Origin: Yuukianura sp. NJ FZ-2021
Taxonomy: Eukaryota
DNA length: 64,000 bases
Assembly (NCBI GenBank): GCA_046563655.1
Contig: CM102287.1
Span: 1,240,001-1,304,000, forward strand
Direction of reading: 5' to 3'
Shown in pieces: positions 1 to 64,000 of this stretch. How positions within the stretch are numbered: position 1 is the first letter of the stretch; the number at the start of each line of letters is the position of its first letter. A program made the position numbers and the translations under genes. The notes beneath the pieces are model-generated. The model ran no database searches and was not told the DNA's origin. It saw only the letters and a list, made by a program, of their open reading frames with translations.

Positions 1-756
1 CTTGTAAGGGCCAATCCATTTCTTGGTGAATTTTCCAACGTGACCTTTTTTCCTCTGAAAGTTCCGGAGTAGAACTTTCATGCCAGCGACGTAGGTGGGG
101 AAACGAATCTGCATTTGAGCTTTTACTCGTAAGAGCTGTTGCTCACGAGACAACTCATGGGCTACGTTGTTGGCGATGAATAATCTGTCAAAAGAATCAT
201 TAGGGGTCAAATAATCTTGGGGAAGGGGAAACAACTTATCTACCGGCAAAACCGGCTCCCGACCAAAGACAAGAAAATATGGGGAGAAATTAGTTACCCG
301 ATGTACAGAACAATTGACGGAGAAAACTGCTTTGGGAAGATGGATATCCCAATCTTTATGGTTTTCACTTACGAATTTGGCGATGACAGACTTTACCGTT
401 CCGTTATGTCTCTCACAGACACCGTTTGACTTGGGATTATAGGCAGTCGTTGAGCGGTGGTCAATGGAATGGAGGGCAAGGAAATCCTCAAACTCTTCGG
501 ACTGGAAAACCGTACCACGGTCTGACAGAATTATCTTGGGAATACCATGACGACACAGGACGTGTTTGGTAAGGACTTTGATCGCTTGAGCAGAATCTGC
601 TGAGGGGACGGGCCAAGCTTCAACGTAACGAGTGTGGAGATCAACTATGGTCAAAATATAGGTGTTTCTCCTCGCTGTGATGGGAAAGGGGCCAAGATAG
701 TCCACAGCAAGTGCGTTAAAGGGAATGGCGGGAACGTCAAGGCCAACGCTATTCGG
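1..756 (-). CDS. Integrase catalytic core and GPY/F region of gypsy pol; separated from the main pol frame by a 1-bp frameshift, truncated by the window edge
   Basis: Hand translation is open and reads AVDYLGPFP...ILSDRGTVF...NGVCERHN (DDE triad) and KFTKKWIGPYK (GPY). It joins the main pol frame if one base is added to the G5 run at 755-759. Confidence 0.9.
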
Positions 757-3700
757 GGGAGAGCGAAGTTCCGTCGATTATGTACTTGACACAAGTGGCA
801 AGATGTGACAAATTTGACTAAGTCACGGTACATCCGGGGCCAGTAGAACCGGGGACGAAGGAGATGCCAGGATTTGTGTAGTCCAAGGTGACTAAGGGAG
901 TCATTGTGGACGGATTCCATGGAGGATTTTCTGAGGGACTTAGGGAGACAAAGACGCCAAAGGTTACCAAATTCAGAGTAGTTCATTTTGTACAAAACTC
1001 CATCACGCAGACTAAATTCGCTCAACTTTTTCGGTTCCGCTAAGGAGTGGGGCTTACCTAGCTGCTCTGCTTTTAAGTACTCAATTATGGGTAGCCATTC
1101 TGGCTCTTTAAGTTGGAGTTCCTTCAACTTTGACTCACGGACTTTCCGGGGAGCTTCAGGGGAAACTGCTAAAGCCAGAAGATGATGTGTAATGGCCAAA
1201 TGGTCTGTGTCAGAAGGGGCGGGGTCAACGGGGTTTCGGGAAAGCGGGTCCGCATCCGTGTGGATACGGCCACTCTTGTGGACAACAGTAAAGTCGTAGG
1301 GCTGAAGGGCTAATGACCAACGGGAAATTTGGCCATAGGGGTCCTTGAATTTGAGCATGTCACAGAGGGAATGGTGGTCTGTGACAACTTTAAAATGACG
1401 CCCGTATAAATACGGACGAAATTTTTCGACAGCCCAAACAAACGCTTTCATTTCCAATTGGGGGGTTCCAAACTTTAACTCGGAGGGGGACAGAGCTCGC
1501 GAAGCAAAAGCTACAACTCTCTCTACACCATCTTGGATTTGACAAAGCGTTGCTCCGAAACCAAGTCCAGACGCATCACAATGGACGGACGTCTCTGCTT
1601 CTTCATCGGGAAACGCTAGGACTGGGGGAGAAGTAAGTTTGTCTTTCAGGGTTTGGAACGCAACTTCTGCTTCGGGGGTCCAGAAAAATGGGGAACCACG
1701 CTTTGCAGCGATTATAAGGTGGAGGGGACGGGCAATTTCCGCGAAACCTTTAATAAACCTTCTGTAGTAACTGCAAAGACCAACAAAGGAACGGACATTT
1801 TTAACAGTCGTGGGGGTAGGGAAATCACGTACTGCTTGGGTTTTCTGGGGATCAACTGCAATTCCTTCACGGGAGACAATGTGACCAAGGAATTTCAAAG
1901 AATCTTCGGCAAAGTAACACTTTTTGGGTTTTAAACTGAGACCAGCTTTACGGAGAGCACAGAAAATCTGCGCTAGGTGGTCTAAGTGTTCTTCAAAGGA
2001 ACGGGAGTAACAAACGACATCGTCTAAGTAAACGAGTGCTATGGACCATTTTAAACGACCAAGGACATTGTCAATAAGACGCTGCCAAGTCGCTGGGGCA
2101 TTGGTTAATCCAAAGGGCATGACGACGAATTCGTACTGTCCGTCGGGGGTTACGAAGCTGGTTTTCTCTCTGTCCTCGGGTTCCACCTCAACTTGGTAGT
2201 ACGCCTGGTCACAATCCATGGAGGAGAAGTACTTGGCGCCATTTAAACGGTCCAGGGTGTCGTCTATTCGGGGGAGGGGATAGGAATCCTTTCTTGTCAC
2301 TGCGTTGACTTTACGAAAGTCAACGCAAAACCGCCAACTTTCGTCGGGCTTTTTGACAAGAAGGACTGGGGAACACCAAGGGCTATCGCTGGGGGTTATC
2401 GCCTTAAGATCCAAAAGACGCTCGACTTGGTTTTGAATTTCTCTCCGCTCGGTGAATCCTGTTCTATGGGGATGGGAAGCTATCGGTTTCGCAGTTCCTG
2501 TGTCAATTTTGTGGGTCGTTAAATGAGTACGGCCAAGAGTTGCTGGATCAAAATTAAAAACATCCAAATTAGATACAAGAAAATCCTGCATCTTTTGGCG
2601 CTGTTCAGGGGTTAGGGTTTTGGAGATCTTAAACGCCTCAATCCTCTTTTGCAATTTCAGAGACGCAATGTCATCATCATCATCAACTGCAAATCCGAGG
2701 ATTTCGTGCGCTGGGAGAGAGGAATGGGACAAATTGGAGCTCACATGACCGAATTCGTCTAGGTCACAGAGTACTGAGGACTCTGCGAAGGGTTCGAAGG
2801 TGCCTATGGAGATGTTTTGCAGAAGTTTTACTGGTCGGTCTCCCAAATTCCACAAGAAAGTAACTCCAGCGCCATCCTTGAGAGTAGAAATAAAATTTCC
2901 AATGGCGATATGTTTTGCATACTGGAGCTCCTGACGAGGGGAAACAAGAACATCCCCGGTGAAAGGGAGATCTGTCTTGACGCTTACGCGTTTCATAGTT
3001 CTTGGGTTGACGATGATGGACCTGACCAGACGTAGGCACGGAGGGGGCGAAGATTTTTGTGACAAATTCGAGTTACTGACGAAGGAAACTTCAGAGTCAA
3101 GTAACGAAAGGGATTTAGGGGAATCAGACGAATTCTGGGTCATGTCATGAACTAGTTTAGGGTGAATGGCCGTACATGGGGGATTTGACACAGGTTCTGG
3201 ATCCGACGCAATGGGGGAGCTGGGGGTATCTGAAACTTGTTCAGTTTCAGACAATGTTAATTTGTTTAGAACAGGGACTTGGGATTTAGGTACACAGACA
3301 TACTCATTTCTGAGGTCTGTGCAGGGGAGTCCACCTTTTACAAGGCGCTCGTTAGCGGGATCCAAGAGAAAATGTTCTGAACGGAGAAAGTCAGAACCCA
3401 AAACGATTTCATTTGAAAGGTGCTGGAAAATGTAGAACGGGTATTGGAAGGGGACGCCATCAATGGAGAAAGAAATCATTGTAGTCTGGGGGGAATTACA
3501 ACGGACGTACGAACCAAAGGACAGTTTGACACGAACGGGTTCCACATCAACCGCTTGGGACACAATATGGGGGAATTTTCGGAGAAATTCGGGGTGGACA
3601 CAACAAAGGGAAGCACCTGTGTCACACAGGACTCGGAGGGTTTGGGTACCGAAGACTACATCAGTATGGAACGTAGAATGTTGGGCAGAATGAAATTGAG

Positions 3701-4487
3701 CCATGAATTTAGCCACAGAAATTCCCATAGGAAATTCGGACTCGGGGACTGGGGAATTGAATAGGGACCCATGTTCAAGGTTTGAATCTGGGGTACTGGA
3801 ATTTGCAGCTAGGATCTCTGGGGAACTATTAACCCAGTCAGCAGTTCTGCCTTGGATCGAGGGGGGATTTCCAAATTTTGAAGTGAGCGAAACAGCTATA
3901 GGATCTGGAGCAAAACGACAAATTTCGTCTTTGGGATCAGTTTTGGGATCATAGGGCCAATGAGCAGGGGGACCAACACAAACAGAAGCAGCTTTTGGAG
4001 CAAGAACGGAACTTTGAGCAAATATTTTCGGATCAGTAGCGTCAGTTTTCGGATCTGGAACATTAATAGGAGCAGAATTAGAACTAGGATCAATTTTAGG
4101 AGCCGACTTAGGAGCAAAATTAATTTTAGGATCAGTTTTCGGAACAAAATTAGGATCAGAATTAGGAACTGTTGGAGCGTCAGGACAAGGAATGGGTAAC
4201 TTGGTTGTAAGGTTCCCAGCGATCAAAGTTGAAGTAGGGCTGGGGGTACATTGGGAACATTGCTGCTGTTGGACAAAAAGAGTTTGCAATTTGGTAAAGA
4301 ACTCTTCTAGGGAAAATGGACTTTGAAATTGGGGCTTCCTGCCAAAAGCCTTTAAATTTCTGTGGGTTTGGAAAGATGGGGACTTAATTTTTCGTGTTTT
4401 GGAACGTTTGGGACAAGCTCTTATAGGAGCTGGGACCAAATTTTTTGGGACTGAAATGGGAGTGGGTAGAGGCTGTCGTCCCTGCAA
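651..4487 (-). CDS. pol: Gypsy Pol: Pro-rich spacer, aspartic protease, dUTPase-like domain, reverse transcriptase, RNase H, integrase Zn finger
   Basis: Motifs VLCDTGAS (protease), WRFCVDFR / MPFGL / YLDD (RT), HCDASGLGFG and TDHHSL (RNase H), H-x5-H...CHLC (IN zinc finger). The last ~35 aa of the ORF call are out of frame. Confidence 0.96.
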   Translation of the reverse strand: MQGRQPLPTPISVPKNLVPAPIRACPKRSKTRKIKSPSFQTHRNLKAFGRKPQFQSPFSLEEFFTKLQTLFVQQQQCSQCTPSPTSTLIAGNLTTKLPIPCPDAPTVPNSDPNFVPKTDPKINFAPKSAPKIDPSSNSAPINVPDPKTDATDPKIFAQSSVLAPKAASVCVGPPAHWPYDPKTDPKDEICRFAPDPIAVSLTSKFGNPPSIQGRTADWVNSSPEILAANSSTPDSNLEHGSLFNSPVPESEFPMGISVAKFMAQFHSAQHSTFHTDVVFGTQTLRVLCDTGASLCCVHPEFLRKFPHIVSQAVDVEPVRVKLSFGSYVRCNSPQTTMISFSIDGVPFQYPFYIFQHLSNEIVLGSDFLRSEHFLLDPANERLVKGGLPCTDLRNEYVCVPKSQVPVLNKLTLSETEQVSDTPSSPIASDPEPVSNPPCTAIHPKLVHDMTQNSSDSPKSLSLLDSEVSFVSNSNLSQKSSPPPCLRLVRSIIVNPRTMKRVSVKTDLPFTGDVLVSPRQELQYAKHIAIGNFISTLKDGAGVTFLWNLGDRPVKLLQNISIGTFEPFAESSVLCDLDEFGHVSSNLSHSSLPAHEILGFAVDDDDDIASLKLQKRIEAFKISKTLTPEQRQKMQDFLVSNLDVFNFDPATLGRTHLTTHKIDTGTAKPIASHPHRTGFTERREIQNQVERLLDLKAITPSDSPWCSPVLLVKKPDESWRFCVDFRKVNAVTRKDSYPLPRIDDTLDRLNGAKYFSSMDCDQAYYQVEVEPEDREKTSFVTPDGQYEFVVMPFGLTNAPATWQRLIDNVLGRLKWSIALVYLDDVVCYSRSFEEHLDHLAQIFCALRKAGLSLKPKKCYFAEDSLKFLGHIVSREGIAVDPQKTQAVRDFPTPTTVKNVRSFVGLCSYYRRFIKGFAEIARPLHLIIAAKRGSPFFWTPEAEVAFQTLKDKLTSPPVLAFPDEEAETSVHCDASGLGFGATLCQIQDGVERVVAFASRALSPSELKFGTPQLEMKAFVWAVEKFRPYLYGRHFKVVTDHHSLCDMLKFKDPYGQISRWSLALQPYDFTVVHKSGRIHTDADPLSRNPVDPAPSDTDHLAITHHLLALAVSPEAPRKVRESKLKELQLKEPEWLPIIEYLKAEQLGKPHSLAEPKKLSEFSLRDGVLYKMNYSEFGNLWRLCLPKSLRKSSMESVHNDSLSHLGLHKSWHLLRPRFYWPRMYRDLVKFVTSCHLCQVHNRRNFALPRIALALTFPPFPLTHLLWTILAPFPSQRGETPIF

Positions 4488-4508
4488 CGGCAGCTCTACT
4501 GGTTTTCC
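4466..4508 (-). promoter_or_regulatory. Probable -1 ribosomal frameshift signal at the gag/pol junction
   Basis: Pol is in the -1 frame and overlaps the gag end by only ~9 codons. The overlap contains G_GAA_AAC (4508-4502), followed by the hairpin GTAGAGCTGCCGT...ACGACAGCCTCTAC (4499-4466). Confidence 0.7.
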
Positions 4509-5818
4509 GGAGGCGGTGTTGGTTTAGGAAGGACGGCTGCAGCGATGTTCTGGAGAAGATCCGTCATTGTTCCGAAAGCAGTCATCATCGTCTTGGTCCA
4601 ATCAGCATCTGGACGAGCAACATTTTGAGACTGTGCTGGAGGGTTTGGACTGGTTTGCAATGGGCGAGTGTCAATATTTGGATAGGGGCGTTGAACAGCC
4701 TGGCTATAATAGCCTTGCTGCTGGGGGGATACAGGCTGAGGGGGGTGGTTTTCTGATAATGCACGCTGAGGGCCATTGTAACCAGGAAGCCGCCAAGTTG
4801 GAGTGTGACAGTGTTTTCTAATGTGCCCGCTTCGGTTACAGCGATTGCAAATCGGTCGTCCTTCTGCATCCCGACGATTCACGAAACTGGTTGGTTGTGA
4901 AGTCGTTTGAGCAGCAGCTTGAGGGATAGCAGGAACATTGGGCTGTTGTTGGATCTGGGGAGGGGACGACTGGGGGAACTGCATTGGGGGGTTATGGGCA
5001 GCTGTCATCTCAAAAGCCTGCATAGAGACTACAGGGGAAGAGCCATCTTTGGGACGGGTGTGGACTTCTGCTACTCGTCGTAGAATTTTCTGAAAGTCGG
5101 AGGGGGTTTGGATATTGAGCATTACAAAACCTTTTTCAAGGTCTGCTGGGAGTCCACGAATGAGATATTCAACCTTTCGGCTGTCACTCATTTTGGGATC
5201 CAAACGAGACAAAATAACTATTTTGTCCGCTACGTATTTGTCAATACAGTCACCCAATTTGTAACGCAGGGACTTATTCTGGGCTCTGAAGTCATCTCGA
5301 CGCTCTTTAAGGGAAAAATGGGAGATGAACTGATTTCCAAATTCAGTCCAGACAGCATCAGGATCTTTAGTGGGATCTTCCAGTTGTTCTCGAAAGTGGG
5401 GCCAAATTGAAATGAACCAAGAGCTAGCGACACCAGTCAAAACTCTGTCGAAGTGGCTCAATGCTCCATAAGATCCGAATCCAGTTCCTCTCAAATCGTA
5501 TTCGTAGCGTGCAAGGAATTCTGCAGGGTCACTCGTTCCATCGTACTTCCGGATATGCTTGAAAATTTTAATGTCCTGGGTACATGGGAAGGGAGCATTG
5601 GGAGCCATATTGGCTGCAGTACCATCGCTATACACAGAACCAGGAGTAGCTGGTTGCTGCGGATTGTTAGGAACTGGAGGAGGCATAGCAAAGGTAGGAT
5701 GGTAGTTTTGTTGTGCTGGCTGCAGTGGAATTGTGGACTGAGATGGGGAAGGGCCTTGTTGTTGCGGTTGACCTTGTACTGGAGGGGAAGATCTGGGTCT
5801 CGCAAAATATGTCAACAT
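4496..5818 (-). CDS. gag: Gypsy Gag, 440 aa
   Basis: Retrotransposon capsid-like region (KYDGTSDPAEFL...LTGVASSWF), CX2CX4HX4C knuckle CNRCNRSGHIRKHC, Q/P-rich ends. Confidence 0.93.
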   Translation of the reverse strand: MLTYFARPRSSPPVQGQPQQQGPSPSQSTIPLQPAQQNYHPTFAMPPPVPNNPQQPATPGSVYSDGTAANMAPNAPFPCTQDIKIFKHIRKYDGTSDPAEFLARYEYDLRGTGFGSYGALSHFDRVLTGVASSWFISIWPHFREQLEDPTKDPDAVWTEFGNQFISHFSLKERRDDFRAQNKSLRYKLGDCIDKYVADKIVILSRLDPKMSDSRKVEYLIRGLPADLEKGFVMLNIQTPSDFQKILRRVAEVHTRPKDGSSPVVSMQAFEMTAAHNPPMQFPQSSPPQIQQQPNVPAIPQAAAQTTSQPTSFVNRRDAEGRPICNRCNRSGHIRKHCHTPTWRLPGYNGPQRALSENHPPQPVSPQQQGYYSQAVQRPYPNIDTRPLQTSPNPPAQSQNVARPDADWTKTMMTAFGTMTDLLQNIAAAVLPKPTPPPENQ

Positions 5819-5830
5819 TGGGGAATCTCC

Positions 5831-6244
5831 TTAGTATCTTCGTTCTTGCAGACGGGGATTCTCGTATTCAAAGACAAGCCAGCCCTGGGTACTTGCGTAG
5901 TATTTGAAACACCAGCGGTAAATGGGACTAAAGAAACTCCAATGATAGTACAGAAGTCTAACCAGAAGAGCTAGGCAGTAGTACGTTTCAGTTCCGACAA
6001 GGACTCCAAGTAGTTCTGCGTAGGCTCGAGGATTACGTCGTAAGTAGAGAACTGGGGCAACGTGTAGGGCCAGAAAATCAACAAAGACTGAAAAAGTCGA
6101 TGCTACACAGGACTGGGTAATTTCTGCAACCAGTAGGGAGAATAGGTACAGGACTTCGGTTAGGAACAAGATTAAACAGCTTGCAAAAAATAAAGCTGTT
6201 GCAGCAATGAGAATAGTTCGGATTATGGGCCAAGCGATCCACAT
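5831..6244 (-). CDS. 137-aa multi-hydrophobic ORF immediately upstream of gag (candidate membrane protein)
   Basis: ATG start, same strand as gag, stop 12 nt before the gag ATG. It has several long apolar stretches and a basic RRNPR patch. Confidence 0.6.
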   Translation of the reverse strand: MWIAWPIIRTILIAATALFFASCLILFLTEVLYLFSLLVAEITQSCVASTFSVFVDFLALHVAPVLYLRRNPRAYAELLGVLVGTETYYCLALLVRLLYYHWSFFSPIYRWCFKYYASTQGWLVFEYENPRLQERRY

Positions 6245-6291
6245 TTGCAGTGGGTTTCACTTAAACCACAACCACTTTTCAGCGTTTGGGC

Positions 6292-6408
6292 TTATTGGAG
6301 GAAATTGACAAGGATCGAAATCAAAAAGAATAGGGTAAGGTACTGGACAACAACTGCAATAACTGCTATGAGTATGATCAGAACGATGGCAATGAAGGGG
6401 TGGGACAT
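6292..6408 (-). CDS. 38-aa hydrophobic small ORF MSHPFIAIVLIILIAVIAVVVQYLTLFFLISILVNFLQ (not in the ORF track)
   Basis: Hand translation from ATG (6408) to TAA (6292). It is almost entirely apolar with a clear period-3 pattern and is more GC-rich than the AT-rich spacer upstream. Confidence 0.5.
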   Translation of the reverse strand: MSHPFIAIVLIILIAVIAVVVQYLTLFFLISILVNFLQ

Positions 6409-6608
6409 CTCTCGGGTCAGTTCAGGGACTTTCTATAATACTTAAGAAATTGAATTAATTAAACAAATACTTTAAGAATTTTAAATAGTTTGAACTTACT
6501 ACTAGAAAAATGAAATACAAAATTCAAAAAAATTTATGGGGGGGTACTTTAGAAGCTGCTGTTCAGGGCTATGGTTTCAAAACGAAACCAAAATCCACCA
6601 AACAGAAC

Positions 6609-6728
6609 TTAAAATCGAAGAAAGAATAGAACAATAAACAAAAAGATAACGAGCTGTAGAGACGGAGCAGCCAAGCCAAACCAAATTACAAAACCGTAGA
6701 GCCACAAAGTCAATTCAATAACTGACAT
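6609..6728 (-). CDS. 39-aa hydrophobic small ORF MSVIELTLWLYGFVIWFGLAAPSLQLVIFLFIVLFFLRF
   Basis: ATG-initiated C-terminal part of the track ORF 6609-6857; two apolar segments joined by AAPS. Confidence 0.45.
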   Translation of the reverse strand: MSVIELTLWLYGFVIWFGLAAPSLQLVIFLFIVLFFLRF

Positions 6729-7585
6729 TCTGAATTTTCTTGAACCACATTGGAAGGAATAGGATTTTAGGAACTTGGGTAACTTCCGTAGATTTGCTTG
6801 CGATTGAAAATCGCAAGAGCGGGAAAATCTCCAAATTCCGAGGATTAGGGACACCAAAAGTTAACGTACTATTTCTAGTAGCTAGGCGAATGTACAAAGT
6901 TTTTCAACTTTTTAGAAATTTGGGCAGGGGTTTGGGACGACAAAACAACTTTTGATTTTTAAAAGTGGACAAAAAATTTTTAATTCGAATTAATTAGGAC
7001 GAAAACGCAACGTATTTTGAATTTAGGAAACGATTAGAGCCGGTTTCTGAAAAATCCGACTAGTCAGGGGAAAAGTGAAGCCTGCGTACGGTTGTACTTG
7101 CGGGCTAATAGGAAATCGGGCAAATCCGCCGACTCTGGGGATTAGTCACTTTTGCAAATAAATTTGCGAAAGCGCGAAAATTTCAAACTGTTTTAGATTT
7201 CAAAAAAATTTTGACAGGGGGTGTTAGGGGAAACCAATTTTTAGATTTAGGACGTTGTACCAAATTTCAAAAACCAAAATTTCGAAAAACTTTCAATTTA
7301 AGGGGCAGGGGGCTATAACTTTTGGAAAAAGGGGCTAGATGGATGGGGATTAGGAGCTGTGTTAGCTGGGGAGCTGTTTTTTAGGTAGCTGTGGCGCTGC
7401 GCTATCTTTAAACAAAACTCGAATTTGAAAAAAAAACGCTTATTTTGAAAAAAAAACGCTAAGTTTTTGAAAATTTAAAAAATTTTGACAGGGGACGGGC
7501 GTATTTTTACAAAAAGTTGCTGGGGGGGACACGTTTGCTCAAAAAAACAAAAAAACAAAACGCGCAAAGAAAAACGAAAGAACGC

Positions 7586-7601
7586 TGACCTTGTGTGACC
7601 T
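7586..7601 (-). promoter_or_regulatory. Perfect DR4 nuclear-receptor element in the gypsy leader
   Basis: Plus strand reads TGACCT TGTG TGACCT, i.e. AGGTCA-n4-AGGTCA on the minus strand, with both half-sites extended as CAAGGTCA. Confidence 0.5.
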
Positions 7602-7957
7602 TGTCACAGGCAGACGAAGGACGAAGAAGATGACGTGGTCCGAGGTGACGTGGCCAAGTGATGTGGAGCGTGGAGAGGGTGTGGAGCGTGGAATTCGGCT
7701 CTACGGCTGCTTTGGCTGGTGATGTGGCGTGTGTTGGGTGGTGTGGAGCGTGGCTTTTGGCTGGTACGGCGTGGCTCTCGCTCCGAACTCGCTTTTCCAG
7801 AAAGATCTGGAAATTATCCAAAAAAAAATATTTTAGAAAAAAATGAAACAATGGAAAAAAATTTCCTAAAAATGAAAAAAATTAGGGTGGGGTCACGGTG
7901 GGTCCTTTGGTGGAGCCGGTTGGCTCCGTTTGGTATGATTCCGCTTCGGTTGTGTAG

Positions 7958-7973
7958 AGGTCAAGTGAGGTCA
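7958..7973 (+). promoter_or_regulatory. Second perfect DR4 element, next to the PBS
   Basis: AGGTCA AGTG AGGTCA. Confidence 0.5.
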
Positions 7974-7979
7974 CGGGTC

Positions 7980-8002
7980 TCGATTCCCGGCTGATGCGCC
8001 CA
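7980..8002 (-). promoter_or_regulatory. Primer-binding site, tRNA-Gly-like
   Basis: Plus strand TCGATTCCCGGCTGATGCGCCCA resembles the animal tRNA-Gly(GCC) 3' end TCGATTCCCGGCCGATGCACCA (recalled from memory; imperfect match). Confidence 0.65.
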
Positions 8003-8492
8003 CTTCAGGGAAAGCTCGGAGGTGAACTCCCCAACGGGCCGACTCGCGGTCACCCGAGAACGTCTGACGGCGGAAATAAAGGGGCAGAGGTCACGGGAGC
8101 TACAAGAATTGGATTAGTAATTTATTGAACAAACAAAAGATACAGTTACGGCCAATTCGTAGTAGTCGAAGAGACGAGCGGTCCTGGTCGGATCAACCAG
8201 GTATCCCTGGTTTGTCCAGGAAGTCCAGTGGAGGTGAATTGAGGTCAAATCCGGGTCAATAGAGGCAGTAGCGGGTCCAGACACGAAGAAAGAAGATGGC
8301 TGCTACTGGGAACTGGAGTGACGAGGTCTTCTCCTTGTGAGATGTTGTGGACGACTGTGTGGAGGAGGACGAGAAGATGGAGGAAGATGAAGATGATGAT
8401 GCAACTGCCAGAAGAAGCGGAGGAGTACAGGAGCGGAGGAGTACGAGGGAACCACGAAGGCTAGAGAGGGGTTTTGGGGATACCTCCCCACA
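8003..8492 (-). repeat. Putative 5' LTR of the gypsy element, ~490 bp
   Basis: Starts with TG at the satellite junction, has AATAAA on the minus strand at 8121-8126 and ends at the PBS. The inner end is not a canonical CA, and the partner LTR is outside the window. Confidence 0.65.
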
Positions 8493-11400
8493 GAGGATTT
8501 CAAAAATATAATTTACTTTCTGTTCATTCTCACATTTGCATGTTCATTCTCACAAATTTAAGTCGTTTTGCGTCAAAATGGTGCTCGGCATTCCCCTGGG
8601 TGCCGTATTCCAACCCCAGATAAAATTCGAGGCGGAGCGATTTATCCCGACTTTTAAGTCCGCCCTATCCAGATTTAATGGCGATCTATCCACACCAATG
8701 AAACTTGGGGTCCTGCAGTACGTTTCATAAGGATTTCAGAAAACTAACTCATTTTCACCCGGCATCGTTCCGCGCGGAGGTTTTTCGAATGTTTTGTTTT
8801 GAAACAAATTTTCATAAATAAAAGTAACGAGATGAGGGACGACACAGCAAGTGAAAGTGGGTTCCTGTAGCACTTTTTATGAGGATTTCAAAAATGTTGT
8901 TGCCTTTTACCCAGCATCGTTCCGCAATGCATTTCTTTTGAATTCTCTGCTTTGAAACATGAATTTTCATAAATAAAGGTAACAAGATGAGGGACGACAC
9001 AGCAAGTGAAAGTGGGTTCCTGTAGCACTTTTTATGAGGATTTCAAAAATGTAGTTGACTTTTACCCAGCATCGTTCCGGAATGCATTTCTTTTGAATTC
9101 TCTGTTTTGAAACATGAATTTTCATAAATAAAGGTAACAAGATGAGGGACGACACAGCAAGTGAAAGTGGGTTCCTGTAGCCCTTTTTATGAGGATTTCA
9201 AAAATATAATTTACTTTCTGTTCATTCTCACATTTGCATGTTCATTCTCACAAATTTAAGTCGTTTTGCGTCAAAATGGTGCTCGGCATTCCCCTGGGTG
9301 CCGTATTCCAACCCCAGATAAAATTCGAGGCGGAGCGATTTATCCCGACTTTTAAGTCCGCCCTATCCAGATTTAATGGCGATCTATCCACACCAATGAA
9401 ACTTGGGGTCCTGCAGTACGTTTCATAAGGATTTCAGAAAACTAACTCATTTTCACCCGGCATCGTTCCGCGCGGAGGTTTTTCGAATGTTTTGTTTTGA
9501 AACAAATTTTCATAAATAAAAGTAACGAGATGAGGGACGATACAGCAAGTGAAAGTGGGTTCCTGTAGCACTTTTTATGAGGATTTCAAAAATGTTGTTG
9601 CCTTTTACCCAGCATCGTTCCGGAATGCATTTCTTTTGAATTCTCTGCTTTGAAACATGAATTTTCATAAATAAAGGTAACAAGATGAGGGACGACACAG
9701 CAAGTGAAAGTGGGTTCCTGTAGCACTTTTTATGAGGATTTCAAAAATATAATTTACTTTCTGTTCATTCTCACATTTGCATGTTCATTCTCACAAATTT
9801 AAGTCGTTTTGCGTCAAAATGGTGCTCGGCATTCCCCTGGGTGCCGTATTCCAACCCCAGATAAAATTCGAGGCGGAGCGATTTATCCCGACTTTTAAGT
9901 CCGCCCTATCCAGATTTAATGGCGATCTATCCACACCAATGAAACTTGGGGTCCTGCAGTACGTTTCATAAGGATTTCAGAAAACTAACTCATTTTCACC
10001 CGGCATCGTTCCGCGCGGAGGTTTTTCGAATGTTTTGTTTTGAAACAAATTTTCATAAATAAAAGTAACGAGATGAGGGACGACACAGCAAGTGAAAGTG
10101 GGTTCCTGTAGCACTTTTTATGAGGATTTCAAAAATGTTGTTGCCTTTTACCCAGCATCGTTCCGGAATGCATTTCTTTTGAATTCTCTGTTTTGAAACA
10201 TGAATTTTCATAAATAAAGGTAACAAGATGAGGGACGACACAGCAAGTGAAAGTGGGTTCCTGTAGCCCTTTTTATGAGGATTTCAAAAATATAATTTAC
10301 TTTCTGTTCATTCTCACATTTGCATGTTCATTCTCACAAATTTAAGTCGTTTTGCGTCAAAATGGTGCTCGGCATTCCCCTGGGTGCCGTATTCCAACCC
10401 CAGACAAAATTCGAGGCGGAGCGATTTATCCCGACTTTTAAGTCCGCCCTATCCAGATTTAATGGCGATCTATCCACACCAATGAAACTTGGGGTCCTGC
10501 AGTACGTTTCATAAGGATTTCAGAAAACTAACTCATTTTCACCCGGCATCGTTCCGCGCGGAGGTTTTTCGAATGTTTTGTTTTGAAACAAATTTTCATA
10601 AATAAAAGTAACGAGATGAGGGACGACACAGCAAGTGAAAGTGGGTTCCTGTAGCCCTTTTTATGAGGATTTCAAAAATGTAATTTACTTTCTGTTCATT
10701 CTCACATTTGCATATTCATTCTCACAAGTTTAAGTCGTTTTGCGTCAAAATGGTGCTCGGCATTGCCCTGGGTGCCGTATTCCAACCCCAGATAAAATTC
10801 GAGGCGGAGCGATTTATCCCGACTTTTAAGTCCGCCCTATCCAGATTTAATGGCGATCTATCCACACCAATGAAACTTGGGGTCCTGCAGTACGTTTCAT
10901 AAGGATTTCAGAAAACTAACTCATTTTCACCCGGCATCGTTCCGCGCGGAGGTTTTTCGAATGTTTTGTTTTGAAACAAATTTTCATAAATAAAAGTAAC
11001 GAGATGAGGGACGATACAGCAAGTGAAAGTGGGTTCCTGTAGCACTTTTTATGAGGATTTCAAAAATGTTGTTGCCTTTTACCCAGCATCGTTCCGGAAT
11101 GCATTTCTTTTGAATTCTCTGTTTTGAAACATGAATTTTCATAAATAAAGGTAACAAGATGAGGGACGACACAGCAAGTGAAACTGGGTTCCTGTAGCCC
11201 TTTTTATGAGGATTTCAAAAATATAATTTACTTTCTGTTCATTCTCACATTTGCATGTTCATTCTCACAAATTTAAGTCGTTTTGCGTCAAAATGGTGCT
11301 CGGCATTCCCCTGGGTGCCGTATTCCAACCCCAGATAAAATTCGAGGCGGAGCGATTTATCCCGACTTTTAAGTCCGCCCTATCCAGATTTAATGGCGAT

Positions 11401-14400
11401 CTATCCACACCAATGAAACTTGGGGTCCTGCAGTACGTTTCATAAGGATTTCAGAAAACTAACTCATTTTCACCCGGCATCGTTCCGCGCGGAGGTTTTT
11501 CGAATGTTTTGTTTTGAAACAAATTTTCATAAATAAAAGTAACGAGATGAGGGACGATACAGCAAGTGAAAGTGGGTTCCTGTAGCACTTTTTATGAGGA
11601 TTTCAAAAATGTTGTTGCCTTTTACCCAGCATCGTTCCGGAATGCATTTCTTTTGAATTCTCTGTTTTGAAACATGAATTTTCATAAATAAAGGTAACAA
11701 GATGAGGGACGACACAGCAAGTGAAAGTGGGTTCCTGTAGCACTTTTTATGAGGATTTCAAAAATATAATTTACTTTCTGTTCATTCTCACATTTGCATG
11801 TTCATTCTCACAAATTTAAGTCGTTTTGCGTCAAAATGGTGCTCGGCATTCCCCTGGGTGCCGTATTCCAACCCCAGATAAAATTCGAGGCGGAGCGATT
11901 TATCCCGACTTTTAAGTCCGCCCTATCCAGATTTAATGGCGATCTATCCACACCAATGAAACTTGGGGTCCTGCAGTACGTTTCATAAGGATTTCAGAAA
12001 ACTAACTCATTTTCACCCGGCATCGTTCCGCGCGGAGGTTTTTCGAATGTTTTGTTTTGAAACAAATTTTCATAAATAAAAGTAACGAGATGAGGGACGA
12101 CACAGCAAGTGAAAGTGGGTTCCTGTAGCACTTTTTATGAGGATTTCAAAAATGTTGTTGCCTTTTACCCAGCATCGTTCCGGAATGCATTTCTTTTGAA
12201 TTCTCTGTTTTGAAACATGAATTTTCATAAATAAAGGTAACAAGATGAGGGACGACACAGCAAGTGAAAGTGGGTTCCTGTAGCCCTTTTTATGAGGATT
12301 TCAAAAATATAATTTACTTTCTGTTCATTCTCACATTTGCATGTTCATTCTCACAAATTTAAGTCGTTTTGCGTCAAAATGGTGCTCGGCATTCCCCTGG
12401 GTGCCGTATTCCAAACCCAGACAAAATTCGAGGCGGAGCGATTTATCCCGACTTTTAAGTCCGCCCTATCCAGATTTAATGGCGATCTATCCACACCAAT
12501 GAAACTTGGGGTCCTGCAGTACGTTTCATAAGGATTTCAGAAAACTAACTCATTTTCACCCGGCATCGTTCCGCGCTGAGGTTTTTCGAATGTTTTGTTT
12601 TGAAACATGAATTTTCATAAATAAAGGTAACAAGATGAGGGACGACACAGCAAGTGAAAGTGGGTTCCTGTAGCCCTTTTTATGAGGATTTCAAAAATGT
12701 AATTTACTTTCTGTTCATTCTCACATTTGCATATTCATTCTCACAAGTTTAAGTCGTTTTGCGTCAAAATGGTGCTCGGCATTCCCCTGGGTGCCGTATT
12801 CCAACCCCAGATAAAATTCGAGGCGGAGCGATTTATCCCGACTTTTAAGTCCGCCCTATCCAGATTTAATGGCGATCTATCCACACCAATGAAACTTGGG
12901 GTCCTGCAGTACGTTTCATAAGGATTTCAGAAAACTAACTCATTTTCACCCGGCATCGTTCCGCGCGGAGGTTTTTCGAATGTTTTGTTTTGAAACAAAT
13001 TTTCATAAATAAAAGTAACGAGATGAGGGACGATACAGCAAGTGAAAGTGGGTTCCTGTAGCACTTTTTATGAGGATTTCAAAAATGTTGTTGCCTTTTA
13101 CCCAGCATCGTTCCGGAATGCATTTCTTTTGAATTCTCTGTTTTGAAACATGAATTTTCATAAATAAAGGTAACAAGATGAGGGACGACACAGCAAGTGA
13201 AAGTGGGTTCCTGTAGCCCTTTTTATGAGGATTTCAAAAATATAATTTACTTTCTGTTCATTCTCACATTTGCATGTTCATTCTCACAAATTTAAGTCGT
13301 TTTGCGTCAAAATGGTGCTCGGCATTCCCCTGGGTGCCGTATTCCAACCCCAGATAAAATTCGAGGCGGAGCGATTTATCCCGACTTTTAAGTCCGCCCT
13401 ATCCAGATTTAATGGCGATCTATCCACACCAATGAAACTTGGGGTCCTGCAGTACGTTTCATAAGGATTTCAGAAAACTAACTCATTTTCACCCGGCATC
13501 GTTCCGCGCGGAGGTTTTTCGAATGTTTTGTTTTGAAACAAATTTTCATAAATAAAAGTAACGAGATGAGGGACGACACAGCAAGTGAAAGTGGGTTCCT
13601 GTAGCACTTTTTATGAGGATTTCAAAAATGTTGTTGCCTTTTACCCAGCATCGTTCCGGAATGCATTTCTTTTGAATTCTCTGTTTTGAAACATGAATTT
13701 TCATAAATAAAGGTAACAAGATGAGGGACGACACAGCAAGTGAAAGTGGGTTCCTGTAGCCCTTTTTATGAGGATTTCAAAAATATAATTTACTTTCTGT
13801 TCATTCTCACATTTGAATGTTCATTCTCACAAATTTAAGTCGTTTTGCGTCAAAATGGTGCTCGGCATTCCCCTGGGTGCCGTATTATAACCCCAGACAA
13901 AATTCGAGGCGGAGCGATTTATCCCGACTTTTAAGTCCGCCCTATCCAGATTTAATGGCGATCTATCCACACCAATGAAACTTGGGGTCCTGCAGTACGT
14001 TTCATAAGGATTTCAGAAAACTAACTCATTTTCACCCGGCATCGTTCCGCGCGGAGGTTTTTCGAATGTTCTGTTTTGAAACAAATTTTCATAAATAAAA
14101 GTAACGAGATGAGGGACGATACAGCAAGTGAAAGTGGGTTCCTGTAGCACTTTTTATGAGGATTTCAAAAATGTTGTTGCCTTTTACCCAGCATCGTTCC
14201 GGAATGCATTTCTTTTGAATTCTCTGCTTTGAAACATGAATTTTCATAAATAAAGGTAACAAGATGAGGGACGATACAGCAAGTGAAAGTGGGTTCCTGT
14301 AGCACTTTTTATGAGGATTTCAAAAATGTTGTTGCCTTTTACCCAGCATCGTTCCGGAATGCATTTCTTTTGAATTCTCTGCTTTGAAACATGAATTTTC

Positions 14401-14945
14401 ATAAATAAAGGTAACAAGATGAGGGACGACACAGCAAGTGAAAGTGGGTTCCTGTAGCACTTTTTATGAGGATTTCAAAAATGTTGTTGCCTTTTACCCA
14501 GCATCGTTCCGGAATGCATTTCTTTTGAATTCTCTGCTTTGAAACATGAATTTTCATAAATATAGGTAACACGATGAGGGACGACACAGCAAGTGAAAGT
14601 GGGTTCCTGTAGCACTTTTTATGAGGATTTCAAAAATGTAGTTGACTTTTACCCAGCATCGTTCCGGAATGCATTTCTTTTGAATTCTCTGTTTTGAAAC
14701 ATGAATTTTCATAAATAAAGGTAACAAGATGAGGGACGACACAGCAAGTGAAAGTGGGTTCCTGTAGCCCTTTTTATGAGGATTTCAAAAATATAATTTA
14801 CTTTCTGTTCATTCTCACATTTGCATGTTCATTCTCACAAATTTAAGTCGTTTTGCGTCAAAATGGTGCTCGGCATTCCCCTGGGTGCCGTATTCCAACC
14901 CCAGACAAAATTCGAGGCGGAGCGATTTATCCCGACTTTTAAGTC
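8493..14945 (+). repeat. Satellite array, left segment: ~155-bp monomer family in higher-order repeats of 388, 543, 698 and 1008 bp
   Basis: Each unit is a 236-bp X monomer, a 152-bp Y monomer and n x 155-bp monomers (first unit: 8493-8728, 8729-8880, 8881-9035, 9036-9190). There are 12 unit starts. Confidence 0.98.
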
Positions 14946-15440
14946 TGTAGGATAATTGGGGTTATTTCTATTTTTAGTTAAGACTAACTTTAGCTTCCCG
15001 CCCTTCAAAACGAAAGGTCAGTTTTTGATGAGACTTGGTGGGCTTATAGGCTTAAGTGTTTAGTATATCCCCTGTAATTTCTAGCTTTCCGACAAGTCAG
15101 GTTTGTAAGTAGTGGGTGGAGATAGGGTGCGACGTTAGCGTCTGGCGTCTGGCCTTCGGCTATTCTGTCTTTTCTCCTCTCCCTCTTTTTGTGTATTCCC
15201 ATAAGTTTAGTATAAGAAAAAAGACAAGATTCAGAGATTGAAGAGACAACACATAAGTTTAGTTCTAAGTTGTCAATAATTGGATTAATTGGTAAAGAAT
15301 ATTAATAAACCAGTAAAACTAACATCGACAACAGCCCGAACGATCAGTCCATTTAAGCAGCGTTTGAGAGCCGGCCAAGTTACAGAACTCCCATTGATAT
15401 AGCGTAATCGACGGGTAGTTGGTTAGCGCCATATTCTACA
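14946..15440 (+). repeat. 5' LTR of BEL/Pao A, 495 bp
   Basis: TGTAGGATAA...ATATTCTACA; direct repeat of 21221-21715. Confidence 0.97.
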
Positions 15441-15444
15441 TTTG

Positions 15445-15457
15445 TGGTGACCCTCGG
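15445..15457 (+). promoter_or_regulatory. Primer-binding site, tRNA-Trp-like
   Basis: TGGTGACCC lies 4 nt after the LTR and matches the first 9 nt of the known tRNA-Trp PBS TGGTGACCCCGACG. Confidence 0.65.
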
Positions 15458-15651
15458 AGCAAACTTGGAGTTGTTGGATCCACGCAGCCTTGGAGGATCG
15501 TTCTGGAAGGATCACTGGACATCACTTATAAACAACAGTATACGTAGAGGCGACCACTGCCGGAGTGTGGTTAAGCAAGGTGATTGTCGCTCCAGTGACG
15601 ATTGTTAGTATTCTTACTAATTTTGGTTTTGTTTGAATCTTATTTTGAGAC

Positions 15652-18600
15652 ATGGATCGTGCTAAGAAGGCAAGAGATCTACAGAGACTTGGCGTGACGG
15701 ACCTAATCGCGAATTTAGAGTCCGAATTGAAAAGGGAATCGGTTTCCGAAAATGACGTCATCGCGGCTGTCACGATGCTGGATGATGCAGTGGAGAGATT
15801 GGCGGATCTTCACGAACAGGTGTTGACTTTTCTTTTGGATGATGAATCATCAACCCCAGAGACGTTGCACACGGAGTGGCGTGTCAACAATGACTTCAAG
15901 AAGAGAGCAATGCTAGTGAAGATTGAAGCACAGAAGATTCTCCATCCACCGACCAAGTCACAGAATCGTTCGTCGAATGATGATGACGCATCGTCTACCA
16001 GCCGACACAGGAAGATGAAGTTACCGAAGACAGAGTTACGCAAGTACTCTGGAGAACTGGTCGACTGGATTGGATGGTGGTCACAATTTAAGAAGATTGA
16101 CGACGATGACGAAATACACGTTGTGGACAAGTTCGGGTATCTCGTTCAGTGTATGGTGCGAGGATCCAAGGCAGAGGAAGTAGTCAAGCGGTACCCTGAG
16201 TCGGCTCAGAACTACCCAAAGGCTTTGGAGGCACTGAAAGAGAGGTTCGGGAATCCGAAACTGCTAAAACAAGTGTATGTTCGAGAATTAATGAAGTTGA
16301 TGTGGGACACTTGGGCGAAGGAGAAGAAGCCATTGGATATCCTTTATGGGAAATTAGAAGCTTCTCTTCAGTCTCTACAGTCCCTTGGTGTAAGTGTTGA
16401 CAACATGGTTGAACTGTTGTTTCCTATGGTGGAATCCTGCTTGCCGGAGGACATTTTGGTTGCATGGCAACGAAGTTCCGACTTTGGGCGTGATGGGTCC
16501 AAGGAGAACCCACCAAAGAGTGAACTTGATTTCCTACTGGCATTTCTCAAGAGAGAAGCGGGCAACAAGGAACAACGGGCACTTACTCAGATTGGTTTTG
16601 GACCTGGTCCTAGCCAAAAGAAGAAAAGCCACAACAGTCACAGGGATGAAGAAGAAGATGTGCCCACAGCGGCTGGACTGTTCAGTGGACAATTTGAAAA
16701 CAAAGAGAGAAACCAGTGCTTGTTTTGTGAAAAGCAACATCCCTCTAAAGAGTGCTTTAAGGCACAGAAGATGACATTAGAAGACAGGAAAGAGGTCATC
16801 AAGAAGAAGGGTGTTTGTTTTTCGTGTTTAAAAGGCGGACACAGGGCTAATAAGTGTCGTAGTACTCCTCAGTGCCTTGTCTGCGGTAAGAAGCATTTGG
16901 TTCTACTCTGCCCCCAGATCTCATCGTCGTCCAAAGGTTCCAGTGAAGGAAAAGACAAAGATGATGCGAAGAAGAATCAGACGGTGCTCTCAAGTCTCAA
17001 CTGTACCAGCGAAGTCGTACTCCAGACGCTGATCGTGCAGTTGGAGAATCCAGTGAGCCATAAGAAGAAGAACGTTCGTGTTCTACTCGACTGCGGGAGT
17101 CAAAAGTCATACATCCTAGATTGTACGGCCAAGGAGCTGGATCTGGATCAGAAGGACACCGTGGTCATGAATCATTCATTGTTTGGAGGGACAAATGTCG
17201 TAGGGAATAAGCATTCAATCTACAAGGTTCTAATCGGCAGTGTTTATTCTAAGTTTTCAGTTCCTCTCCTTCTCTTGGACCAGCATCAGATCTGCGGAGC
17301 AATTCCGAGAATTACGCCTGGCCCATGGATGAAGATGCTCAGAGACAGAGGAATTGTGTTGAACGACTTTGACCCGAAGAATCCCGTCGAAATTGAAGTT
17401 TTGTTGGGTGCAGACACCATTGGACAATTTCTGACAGGGAAGATCTTTCGTCTCAAGAACGGGCTGACGGCAACCGAGACAAGATTGGGTTGGACGGTCA
17501 TGGGAGCTACAGGAAGACAGAGCAATTCTGAAGACGTAGCCATGACTGTGGTTTCCATGACTATCGCTAGCTCGACAGTCGCCCAGCTTTGGTCTTTGGA
17601 TGTCCTTGGTATTCGTGACCCCGTGGAGAAGAAGACGCAAGAAGACCGAGAGAGAGAGGCTATTGAAAATTTCCAGAAGACAGTTACTACAGATCCTGAG
17701 GGAAGATACACGGTCTCTCTACCTTGGATCAATGGCTTTCAATCTCTTCCAACTAATCGTGCAGTGGCTCAGAAGCGGTTGGAAAACACCACCAGGAAGT
17801 TAGTGTCTCTGAATCGGTTCTCAGAGTATGACAAAGTGTTTCAAGAGTGGGAATCCGAGGGCATAATTTCAGTAGTCGAGGACTTGGGTGACAGTGAGAG
17901 TGTTCCGTGTCATTATGTTCCTCATCGCGCCGTCTTCAAGGCCAGCTTAACTACTCCAGTGCGTCCAGTGTTCGACGCTTCGTGTAAGGTCGGGAGGAAT
18001 CCGTCACTTAATGAGTGCCTGGAGAAAGGACCGAATCTGCTGGAACTTCTTCCTTCAATTTTACTTCGTTTCAGGATGGGGAAGATTGGTGTGACAGCAG
18101 ATATCCGTAAGGCCTTTCTCATGATCAATGTGAAAGAAAGTGATCGTGATTTCCTGCGATTCTTATGGTGGGAGGACAAGGAACGACAAAAAGTGAAAGT
18201 GTTTCGGCACAACCGAGTCGTTTTTGGGATGAACTGTAGTCCATTCCTTTTAGGTGCAGTTGTCTTCCATCATTTGAACCAGCATCGGTGTGAAAATCCC
18301 GAGGTCGTAAGTTTGATTGAAAGGTCTCTTTACGTGGACAATGTAGCTCTTACAGTGGACAGTGATTCCGAGTATGAAAAAGTGAAATCAGTTTCTTCAG
18401 ACATTTTTTCACAGGCTACAATGGACCTTAGACAGTGGGAGAGAACCGGTGTTTGGACTGATCAAATCATTACCAGTGTTCTAGGGATGAAGTGGGATAA
18501 GAAGGCGGACACGATCTTTTGTGATGTGGTTCCTACCATTATTCCATTAAAAGTGACTAAAAGAGTTATTTTATCTCAATTGCAGAAACTCTTTGACCCC

Positions 18601-20991
18601 CTAGGACTTTGGACTCCAGTTGTCACTTTACCGAAAGTACTTCTTCAACAAGCGTGGAACGAGAGCAAGACTTGGGATGAAGAAGTATCTACTGAAATGA
18701 AGACAGAATTCCTCAGTTGGTCAAAGGAATTAGCTGAAGTCAGTGACAAAGTTCAACTACCTCGAGACTGTACCAGTGGAACAACCAGAGACAACCGAAA
18801 GATCCAAATTCATGTGTTTGGTGACGCAAGTAAGAAGGCTTACGCAACAGTGGTGTTTCTTCGCATTGAAACTCAAGACGGTGTCAAAATCCGATTTATT
18901 CAAGCGAAATCAAGAGTAGCGCCACTGAAACCAACCACAATACCCAGATTGGAGCTTCTTTCGTGTTGCATTTCAGCAAGACTGGTGACAGCAATTAAGT
19001 CAGCATTAGACCTCGGAGACGACGTTCCGACTTTCCTTTGGACGGATTCCAGCACGGCCCTGTCGTGGATTCGCCGAAGTGACGAGTGGGGAACGTTCGT
19101 GGGGAATAGGGTCAAGGAGATCCTGAAGCTGACGAAAGTAGAAGACTGGAACCACATTCCGGGTTTGGAAAATCCGGCAGATCTGCCATCCAGGGGGACT
19201 TCTCCGACCAGGTTCGTATTGTCGCGATGGTGGGAGGGACCTGATTGGTTGAAATTGGAAAAGGAGATGTGGCCCAGATCAGAATCATCGGTGGACGAAG
19301 ATGCAGTCAATCAGGAGCGAAAGAAGAGTATCACGACACTCACGAACATAACTACTCCTGCGCCTGCCTCGTCACCATGGTATGTCACCAAGAATTCGTT
19401 TCATCAGACTCTTCGTGTTTTTGCTTATGTCATCCGGTTTGTGAGTCTTTTGAAGAAGGAGTCTACAGAGAAGTCCGAGATTCCTACCATCACAGAACTG
19501 GAAGAGGCAGAACGAAGATTGATCATGATCATTCAAGAGGAATCTTTTCCCATGGACAAAAGTGTAATTCAGGGTTTGAGAGTGCTAGTGGACTCAGATG
19601 GACTACTAAAAGTGAAAACCAAAGTGACTAATCGAGTTGACACAGACACTTTTAGGAAACCAATTTTACTTCCACATTCTCATCCCATTGTCAATCTCAT
19701 CATCCGAGACACTCACATCTTCAACGCACACGGAGGAGCACAGCTGATGATGGCCAAGTTAAGAGAAAAGTACTGGATCATCCAGGGAAGAAGGGCCATC
19801 AAGAAAGTCATAACCAAGTGCATCGTGTGTAAGAGGTTTGATGGTAAGACTGTTGAAGTTGTGGCTAGTGCTCTACCGGAACCGAGGGTAAGGGAGGCCA
19901 GTGCCTTTGAAGTGACTGGAGTGGATCTGGCAGGCCCCTTAACTCTAAAGAACAGGAAGAAAGCATACATTGTCATGTTTACTTGTGCAGTGTTTCGGTG
20001 TGTTCATCTGGAGGTGACCGAATCATTGTCTACTGATGACTTTCTTCTCTCATTTATCAGATTCTGCAAAAGGAAACAACGGCCATCGATCGTCTACTCT
20101 GACAACGGAACGAACTTCGTCGGAGCAGTGAATCTGTTTAAGGAGATCGACTGGGACCTTGTTCAAGAGAAGACGCAGAAACAGAAAATCAAATGGATCT
20201 TCAATCCACCTTCCGCACCGTGGTGGGGCGGATGGTGGGAGAGGCTCATCAAGAGCACCAAGGATCTTCTCCGCAGGATGCTTGGATTTCAGAAGCTGAC
20301 TTACGTTCAATTGGAAACTGTCTTGTGCGAAGTGGAAGCTGCGGTGAACCACAGACCATTGACGTACGTCACAGAAGATCAAGACGACTTTGTACCATTG
20401 ACCCCGGCCATGTTCATCCATAATCTTCCGAATTGCGAAGTGCCGGAGGCTCAACTGATCATGCAGAAAACCCTTGGACAAGAGAAGAAATGGCTGGACC
20501 AGTTACTGCAGGAAGTGAAACAGCGTTTTCGTTCTGAGTACTTGGGTCAGTTAGTCCAACGGGGCAAGGAACAGAAGACCAGGACTTTCAGCATTGGAGA
20601 GATCGTGCTCATCGAAGTGGATAATAAGAAGCGGATTTTCTGGCCAATGGGGAGGATTCTGGAGCTGCTTCCTGGGAAGGATGGAGAAATTCGGGTAGCC
20701 AGATTGAAGACGAAGAATGGAGAGCTGCTACGTCCCATCCAACGACTCGTGCCAATGGAATTGAGACATGACGAGATACCGGAGCCACCAGTCAAGACAG
20801 CCGAGAGCAACATTGTCAAGACAGCCGAGAGCTCCAACGTCATCGACCACGAATCTGCAGGTGACAGCGACAGCGACACTTATTGTGAGTGCCTGCCGTG
20901 TCAAGACGAAGATGAGGTCATCACTGCAGAACCAGAACAGAAGACAAGAAGCGGACGGACCATTCGGAAACCGATTCGCTATGGACAGTGA
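15652..20991 (+). CDS. BEL/Pao Gag-Pol polyprotein, 1779 aa
   Basis: KLPKTEL gag domain (DUF1759-like), three Cys/His knuckles, LLDCGSQ protease, RT (ADIRKAF, FGMNCSPF, YVDN), HVFGDAS RNase H/Pao domain, integrase (GVDLAGP, SDNGTNF, WWERL). Confidence 0.97.
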   Translation: MDRAKKARDLQRLGVTDLIANLESELKRESVSENDVIAAVTMLDDAVERLADLHEQVLTFLLDDESSTPETLHTEWRVNNDFKKRAMLVKIEAQKILHPPTKSQNRSSNDDDASSTSRHRKMKLPKTELRKYSGELVDWIGWWSQFKKIDDDDEIHVVDKFGYLVQCMVRGSKAEEVVKRYPESAQNYPKALEALKERFGNPKLLKQVYVRELMKLMWDTWAKEKKPLDILYGKLEASLQSLQSLGVSVDNMVELLFPMVESCLPEDILVAWQRSSDFGRDGSKENPPKSELDFLLAFLKREAGNKEQRALTQIGFGPGPSQKKKSHNSHRDEEEDVPTAAGLFSGQFENKERNQCLFCEKQHPSKECFKAQKMTLEDRKEVIKKKGVCFSCLKGGHRANKCRSTPQCLVCGKKHLVLLCPQISSSSKGSSEGKDKDDAKKNQTVLSSLNCTSEVVLQTLIVQLENPVSHKKKNVRVLLDCGSQKSYILDCTAKELDLDQKDTVVMNHSLFGGTNVVGNKHSIYKVLIGSVYSKFSVPLLLLDQHQICGAIPRITPGPWMKMLRDRGIVLNDFDPKNPVEIEVLLGADTIGQFLTGKIFRLKNGLTATETRLGWTVMGATGRQSNSEDVAMTVVSMTIASSTVAQLWSLDVLGIRDPVEKKTQEDREREAIENFQKTVTTDPEGRYTVSLPWINGFQSLPTNRAVAQKRLENTTRKLVSLNRFSEYDKVFQEWESEGIISVVEDLGDSESVPCHYVPHRAVFKASLTTPVRPVFDASCKVGRNPSLNECLEKGPNLLELLPSILLRFRMGKIGVTADIRKAFLMINVKESDRDFLRFLWWEDKERQKVKVFRHNRVVFGMNCSPFLLGAVVFHHLNQHRCENPEVVSLIERSLYVDNVALTVDSDSEYEKVKSVSSDIFSQATMDLRQWERTGVWTDQIITSVLGMKWDKKADTIFCDVVPTIIPLKVTKRVILSQLQKLFDPLGLWTPVVTLPKVLLQQAWNESKTWDEEVSTEMKTEFLSWSKELAEVSDKVQLPRDCTSGTTRDNRKIQIHVFGDASKKAYATVVFLRIETQDGVKIRFIQAKSRVAPLKPTTIPRLELLSCCISARLVTAIKSALDLGDDVPTFLWTDSSTALSWIRRSDEWGTFVGNRVKEILKLTKVEDWNHIPGLENPADLPSRGTSPTRFVLSRWWEGPDWLKLEKEMWPRSESSVDEDAVNQERKKSITTLTNITTPAPASSPWYVTKNSFHQTLRVFAYVIRFVSLLKKESTEKSEIPTITELEEAERRLIMIIQEESFPMDKSVIQGLRVLVDSDGLLKVKTKVTNRVDTDTFRKPILLPHSHPIVNLIIRDTHIFNAHGGAQLMMAKLREKYWIIQGRRAIKKVITKCIVCKRFDGKTVEVVASALPEPRVREASAFEVTGVDLAGPLTLKNRKKAYIVMFTCAVFRCVHLEVTESLSTDDFLLSFIRFCKRKQRPSIVYSDNGTNFVGAVNLFKEIDWDLVQEKTQKQKIKWIFNPPSAPWWGGWWERLIKSTKDLLRRMLGFQKLTYVQLETVLCEVEAAVNHRPLTYVTEDQDDFVPLTPAMFIHNLPNCEVPEAQLIMQKTLGQEKKWLDQLLQEVKQRFRSEYLGQLVQRGKEQKTRTFSIGEIVLIEVDNKKRIFWPMGRILELLPGKDGEIRVARLKTKNGELLRPIQRLVPMELRHDEIPEPPVKTAESNIVKTAESSNVIDHESAGDSDSDTYCECLPCQDEDEVITAEPEQKTRSGRTIRKPIRYGQ

Positions 20992-21199
20992 GATCATTTC
21001 ATTTAGTTAAGTGGTAATTTTAAGATTTGATTTCAGTTTTAATTTTCATTTTAGAGTTTAAGTTTTGTTTTCATTGATTCATTTCTAGGTTAAGTGTTTT
21101 CGTTATTTTTTAACTTAAGGCACTTTCCCCTTTGTTGATGGTGCTAAGCCGTAACGTGCTATTTTAATTTTAATTTTGACTTTCCCTTTCGTTAGCACT

Positions 21200-21220
21200 A
21201 AAGGCAAAGGTGGGAGTAAA
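21200..21220 (+). promoter_or_regulatory. Polypurine tract
   Basis: AAAGGCAAAGGTGGGAGTAAA immediately before the 3' LTR. Confidence 0.8.
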
Positions 21221-21715
21221 TGTAGGATAATTGGGGTTATTTCTATTTTTAGTTAAGACTAACTTTAGCTTCCCGCCCTTCAAAACGAAAGGTCAGTTTT
21301 TGATGAGACTTGGTGGGCTTATAGGCTTAAGTGTTTAGTATATCCCCTGTAATTTCTAGCTTTCCGACAAGTCAGGTTTGTAAGTAGTGGGTGGAGATAG
21401 GGTGCGACGTTAGCGTCTGGCGTCTGGCCTTCGGCTATTCTGTCTTTTCTCCTCTCCCTCTTTTTGTGTATTCCCATAAGTTTAGTATAAGAAAAAAGAC
21501 AAGATTCACAGATTGAAGAGACAACACATAAGTTTAGTTCTAAGTTGTCAATAATTGGATTAATTGGTAAAGAATATTAATAAACCAGTAAAACTAACAT
21601 CGACAACAGCCCGAACGATCAGTCCATTTAAGCAGCGTTTGAGAGCCGGCCAAGTTACAGAACTCCCATTGATATAGCGTAATCGACGGGTAGTTGGTTA
21701 GCGCCATATTCTACA
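21221..21715 (+). repeat. 3' LTR of BEL/Pao A, 495 bp
   Basis: Matches the 5' LTR except G15234 versus C21509 (by-eye comparison). Confidence 0.97.
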
Positions 21716-24700
21716 AAGTCCGCCCTATCCAGATTTAATGGCGATCTATCCACACCAATGAAACTTGGGGTCCTGCAGTACGTTTCATAAGGATTTCAGA
21801 AAACTAACTCATTTTCACCCGGCATCGTTCCGCGCGGAGGTTTTTCAAATGTTCTGTTTTGAAACAAATTTTCATAAATAAAAGTAACGAGATGAGGGAC
21901 GATACAGCAAGTGAAAGTGGGTTCCTGTAGCACTTTTTATGAGGATTTCAAAAATGTTGTTGCCTTTTACCCAGCATCGTTCCGGAATGCATTTCTTTTG
22001 AATTCTCTGTTTTGAAACATGAATTTTCATAAATAAAGGTAACAAGATGAGGGACGACACAGCAAGTGAAAGTGGGTTCCTGTAACCCTTTTTATGAGGA
22101 TTTCAAAAATATAATTTACTTTCTGTTCATTCTCACATTTGCATGTTCATTCTCACAAATTTAAGTCGTTTTGCGTCAAAATGGTGCTCGGCATTCCCCT
22201 GGGTGCCGTATTCCAACCCCAGACAAAATTCGAGGCGGAGCGATTTATCCCGACTTTTAAGTCCGCCCTATCCAGATTTAATGGCGATCTATCCACACCA
22301 ATGAAACTTGGGGTCCTGCAGTACGTTTCATAAGGATTTCAGAAAACTAACTCATTTTCACCCGGCATCGTTCCGCGCGGAGGTTTTTCGAATGTTCTGT
22401 TTTGAAACAAATTTTCATAAATAAAAGTAACGAGATGAGGGACGATACAGCAAGTGAAAGTGGGTTCCTGTAGCACTTTTTATGAGGATTTCAAAAATGT
22501 TGTTGCCTTTTACCCAGCATCGTTCCGGAATGCATTTCTTTTGAATTCTCTGTTTTGAAACATGAATTTTCATAAATAAAGGTAACAAGATGAGGGACGA
22601 CACAGCAAGTGAAAGTGGGTTCCTGTAACCCTTTTTATGAGGATTTCAAAAATATAATTTACTTTCTGTTCATTCTCACATTTGCATGTTCATTCTCACA
22701 AATTTAAGTCGTTTTGCGTCAAAATGGTGCTCGGCATTCCCCTGGGTGCCGTATTCCAACCCCAGACAAAATTCGAGGCGGAGCGATTTATCCCGACTTT
22801 TAAGTCCGCCCTATCCAGATTTAATGGCGATCTATCCACACCAATGAAACTTGGGGTCCTGCAGTACGTTTCATAAGGATTTCAGAAAACTAACTCATTT
22901 TCACCCGGCATCGTTCCGCGCGGAGGTTTTTCGAATGTTCTGTTTTGAAACAAATTTTCATAAATAAAAGTAACGAGATGAGGGACGATACAGCAAGTGA
23001 AAGTGGGTTCCTGTAGCACTTTTTATGAGGATTTCAAAAATGTTGTTGCCTTTTACCCAGCATCGTTCCGGAATGCATTTCTTTTGAATTCTCTGTTTTG
23101 AAACATGAATTTTCATAAATAAAGGTAACAAGATGAGGGACGACACAGCAAGTGAAAGTGGGTTCCTGTAACCCTTTTTATGAGGATTTCAAAAATATAA
23201 TTTACTTTCTGTTCATTCTCACATTTGCATGTTCATTCTCACAAATTTAAGTCGTTTTGCGTCAAAATGGTGCTCGGCATTCCCCTGGGTGCCGTATTCC
23301 AACCCCAGACAAAATTCGGGGCGGAGCGATTTATCCCGACTTTTAAGTCCGCCCTATCCAGATTTAATGGCGATCTATCCACACCAATGAAACTTGGGGT
23401 CCTGCAGTACGTTTCATAAGGATTTCAGAAAACTAACTCATTTTCACCCGGCATCGTTCCGCGCGGAGGTTTTTCGAATGTTCTGTTTTGAAACAAATTT
23501 TCATAAATAAAAGTAACGAGATGAGGGACGATACAGCAAGTGAAAGTGGGTTCCTGTAGCACTTTTTATGAGGATTTCAAAAATGTTGTTGCCTTTTACC
23601 CAGCATCGTTCCGGAATGCATTTCTTTTGAATTCTCTGTTTTGAAACATGAATTTTCATAAATAAAGGTAACAAGATGAGGGACGACACAGCAAGTGAAA
23701 GTGGGTTCCTGTAACCCTTTTTATGAGGATTTCAAAAATATAATTTACTTTCTGTTCATTCTCACATTTGCATGTTCATTCTCACAAATTTAAGTCGTTT
23801 TGCGTCAAAATGGTGCTCGGCATTCCCCTGGGTGCCGTATTCCAACCCCAGACAAAATTCGAGGCGGAGCGATTTATCCCGACTTTTAAGTCCGCCCTAT
23901 CCAGATTTAATGGCGATCTATCCACACCAATGAAACTTGGGGTCCTGCAGTACGTTTCATAAGGATTTCAGAAAACTAACTCATTTTCACCCGGCATCGT
24001 TCCGCGCGGAGGTTTTTCGAATGTTCTGTTTTGAAACAAATTTTCATAAATAAAAGTAACGAGATGAGGGACGATACAGCAAGTGAAAGTGGGTTCCTGT
24101 AGCACTTTTTATGAGGATTTCAAAAATGTTGTTGCCTTTTACCCAGCATCGTTCCGGAATGCATTTCTTTTGAATTCTCTGCTTTGAAACATGAATTTTC
24201 ATAAATAAAGGTAACAAGATGAGGGACGACACAGCAAGTGAAAGTGGGTTCCTGTAGCACTTTTTATGAGGATTTCAAAAATGTAGTTGACTTTTACCCA
24301 GCATCGTTCCGGAATGCATTTCTTTTGAATTCTCTGTTTTGAAACATGAATTTTCATAAATAAAGGTAACAAGATGAGGGACGACACAGCAAGTCAAAGT
24401 GGGTTCCTGTAGCCCTTTTTATGAGGATTTCAAAAATATAATTTACTTTCTGTTCATTCTCACATTTGAATGTTCAGTCTCACAAATTTAAGTCGTTTTG
24501 CGTCAAAATGGTGCTCGGCATTCCCCTGGGTGCCGTATTCCAACCCCAGATAAAATTCGAGGCGGAGCGATTTATCCCGACTTTTAAGTCCGCCCTATCC
24601 AGATTTAATGGCGATCTATCCACACCAATGAAACTTGGGGTCCTGCAGTACGTTTCATAAGGATTTCAGAAAACTAACTCATTTTCACCCGGCATCGTTC

Positions 24701-27700
24701 CGCGCGGAGGTTTTTCGAATGTTCTGTTTTGAAACAAATTTTCATAAATAAAAGTAACGAGATGAGGGACGATACAGCAAGTGAAAGTGGGTTCCTGTAG
24801 CACTTTTTATGAGGATTTCAAAAATGTTGTTGCCTTTTACCCAGCATCGTTCCGGAATGCATTTCTTTTGAATTCTCTGCTTTGAAACATGAATTTTCAT
24901 AAATAAAGGTAACAAGATGAGGGACGATACAGCAAGTGAAAGTGGGTTCCTGTAGCACTTTTTATGAGGATTTCAAAAATGTTGTTGCCTTTTACCCAGC
25001 ATCGTTCCGGAATGCATTTCTTTTGAATTCTCTGCTTTGAAACATGAATTTTCATAAATAAAGGTAACAAGATGAGGGACGACACAGCAAGTGAAAGTGG
25101 GTTCCTGTAGCACTTTTTATGAGGATTTCAAAAATGTTGTTGCCTTTTACCCAGCATCGTTCCGGAATGCATTTCGTTTGAATTCTCTGCTTTGAAACAT
25201 GAATTTTCATAAATATAGGTAACACGATGAGGGACGACACAGCAAGTGAAAGTGGGTTCCTGTAGCACTTTTTATGAGGATTTCAAAAATGTAGTTGACT
25301 TTTACCCAGCATCGTTCCGGAATGCATTTCTTTTGAATTCTCTGTTTTGAAACATGAATTTTCATAAATAAAGGTAACAAGATGAGGGACGACACAGCAA
25401 GTGAAAGTGGGTTCCTGTAGCCCTTTTTATGAGGATTTCAAAAATATAATTTACTTTCTGTTCATTCTCACATTTGCATGTTCATTCTCACAAATTTAAG
25501 TCGTTTTGCGTCAAAATGGTGCTCGGCATTCCCCTGGGTGCCGTATTCCAACCCCAGACAAAATTCGAGGCGGAGCGATTTATCCCGACTTTTAAGTCCG
25601 CCCTATCCAGATTTAATGGCGATCTATCCACACCAATGAAACTTGGGGTCCTGCAGTACGTTTCATAAGGATTTCAGAAAACTAACTCATTTTCACCCGG
25701 CATCGTTCCGCGCGGAGGTTTTTCGAATGTTCTGTTTTGAAACAAATTTTCATAAATAAAAGTAACGAGATGAGGGACGATACAGCAAGTGAAAGTGGGT
25801 TCCTGTAGCACTTTTTATGAGGATTTCAAAAATGTTGTTGCCTTTTACCCAGCATCGTTCCGGAATGCATTTCTTTTGAATTCTCTGCTTTGAAACATGA
25901 ATTTTCATAAATAAAGGTAACAAGATGAGGGACGACACAGCAAGTGAAAGTGGGTTCCTGTAGCACTTTTTATGAGGATTTCAAAAATGTTGTTGCCTTT
26001 TACCCAGCATCGTTCCGGAATGCATTTCTTTTGAATTCTCTGCTTTGAAACATGAATTTTCATAAATATAGGTAACACGATGAGGGACGACACAGCAAGT
26101 GAAAGTGGGTTCCTGTAGCACTTTTTGTGGGGATTTCAAAGATGTAGCTGACCTTTATTCAGCACCGTTCCGGAATGCATTTCTTTTGAGTTCTTTGTTT
26201 TGAAACATGAATTTTCATAAATAAAGGTAACAAGATAAGGGACAACACAGCAAGTGAAAGTGGGTTCCTGTAGCCCTTTTTATGAGGATTTCAAAAATAT
26301 AATTTACTTTCTGTTCATTCTCACATTTGCATGTTCATTCTCACAAATTTAAGTCGTTTTGCGTCAAAATGGTGCTCGGCATTCCCCTGGGTGCCGTATT
26401 CCAACCCCAGACAAAATTCGAGGCGGAGCGATTTATCCCGACTTTTAAGTCCGCCCTATCCAGATTTAATGGCGATCTATCCACACCAATGAAACTTGGG
26501 GTCCTGCAGTACGTTTCATAAGGATTTCAGAAAACTAACTCATTTTCACCCGGCATCGTTCCGCGCGGAGGTTTTTCGAAAGTTCTGTTTTGAAACAAAT
26601 TTTCATAAATAAAAGTAACGAGATGAGGGACGATACAGCAAGTGAAAGTGGGTTCCTGTAGCACTTTTTATGAGGATTTCAAAAATGTTGTTGCCTTTTA
26701 CCCAGCATCGTTCCGGAATGCATTTCTTTTGAATTCTCTGTTTTGAAACATGAATTTTCATAAATAAAGGTAACAAGATGAGGGACGACACAGCAAGTGA
26801 AAGTGGGTTCCTGTAGCCCTTTTTATGAGGATTTCAAAAATATAATTTACTTTCTGTTCATTCTCACATTTGAATGTTCATTCTCACAAATTTAAGTCGT
26901 TTTGCGTCAAAATGGTGCTCGGCATTCCCCTGGGTGCCGTATTCCAACCCCAGATAAAATTCGAGGCGGAGCGATTTATCCCGACTTTTAAGTCCGCCCT
27001 ATCCAGATTTAATGGCGATCTATCCACACCAATGAAACTTGGGGTCCTGCAGTACGTTTCATAAGGATTTCAGAAAACTAACTCATTTTCACCCGGCATC
27101 GTTCCGCGCGGAGGTTTTTCAAATGTTCTGTTTTGAAACAAATTTTCATAAATAAAAGTAACGAGATGAGGGACGATACAGCAAGTGAAAGTGGGTTCCT
27201 GTAGCACTTTTTATGAGGATTTCAAAAATGTTGTTGCCTTTTACCCAGCATCGTTCCGGAATGCATTTCTTTTGAATTCTCTGTTTTGAAACATGAATTT
27301 TCATAAATAAAGGTAACAAGATGAGGGACGACACAGCAAGTGAAAGTGGGTTCCTGTAGCCCTTTTTATGAGGATTTCAAAAATATAATTTACTTTCTGT
27401 TCATTCTCACATTTGCATGTTCATTCTCACAAATTTAAGTCGTTTTGCGTCAAAATGGTGCTCGGCATTCCCCTGGGTGCCGTATTCCAACCCCAGACAA
27501 AATTCGAGGCGGAGCGATTTATCCCGACTTTTAAGTCCGCCCTATCCAGATTTAATGGCGATCTATCCACACCAATGAAACTTGGGGTCCTGCAGTACGT
27601 TTCATAAGGATTTCAGAAAACTAACTCATTTTCACCCGGCATCGTTCCGCGCGGAGGTTTTTCGAATGTTCTGTTTTGAAACAAATTTTCATAAATAAAA

Positions 27701-30700
27701 GTAACGAGATGAGGGACGATACAGCAAGTGAAAGTGGGTTCCTGTAGCACTTTTTATGAGGATTTCAAAAATGTTGTTGCCTTTTACCCAGCATCGTTCC
27801 GGAATGCATTTCTTTTGAATTCTCTGCTTTGAAACATGAATTTTCATAAATAAAGGTAACAAGATGAGGGACGACACAGCAAGTGAAAGTGGGTTCCTGT
27901 AGCACTTTTTATGAGGATTTCAAAAATGTAGTTGACTTTTACCCAGCATCGTTCCGGAATGCATTTCTTTTGAATTCTCTGTTTTGAAACATGAATTTTC
28001 ATAAATAAAGGTAACAAGATGAGGGACGACACAGCAAGTGAAAGTGGGTTCCTGTAGCCCTTTTTATGAGGATTTCAAAAATATAATTTACTTTCTGTTC
28101 ATTCTCACATTTGAATGTTCATTCTCACAAATTTAAGTCGTTTTGCGTCAAAATGGTGCTCGGCATTCCCCTGGGTGCCGTATTCCAACCCCAGATAAAA
28201 TTCGAGGCGGAGCGATTTATCCCGACTTTTAAGTCCGCCCTATCCAGATTTAATGGCGATCTATCCACACCAATGAAACTTGGGGTCCTGCAGTACGTTT
28301 CATAAGGATTTCAGAAAACTAACTCATTTTCACCCGGCATCGTTCCGCGCGGAGGTTTTTCAAATGTTCTGTTTTGAAACAAATTTTCATAAATAAAAGT
28401 AACGAGATGAGGGACGATACAGCAAGTGAAAGTGGGTTCCTGTAGCACTTTTTATGAGGATTTCAAAAATGTTGTTGCCTTTTACCCAGCATCGTTCCGG
28501 AATGCATTTCTTTTGAATTCTCTGTTTTGAAACATGAATTTTCATAAATAAAGGTAACAAGATGAGGGACGACACAGCAAGTGAAAGTGGGTTCCTGTAG
28601 CCCTTTTTATGAGGATTTCAAAAATATAATTTACTTTCTGTTCATTCTCACATTTGCATGTTCATTCTCACAAATTTAAGTCGTTTTGCGTCAAAATGGT
28701 GCTCGGCATTCCCCTGGGTGCCGTATTCCAACCCCAGATAAAATTCGAGGCGGAGCGATTTATCCCGACTTTTAAGTCCGCCCTATCCAGATTTAATGGC
28801 GATCTATCCACACCAATGAAACTTGGGGTCCTGCAGTACGTTTCATAAGGATTTCAGAAAACTAACTCATTTTCACCCGGCATCGTTCCGCGCGGAGGTT
28901 TTTCAAATGTTCTGTTTTGAAACAAATTTTCATAAATAAAAGTAACGAGATGAGGGACGATACAGCAAGTGAAAGTGGGTTCCTGTAGCACTTTTTATGA
29001 GGATTTCAAAAATGTTGTTGCCTTTTACCCAGCATCGTTCCGGAATGCATTTCTTTTGAATTCTCTGTTTTGAAACATGAATTTTCATAAATAAAGGTAA
29101 CAAGATGAGGGACGACACAGCAAGTGAAAGTGGGTTCCTGTAGCCCTTTTTATGAGGATTTCAAAAATATAATTTACTTTCTGTTCATTCTCACATTTGC
29201 ATGTTCATTCTCACAAATTTAAGTCGTTTTGCGTCAAAATGGTGCTCGGCATTCCCCTGGGTGCCGTATTCCAACCCCAGACAAAATTCGAGGCGGAGCG
29301 ATTTATCCCGACTTTTAAGTCCGCCCTATCCAGATTTAATGGCGATCTATCCACACCAATGAAACTTGGGGTCCTGCAGTACGTTTCATAAGGATTTCAG
29401 AAAACTAACTCATTTTCACCCGGCATCGTTCCGCGCGGAGGTTTTTCGAATGTTCTGTTTTGAAACAAATTTTCATAAATAAAAGTAACGAGATGAGGGA
29501 CGATACAGCAAGTGAAAGTGGGTTCCTGTAGCACTTTTTATGAGGATTTCAAAAATGTTGTTGCCTTTTACCCAGCATCGTTCCGGAATGCATTTCTTTT
29601 GAATTCTCTGCTTTGAAACATGAATTTTCATAAATAAAGGTAACAAGATGAGGGACGACACAGCAAGTGAAAGTGGGTTCCTGTAGCACTTTTTATGAGG
29701 ATTTCAAAAATGTAGTTGACTTTTACCCAGCATCGTTCCGGAATGCATTTCTTTTGAATTCTCTGTTTTGAAACATGAATTTTCATAAATAAAGGTAACA
29801 AGATGAGGGACGACACAGCAAGTGAAAGTGGGTTCCTGTAGCCCTTTTTATGAGGATTTCAAAAATATAATTTACTTTCTGTTCATTCTCACATTTGAAT
29901 GTTCATTCTCACAAATTTAAGTCGTTTTGCGTCAAAATGGTGCTCGGCATTCCCCTGGGTGCCGTATTCCAACCCCAGATAAAATTCGAGGCGGAGCGAT
30001 TTATCCCGACTTTTAAGTCCGCCCTATCCAGATTTAATGGCGATCTATCCACACCAATGAAACTTGGGGTCCTGCAGTACGTTTCATAAGGATTTCAGAA
30101 AACTAACTCATTTTCACCCGGCATCGTTCCGCGCGGAGGTTTTTCGAAAGTTCTGTTTTGAAACAAATTTTCATAAATAAAAGTAACGAGATGAGGGACG
30201 ATACAGCAAGTGAAATTGGGTTCCTGTAGCACTTTTTATGAGGATTTCAAAAATGTTGTTGCCTTTTACCCAGCATCGTTCCGGAATGCATTTCTTTTGA
30301 ATTCTCTGCTTTGAAACATGAATTTTCATAAATAAAGGTAACAAGATGAGGGACGACACAGCAAGTGAAAGTGGGTTCCTGTAGCACTTTTTATGAGGAT
30401 TTCAAAAATGTAGTTGACTTTTACCCAGCATCGTTCCGGAATGCATTTCTTTTGAATTCTCTGTTTTGAAACATGAATTTTCATAAATAAAGGTAACAAG
30501 ATGAGGGACGACACAGCAAGTGAAAGTGGGTTCCTGTAGCCCTTTTTATGAGGATTTCAAAAATATAATTTACTTTCTGTTCATTCTCACATTTGAATGT
30601 TCATTCTCACAAATTTAAGTCGTTTTGCGTCAAAATGGTGCTCGGCATTCCCCTGGGTGCCGTATTCCAACCCCAGATAAAATTCGAGGCGGAGCGATTT

Positions 30701-33700
30701 ATCCCGACTTTTAAGTCCGCCCTATCCAGATTTAATGGCGATCTATCCACACCAATGAAACTTGGGGTCCTGCAGTACGTTTCATAAGGATTTCAGAAAA
30801 CTAACTCATTTTCACCCGGCATCGTTCCGCGCGGAGGTTTTTCGAAAGTTCTGTTTTGAAACAAATTTTCATAAATAAAAGTAACGAGATGAGGGACGAT
30901 ACAGCAAGTGAAAGTGGGTTCCTGTAGCACTTTTTATGAGGATTTCAAAAATGTTGTTGCCTTTTACCCAGCATCGTTCCGGAATGCATTTCTTTTGAAT
31001 TCTCTGCTTTGAAACATGAATTTTCATAAATAAAGGTAACAAGATGAGGGACGACACAGCAAGTGAAAGTGGGTTCCTGTAGCACTTTTTATGAGGATTT
31101 CAAAAATGTAGTTGACTTTTACCCAGCATCGTTCCGGAATGCATTTCTTTTGAATTCTCTGTTTTGAAACATGAATTTTCATAAATAAAGGTAACAAGAT
31201 GAGGGACGACACAGCAAGTGAAAGTGGGTTCCTGTAGCCCTTTTTATGAGGATTTCAAAAATATAATTTACTTTCTGTTCATTCTCACATTTGAATGTTC
31301 ATTCTCACAAATTTAAGTCGTTTTGCGTCAAAATGGTGCTCGGCATTCCCCTGGGTGCCGTATTCCAACCCCAGATAAAATTCGAGGCGGAGCGATTTAT
31401 CCCGACTTTTAAGTCCGCCCTATCCAGATTTAATGGCGATCTATCCACACCAATGAAACTTGGGGTCCTGCAGTACGTTTCATAAGGATTTCAGAAAACT
31501 AACTCATTTTCACCCGGCATCGTTCCGCGCGGAGGTTTTTCGAATGTTCTGTTTTGAAACAAATTTTCATAAATAAAAGTAACGAGATGAGGGACGATAC
31601 AGCAAGTGAAAGTGGGTTCCTGTAGCACTTTTTATGAGGATTTCAAAAATGTTGTTGCCTTTTACCCAGCATCGTTCCGGAATGCATTTCTTTTGAATTC
31701 TCTGCTTTGAAACATGAATTTTCATAAATAAAGGTAACAAGATGAGGGACGACACAGCAAGTGAAAGTGGGTTCCTGTAGCACTTTTTATGAGGATTTCA
31801 AAAATGTAGTTGACTTTTACCCAGCATCGTTCCGGAATGCATTTCTTTTGAATTCTCTGTTTTGAAACATGAATTTTCATAAATAAAGGTAACAAGATGA
31901 GGGACGACACAGCAAGTGAAAGTGGGTTCCTGTAGCCCTTTTTATGAGGATTTCAAAAATATAATTTACTTTCTGTTCATTCTCACATTTGAATGTTCAT
32001 TCTCACAAATTTAAGTCGTTTTGCGTCAAAATGGTGCTCGGCATTCCCCTGGGTGCCGTATTCCAACCCCAGATAAAATTCGAGGCGGAGCGATTTATCC
32101 CGACTTTTAAGTCCGCCCTATCCAGATTTAATGGCGATCTATCCACACCAATGAAACTTGGGGTCCTGCAGTACGTTTCATAAGGATTTCAGAAAACTAA
32201 CTCATTTTCACCCGGCATCGTTCCGCGCGGAGGTTTTTCGAATGTTCTGTTTTGAAACAAATTTTCATAAATAAAAGTAACGAGATGAGGGACGATACAG
32301 CAAGTGAAAGTGGGTTCCTGTAGCACTTTTTATGAGGATTTCAAAAATGTTGTTGCCTTTTACCCAGCATCGTTCCGGAATGCATTTCTTTTGAATTCTC
32401 TGCTTTGAAACATGAATTTTCATAAATAAAGGTAACAAGATGAGGGACGACACAGCAAGTGAAAGTGGGTTCCTGTAGCACTTTTTATGAGGATTTCAAA
32501 AATGTAGTTGACTTTTACCCAGCATCGTTCCGGAATGCATTTCTTTTGAATTCTCTGTTTTGAAACATGAATTTTCATAAATAAAGGTAACAAGATGAGG
32601 GACGACACAGCAAGTGAAAGTGGGTTCCTGTAGCCCTTTTTATGAGGATTTCAAAAATATAATTTACTTTCTGTTCATTCTCACATTTGAATGTTCATTC
32701 TCACAAATTTAAGTCGTTTTGCGTCAAAATGGTGCTCGGCATTCCCCTGGGTGCCGTATTCCAACCCCAGATAAAATTCGAGGCGGAGCGATTTATCCCG
32801 ACTTTTAAGTCCGCCCTATCCAGATTTAATGGCGATCTATCCACACCAATGAAACTTGGGGTCCTGCAGTACGTTTCATAAGGATTTCAGAAAACTAACT
32901 CATTTTCACCCGGCATCGTTCCGCGCGGAGGTTTTTCAAATGTTCTGTTTTGAAACAAATTTTCATAAATAAAAGTAACGAGATGAGGGACGATACAGCA
33001 AGTGAAAGTGGGTTCCTGTAGCACTTTTTATGAGGATTTCAAAAATGTTGTTGCCTTTTACCCAGCATCGTTCCGGAATGCATTTCTTTTGAATTCTCTG
33101 TTTTGAAACATGAATTTTCATAAATAAAGGTAACAAGATGAGGGACGACACAGCAAGTGAAAGTGGGTTCCTGTAGCCCTTTTTATGAGGATTTCAAAAA
33201 TATAATTTACTTTCTGTTCATTCTCACATTTGCATGTTCATTCTCACAAATTTAAGTCGTTTTGCGTCAAAATGGTGCTCGGCATTCCCCTGGGTGCCGT
33301 ATTCCAACCCCAGATAAAATTCGAGGCGGAGCGATTTATCCCGACTTTTAAGTCCGCCCTATCCAGATTTAATGGCGATCTATCCACACCAATGAAACTT
33401 GGGGTCCTGCAGTACGTTTCATAAGGATTTCAGAAAACTAACTCATTTTCACCCGGCATCGTTCCGCGCGGAGGTTTTTCAAATGTTCTGTTTTGAAACA
33501 AATTTTCATAAATAAAAGTAACGAGATGAGGGACGATACAGCAAGTGAAAGTGGGTTCCTGTAGCACTTTTTATGAGGATTTCAAAAATGTTGTTGCCTT
33601 TTACCCAGCATCGTTCCGGAATGCATTTCTTTTGAATTCTCTGTTTTGAAACATGAATTTTCATAAATAAAGGTAACAAGATGAGGGACGACACAGCAAG

Positions 33701-36700
33701 TGAAAGTGGGTTCCTGTAGCCCTTTTTATGAGGATTTCAAAAATATAATTTACTTTCTGTTCATTCTCACATTTGCATGTTCATTCTCACAAATTTAAGT
33801 CGTTTTGCGTCAAAATGGTGCTCGGCATTCCCCTGGGTGCCGTATTCCAACCCCAGATAAAATTCGAGGCGGAGCGATTTATCCCGACTTTTAAGTCCGC
33901 CCTATCCAGATTTAATGGCGATCTATCCACACCAATGAAACTTGGGGTCCTGCAGTACGTTTCATAAGGATTTCAGAAAACTAACTCATTTTCACCCGGC
34001 ATCGTTCCGCGCGGAGGTTTTTCAAATGTTCTGTTTTGAAACAAATTTTCATAAATAAAAGTAACGAGATGAGGGACGATACAGCAAGTGAAAGTGGGTT
34101 CCTGTAGCACTTTTTATGAGGATTTCAAAAATGTTGTTGCCTTTTACCCAGCATCGTTCCGGAATGCATTTCTTTTGAATTCTCTGTTTTGAAACATGAA
34201 TTTTCATAAATAAAGGTAACAAGATGAGGGACGACACAGCAAGTGAAAGTGGGTTCCTGTAGCCCTTTTTATGAGGATTTCAAAAATATAATTTACTTTC
34301 TGTTCATTCTCACATTTGCATGTTCATTCTCACAAATTTAAGTCGTTTTGCGTCAAAATGGTGCTCGGCATTCCCCTGGGTGCCGTATTCCAACCCCAGA
34401 CAAAATTCGAGGCGGAGCGATTTATCCCGACTTTTAAGTCCGCCCTATCCAGATTTAATGGCGATCTATCCACACCAATGAAACTTGGGGTCCTGCAGTA
34501 CGTTTCATAAGGATTTCAGAAAACTAACTCATTTTCACCCGGCATCGTTCCGCGCGGAGGTTTTTCGAATGTTCTGTTTTGAAACAAATTTTCATAAATA
34601 AAAGTAACGAGATGAGGGACGATACAGCAAGTGAAAGTGGGTTCCTGTAGCACTTTTTATGAGGATTTCAAAAATGTTGTTGCCTTTTACCCAGCATCGT
34701 TCCGGAATGCATTTCTTTTGAATTCTCTGCTTTGAAACATGAATTTTCATAAATAAAGGTAACAAGATGAGGGACGACACAGCAAGTGAAAGTGGGTTCC
34801 TGTAGCACTTTTTATGAGGATTTCAAAAATGTAGTTGACTTTTACCCAGCATCGTTCCGGAATGCATTTCTTTTGAATTCTCTGTTTTGAAACATGAATT
34901 TTCATAAATAAAGGTAACAAGATGAGGGACGACACAGCAAGTGAAAGTGGGTTCCTGTAGCCCTTTTTATGAGGATTTCAAAAATATAATTTACTTTCTG
35001 TTCATTCTCACATTTGAATGTTCATTCTCACAAATTTAAGTCGTTTTGCGTCAAAATGGTGCTCGGCATTCCCCTGGGTGCCGTATTCCAACCCCAGATA
35101 AAATTCGAGGCGGAGCGATTTATCCCGACTTTTAAGTCCGCCCTATCCAGATTTAATGGCGATCTATCCACACCAATGAAACTTGGGGTCCTGCAGTACG
35201 TTTCATAAGGATTTCAGAAAACTAACTCATTTTCACCCGGCATCGTTCCGCGCGGAGGTTTTTCAAATGTTCTGTTTTGAAACAAATTTTCATAAATAAA
35301 AGTAACGAGATGAGGGACGATACAGCAAGTGAAAGTGGGTTCCTGTAGCACTTTTTATGAGGATTTCAAAAATGTTGTTGCCTTTTACCCAGCATCGTTC
35401 CGGAATGCATTTCTTTTGAATTCTCTGTTTTGAAACATGAATTTTCATAAATAAAGGTAACAAGATGAGGGACGACACAGCAAGTGAAAGTGGGTTCCTG
35501 TAGCCCTTTTTATGAGGATTTCAAAAATATAATTTACTTTCTGTTCATTCTCACATTTGCATGTTCATTCTCACAAATTTAAGTCGTTTTGCGTCAAAAT
35601 GGTGCTCGGCATTCCCCTGGGTGCCGTATTCCAACCCCAGATAAAATTCGAGGCGGAGCGATTTATCCCGACTTTTAAGTCCGCCCTATCCAGATTTAAT
35701 GGCGATCTATCCACACCAATGAAACTTGGGGTCCTGCAGTACGTTTCATAAGGATTTCAGAAAACTAACTCATTTTCACCCGGCATCGTTCCGCGCGGAG
35801 GTTTTTCAAATGTTCTGTTTTGAAACAAATTTTCATAAATAAAAGTAACGAGATGAGGGACGATACAGCAAGTGAAAGTGGGTTCCTGTAGCACTTTTTA
35901 TGAGGATTTCAAAAATGTTGTTGCCTTTTACCCAGCATCGTTCCGGAATGCATTTCTTTTGAATTCTCTGTTTTGAAACATGAATTTTCATAAATAAAGG
36001 TAACAAGATGAGGGACGACACAGCAAGTGAAAGTGGGTTCCTGTAGCCCTTTTTATGAGGATTTCAAAAATATAATTTACTTTCTGTTCATTCTCACATT
36101 TGAATGTTCATTCTCACAAATTTAAGTCGTTTTGCGTCAAAATGGTGCTCGGCATTCCCCTGGGTGCCGTATTCCAACCCCAGATAAAATTCGAGGCGGA
36201 GCGATTTATCCCGACTTTTAAGTCCGCCCTATCCAGATTTAATGGCGATCTATCCACACCAATGAAACTTGGGGTCCTGCAGTACGTTTCATAAGGATTT
36301 CAGAAAACTAACTCATTTTCACCCGGCATCGTTCCGCGCGGAGGTTTTTCGAATGTTCTGTTTTGAAACAAATTTTCATAAATAAAAGTAACGAGATGAG
36401 GGACGATACAGCAAGTGAAAGTGGGTTCCTGTAGCACTTTTTATGAGGATTTCAAAAATGTTGTTGCCTTTTACCCAGCATCGTTCCGGAATGCATTTCT
36501 TTTGAATTCTCTGCTTTGAAACATGAATTTTCATAAATAAAGGTAACAAGATGAGGGACGACACAGCAAGTGAAAGTGGGTTCCTGTAGCACTTTTTATG
36601 AGGATTTCAAAAATGTAGTTGACTTTTACCCAGCATCGTTCCGGAATGCATTTCTTTTGAATTCTCTGTTTTGAAACATGAATTTTCATAAATAAAGGTA

Positions 36701-39700
36701 ACAAGATGAGGGACGACACAGCAAGTGAAAGTGGGTTCCTGTAGCCCTTTTTATGAGGATTTCAAAAATATAATTTACTTTCTGTTCATTCTCACATTTG
36801 AATGTTCATTCTCACAAATTTAAGTCGTTTTGCGTCAAAATGGTGCTCGGCATTCCCCTGGGTGCCGTATTCCAACCCCAGATAAAATTCGAGGCGGAGC
36901 GATTTATCCCGACTTTTAAGTCCGCCCTATCCAGATTTAATGGCGATCTATCCACACCAATGAAACTTGGGGTCCTGCAGTACGTTTCATAAGGATTTCA
37001 GAAAACTAACTCATTTTCACCCGGCATCGTTCCGCGCGGAGGTTTTTCAAATGTTCTGTTTTGAAACAAATTTTCATAAATAAAAGTAACGAGATGAGGG
37101 ACGATACAGCAAGTGAAAGTGGGTTCCTGTAGCACTTTTTATGAGGATTTCAAAAATGTTGTTGCCTTTTACCCAGCATCGTTCCGGAATGCATTTCTTT
37201 TGAATTCTCTGTTTTGAAACATGAATTTTCATAAATAAAGGTAACAAGATGAGGGACGACACAGCAAGTGAAAGTGGGTTCCTGTAGCCCTTTTTATGAG
37301 GATTTCAAAAATATAATTTACTTTCTGTTCATTCTCACATTTGCATGTTCATTCTCACAAATTTAAGTCGTTTTGCGTCAAAATGGTGCTCGGCATTCCC
37401 CTGGGTGCCGTATTCCAACCCCAGATAAAATTCGAGGCGGAGCGATTTATCCCGACTTTTAAGTCCGCCCTATCCAGATTTAATGGCGATCTATCCACAC
37501 CAATGAAACTTGGGGTCCTGCAGTACGTTTCATAAGGATTTCAGAAAACTAACTCATTTTCACCCGGCATCGTTCCGCGCGGAGGTTTTTCGAATGTTCT
37601 GTTTTGAAACAAATTTTCATAAATAAAAGTAACGAGATGAGGGACGATACAGCAAGTGAAAGTGGGTTCCTGTAGCACTTTTTATGAGGATTTCAAAAAT
37701 GTTGTTGCCTTTTACCCAGCATCGTTCCGGAATGCATTTCTTTTGAATTCTCTGTTTTGAAACATGAATTTTCATAAATAAAGGTAACAAGATGAGGGAC
37801 GACACAGCAAGTGAAAGTGGGTTCCTGTAGCCCTTTTTATGAGGATTTCAAAAATATAATTTACTTTCTGTTCATTCTCACATTTGCATGTTCATTCTCA
37901 CAAATTTAAGTCGTTTTGCGTCAAAATGGTGCTCGGCATTCCCCTGGGTGCCGTATTCCAACCCCAGATAAAATTCGAGGCGGAGCGATTTATCCCGACT
38001 TTTAAGTCCGCCCTATCCAGATTTAATGGCGATCTATCCACACCAATGAAACTTGGGGTCCTGCAGTACGTTTCATAAGGATTTCAGAAAACTAACTCAT
38101 TTTCACCCGGCATCGTTCCGCGCGGAGGTTTTTCGAATGTTCTGTTTTGAAACAAATTTTCATAAATAAAAGTAACGAGATGAGGGACGATACAGCAAGT
38201 GAAAGTGGGTTCCTGTAGCACTTTTTATGAGGATTTCAAAAATGTTGTTGACTTTTACCCAGCATCGTTCCGGAATGCATTTCTTTTGAATTCTCTGTTT
38301 TGAAACATGAATTTTCATAAATAAAGGTAACAAGATGAGGGACGACACAGCAAGTGAAAGTGGGTTCCTGTAGCCCTTTTTATGAGGATTTCAAAAATAT
38401 AATTTACTTTCTGTTCATTCTCACATTTGAATGTTCATTCTCACAAATTTAAGTCGTTTTGCGTCAAAATGGTGCTCGGCATTCCCCTGGGTGCCGTATT
38501 CCAACCCCAGATAAAATTCGAGGCGGAGCGATTTATCCCGACTTTTAAGTCCGCCCTATCCAGATTTAATGGCGATCTATCCACACCAATGAAACTTGGG
38601 GTCCTGCAGTACGTTTCATAAGGATTTCAGAAAACTAACTCATTTTCACCCGGCATCGTTCCGCGCGGAGGTTTTTCAAATGTTCTGTTTTGAAACAAAT
38701 TTTCATAAATAAAAGTAACGAGATGAGGGACGATACAGCAAGTGAAAGTGGGTTCCTGTAGCACTTTTTATGAGGATTTCAAAAATGTTGTTGCCTTTTA
38801 CCCAGCATCGTTCCGGAATGCATTTCTTTTGAATTCTCTGTTTTGAAACATGAATTTTCATAAATAAAGGTAACAAGATGAGGGACGACACAGCAAGTGA
38901 AAGTGGGTTCCTGTAGCCCTTTTTATGAGGATTTCAAAAATATAATTTACTTTCTGTTCATTCTCACATTTGCATGTTCATTCTCACAAATTTAAGTCGT
39001 TTTGCGTCAAAATGGTGCTCGGCATTCCCCTGGGTGCCGTATTCCAACCCCAGATAAAATTCGAGGCGGAGCGATTTATCCCGACTTTTAAGTCCGCCCT
39101 ATCCAGATTTAATGGCGATCTATCCACACCAATGAAACTTGGGGTCCTGCAGTACGTTTCATAAGGATTTCAGAAAACTAACTCATTTTCACCCGGCATC
39201 GTTCCGCGCGGAGGTTTTTCGAATGTTCTGTTTTGAAACAAATTTTCATAAATAAAAGTAACGAGATGAGGGACGATACAGCAAGTGAAAGTGGGTTCCT
39301 GTAGCACTTTTTATGAGGATTTCAAAAATGTTGTTGCCTTTTACCCAGCATCGTTCCGGAATGCATTTCTTTTGAATTCTCTGTTTTGAAACATGAATTT
39401 TCATAAATAAAGGTAACAAGATGAGGGACGACACAGCAAGTGAAAGTGGGTTCCTGTAGCCCTTTTTATGAGGATTTCAAAAATATAATTTACTTTCTGT
39501 TCATTCTCACATTTGCATGTTCATTCTCACAAATTTAAGTCGTTTTGCGTCAAAATGGTGCTCGGCATTCCCCTGGGTGCCGTATTCCAACCCCAGATAA
39601 AATTCGAGGCGGAGCGATTTATCCCGACTTTTAAGTCCGCCCTATCCAGATTTAATGGCGATCTATCCACACCAATGAAACTTGGGGTCCTGCAGTACGT

Positions 39701-42700
39701 TTCATAAGGATTTCAGAAAACTAACTCATTTTCACCCGGCATCGTTCCGCGCGGAGGTTTTTCGAATGTTCTGTTTTGAAACAAATTTTCATAAATAAAA
39801 GTAACGAGATGAGGGACGATACAGCAAGTGAAAGTGGGTTCCTGTAGCACTTTTTATGAGGATTTCAAAAATGTTGTTGCCTTTTACCCAGCATCGTTCC
39901 GGAATGCATTTCTTTTGAATTCTCTGCTTTGAAACATGAATTTTCATAAATAAAGGTAACAAGATGAGGGACGACACAGCAAGTGAAAGTGGGTTCCTGT
40001 AGCACTTTTTATGAGGATTTCAAAAATGTAGTTGACTTTTACCCAGCATCGTTCCGGAATGCATTTCTTTTGAATTCTCTGTTTTGAAACATGAATTTTC
40101 ATAAATAAAGGTAACAAGATGAGGGACGACACAGCAAGTGAAAGTGGGTTCCTGTAGCCCTTTTTATGAGGATTTCAAAAATATAATTTACTTTCTGTTC
40201 ATTCTCACATTTGAATGTTCATTCTCACAAATTTAAGTCGTTTTGCGTCAAAATGGTGCTCGGCATTCCCCTGGGTGCCGTATTCCAACCCCAGATAAAA
40301 TTCGAGGCGGAGCGATTTATCCCGACTTTTAAGTCCGCCCTATCCAGATTTAATGGCGATCTATCCACACCAATGAAACTTGGGGTCCTGCAGTACGTTT
40401 CATAAGGATTTCAGAAAACTAACTCATTTTCACCCGGCATCGTTCCGCGCGGAGGTTTTTCAAATGTTCTGTTTTGAAACAAATTTTCATAAATAAAAGT
40501 AACGAGATGAGGGACGATACAGCAAGTGAAAGTGGGTTCCTGTAGCACTTTTTATGAGGATTTCAAAAATGTTGTTGCCTTTTACCCAGCATCGTTCCGG
40601 AATGCATTTCTTTTGAATTCTCTGCTTTGAAACATGAATTTTCATAAATAAAGGTAACAAGATGAGGGACGACACAGCAAGTGAAAGTGGGTTCCTGTAG
40701 CACTTTTTATGAGGATTTCAAAAATGTAGTTGACTTTTACCCAGCATCGTTCCGGAATGCATTTCTTTTGAATTCTCTGTTTTGAAACATGAATTTTCAT
40801 AAATAAAGGTAACAAGATGAGGGACGACACAGCAAGTGAAAGTGGGTTCCTGTAGCCCTTTTTATGAGGATTTCAAAAATATAATTTACTTTCTGTTCAT
40901 TCTCACATTTGAATGTTCATTCTCACAAATTTAAGTCGTTTTGCGTCAAAATGGTGCTCGGCATTCCCCTGGGTGCCGTATTCCAACCCCAGATAAAATT
41001 CGAGGCGGAGCGATTTATCCCGACTTTTAAGTCCGCCCTATCCAGATTTAATGGCGATCTATCCACACCAATGAAACTTGGGGTCCTGCAGTACGTTTCA
41101 TAAGGATTTCAGAAAACTAACTCATTTTCACCCGGCATCGTTCCGCGCGGAGGTTTTTCGAATGTTCTGTTTTGAAACAAATTTTCATAAATAAAGGTAA
41201 CAAGATGAGGGACGACACAGCAAGTGAAAGTGGGTTCCTGTAGCACTTTTTATGAGGATTTCAAAAATGTTGTTGCCTTTTACCCAGCATCGTTCCGGAA
41301 TGCATTTCTTTTGAATTCTCTGTTTTGAAACATGAATTTTCATAAATAAAGGTAACAAGATGAGGGACGACACAGCAAGTGAAAGTGGGTTCCTGTAGCC
41401 CTTTTTATGAGGATTTCAAAAATATAATTTACTTTCTGTTCATTCTCACATTTGCATGTTCATTCTCACAAATTTAAGTCGTTTTGCGTCAAAATGGTGC
41501 TCGGCATTCCCCTGGGTGCCGTATTCCAACCCCAGATAAAATTCGAGGCGGAGCGATTTATCCCGACTTTTAAGTCCGCCCTATCCAGATTTAATGGCGA
41601 TCTATCCACACCAATGAAACTTGGGGTCCTGCAGTACGTTTCATAAGGATTTCAGAAAACTAACTCATTTTCACCCGGCATCGTTCCGCGCGGAGGTTTT
41701 TCAAATGTTCTGTTTTGAAACAAATTTTCATAAATAAAAGTAACGAGATGAGGGACGATACAGCAAGTGAAAGTGGGTTCCTGTAGCACTTTTTATGAGG
41801 ATTTCAAAAATGTTGTTGCCTTTTACCCAGCATCGTTCCGGAATGCATTTCTTTTGAATTCTCTGTTTTGAAACATGAATTTTCATAAATAAAGGTAACA
41901 AGATGAGGGACGACACAGCAAGTGAAAGTGGGTTCCTGTAGCCCTTTTTATGAGGATTTCAAAAATATAATTTACTTTCTGTTCATTCTCACATTTGCAT
42001 GTTCATTCTCACAAATTTAAGTCGTTTTGCGTCAAAATGGTGCTCGGCATTCCCCTGGGTGCCGTATTCCAACCCCAGATAAAATTCGAGGCGGAGCGAT
42101 TTATCCCGACTTTTAAGTCCGCCCTATCCAGATTTAATGGCGATCTATCCACACCAATGAAACTTGGGGTCCTGCAGTACGTTTCATAAGGATTTCAGAA
42201 AACTAACTCATTTTCACCCGGCATCGTTCCGCGCGGAGGTTTTTCGAATGTTCTGTTTTGAAACAAATTTTCATAAATAAAAGTAACGAGATGAGGGACG
42301 ATACAGCAAGTGAAAGTGGGTTCCTGTAGCACTTTTTATGAGGATTTCAAAAATGTTGTTGCCTTTTACCCAGCATCGTTCCGGAATGCATTTCTTTTGA
42401 ATTCTCTGCTTTGAAACATGAATTTTCATAAATAAAGGTAACAAGATGAGGGACGACACAGCAAGTGAAAGTGGGTTCCTGTAGCACTTTTTATGAGGAT
42501 TTCAAAAATGTAGTTGACTTTTACCCAGCATCGTTCCGGAATGCATTTCTTTTGAATTCTCTGTTTTGAAACATGAATTTTCATAAATAAAGGTAACAAG
42601 ATGAGGGACGACACAGCAAGTGAAAGTGGGTTCCTGTAGCCCTTTTTATGAGGATTTCAAAAATATAATTTACTTTCTGTTCATTCTCACATTTGCATGT

Positions 42701-45700
42701 TCATTCTCACAAATTTAAGTCGTTTTGCGTCAAAATGGTGCTCGGCATTCCCCTGGGTGCCGTATTCCAACCCCAGATAAAATTCGAGGCGGAGCGATTT
42801 ATCCCGACTTTTAAGTCCGCCCTATCCAGATTTAATGGCGATCTATCCACACCAATGAAACTTGGGGTCCTGCAGTACGTTTCATAAGGATTTCAGAAAA
42901 CTAACTCATTTTCACCCGGCATCGTTCCGCGCGGAGGTTTTTCGAATGTTCTGTTTTGAAACAAATTTTCATAAATAAAAGTAACGAGATGAGGGACGAT
43001 ACAGCAAGTGAAAGTGGGTTCCTGTAGCACTTTTTATGAGGATTTCAAAAATGTTGTTGCCTTTTACCCAGCATCGTTCCGGAATGCATTTCTTTTGAAT
43101 TCTCTGCTTTGAAACATGAATTTTCATAAATAAAGGTAACAAGATGAGGGACGACACAGCAAGTGAAAGTGGGTTCCTGTAGCACTTTTTATGAGGATTT
43201 CAAAAATGTAGTTGACTTTTACCCAGCATCGTTCCGGAATGCATTTCTTTTGAATTCTCTGTTTTGAAACATGAATTTTCATAAATAAAGGTAACAAGAT
43301 GAGGGACGACACAGCAAGTGAAAGTGGGTTCCTGTAGCCCTTTTTATGAGGATTTCAAAAATATAATTTACTTTCTGTTCATTCTCACATTTGAATGTTC
43401 ATTCTCACAAATTTAAGTCGTTTTGCGTCAAAATGGTGCTCGGCATTCCCCTGGGTGCCGTATTCCAACCCCAGATAAAATTCGAGGCGGAGCGATTTAT
43501 CCCGACTTTTAAGTCCGCCCTATCCAGATTTAATGGCGATCTATCCACACCAATGAAACTTGGGGTCCTGCAGTACGTTTCATAAGGATTTCAGAAAACT
43601 AACTCATTTTCACCCGGCATCGTTCCGCGCGGAGGTTTTTCGAAAGTTCTGTTTTGAAACAAATTTTCATAAATAAAAGGTAACGAAGATGAGGGACGAT
43701 ACAGCAAGTGAAAGTGGGTTCCTGTAGCACTTTTTATGAGGATTTCAAAAATGTTGTTGCCTTTTACCCAGCATCGTTCCGGAATGCATTTCTTTTGAAT
43801 TCTCTGTTTTGAAACATGAATTTTCATAAATAAAGGTAACAAGATGAGGGACGACACAGCAAGTGAAAGTGGGTTCCTGTAGCCCTTTTTATGAGGATTT
43901 CAAAAATATAATTTACTTTCTGTTCATTCTCACATTTGCATGTTCATTCTCACAAATTTAAGTCGTTTTGCGTCAAAATGGTGCTCGGCATTCCCCTGGG
44001 TGCCGTATTCCAACCCCAGACAAAATTCGAGGCGGAGCGATTTATCCCGACTTTTAAGTCCGCCCTATCCAGATTTAATGGCGATCTATCCACACCAATG
44101 AAACTTGGGGTCCTGCAGTACGTTTCATAAGGATTTCAGAAAACTAACTCATTTTCACCCGGCATCGTTCCGCGCGGAGGTTTTTCGAATGTTCTGTTTT
44201 GAAACAAATTTTCATAAATAAAAGTAACGAGATGAGGGACGATACAGCAAGTGAAAGTGGGTTCCTGTAGCACTTTTTATGAGGATTTCAAAAATGTTGT
44301 TGCCTTTTACCCAGCATCGTTCCGGAATGCATTTCTTTTGAATTCTCTGCTTTGAAACATGAATTTTCATAAATAAAGGTAACAAGATGAGGGACGACAC
44401 AGCAAGTGAAAGTGGGTTCCTGTAGCACTTTTTATGAGGATTTCAAAAATGTAGTTGACTTTTACCCAGCATCGTTCCGGAATGCATTTCTTTTGAATTC
44501 TCTGTTTTGAAACATGAATTTTCATAAATAAAGGTAACAAGATGAGGGACGACACAGCAAGTGAAAGTGGGTTCCTGTAGCCCTTTTTATGAGGATTTCA
44601 AAAATATAATTTACTTTCTGTTCATTCTCACATTTGAATGTTCATTCTCACAAATTTAAGTCGTTTTGCGTCAAAATGGTGCTCGGCATTCCCCTGGGTG
44701 CCGTATTCCAACCCCAGATAAAATTCGAGGCGGAGCGATTTATCCCGACTTTTAAGTCCGCCCTATCCAGATTTAATGGCGATCTATCCACACCAATGAA
44801 ACTTGGGGTCCTGCAGTACGTTTCATAAGGATTTCAGAAAACTAACTCATTTTCACCCGGCATCGTTCCGCGCGGAGGTTTTTCGAAAGTTCTGTTTTGA
44901 AACAAATTTTCATAAATAAAAGTAACGAGATGAGGGACGATACAGCAAGTGAAAGTGGGTTCCTGTAGCACTTTTTATGAGGATTTCAAAAATGTTGTTG
45001 CCTTTTACCCAGCATCGTTCCGGAATGCATTTCTTTTGAATTCTCTGTTTTGAAACATGAATTTTCATAAATAAAGGTAACAAGATGAGGGACGACACAG
45101 CAAGTGAAAGTGGGTTCCTGTAGCCCTTTTTATGAGGATTTCAAAAATATAATTTACTTTCTGTTCATTCTCACATTTGCATGTTCATTCTCACAAATTT
45201 AAGTCGTTTTGCGTCAAAATGGTGCTCGGCATTCCCCTGGGTGCCGTATTCCAACCCCAGACAAAATTCGAGGCGGAGCGATTTATCCCGACTTTTAAGT
45301 CCGCCCTATCCAGATTTAATGGCGATCTATCCACACCAATGAAACTTGGGGTCCTGCAGTACGTTTCATAAGGATTTCAGAAAACTAACTCATTTTCACC
45401 CGGCATCGTTCCGCGCGGAGGTTTTTCGAATGTTCTGTTTTGAAACAAATTTTCATAAATAAAAGTAACGAAGATGAGGGACGATACAGCAAGTGAAAGT
45501 GGGTTCCTGTAGCACTTTTTATGAGGATTTCAAAAATGTTGTTGACTTTTACCCAGCATCGTTCCGGAATGCATTTCTTTTGAATTCTCTGTTTTGAAAC
45601 ATGAATTTTCATAAATAAAGGTAACAAGATGAGGGACGACACAGCAAGTGAAAGTGGGTTCCTGTAGCCCTTTTTATGAGGATTTCAAAAATATAATTTA

Positions 45701-48700
45701 CTTTCTGTTCATTCTCACATTTGCATGTTCATTCTCACAAATTTAAGTCGTTTTGCGTCAAAATGGTGCTCGGCATTCCCCTGGGTGCCGTATTCCAACC
45801 CCAGACAAAATTCGAGGCGGAGCGATTTATCCCGACTTTTAAGTCCGCCCTATCCAGATTTAATGGCGATCTATCCACACCAATGAAACTTGGGGTCCTG
45901 CAGTACGTTTCATAAGGATTTCAGAAAACTAACTCATTTTCACCCGGCATCGTTCCGCGCGGAGGTTTTTCGAATGTTCTGTTTTGAAACAAATTTTCAT
46001 AAATAAAAGTAACGAGATGAGGGACGATACAGCAAGTGAAAGTGGGTTCCTGTAGCACTTTTTATGAGGATTTCAAAAATGTTGTTGCCTTTTACCCAGC
46101 ATCGTTCCGGAATGCATTTCTTTTGAATTCTCTGCTTTGAAACATGAATTTTCATAAATAAAGGTAACAAGATGAGGGACGACACAGCAAGTGAAAGTGG
46201 GTTCCTGTAGCACTTTTTATGAGGATTTCAAAAATGTAGTTGACTTTTACCCAGCATCGTTCCGGAATGCATTTCTTTTGAATTCTCTGTTTTGAAACAT
46301 GAATTTTCATAAATAAAGGTAACAAGATGAGGGACGACACAGCAAGTGAAAGTGGGTTCCTGTAGCCCTTTTTATGAGGATTTCAAAAATATAATTTACT
46401 TTCTGTTCATTCTCACATTTGCATGTTCATTCTCACAAATTTAAGTCGTTTTGCGTCAAAATGGTGCTCGGCATTCCCCTGGGTGCCGTATTCCAACCCC
46501 AGATAAAATTCGAGGCGGAGCGATTTATCCCGACTTTTAAGTCCGCCCTATCCAGATTTAATGGCGATCTATCCACACCAATGAAACTTGGGGTCCTGCA
46601 GTACGTTTCATAAGGATTTCAGAAAACTAACTCATTTTCACCCGGCATCGTTCCGCGCGGAGGTTTTTCAAATGTTCTGTTTTGAAACAAATTTTCATAA
46701 ATAAAAGTAACGAGATGAGGGACGATACAGCAAGTGAAAGTGGGTTCCTGTAGCACTTTTTATGAGGATTTCAAAAATGTTGTTGCCTTTTACCCAGCAT
46801 CGTTCCGGAATGCATTTCTTTTGAATTCTCTGCTTTGAAACATGAATTTTCATAAATAAAGGTAACAAGATGAGGGACGACACAGCAAGTGAAAGTGGGT
46901 TCCTGTAGCACTTTTTATGAGGATTTCAAAAATGTAGTTGACTTTTACCCAGCATCGTTCCGGAATGCATTTCTTTTGAATTCTCTGTTTTGAAACATGA
47001 ATTTTCATAAATAAAGGTAACAAGATGAGGGACGACACAGCAAGTGAAAGTGGGTTCCTGTAGCCCTTTTTATGAGGATTTCAAAAATATAATTTACTTT
47101 CTGTTCATTCTCACATTTGAATGTTCATTCTCACAAATTTAAGTCGTTTTGCGTCAAAATGGTGCTCGGCATTCCCCTGGGTGCCGTATTCCAACCCCAG
47201 ATAAAATTCGAGGCGGAGCGATTTATCCCGACTTTTAAGTCCGCCCTATCCAGATTTAATGGCGATCTATCCACACCAATGAAACTTGGGGTCCTGCAGT
47301 ACGTTTCATAAGGATTTCAGAAAACTAACTCATTTTCACCCGGCATCGTTCCGCGCGGAGGTTTTTCAAATGTTCTGTTTTGAAACAAATTTTCATAAAT
47401 AAAAGTAACGAGATGAGGGACGATACAGCAAGTGAAAGTGGGTTCCTGTAGCACTTTTTATGAGGATTTCAAAAATGTTGTTGCCTTTTACCCAGCATCG
47501 TTCCGGAATGCATTTCTTTTGAATTCTCTGTTTTGAAACATGAATTTTCATAAATAAAGGTAACAAGATGAGGGACGACACAGCAAGTGAAAGTGGGTTC
47601 CTGTAGCCCTTTTTATGAGGATTTCAAAAATATAATTTACTTTCTGTTCATTCTCACATTTGCATGTTCATTCTCACAAATTTAAGTCGTTTTGCGTCAA
47701 AATGGTGCTCGGCATTCCCCTGGGTGCCGTATTCCAACCCCAGATAAAATTCGAGGCGGAGCGATTTATCCCGACTTTTAAGTCCGCCCTATCCAGATTT
47801 AATGGCGATCTATCCACACCAATGAAACTTGGGGTCCTGCAGTACGTTTCATAAGGATTTCAGAAAACTAACTCATTTTCACCCGGCATCGTTCCGCGCG
47901 GAGGTTTTTCAAATGTTCTGTTTTGAAACAAATTTTCATAAATAAAAGTAACGAGATGAGGGACGATACAGCAAGTGAAAGTGGGTTCCTGTAGCACTTT
48001 TTATGAGGATTTCAAAAATGTTGTTGCCTTTTACCCAGCATCGTTCCGGAATGCATTTCTTTTGAATTCTCTGTTTTGAAACATGAATTTTCATAAATAA
48101 AGGTAACAAGATGAGGGACGACACAGCAAGTGAAAGTGGGTTCCTGTAGCCCTTTTTATGAGGATTTCAAAAATATAATTTACTTTCTGTTCATTCTCAC
48201 ATTTGCATGTTCATTCTCACAAATTTAAGTCGTTTTGCGTCAAAATGGTGCTCGGCATTCCCCTGGGTGCCGTATTCCAACCCCAGACAAAATTCGAGGC
48301 GGAGCGATTTATCCCGACTTTTAAGTCCGCCCTATCCAGATTTAATGGCGATCTATCCACACCAATGAAACTTGGGGTCCTGCAGTACGTTTCATAAGGA
48401 TTTCAGAAAACTAACTCATTTTCACCCGGCATCGTTCCGCGCGGAGGTTTTTCGAATGTTCTGTTTTGAAACAAATTTTCATAAATAAAAGTAACGAGAT
48501 GAGGGACGATACAGCAAGTGAAAGTGGGTTCCTGTAGCACTTTTTATGAGGATTTCAAAAATGTTGTTGACTTTTACCCAGCATCGTTCCGGAATGCATT
48601 TCTTTTGAATTCTCTGTTTTGAAACATGAATTTTCATAAATAAAGGTAACAAGATGAGGGACGACACAGCAAGTGAAAGTGGGTTCCTGTAGCCCTTTTT

Positions 48701-51700
48701 ATGAGGATTTCAAAAATATAATTTACTTTCTGTTCATTCTCACATTTGCATGTTCATTCTCACAAATTTAAGTCGTTTTGCGTCAAAATGGTGCTCGGCA
48801 TTCCCCTGGGTGCCGTATTCCAACCCCAGATAAAATTCGAGGCGGAGCGATTTATCCCGACTTTTAAGTCCGCCCTATCCAGATTTAATGGCGATCTATC
48901 CACACCAATGAAACTTGGGGTCCTGCAGTACGTTTCATAAGGATTTCAGAAAACTAACTCATTTTCACCCGGCATCGTTCCGCGCGGAGGTTTTTCAAAT
49001 GTTCTGTTTTGAAACAAATTTTCATAAATAAAAGTAACGAGATGAGGGACGATACAGCAAGTGAAAGTGGGTTCCTGTAGCACTTTTTATGAGGATTTCA
49101 AAAATGTTGTTGCCTTTTACCCAGCATCGTTCCGGAATGCATTTCTTTTGAATTCTCTGTTTTGAAACATGAATTTTCATAAATAAAGGTAACAAGATGA
49201 GGGACGACACAGCAAGTGAAAGTGGGTTCCTGTAGCCCTTTTTATGAGGATTTCAAAAATATAATTTACTTTCTGTTCATTCTCACATTTGCATGTTCAT
49301 TCTCACAAATTTAAGTCGTTTTGCGTCAAAATGGTGCTCGGCATTCCCCTGGGTGCCGTATTCCAACCCCAGATAAAATTCGAGGCGGAGCGATTTATCC
49401 CGACTTTTAAGTCCGCCCTATCCAGATTTAATGGCGATCTATCCACACCAATGAAACTTGGGGTCCTGCAGTACGTTTCATAAGGATTTCAGAAAACTAA
49501 CTCATTTTCACCCGGCATCGTTCCGCGCGGAGGTTTTTCGAATGTTCTGTTTTGAAACAAATTTTCATAAATAAAAGTAACGAGATGAGGGACGATACAG
49601 CAAGTGAAAGTGGGTTCCTGTAGCACTTTTTATGAGGATTTCAAAAATGTTGTTGCCTTTTACCCAGCATCGTTCCGGAATGCATTTCTTTTGAATTCTC
49701 TGTTTTGAAACATGAATTTTCATAAATAAAGGTAACAAGATGAGGGACGACACAGCAAGTGAAAGTGGGTTCCTGTAGCCCTTTTTATGAGGATTTCAAA
49801 AATGTAGTTGACTGTTTATCTAGCATCGTTCCGGAATGCATTTCTTTTGAATTTTTGTTGTGAAACATGAATTTTCATAAATAAAGGTAACAAGATGAGG
49901 GACGACACAGCAAGTGAAAGTGGGTTCCTGTAGCCCTTTTATGAGGATTTCAAAAATATAATTTACTTTCTGTTCATTCTCACATTTGCATGTTCATTCT
50001 CACAAATTTAAGTCGTTTTGCGTCAAAATGGTGCTCGGCATTCCCCTGGGTGCCGTATTCCAACCCCAGATAAAATTCGAGGCGGAGCGATTTATCCCGA
50101 CTTTTAAGTCCGCCCTATCCAGATTTAATGGCGATCTATCCACACCAATGAAACTTGGGGTCCTGCAGTACGTTTCATAAGGATTTCAGAAAACTAACTC
50201 ATTTTCACCCGGCATCGTTCCGCGCGGAGGTTTTTCGAATGTTCTGTTTTGAAACAAATTTTCATAAATAAAAGTAACGAGATGAGGGACGATACAGCAA
50301 GTGAAAGTGGGTTCCTGTAGCACTTTTTATGAGGATTTCAAAAATGTTGTTGCCTTTTACCCAGCATCGTTCCGGAATGCATTTCTTTTGAATTCTCTGC
50401 TTTGAAACATGAATTTTCATAAATAAAGGTAACAAGATGAGGGACGACACAGCAAGTGAAAGTGGGTTCCTGTAGCACTTTTTATGAGGATTTCAAAAAT
50501 GTAGTTGACTTTTACCCAGCATCGTTCCGGAATGCATTTCTTTTGAATTCTCTGTTTTGAAACATGAATTTTCATAAATAAAGGTAACAAGATGAGGGAC
50601 GACACAGCAAGTGAAAGTGGGTTCCTGTAGCCCTTTTTATGAGGATTTCAAAAATATAATTTACTTTCTGTTCATTCTCACATTTGAATGTTCATTCTCA
50701 CAAATTTAAGTCGTTTTGCGTCAAAATGGTGCTCGGCATTCCCCTGGGTGCCGTATTCCAACCCCAGATAAAATTCGAGGCGGAGCGATTTATCCCGACT
50801 TTTAAGTCCGCCCTATCCAGATTTAATGGCGATCTATCCACACCAATGAAACTTGGGGTCCTGCAGTACGTTTCATAAGGATTTCAGAAAACTAACTCAT
50901 TTTCACCCGGCATCGTTCCGCGCGGAGGTTTTTCGAATGTTTTGTTTTGAAACAAATTTTCATAAATAAAAGTAACGAGATGAGGGACGACACAGCAAGT
51001 GAAAGTGGGTTCCTGTAGCACTTTTTATGAGGATTTCAAAAATGTTGTTGCCTTTTACCCAGCATCGTTCCGGAATGCATTTCTTTTGAATTCTCTGTTT
51101 TGAAACATGAATTTTCATAAATAAAGGTAACAAGATGAGGGACGACACAGCAAGTGAAAGTGGGTTCCTGTAGCACTTTTTATGAGGATTTCAAAAATGT
51201 AGTTGACTTTTACCCAGCATCGTTCCGGAATGCATTTCTTTTGAATTCTCTGTTTTGAAACATGAATTTTCATAAATAAAGGTAACAAGATGAGGGACGA
51301 CACAGCAAGTGAAAGTGGGTTCCTGTAGCCCTTTTTATGAGGATTTCAAAAATATAATTTACTTTCTGTTCATTCTCACATTTGAATGTTCATTCTCACA
51401 AATTTAAGTCGTTTTGCGTCAAAATGGTGCTCGGCATTCCCCTGGGTGCCGTATTCCAACCCCAGATAAAATTCGAGGCGGAGCGATTTATCCCGACTTT
51501 TAAGTCCGCCCTATCCAGATTTAATGGCGATCTATCCACACCAATGAAACTTGGGGTCCTGCAGTACGTTTCATAAGGATTTCAGAAAACTAACTCATTT
51601 TCACCCGGCATCGTTCCGCGCGGAGGTTTTTCGAATGTTCTGTTTTGAAACAAATTTTCATAAATAAAAGTAACGAGATGAGGGACGACACAGCAAGTGA

Positions 51701-53046
51701 AAGTGGGTTCCTGTAGCACTTTTTATGAGGATTTCAAAAATGTAGTTGACTTTTACCCAGCATCGTTCCGGAATGCATTTCTTTTGAATTCTCTGTTTTG
51801 AAACATGAATTTTCATAAATAAAGGTAACAAGATGAGGGACGACACAGCAAGTGAAAGTGGGTTCCTGTAGCACTTTTTATGAGGATTTCAAAAATGTAG
51901 TTGACTTTTACCCAGCATCGTTCCGGAATGCATTTCTTTTGAATTCTCTGTTTTGAAACATGAATTTTCATAAATAAAGGTAACAAGATGAGGGACGACA
52001 CAGCAAGTGAAAGTGGGTTCCTGTAGCCCTTTTTATGAGGATTTCAAAAATATAATTTACTTTCTGTTCATTCTCACATTTGAATGTTCATTCTCACAAA
52101 TTTAAGTCGTTTTGCGTCAAAATGGTGCTCGGCATTCCCCTGGGTGCCGTATTCCAACCCCAGATAAAATTCGAGGCGGAGCGATTTATCCCGACTTTTA
52201 AGTCCGCCCTATCCAGATTTAATGGCGATCTATCCACACCAATGAAACTTGGGGTCCTGCAGTACGTTTCATAAGGATTTCAGAAAACTAACTCATTTTC
52301 ACCCGGCATCGTTCCGCGCGGAGGTTTTTCGAATGTTCTGTTTTGAAACAAATTTTCATAAATAAAAGTAACGAGATGAGGGACGATACAGCAAGTGAAA
52401 GTGGGTTCCTGTAGCACTTTTTATGAGGATTTCAAAAATGTTGTTGCCTTTTACCCAGCATCGTTCCGGAATGCATTTCTTTTGAATTCTCTGCTTTGAA
52501 ACATGAATTTTCATAAATAAAGGTAACAAGATGAGGGACGACACAGCAAGTGAAAGTGGGTTCCTGTAGCACTTTTTATGAGGATTTCAAAAATGTAGTT
52601 GACTTTTACCCAGCATCGTTCCGGAATGCATTTCTTTTGAATTCTCTGTTTTGAAACATGAATTTTCATAAATAAAGGTAACAAGATGAGGGACGACACA
52701 GCAAGTGAAAGTGGGTTCCTGTAGCCCTTTTTATGAGGATTTCAAAAATATAATTTACTTTCTGTTCATTCTCACATTTGCATGTTCATTCTCACAAATT
52801 TAAGTCGTTTTGCGTCAAAATGGTGCTCGGCATTCCCTGGGTGCCGTATTCCAACCCCAGACAAAATTCGAGGCGGAGCGATTTATCCCGACTTTTAAGT
52901 CCGCCCTATCCAGATTTAATGGCGATCTATCCACACCAATGAAACTTGGGGTCCTGCAGTACGTTTCATAAGGATTTCAGAAAACTAACTCATTTTCACC
53001 CGGCATCGTTCCGCGCGGAGGTTTTTCGAATGTTCTGTTTTGAAAC
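21716..53046 (+). repeat. Satellite array, right segment: about 50 higher-order units, mostly 543 and 698 bp, one of 853 and one of 1008 bp
   Basis: Spacing of the recurring 64-aa pseudo-ORF starts (22139, 22682, ... 52080). The copies are nearly identical and the array ends at the assembly gap. Confidence 0.98.
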
Positions 53047-53146
53047 NNNNNNNNNNNNNNNNNNNNNNNNNNNNNNNNNNNNNNNNNNNNNNNNNNNNNN
53101 NNNNNNNNNNNNNNNNNNNNNNNNNNNNNNNNNNNNNNNNNNNNNN
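53047..53146. other. Assembly gap of 100 N
   Basis: Exactly 100 N, a typical placeholder of unknown size. Adjacency and orientation across it are unverified. Confidence 0.99.
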
Positions 53147-53150
53147 GATG

Positions 53151-53288
53151 TCTATATTTATAAAATTATAATAAATTGAGCGAGTGAGTTGGTTACGAAA
53201 CTCCGTCGACCTTTAAACCTTACGCCAACTCTTGAGGCCTTGTGTGGATCGCGGCCCACCCAAAGTCGGCCGAGGCCGACACCTCTGA
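53151..53288 (+). mobile_element. Short non-autonomous Helitron-like element
   Basis: 5' TCTATATTTATAAAA, GAGCGAGTGAGT micro-repeat, 3' GC hairpin GTCGGC-CGAG-GCCGAC (53265-53280), then CTGA followed by T (CTRR rule). Confidence 0.45.
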
Positions 53289-53684
53289 TACAATGTAATT
53301 CGAGAGTTTACAGTATCAGGGTTGCTATAAGAGAGGTTTTTCTGTATGTCAAAGTGTGATTGAAATGTTTAAAATCATGGTTAAGAATATTTTCCCACAT
53401 CCTTGCTCCGAAAAAAACCACTGCGAAGACGTTGAATCTTTGCAATTCTGGGCGGTATTCTATGTGTGCTCTATTCGGTCAATTTTTGAAATTACGCTTA
53501 TCAACGTTGATTCGAACGACATATCTTGAACATAACGACATAACGAACTTGACATATATCTCATGGAAATCTACACTGTTGAATAGTAGGTCTGTATAGC
53601 GCCAAATGTTTCGTAGGATTTACAGCTTTTCAGGTTTAAGTCAACGGACTCTCTTTCAGGTTCAAAATATTTTCCCACATCCTT

Positions 53685-53986
53685 TGTTGAATAATCGAGC
53701 CAATTTCAACTTAGGCACCGACCAACTACCCGTTGATCAGTGGCTATCAAATCTCGGACACTTTAACCCTCGACTAAATGAAAACTGAAAGTCTGACTGA
53801 TCTTGATTCTTTATGTTTATTTTCTTCTTATCGGATCTCTTTTTTCAAGTACTTACTACTAAAGTTCCCTCTTTTCCCACTAGCAGTCGAAAAGGAAACG
53901 ACGCTATCCCTTTTCAAATAATTTTAGCGCCGCCTTTCTCAAATTCCCAAAATAGTCAAAATTAAAAAATAGCCATATTTCTAACA
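53685..53986 (-). repeat. Putative 3' LTR of BEL/Pao B, ~302 bp
   Basis: Follows the PPT, reads TGTTAGAAATA...TTATTCAACA, and shares CGGGTAGTTGGT near its end with the family A LTR. Confidence 0.7.
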
Positions 53987-54276
53987 TTATTCCCACTTTT
54001 CCTTTCGACCGCTAGTAGAAAGGAAACTTCCTTAAATTAATGAAATCAGAAATGAAACAAATGAAGCGTTAAAGTTAAAATTAACCTAAGTCCAAATTAA
54101 AACTGAAAAAACCTTAATTCTAAACTTTAAATCGAAAACCTTAAATCTAGAGTAAATCTAATCCAATTAAATCGGAAAAACTTACATCTAAAATTTAAAT
54201 CGGAAAAAATCTTAAAACTAGAATTAAATCAGAAAATCTTAACTAAAACTTATCCGAATCCCGTTCCGAAGTCTTC

Positions 54277-56940
54277 TTAATTTCCAAAACGTTCCGGTTT
54301 CTTCACAGTACGTCCAGATTTAGTCACAACTGGTACTTCGACTTGAATGTCGTCTGCTTCCTCCTCAGCGTAGTCAATGGTCGTCTCATGTTTGCGTTTC
54401 TGCTTCCCAGTCGGCTTACGGGCATCTCCGACTGTCTTCTTCTCGTCACCAATCGGCTCACGAACATCTCCGACTTTCTCCGGATCAGTTTCTTCAACTT
54501 GTAGCTCGTCCCTCCTCACTTCCAATGGCACTAAACGTTGAATTGGACGAGTCAGAATTCCAGTCTTGGTCCGGACTTTTGCGACACGAATTTCCCCGTC
54601 ATTGCCAGGAATCAACTCGACAATCTTCGCCATTGGCCACAGAACCTTCTTCACTTTCTCCAGTTCCACAATGACGATTTCTCCGACTTCAAATTGTCGA
54701 ATCTTCTTTTCGTTGCCCCGCTGAACAAGTTGGCCCAAATAATCACTTCTGAATGCCTCCTTCAGTTCAGCCAGTAGTTTCCCTAGTTGTCGTTTCTTGT
54801 CATGTAGAGATGGAACTTTCACTGTTGATGCTTCTGGAACTTCACTTTCTGGTAAGTCGTGGAGGAACATTGCTGGAGTTATGGACACAAAATCATCTTG
54901 GTCCTCTGTGACGTAAGTAAGTGGACGGTGATTCACAGCTGATTCCACTTCACACAATGCAGTTTCTAACTGTACGTACGTCAATTTGGCGAATCCCAGC
55001 ATCCTTCTTAGCAGATCCTTCACGCTCCTAACCAGTCGTTCCCACCATCCTCCCCACCATGGTGCAGATGGAGGGTTAAACACCCACTTCACACGATGAA
55101 CTTGAGTTTTCTTTTCCACTGAGTCCCAGTTGATACTTTTGAACAAGTTCACGGCTCCGACGAAGTTGGTGCCGTTGTCCGTGTAAACGATGGTTGGTCT
55201 CTGTCTTCTCTTACTGAATCTAATAAAAGACAAAATAAAGTTTTCTGTAGATAGAGATTCAACCAACTCCAAATGAATGGCCCTATACACTGCACAAGTA
55301 AACAACACAATGTACACTTTGTCTTTGTTTTTAAGTGTCAGAGGGCCTGCCAGGTCAATCCCAGTGACCTCAAATGCTCTTGCATCCCTCACTCTTGGTT
55401 CCGGTAGTGGACAGATTCTAGTTTCTCCTTTCCTTCCGTCAAATCTGGTGCATCTGACGCACTTCCGGATGACTTTCTTGATGGCCCTGCGACTTTGCAC
55501 AATCCAGAACTTTTCTCGGAGTTTAGCCATCATCAGCTGAGTCCCACCGGGGTGATTTGCAGTTATCCGACCCGAGTTGAAACGGGGAGGTGGGGAGTGG
55601 GGAGTGGGGAGGACTCCTCCCCACTCCCCGTCCCCGTCCTATATTACCATTGTTGAAACTGGGAGTGGGGAGGAGTAGGGAGTGGGGAGGAGTGGGGAGT
55701 GGGGAGGACTCCTCCCCACTCCCCACTCCTCCCCACTCCCAGTTTCAACCGTAACATATAATGGGGAGTGGGGAGGAGTGGGGAGTGGGGAGGACTCCTC
55801 CCCACTCCCCATTATATGTTACGGTTGAAACTGGGAGTGGGGAGGAGTGGGGAGTGGGGAGGAGTAGGGAGTGGGGAGGACTCCTCCCCACTCCCCGTCC
55901 TATATTACCATTGTTGAAACTGGGAGTGGGGAGGAGTGGGGAGGAGTAGGGAGTGGGGAGGAGTAGGGAGTGGGGAGGAGTGGGGAGTGGGGAGGAGTGG
56001 TGAAATGTTACAAAATCAAACTTAACCCGTTTCATTGGCACAGCCTAACCTACAGACGAAATCACTAACATGTGCTTTACCAAACCTAACTCCGCGCCTC
56101 CGGCGCGAGCCATTGAACAAAACGCATGACGGAAATTACCCTTATCAATCTCAGACTTATCCGTAATGCGTTTGTTCAATGGCCCGCGCCGCAGGCGCGG
56201 AGTTAGGTTTGGTAAAGCACACATTAGAGTTTTCGTCTCCTCCCCACTCCCCACTCCCTACTCCTCCCCACTCCCCACTCCCCACTCCCAGTTTCAACCG
56301 TAACATATCATGGGGAGTGGGGGAGGAGTCCTCCCCACTCCTCCCCACTCCCCACTCCCCGTTTCAACCATGGGAACCTGCGACGGGGAGTGGGGAGTGG
56401 GGAGGACTCCTCCCCACTCCCCACTCCCCACCTCCCCGTTTCAACTCGGGTCGGATAACTGCAAATCACCCTCCCACCGTGAGAGTTAAGTTCATGGGTC
56501 TCCATAATGATTAAAGTCACAAATGGATGAAAGTTTGGTAGTAGGATAGGACGACGAAACAATTCACTGTCATGGCGATTGGTAATCTTCGTTTTCACTC
56601 TAATGATCTCGTCCGTGTCCTTCTCCACTCTGAGTCCTTCTATGACACTTTTCTGAGTAGAAAACGATTCCAACTGCACAATTTTGATGAATCGTCGTTC
56701 CACACAGTCTAGTTCTTCTGCCGTTGGTCGTATGCTGTTCTGCCGTTGTCCAATCTTCCGTGTGTTGTTCAGGAACCGAAAAACAAAAGCCAAAACACGG
56801 AGATTAGAACTGTAATTGTTTTTCACTACATACCAAGGCCTAAAATCAGCAGTAACGTTGAGAGTCGAGATTCCCCGTTTCCTCTCTTGGTCGACTGCTT
56901 CTTCGTCTGTCGGTTCTTCTGCTAGTGGCCACAATTCCTT
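54277..56940 (-). pseudogene. BEL/Pao pol C-terminus (integrase), split by the insertion at 55550-56471
   Basis: Removing the insertion and one TSD rejoins ...THELNSHGG with TQLMMAKLREK..., matching HGGAQLMMAK in family A. GIDLAGP, TDNGTNF and WWERL are present. Confidence 0.92.
55550..56471. mobile_element. Non-autonomous foldback/MITE DNA transposon, 922 bp, 8-bp TSD
   Basis: TIR GGGTGATTTGCAGTTATCCGACCCGAGTTGAAACGGGGAGG... at both ends, TSD TCCCACCG (55542-55549 and 56472-56479), internal (GGGGAGT)n blocks in both orientations. Confidence 0.93.
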
Positions 56941-57379
56941 TATGTCCGTGAATTTGGACCACGGTTTTACCGCGGTATAGGAGAGCCCGACTAATCCTCA
57001 GAATCGTCGGATATGTCAGAAAACTGCTCAAGAACACGTATTACGCCGTACAAATGTATTCCAAGGTATTTTTTTTTGTAAGTAATTTAAAGTAAAACAT
57101 TCGGAGACGTCGGTTGCTTCTTTTTTTTGCAAACAGGAAAACAAATATTAAAACTATTATCATTCTCTAACGTAAAGGAGTTTCCCTCGCATCTTGAAAA
57201 ACTTTTTGGAAATACGAGTAGTAACAAACCACAGGTTCCATCCCATTGTTTCAAACCAATTGCTTCTAACGGAAAAGCTGCTCAAAATTACTTCTAAAAA
57301 TCTATCCTGTAACTTTATTATAAACAAATTTTTTGAATCAATTTTCCTTTAGACGCCATTAATTTGGCATGCTTCCCCT

Positions 57380-59995
57380 AGGCTGGATGAAAGCGAACAT
57401 TTTCTGAAATCATACTGAAATATAGCTCAGGAAATAACTTTCACTCAGTATTTCACTATTGGTTTTCCAACCTGTTTTTCCATTTTATGTGTGAAAAGTA
57501 TAATTTTTGAAAAAAAAATGTCAAAATACTGGACCGATGCTGTGTGAAAGCAAATTACATTTTTGAACTCCTCATGAACAATGGTTGAAGGACCAAATTT
57601 CACCCAGTGTTTCCGCACTTGCCTTCCAACTTTTATTTAGCGTTGTCATTCAAAAAACTAAAAATTTTGAAAAACTTGGAAAAGGGACCGAAGCTGGGTG
57701 AAAGTAGTTTACACTTTTGAATTCCTCATTTCAGATGCTTCTTGAAAATATGCTTTGGCTTAGTTTCCGCACTCGTCTTCAGATTTTTTTAAGTTTTTCT
57801 AACTAAAAACTGAAATTTTTGGAAAAAGTTGAACAACGGGACTGAAATTTGAGGATAGTGAATTACACTTTTGAATTCCTCATTTCAAATGGTTCATGAA
57901 AAAATTCTTCCTCAGAATTTCCGCACTTTTCATCACACTTTTTTTTAAATTTATACTTACAAAAACTGAAATTTTTGAAAAAAGTTGAACAACGGGACTG
58001 AAATTTGAGGAAAGTGAATTACACTTTTGAATTCCTCATTTCAAATGGTTCATGAAAGAATTCTTCCTCAGAATTTCCGCACTCTTCTTCACACTTTTTT
58101 TTAAATTTTTACTTACTAAAAACTGCAATTTTTAAAAAAAAGTTGAACAACGGGACTGAAATTTGAGGAAAGTGAATTACACTTTTGAATTCCTCATTTC
58201 ATATGGTTCATGAAAGAATTCTTCCTCAGAATTTCCGCACTCTTCTTCACACTTTTTTTAAATTTTTACTTACAAAAACTGAAATTTTTGGAAAAAGTTG
58301 AACAACGGGACTGAAATTTGACGAAAGTGAATTACACTTTTGAATTCCTCATTTCAAATGGTTCATGAAAAAATTCTTCCTCAGAATTTCCGCACTCTTC
58401 TTCACACTTTTTTTTTAAATTTTTACTTACAAAAACTGAAATTTTTGAAAAAAGTTGAACAACGGGACTGAAATTTGAGGAAAGTGAATTACACTTTTGA
58501 ATTCCTCATTTCATATGGTTCATGAAAGAATTCTTCCTCAGAATTTCCGCACTCTTCTTCACACTTTTTTTTTAATTTTTACTTACAAAAACTGAAATTT
58601 TTGAAAAAAGTTGAACAACGGGACTGAAATTTGAGGAAAGTGAATTACACTTTTGAGTTCCTCATTTCAAATGGTTCCTGAAAAAATTCTTCCTCAGAAT
58701 TTCCGCACTCTTCTTCAGACTTTTTTTTAAATTTTTTCCAACTAAAAACTGAAATTTTTAAAAAAGTGGAACAACGGGACTGAAATTTGACGAAAGTGAA
58801 TTACACTTTTGAATTCCTCATTTCAAATGGTTCATGAAAAAATTCTTCCTCAGAATTTCCGCACTCTTCTTCACACTTTTTTCTAAATTTTTTCCAACTA
58901 AAAACTGAAATTTTTGAAAAAAGTTGAACAACGGGACTGAAATTTGAGGGGAGTGAATTACACTTTTGAATTCCTCATTTCAAATGGTTCATGAAAAAAT
59001 TCTTCCTCAGAATTTCCGCACTCTTCTTCACACTTTTTTTTAAATTTTTACTTACTAAAAACTGCAATTTTTGAAAAAAGTTGAACAACGGGACTGAAAT
59101 TTGAGGAAAGTGAATTACACTTTTGAATTCCTCATTTCAAATGGTTCATGAAAAAATTCTTCCTCAGAATTTCCGCACTCTTCTTCACACTTTTTTTAAA
59201 TTTTTACTTACTAAAAACTGCAATTTTTGAAAAAAGTTGAACAACGGGACTGAAATTTGAGGAAAGTGAATTACACTTTTGAATTCCTCATTTCATATGG
59301 TTCATGAAAGAATTCTTCCTCAGAATTTCCGCACTCTTCTTCACACTTTTTTTTAAATTTTTACTTACAAAAACTGAAATTTTTGAAAAAAGTTGAACAA
59401 CGGGACTGAAATTTGAGGAAAGTGAATTACACTTTTGAATTCCTCATTTCAAATGGTTCCTGAAAGAATTCTTCCTCAGAATTTCCGCACTCTTCTTCAC
59501 ACTTTTTTTTAAATTTTTACTTACAAAAACTGAAATTTTTGAAAAAAGTTGAACAACGGGACTGAAATTTGAGGAAAGTGAATTACACTTTTGAATTCCT
59601 CATTTCAAATGGTTCATGAAAAAATTCTTCCTCAGAATTTCTGCACTCTTCTTCACACTTTTTTTTAAATTTTTACTTACTAAAAACTGCAATTTTTGAA
59701 AAAAGTTGAACAACGGGACTGAAAGTGGGTGAAAGTAATTTACACTTTTGAATTTGTCATTTCAAATGGTTAATGAAAATATTTTTTCTCACAGTTTCCG
59801 CGCTCGTCTTCAGACTTTTCTTAACATTTTTTTATAGAATCTGAAAATTTTTAAAAAGTTAAACCGGACCGAACCTGGGTGAAGTTGACTTACATTTTCG
59901 AATTCCTCATAGAAAATGGTTCAGAGAACAACTTTCACTCAGTGTTTCCGCACTTGCCTTCTAGCTTTTTTTTTAGCATTTTTCCTCTAAAAACT
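57380..59995 (-). repeat. ~156-bp tandem repeat: about 13 homogeneous monomers plus degenerate edge copies; a diverged, inverted relative of the main satellite
   Basis: GAACAACGGGACTG recurs at about 57831, 57987, 58145, 58300 ... 59708. The reverse complement ATGAGGAATTCAAAAGTGTAATTCACTTT aligns with main-satellite ATGAGGATTTCAAAAATGTAGTTGACTTT. Confidence 0.93.
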
Positions 59996-60275
59996 GGTTG
60001 TGATGTATACAATTTTAGCTGTGTTTAAATTCTTTCCGTATTTTATTATAGTATTAATTGTATTTACAGAATTCAGTTTAATCTTAGACCCTCTTTTTGG
60101 TTTAAATTTCCCAATTTTCGGACATGCGCACAGCCGCTCTCCAGAATTGCATCACCAAAATTCCTAACTACGCAGTTAGTTTAGTTTCTGTTTGTTCACT
60201 CTTTCTGTCCAATTCATAGTGTCGTTTCAGAACTAGAGTTGTACGGTCATGCCTCTCTCTAGTTTCTTCACCTTT

Positions 60276-60780
60276 TGTAGGATAAGTTGGGTTATTTCTC
60301 TTTTTTAATTAAGACTAACTTTAACTTCCCGCCCTACAAAAACGAAAGGTCAGATTTTCATGAGAATTGGTGGGCTTATAGGTTTAAGTGTATAGTATAT
60401 CCCCTATAAGTTATAGCTTTCCGACAAGTCGGGTTTGTAAGTAGTGGGTGGAGATAGGGTGCGACGATAGCGTCCGCGTCTGGCCTTCGGCTATTCTGTC
60501 TTTTCTCCTCTCCCTCTGTTGTTGTGTTCCCATAAGCATAAGTTAAGAATAAGTAAGAAAAAAGACAAGATTCAGACTTTGAAGAGACAACACGTATCTT
60601 AAGTTTTCTAAGTTGTCATTAATTGGATTTAATTGGTAAATACTAATAAACTAGTAAAACGAACATCGACAACAGCCCAATCGATCAGTCCATTTAGCAG
60701 CGTTTGAGAGCCGGCCAAGTTACAGAACTCCCATTGATATAACGTAATCGACGGGTAGTTGGTTAGCGCTATATTCTACA
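60276..60780 (+). repeat. 5' LTR variant, 505 bp
   Basis: TGTAGGATAA...ATATTCTACA, with many substitutions and indels relative to the 495-bp LTR. Confidence 0.93.
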
Positions 60781-62681
60781 TTTGTGGTGACCCTCGGAGC
60801 AAACTTGGAGTTGTTGGATCCACGCAGCCTTGGAGGATCGTTCTGGAAGGATCACTGGACATCACTTATAAACAACAGTATACGTAGAGGCGACCACTGC
60901 CGGAGTGTGGTTAAGCAAGGTGATTGTCGCTCCAGTGACGATTGTTAGTATTCTTACTAATTTTGGTATTTTGTTGAATCTTGTTTTGAGACATGGATCG
61001 AGCCAAGAGAGCACGAGACATGAAAAGACTGGATGTTGCGGATCTTACTGCAAATTTAGAATCCGAACTCCAGAGGGAATCGATTTCCGAAGATGACGTC
61101 ATCGCTGCAGTGTCAATGCTAGATGACGCAATGAACTCGTTGGTGGATCTGAATGAACAAGTGGAGACTTTTCTTTTGGATGATGAGTCGACTTCGACCG
61201 AGATGTTGGATACGGAGCGTCGTGCCAACAATGACATCAAAAGAAGAGCCACTTTGATGAAGATTAAGGCAGAACGGACACTGCATCCGCCAGTCAAGTC
61301 ACAGAATCGTTCGTCAAATGATGATGGCGCATCGTCCACCAGCCGACACAGAAAGATGAAGTTACCAAAGACAGAGTTACGTAAGTACTCTGGAGAACTG
61401 GTCGACTGGATTGGGTGGTGGTCACAATTCAAGAAGATTGACGACGATGACGAAATACACGTTGTGGACAAGTTCGGTTATCTCGTTCAATGCATGGTGC
61501 GAGGATCCAAGGCAGAGGAAGTAGTCAAGCGGTACCCAGAGTCGGCCGAGAACTACCCAAAGGCTTTGGAGGCACTGAAAGAGAGGTTCGGGAATCCGAA
61601 ACTGCTGAAACAAGTGTATGTTCGAGAATTAATGAAGTTGATGTGGGACACTTGGGCGAAGGAGAAGAAGCCATTGGACATCCTTTACGGAAAATTAGAA
61701 GCTTCTCTTCAGTCTCTACAGTCCCTTGGTGTAAGTGTTGACAACATGGTTGAACTGTTGTTTCCTATGGTGGAATCCTGCTTGCCGGAGGACATTTTGG
61801 TTGCATGGCAACGAAGTTCCGACTTTGGGCGTGATGGGTCCAAGGAGAACCCACCAAAGAGTGAACTTGATTTCCTACTGGCATTTCTCAAGAGAGAAGC
61901 GGGCAACAAGGAACAACGGGCACTTACTCAGATTGGTTTCGGACCTGGTCCTAGCCAAAAGAAGAAAAGTCACAACAGTCCCAGAGAAGAAGAAGATGTG
62001 CCCACAGCGGCTGGACTGTTCAGTGGACAATTTGAAAACAAAGAGAGAAGCCAGTGTTTGTTCTGTGAGAAGCAGCATCCCTCTAAAGAGTGCTTCAAGG
62101 CACAGAAGATGACATTAGAAGACAGAAAGGAAGTCATCAAGAAGAAGGGTGTTTGTTTTTCGTGTTTAAAAGGCGGACATAGGGCTAATAAGTGTCGTAG
62201 TACTCCTCAGTGCCTTGTCTGCGGTAAGAAGCATTTGGTTCTACTCTGCCCCCAGATCTCATCGTCATCCAAAGGTTCCAGTGATGGAAAAGACAAAGAT
62301 GATGGGAAGAAAAATCAGACTGTGCTCTCAAGTCTCAACTGTACCAGCGAAGTCGTACTCCAGACGCTGATCGTGCAGTTGGAGAATCCAGTGAGCCATA
62401 AGAAGAAGAACGTTCGTGTTCTACTCGACTGCGGGAGTCAGAAGTCATACATCCTAGATTGTACGGCCAAGGAGCTGGATCTGGATCAGAAGGACACCGT
62501 GGTCATGAATCATTCATTGTTTGGAGGGACAAATGTCGTAGGGAATAAGCATTCAATCTACAAGGTTCTAATCGGCAGTGTTTATTCTAAGTTTTCAGTT
62601 CGTCTCCTTCTCCTGGACCAGCATCAGATCTGCGGAGCAATTCCGAGAATTACGCCTGGCCCATGGATGAAGATGCTCAGA
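60276..62681 (+). mobile_element. 3'-truncated sister copy of BEL/Pao A (LTR, PBS, gag, protease)
   Basis: LTR, PBS and leader are homologous to 14946-15651. Homology to family A ends abruptly at ...GATGCTCAGA (62681). Confidence 0.95.
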
Positions 62682-62699
62682 AGCTATACTGAGTGGTAG
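60993..62699 (+). pseudogene. Truncated BEL/Pao Gag-protease, 568 aa; the last few codons come from the interrupting sequence
   Basis: Nearly identical to aa ~102-563 of the 1779-aa ORF. Confidence 0.93.
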
Positions 62700-64000
62700 A
62701 GAAATTGTCGTGTTTTCAAAATGGCCGCCGTCCTTATCAGCTATTGCATCTGCATAAGACGTTTTTTGCTCATGCGCAAAAAACGTTTTTTTGCGCATGA
62801 CGTCATCACCCCCCCACTTCCGCACCCCCCATACCCCCCACTATATATCCCTCCCCCCTATATCCCCCCCCCCTCACGTGACCCCGCCCCACATACAAAA
62901 AAAAATACAACTGAAAATTTTGGCAACAATGGAAATTTGACAACAATGTATTTTTTTGAAATTTTTAAAGTAAAAAATATTTTGAAAAAAAATATTTTTT
63001 TTTTAAATTTTAAAATTGAAAAAAAAAAATTAAATTAAAAATTCAAATTTCTAAAAAACAAAAGTTCCCCAGATTACCCCAACCCCAAATTTCAAGGTCA
63101 CGCCAATTTTTTCAAGGTCATGCGCGCCCTTTGCATTGGCATATGCATTTGTTTAAGGTCATGCGCGCCCATTTGCAATTTCATGTAAATTGTTCAAGGT
63201 CATTTCAATTTTTTTCAACGTCAGGAGAGCATTTTGAAATTACAAAGTCCCGGGAACCCTTTGCTGGGATCCCGGGACAAAGATCAAGTATGGTGCATGG
63301 GCGGTACATTCGGCTGGTCAGAGGATTAGTGGGGTGCCACTCGGCCACTGCCAAAACAGACCGCAAACCACTTCCGGTTTGCCTGCCAAAGCAAACCGCA
63401 AACCACTTCCGGTCAACTTGCCCGTGCACATGCACGTACAAATCCACTTGAATTTTCACTTGGTTTGCAAAACAACGTCAAGGTCAAAGGTCAAACCGAG
63501 TGACGCGTCAGTGCTAGACGCGTCACAATAGGTCTAATAGACTTGTCACTACGCTCGGGTGCGTGGCTAGCCGCCGGACTCTTGAGCCAATCAGCCTTGA
63601 GCATTTCAAAAGTGGGCGTGGCTCGAGGAAATGGAGACATTTGATTGGTCGAGACTTGCCGCTACACTGGGGGGTGTGGCCAACTCTGGCCAATGTGCGT
63701 TTACCATTTCAAAAAGGGGAGTGGCCTCAGAAAATGGAGACATTTGATTGGTCGACAACACGCGAGCGCACAATATAGTATTGCCATTTCCTGCTTAAAC
63801 TCAAACAAGTCGCCCGGGCGGACTGTTTATACACAAAATGGTCATGCTTACTTGTCGGTGGTTACATTGCGACTGTCCCATCTCCACCCCTTGCCACGCG
63901 ACCCCTGCAGTTTTTGCAGTTTTTTACGGTGACGTCATCGGCTGTGCCTATATAAGGCCGTGACGTTGCCACAAGCGGCTCAGTGTTTCACTAGCTTCTG
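62682..64000 (+). mobile_element. Unidentified insertion or terminus, possibly a Maverick/Polinton-like terminal repeat
   Basis: Breaks the BEL ORF, has AGTGGTAGAG at 62692, is non-coding, and is packed with palindromes and transcription-factor motifs. The other end is not in the window. Confidence 0.35.
63930..63985 (+). promoter_or_regulatory. Pol II core promoter: CRE, TATA box and TCAGT initiator
   Basis: TGACGTCA at 63930-63937, TATATAA at 63949-63955 and TCAGTG at 63980-63985. The initiator A (63982) is 31 nt from TATAA (63951). Confidence 0.7.

Follow-up and report, generated by a model that had tools for sequence, protein, structure and literature searches.

A start-codon-poor leader and a candidate cassette of small membrane-protein ORFs upstream of gag in a Ty3/gypsy element

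Upstream of gag, a Ty3/gypsy element on the minus strand of the window (the whole 64-kb stretch of DNA analysed here) carries three small ORFs, A, B and C, behind a leader in which ATG is avoided. The largest, ORF C, is very probably a real gene. For the three together the reading we favour, tentatively and at somewhat less than an even chance, is that of an accessory membrane-protein cassette reached by leaky scanning, at best a functional analogue of the sORF2 proteins of Drosophila retrotransposons and not one of their members. In this reading the genomic RNA would carry a small polycistronic cassette in the last 930 nt of its leader. Ribosomes would scan the ATG-cleared leader from the cap, some of them initiating at A, B or C and the remainder leaking through to gag, and reinitiation after the short ORFs may contribute. 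ORF C, probably together with ORF B, would serve as an accessory membrane protein at a membrane step of the element cycle, the candidate steps being particle assembly or exit, or cell-to-cell passage; it would be neither a homologue of sORF2 nor a single-pass fusogen of the FAST type. ORF A may be no more than a tolerated or regulatory uORF.

The Pfam domains of the element hosting all three ORFs run in the Ty3/gypsy (Metaviridae) order, that is, gag followed by a pol with protease, RT, RNase H and integrase. The three same-strand, ATG-started ORFs of the original prediction (A at 6728-6609, B at 6408-6292 and C at 6244-5831) were confirmed on the minus strand, and the features of the element are as follows.

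8023..8492, minus strand: 5′ LTR (inner end approximate), TG...CA, with AATAAA at 8126 and no ATG on the sense strand
6751..8022, minus strand: part of the leader free of ATG
6715..6750, minus strand: 11-codon ORF opened by the first ATG of the transcript, overlapping the beginning of ORF A out of frame
6609..6728, minus strand: ORF A, 39 aa, hydrophobic along its whole length and of uncertain coding status
6292..6408, minus strand: ORF B, 38 aa, no charged residues, probable single-TM micropeptide
5831..6244, minus strand: ORF C, 137 aa, predicted small polytopic membrane protein with a basic loop (RRNPR), in the gag frame
4496..5818, minus strand: gag, 440 aa, with a weak Retrotrans_gag match (E 0.0031, below the Pfam cut-off)
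651..4523, minus strand: pol frame with protease, RT, RNase H and the integrase zinc finger
1..777, minus strand: integrase core (rve, E 5.9e-17), in a frame different from that of pol; the element runs off the window here

The window holds no 3′ LTR for comparison, and the 5′ LTR was placed from the junction at 8492/8493, with sequence identical to the flanking satellite starting again at 8493, and from the loose ends of contigs at 8014 and 8024. Look-alikes of gag in the ESM Atlas fall into Retrotrans_gag/Ty3_capsid clusters at 0.94; neither the protein homologue search nor the viral contigs gave a match to it. The pol frame lies at -1 relative to gag, with an overlap of 28 nt, and its domains are recognized clearly by Pfam (RVT_1 1.7e-36, RT_RNaseH_2 1.3e-31, Integrase_H2C2 1.6e-16). 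Between 777 and 651 the integrase of this copy has a frame break, so that the copy may not be a working one. The window ends inside the integrase, no second copy of the leader or of the ORFs is present within its 64 kb, and neither Rfam nor a tRNA scan gives a match in it. Bel/Pao elements lie alongside the gypsy element and point to an animal host.

A general feature of the region ahead of gag is the scarcity of start codons. From the first base of the element to gag (LTR plus leader, 8492-5819) the sense strand contains only four ATGs, where dinucleotide shuffles give 21.8 ± 4.1 (0 of 1000 shuffles are as low), and these four are the starts of the 11-codon ORF and of ORFs A, B and C. All four lie in the cassette, the last 930 nt of a leader of about 2.2 kb. 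The 5′ LTR has no ATG (3.4 expected), and neither does 8010-6751 (7.1 ± 2.2 expected from 500 dinucleotide shuffles, none as low). Among trinucleotides, ATG has an observed/expected ratio of 4/18.6, the lowest among the eight most depleted listed, and its z-score is the third lowest of all 64. The avoidance is specific to strand and region: the antisense triplet CAT occurs 30 times in 8492-5819 against 35.8 expected, and elsewhere ATG counts are near expectation (24 against 21.7 in gag, 44 against 38.5 in pol). ORFs A, B and C do not overlap one another and contain no internal ATG in any frame. The original prediction had also allowed for a fourth ORF of 60 aa at 6897-6715, which does not hold up: it begins with TTG, is not hydrophobic, and its last 11 codons alone follow an ATG (6750).

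The start contexts fit the same picture. All five ATGs, that is, the four upstream ones and that of gag, are followed by T at +4, while position -3 is C at 6750, A at ORFs A and B, and C at ORF C and gag, so that under Kozak's rule, as given in PMC5902531, which may not be the consensus of the host, the upstream starts are weak to moderate. The gag ATG is likewise weak under that rule (C at -3, T at +4), and host preference may differ. Since every upstream ATG is without G at +4 and, in two cases, without a purine at -3 too, initiation at them would be partial, with leakage to gag. The stop of B lies 47 nt before the ATG of C, and that of C 12 nt before the ATG of gag. Upstream ORFs free of internal AUGs in all frames and with weak or moderate starts are also described for rice tungro bacilliform virus (RTBV) and badnaviruses, where ribosomes get past such accessory ORFs by leaky scanning (PMC5902531), and the present leader may work in the same way.

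ORF C was found as originally described, with 137 aa, RRNPR at residues 69-73 and a stop 12 nt short of the ATG that opens gag (5818). It behaves like a protein-coding gene because it has a distant homologue, an improbably open frame and no internal ATG. When its own letters are shuffled, the frame stays free of stops in just 35 of 20000 trials, and its interior lacks ATG in every frame although 4.0 would be expected (p 0.006). Of 1000 shuffled leaders with dinucleotide counts kept, 2.6% have a longest ATG-started ORF of at least 137 aa. The homologue, P0001, is a protein of 112 aa and the sole match to ORF C at E ≤ 0.001 among 1,835,955,588 proteins (E 2.4e-4; 39% identity over ORF C residues 2-108). 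Pairwise BLASTP with composition adjustment gives 1e-13, and the local score of 155 compares with 38.9 ± 7.1 for 2000 shuffles of P0001 (z about 16). The start methionines of the two proteins lie within 8 residues of each other, and P0001 ends near ORF C residue 109 and may be incomplete at its C-terminus. Invariant columns number 41, among them W2, W5, C23, C46, D56, P64, R69, R70, R73, Y75, E86, Y88, Y89, R96, Y99, Y100, H101, S106 and P107; the RRNPR patch is kept as RLRR..R. As judged by this alignment, ORF C belongs to a small family of proteins that is otherwise undescribed. P0001 comes from an environmental sample and may or may not belong to a retroelement.

Other searches for relatives gave nothing further. 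With ORF C the protein homologue search confirmed none of 120 candidates at E ≤ 0.01, and with the alignment of ORF C and P0001 it returned P0001 again and nothing else. The same alignment gave 64 pattern matches in metagenome contigs, 48 in viral contigs and 49 in prokaryote genome contigs, none of them confirmed, and a degenerate motif pattern gave two matches in metagenome contigs (both chance by translation), none in viral contigs and four in prokaryote contigs (all chance). ORF C has no PDB match at E ≤ 1, no Pfam match and no usable ESM Atlas match. Its AlphaFold2 model, built on the two-row alignment, is of low confidence (pLDDT 68.8, pTM 0.36), and a BFVD fold search with that low-confidence model gave no match at E ≤ 0.001.

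By hydropathy (Kyte-Doolittle, window 15, threshold 1.6), on which the count of transmembrane segments rests, ORF C has three hydrophobic segments, at residues 1-42, 45-68 and 81-95. Asp56 lies in the second segment and Glu86, Arg96 and His101 in or beside the third, and all four are common to P0001. The mean hydropathy of 0.72 is borderline relative to the composition of ORF C (p 0.057). ORFs A and B are much more hydrophobic, with means of 1.92 and about 2.30. Among chance ORFs of 30-60 aa from shuffles of 6750-5819 (mean 0.52 ± 0.46, n = 4988), 0.16% reach 1.92 and none reaches 2.30. The two ORFs differ when judged against their own composition. The original prediction had cautioned that a T-rich coding strand favours hydrophobic ORFs by chance, and this caution applies to ORF A, which is 51% T, has a hydropathy within expectation (p 0.085) and stays open in 28% of shuffles; it does not apply to ORF B, for which stop-free shuffles give 0.65 ± 0.39 and none of 5664 reaches the observed value. 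With T at 68% of second codon positions, the hydrophobic pattern of ORF B is codon-phased, and T-richness fails to explain it. ORF B also contains a 9-nt (three-codon) tandem repeat at 6348-6366. In Pfam, ORF A has no match and ORF B a single meaningless one (0.42). That A and B are duplicates of each other or of the N-terminus of C finds no support: protein scores fall inside the range of shuffles, with p 0.375 for A-B, 0.62 for A-C and 0.045 for B-C, and at the DNA level the signal is marginal (p 0.037, 0.17 and 0.04, respectively).

The element family is present in multiple copies in two organisms (204 to 906 contigs per run). Among the longest contig pieces, the four listed over ORF C have no gaps and three listed over the leader farther upstream have 2 to 5; the upstream-leader indels at 7216, 7675 and 7874, found among the best-supported 12 of 212 indels, are single bases. 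ORF A shows one majority difference among the best-supported 40 of 1697 substitutions, at 6660, which by our reading falls at a third codon position and leaves the residue unchanged. One contig is without 5334-6875, so that copies lacking the cassette exist.

It could also be that the ORFs are purely regulatory, the four ATGs tuning access to gag or sorting the RNA between translation and packaging, with functionless peptides. The leader is clearly shaped by scanning, as its ATG avoidance attests, the shortness of ORFs A and B would allow reinitiation, and the sequence of A is within its own composition. Sorting of RNA by uORFs is moreover well documented in retroviruses and pararetroviruses according to PMC5902531. 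However, 137 codons is long for a regulatory uORF, ORF C has a homologue with conserved polar residues, and pure regulation would have no need of the codon-phased hydrophobicity of ORF B (0/5664). We therefore regard regulation alone as unlikely.

Another possibility is that ORF C serves, or once served, to anchor Gag in membranes as its N-terminal extension, made by readthrough of its stop or from copies without the stop. The two share one frame and are separated by a single TAA (5833-5831) and four codons. At this stop (5831-5833) no difference is found among the best-supported 40 of 1697 substitutions, although contigs bridge the site, and other copies probably have the stop as well. Yet a shared frame has a one in three chance of arising anyway, and the intervening TAA leaves no continuous open frame from C to gag. 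TAA followed by G, the arrangement present here, is a strong termination context, and no known readthrough motif follows the stop. In addition, gag owns an ATG 12 nt downstream of the stop of C, P0001 has no gag-like continuation, and the protein search, which was unrestricted in length, returned no fused form. An anchoring extension is thus quite improbable.

We hold it to be similarly improbable that the ORFs are chance products of a T-rich non-coding leader, or decayed and functionless remnants. Such an origin would agree with the T content of the coding strand (33% in the leader, 41% in 6728-6245) and with the fit of A to its own composition, as well as with the lack of a Pfam family, the single database relative and the broken integrase frame. 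It would leave unexplained the openness of C (35/20000), the z of about 16 for its homologue and the hydropathy of B (0/5664), and also that the starts of the 11-codon ORF and of A, B and C are the only ATGs left in 2.7 kb. For ORF C in particular, chance or decay is already unlikely.

The original prediction had drawn a parallel to Drosophila elements and suggested a membrane module (fusogen, viroporin-like or membrane anchor). Its account of the literature holds: in MDG1-group elements sORF1 and sORF2 precede gag and are translated from unspliced full-length RNA, and sORF2 is a FAST-like membrane protein (10.1101/2025.03.14.642691). Carriers of sORF2 are the Drosophila MDG1-group (412, mdg1, Stalker, Blood, Tabor) Ty3/gypsy elements (10.1101/2025.03.14.642691; PMC13486581). 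In the former source, sORF2-like proteins are described as single-pass, of 63-107 aa, with an ectodomain of about 30 aa and usually a MGxxxS/T myristoylation motif, which is absent from two of six fly sORF2 proteins, and reovirus FAST proteins as single-pass, of 80-200 aa, with a short acylated ectodomain and a polybasic juxtamembrane region. The published screen selected proteins of 60-210 aa with one TM in N-out/C-in orientation and, at the N-terminus, an ectodomain of 10-50 aa that carries MGxxxS/T (10.1101/2025.03.14.642691).

Measured against these published criteria and descriptions, none of the three ORFs qualifies as a protein of the sORF2/FAST kind, and membership of that kind is not supported. 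ORFs A (39 aa) and B (38 aa) are too short and only C (137 aa) is within the size range; in place of a single TM, C has three segments by Kyte-Doolittle hydropathy, and A and B are hydrophobic from end to end. The hydrophobic stretches begin at about residue 1 in all three, none starts with MG, and MG...[ST] has no match in A, B, C or P0001. As to basic patches, RRNPR in C (69-73) follows the second hydrophobic segment, A has one Arg and B no charge. The position agrees, on the sense strand of a Metaviridae element and upstream of gag. A true sORF2/FAST-type cell-cell fusogen module is accordingly highly unlikely: this same-strand position, the membrane character and the basic patch of C speak for it, as does the limitation, stated by the authors of the screen themselves, that non-myristoylated variants are missed (10.1101/2025.03.14.642691), but the lengths of A and B stay below 60 aa, the hydrophobic segments of C number three, and in no ORF is there a MGxxxS/T start, an ectodomain of 10-50 aa or one TM followed by a cytoplasmic tail.

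A bolder form of the accessory-cassette reading, which we consider unlikely though worth stating, is that ORF C founds a new family of small polytopic membrane proteins of retroelements, marked by a conserved Asp in one hydrophobic segment and by Glu and Arg in another. It would be co-expressed with one or two single-helix micropeptides from the AUG-cleared polycistronic leader and act as an Env substitute, for passage of capsids between cells, or as a viroporin-like factor. If true, a gypsy lineage unrelated to MDG1 sORF2 would have made a second, independent invention of membrane machinery for Env-free LTR retrotransposons. It is a recent finding that fly retrotransposons without Env can pass from soma to germline by means of accessory small membrane proteins encoded upstream of gag, and published screens were restricted to single-pass, myristoylated proteins. 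A literature search by title and abstract start found no polytopic protein upstream of gag, which does not prove absence. A polytopic ORF C in the same position, an environmental relative and an ATG-cleared leader suggest a repertoire of such modules wider than those screens can detect, of which the ORF C cassette is a concrete, testable candidate.

Among known systems, the glyco-Gag of murine leukaemia virus resembles ORF C in being an in-frame membrane-targeting segment upstream of Gag, and differs in that here a TAA stands between C and gag. The leader of Rous sarcoma virus likewise has three short uORFs, which tune access to gag or sort the RNA between translation and packaging, but these are far shorter and are not known to encode hydrophobic peptides. 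Reovirus FAST proteins are also small membrane proteins with a polybasic region near the membrane segment, whereas ORF C would, by its hydropathy, be polytopic, and neither an ecto- nor an endodomain is present in A or B. With MDG1 sORF2 the element shares a small membrane-protein ORF and a second small ORF between the 5′ LTR and gag on the sense strand and, in ORF C, a basic patch after a hydrophobic segment; unlike sORF2, ORF C has 137 aa, three hydrophobic segments and no ectodomain, and A and B are almost wholly hydrophobic peptides of 38-39 aa. The proteins of ORFs I and II of RTBV and badnaviruses are not such membrane proteins, and those viruses have plant hosts and leaders in which ribosomes shunt over many uORFs. 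Their genomes nevertheless match the layout found here in having consecutive accessory ORFs ahead of the capsid-polymerase polyprotein ORF and some 900 nt cleared of internal AUGs, with weak or moderate start contexts (here 930 nt with four ATGs), and the leader would be a clean animal example of the AUG-desert polycistronic design that is best known so far from plant pararetroviruses.

A Ty3/gypsy element, inserted in a long satellite array, fills the first 8.5 kb of the window with its 5′ part. Its features, and those of the Bel/Pao retrotransposons elsewhere in the window, are as follows:

First 8.5 kb, minus strand: Ty3/gypsy element, 5′ part (5′ LTR, leader, gag, pol domains)
About 8492-8023, minus strand: 5′ LTR (TG...CA ends, AATAAA at 8126, loose contig ends at 8014 and 8024)
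6728-6609, minus strand: ORF A, 39 aa, ATG-started
6408-6292, minus strand: ORF B, 38 aa, ATG-started
6244-5831, minus strand: ORF C, 137 aa, ATG-started
5818-4496, minus strand: gag, 440 aa (weak Retrotrans_gag match, E 0.0031)
4523-651, minus strand: pol, −1 frame (protease, RT, RNase H, integrase zinc finger)
777 to window edge, minus strand: integrase core, another frame; the element continues past the edge, with its 3′ end and any env outside the window
15649-20991, plus strand: Bel/Pao retrotransposon, one open 1780-aa frame (DUF1759, RVT_1, Peptidase_A17, Integrase_H2C2, DUF5641)
54277-55638, minus strand: Bel/Pao piece, integrase/DUF5641
60990-62699, plus strand: Bel/Pao piece, DUF1759 gag-like

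The gag look-alikes in the ESM Atlas are gag/Ty3-capsid clusters. Since the integrase core and zinc finger lie in different frames, the present copy must have a frame break at 651-777 (minus strand). Satellite identity returns at 8493, and the array, which is very large, extends to 53000 and further, its units following one another at spacings of 155 and 543 bp. A 300-nt reference occurs 91 times; of the 30 copies listed, most are 83-100% identical and three 60-69%. The gap in the array at about 14850-21870 is occupied by the plus-strand Bel/Pao element. The presence of Bel/Pao elements nearby suggests an animal host. A 73%-complementary inverted repeat pairs 19731-20177 with 55103-55549, and a run of 100 N at 53047-53146 represents an assembly gap.

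ORFs A, B and C correspond exactly, in coordinates and lengths, to those of the original prediction, which had also put forward a possible fourth, 60-aa ORF at 6897-6715. The latter has to be abandoned: it starts with TTG, is non-hydrophobic, and the ATG at 6750 precedes only its final 11 codons. The three remaining ORFs do not overlap, and shuffle-tested alignment scores revealed no detectable mutual relationship among A, B and the N-terminus of C. The A-B spacer is very AT-rich at 6440-6510 (minus strand), with a splice-donor-like string (GTAAGTT) and, about 65 nt away, an acceptor-like one (TTATAG). On the opposite strand, a 139-aa ATG ORF (5555-5974, plus) runs across the tail of ORF C and the beginning of gag; the base composition of the coding strand probably accounts for it.

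The leader, about 2.2 kb from LTR to gag ATG, has been cleared of start codons. Between the start of the element and gag, the sense strand has only four ATGs (6750, 6728, 6408 and 6244). LTR and leader together (2674 nt) thus have 4, versus 21.8 ± 4.1 in dinucleotide-preserving shuffles (0/1000 as low); shuffles predict 7.1 for the upstream leader (8010-6751), which has none, and 11.7 for the final 930 nt, which have four. The shortage is specific to the strand (CAT in LTR and leader, 30 versus 35.8) and to the region (ATG in gag, 24 versus 21.7; in pol, 44 versus 38.5). Of the eight trinucleotides listed as most depleted, ATG has the lowest observed/expected ratio (4/18.6), and CTT and TTA have z-scores slightly below its own. 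The interior of ORF C is also free of ATG in all frames (0 versus 4.0 expected, p 0.006). Such a shortage is what scanning of the entire leader by ribosomes would be expected to leave. All five start codons, gag included, have T at +4; at −3 the four upstream ones carry C, A, A and C in order, and gag carries C. The ATG-free part has short tandem repeats at 7424-7473 and 7540-7604 (20-nt x2.4, 8-nt x2.6, 10-nt x1.9), which might be protein-binding sites. The upstream ATGs could be purely regulatory uORFs, an unlikely reading but the strongest of the alternatives; ORF A, which is 51% T and may be coding or not, with a hydropathy reached by 8.5% of own-composition shuffles, 28% of which remain open, would fit it, and ORF C fits it less well (see below).

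The element is multi-copy and diverged in four DNA sequencing runs from two organisms (204-906 contigs per run). Two of the 40 best-supported substitutions listed fall within 5831-6728, one between ORFs A and B (6564) and one at a third codon position in ORF A (6660), and none of the 40 alters the TAA before gag or the three ORF ATGs. Among the 12 indels listed there are none in 5831-6728 and three single-base ones in the upstream leader (7216, 7675, 7874); pol has an insertion of 3 bases (4247), a paired −1/+1 (2092, 2094) and, in one contig, a cluster with net +3 (3177-3219). ORF C has zero gaps in the four contig pieces listed over it. These differences would fit constraint on the cassette, the sample being too selective for a test. 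In run X1, one contig represents a deletion variant in which 5333 is linked to 6876 through 9 other letters; ORFs A-C are missing from it, as is the first third of gag. In run X4, from the second organism, two LTR bins in 7953-8500 reach depths of 5424 and 2378 versus 5-37 over 28 other bins, pointing to many solo LTRs there, or to another family with the same LTR. ORF C and gag share one frame, separated by one TAA and four codons, and ORF C could be a Gag N-terminal extension, via readthrough or in other copies; we consider this improbable.

The coding status of ORF C is the firmest part of the whole reading. It is beyond chance: only 35/20000 shuffles of its own letters are stop-free, and exactly one match at E <= 0.001 was found among 1.84 billion representative proteins, a 112-aa protein, P0001 (E 2.4e-4, 39% identity over residues 2-108). 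The match withstands composition control, since composition-adjusted BLASTP gives 1e-13 and the local score is 155 versus 38.9 ± 7.1 in 2000 shuffles. The start points are at most eight residues apart, and the 41 invariant columns take in most polar core residues (D56, R69, R70, R73, E86, R96, H101) as well as W, C, P and Y positions. No further relatives were found in protein collections or in metagenome, viral and prokaryote contigs; Pfam, PDB and the ESM Atlas gave no lead, the structure model was poor, and a fold search gave no match. ORF C appears to be a conserved small protein, polytopic by hydropathy. ORF B is probably beyond chance too: its hydropathy (2.31, zero charged residues) is above 5664/5664 stop-free own-composition shuffles and T makes up 68% of codon position 2, pointing to a codon-phased hydrophobic micropeptide. 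Chance or decayed ORFs are accordingly an improbable explanation of the whole, as improbable as a Gag extension, and already unlikely for ORF C.

The best reading is an accessory membrane-protein cassette with a leaky-scanning architecture, although the package as a whole falls a little short of an even chance and the biological role is its weakest part. Under cap-dependent scanning, each ATG, suboptimal by Kozak's rule (host preference may differ), would get partial initiation, and ribosomes not starting upstream would leak on to gag. Short-ORF reinitiation may contribute; with 47 nt between B and C, ribosomes would tend to skip C, whose ATG-free body would then bring them to gag. ORF C, probably with B, may act at a membrane step in the element's cycle.

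The original prediction was right that short ORFs precede gag in known elements and that one has been proposed to be FAST-like (10.1101/2025.03.14.642691). MDG1-group elements are described as encoding sORF1 and sORF2 there, the latter a translated plasma-membrane protein with features of the reovirus FAST fusogens, with 105 sORF2-like ORFs in arthropod Metaviridae, defined by 60-210 aa, a single N-out TM, a 10-50-aa ectodomain with MGxxxS/T and a polybasic stretch after the TM (10.1101/2025.03.14.642691); sORF2 is reported to be kept across drosophilids (PMC13486581). The FAST-like label is not supported for A, B and C. Unlike sORF2, A and B fall below the size range and lack both an ecto- and an endodomain, ORF C has three hydrophobic segments from residue 1 (1-42, 45-68, 81-95; hydropathy) instead of a single TM, and none of the three starts with MG; the RRNPR loop of ORF C, after its second hydrophobic segment, is the one protein trait that may be in common. 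We therefore rejected the cassette as a member of this kind on size, topology by hydropathy and N-terminus, and a genuine FAST-type fusogen is the least probable alternative. The cassette may instead work as an accessory membrane module. Its ATG-cleared leader agrees with the pattern in rice tungro bacilliform virus and badnaviruses, in which accessory ORFs I and II, about 900 nt without internal AUGs, are described as lying ahead of the polyprotein ORF and being bypassed through leaky scanning (PMC5902531).
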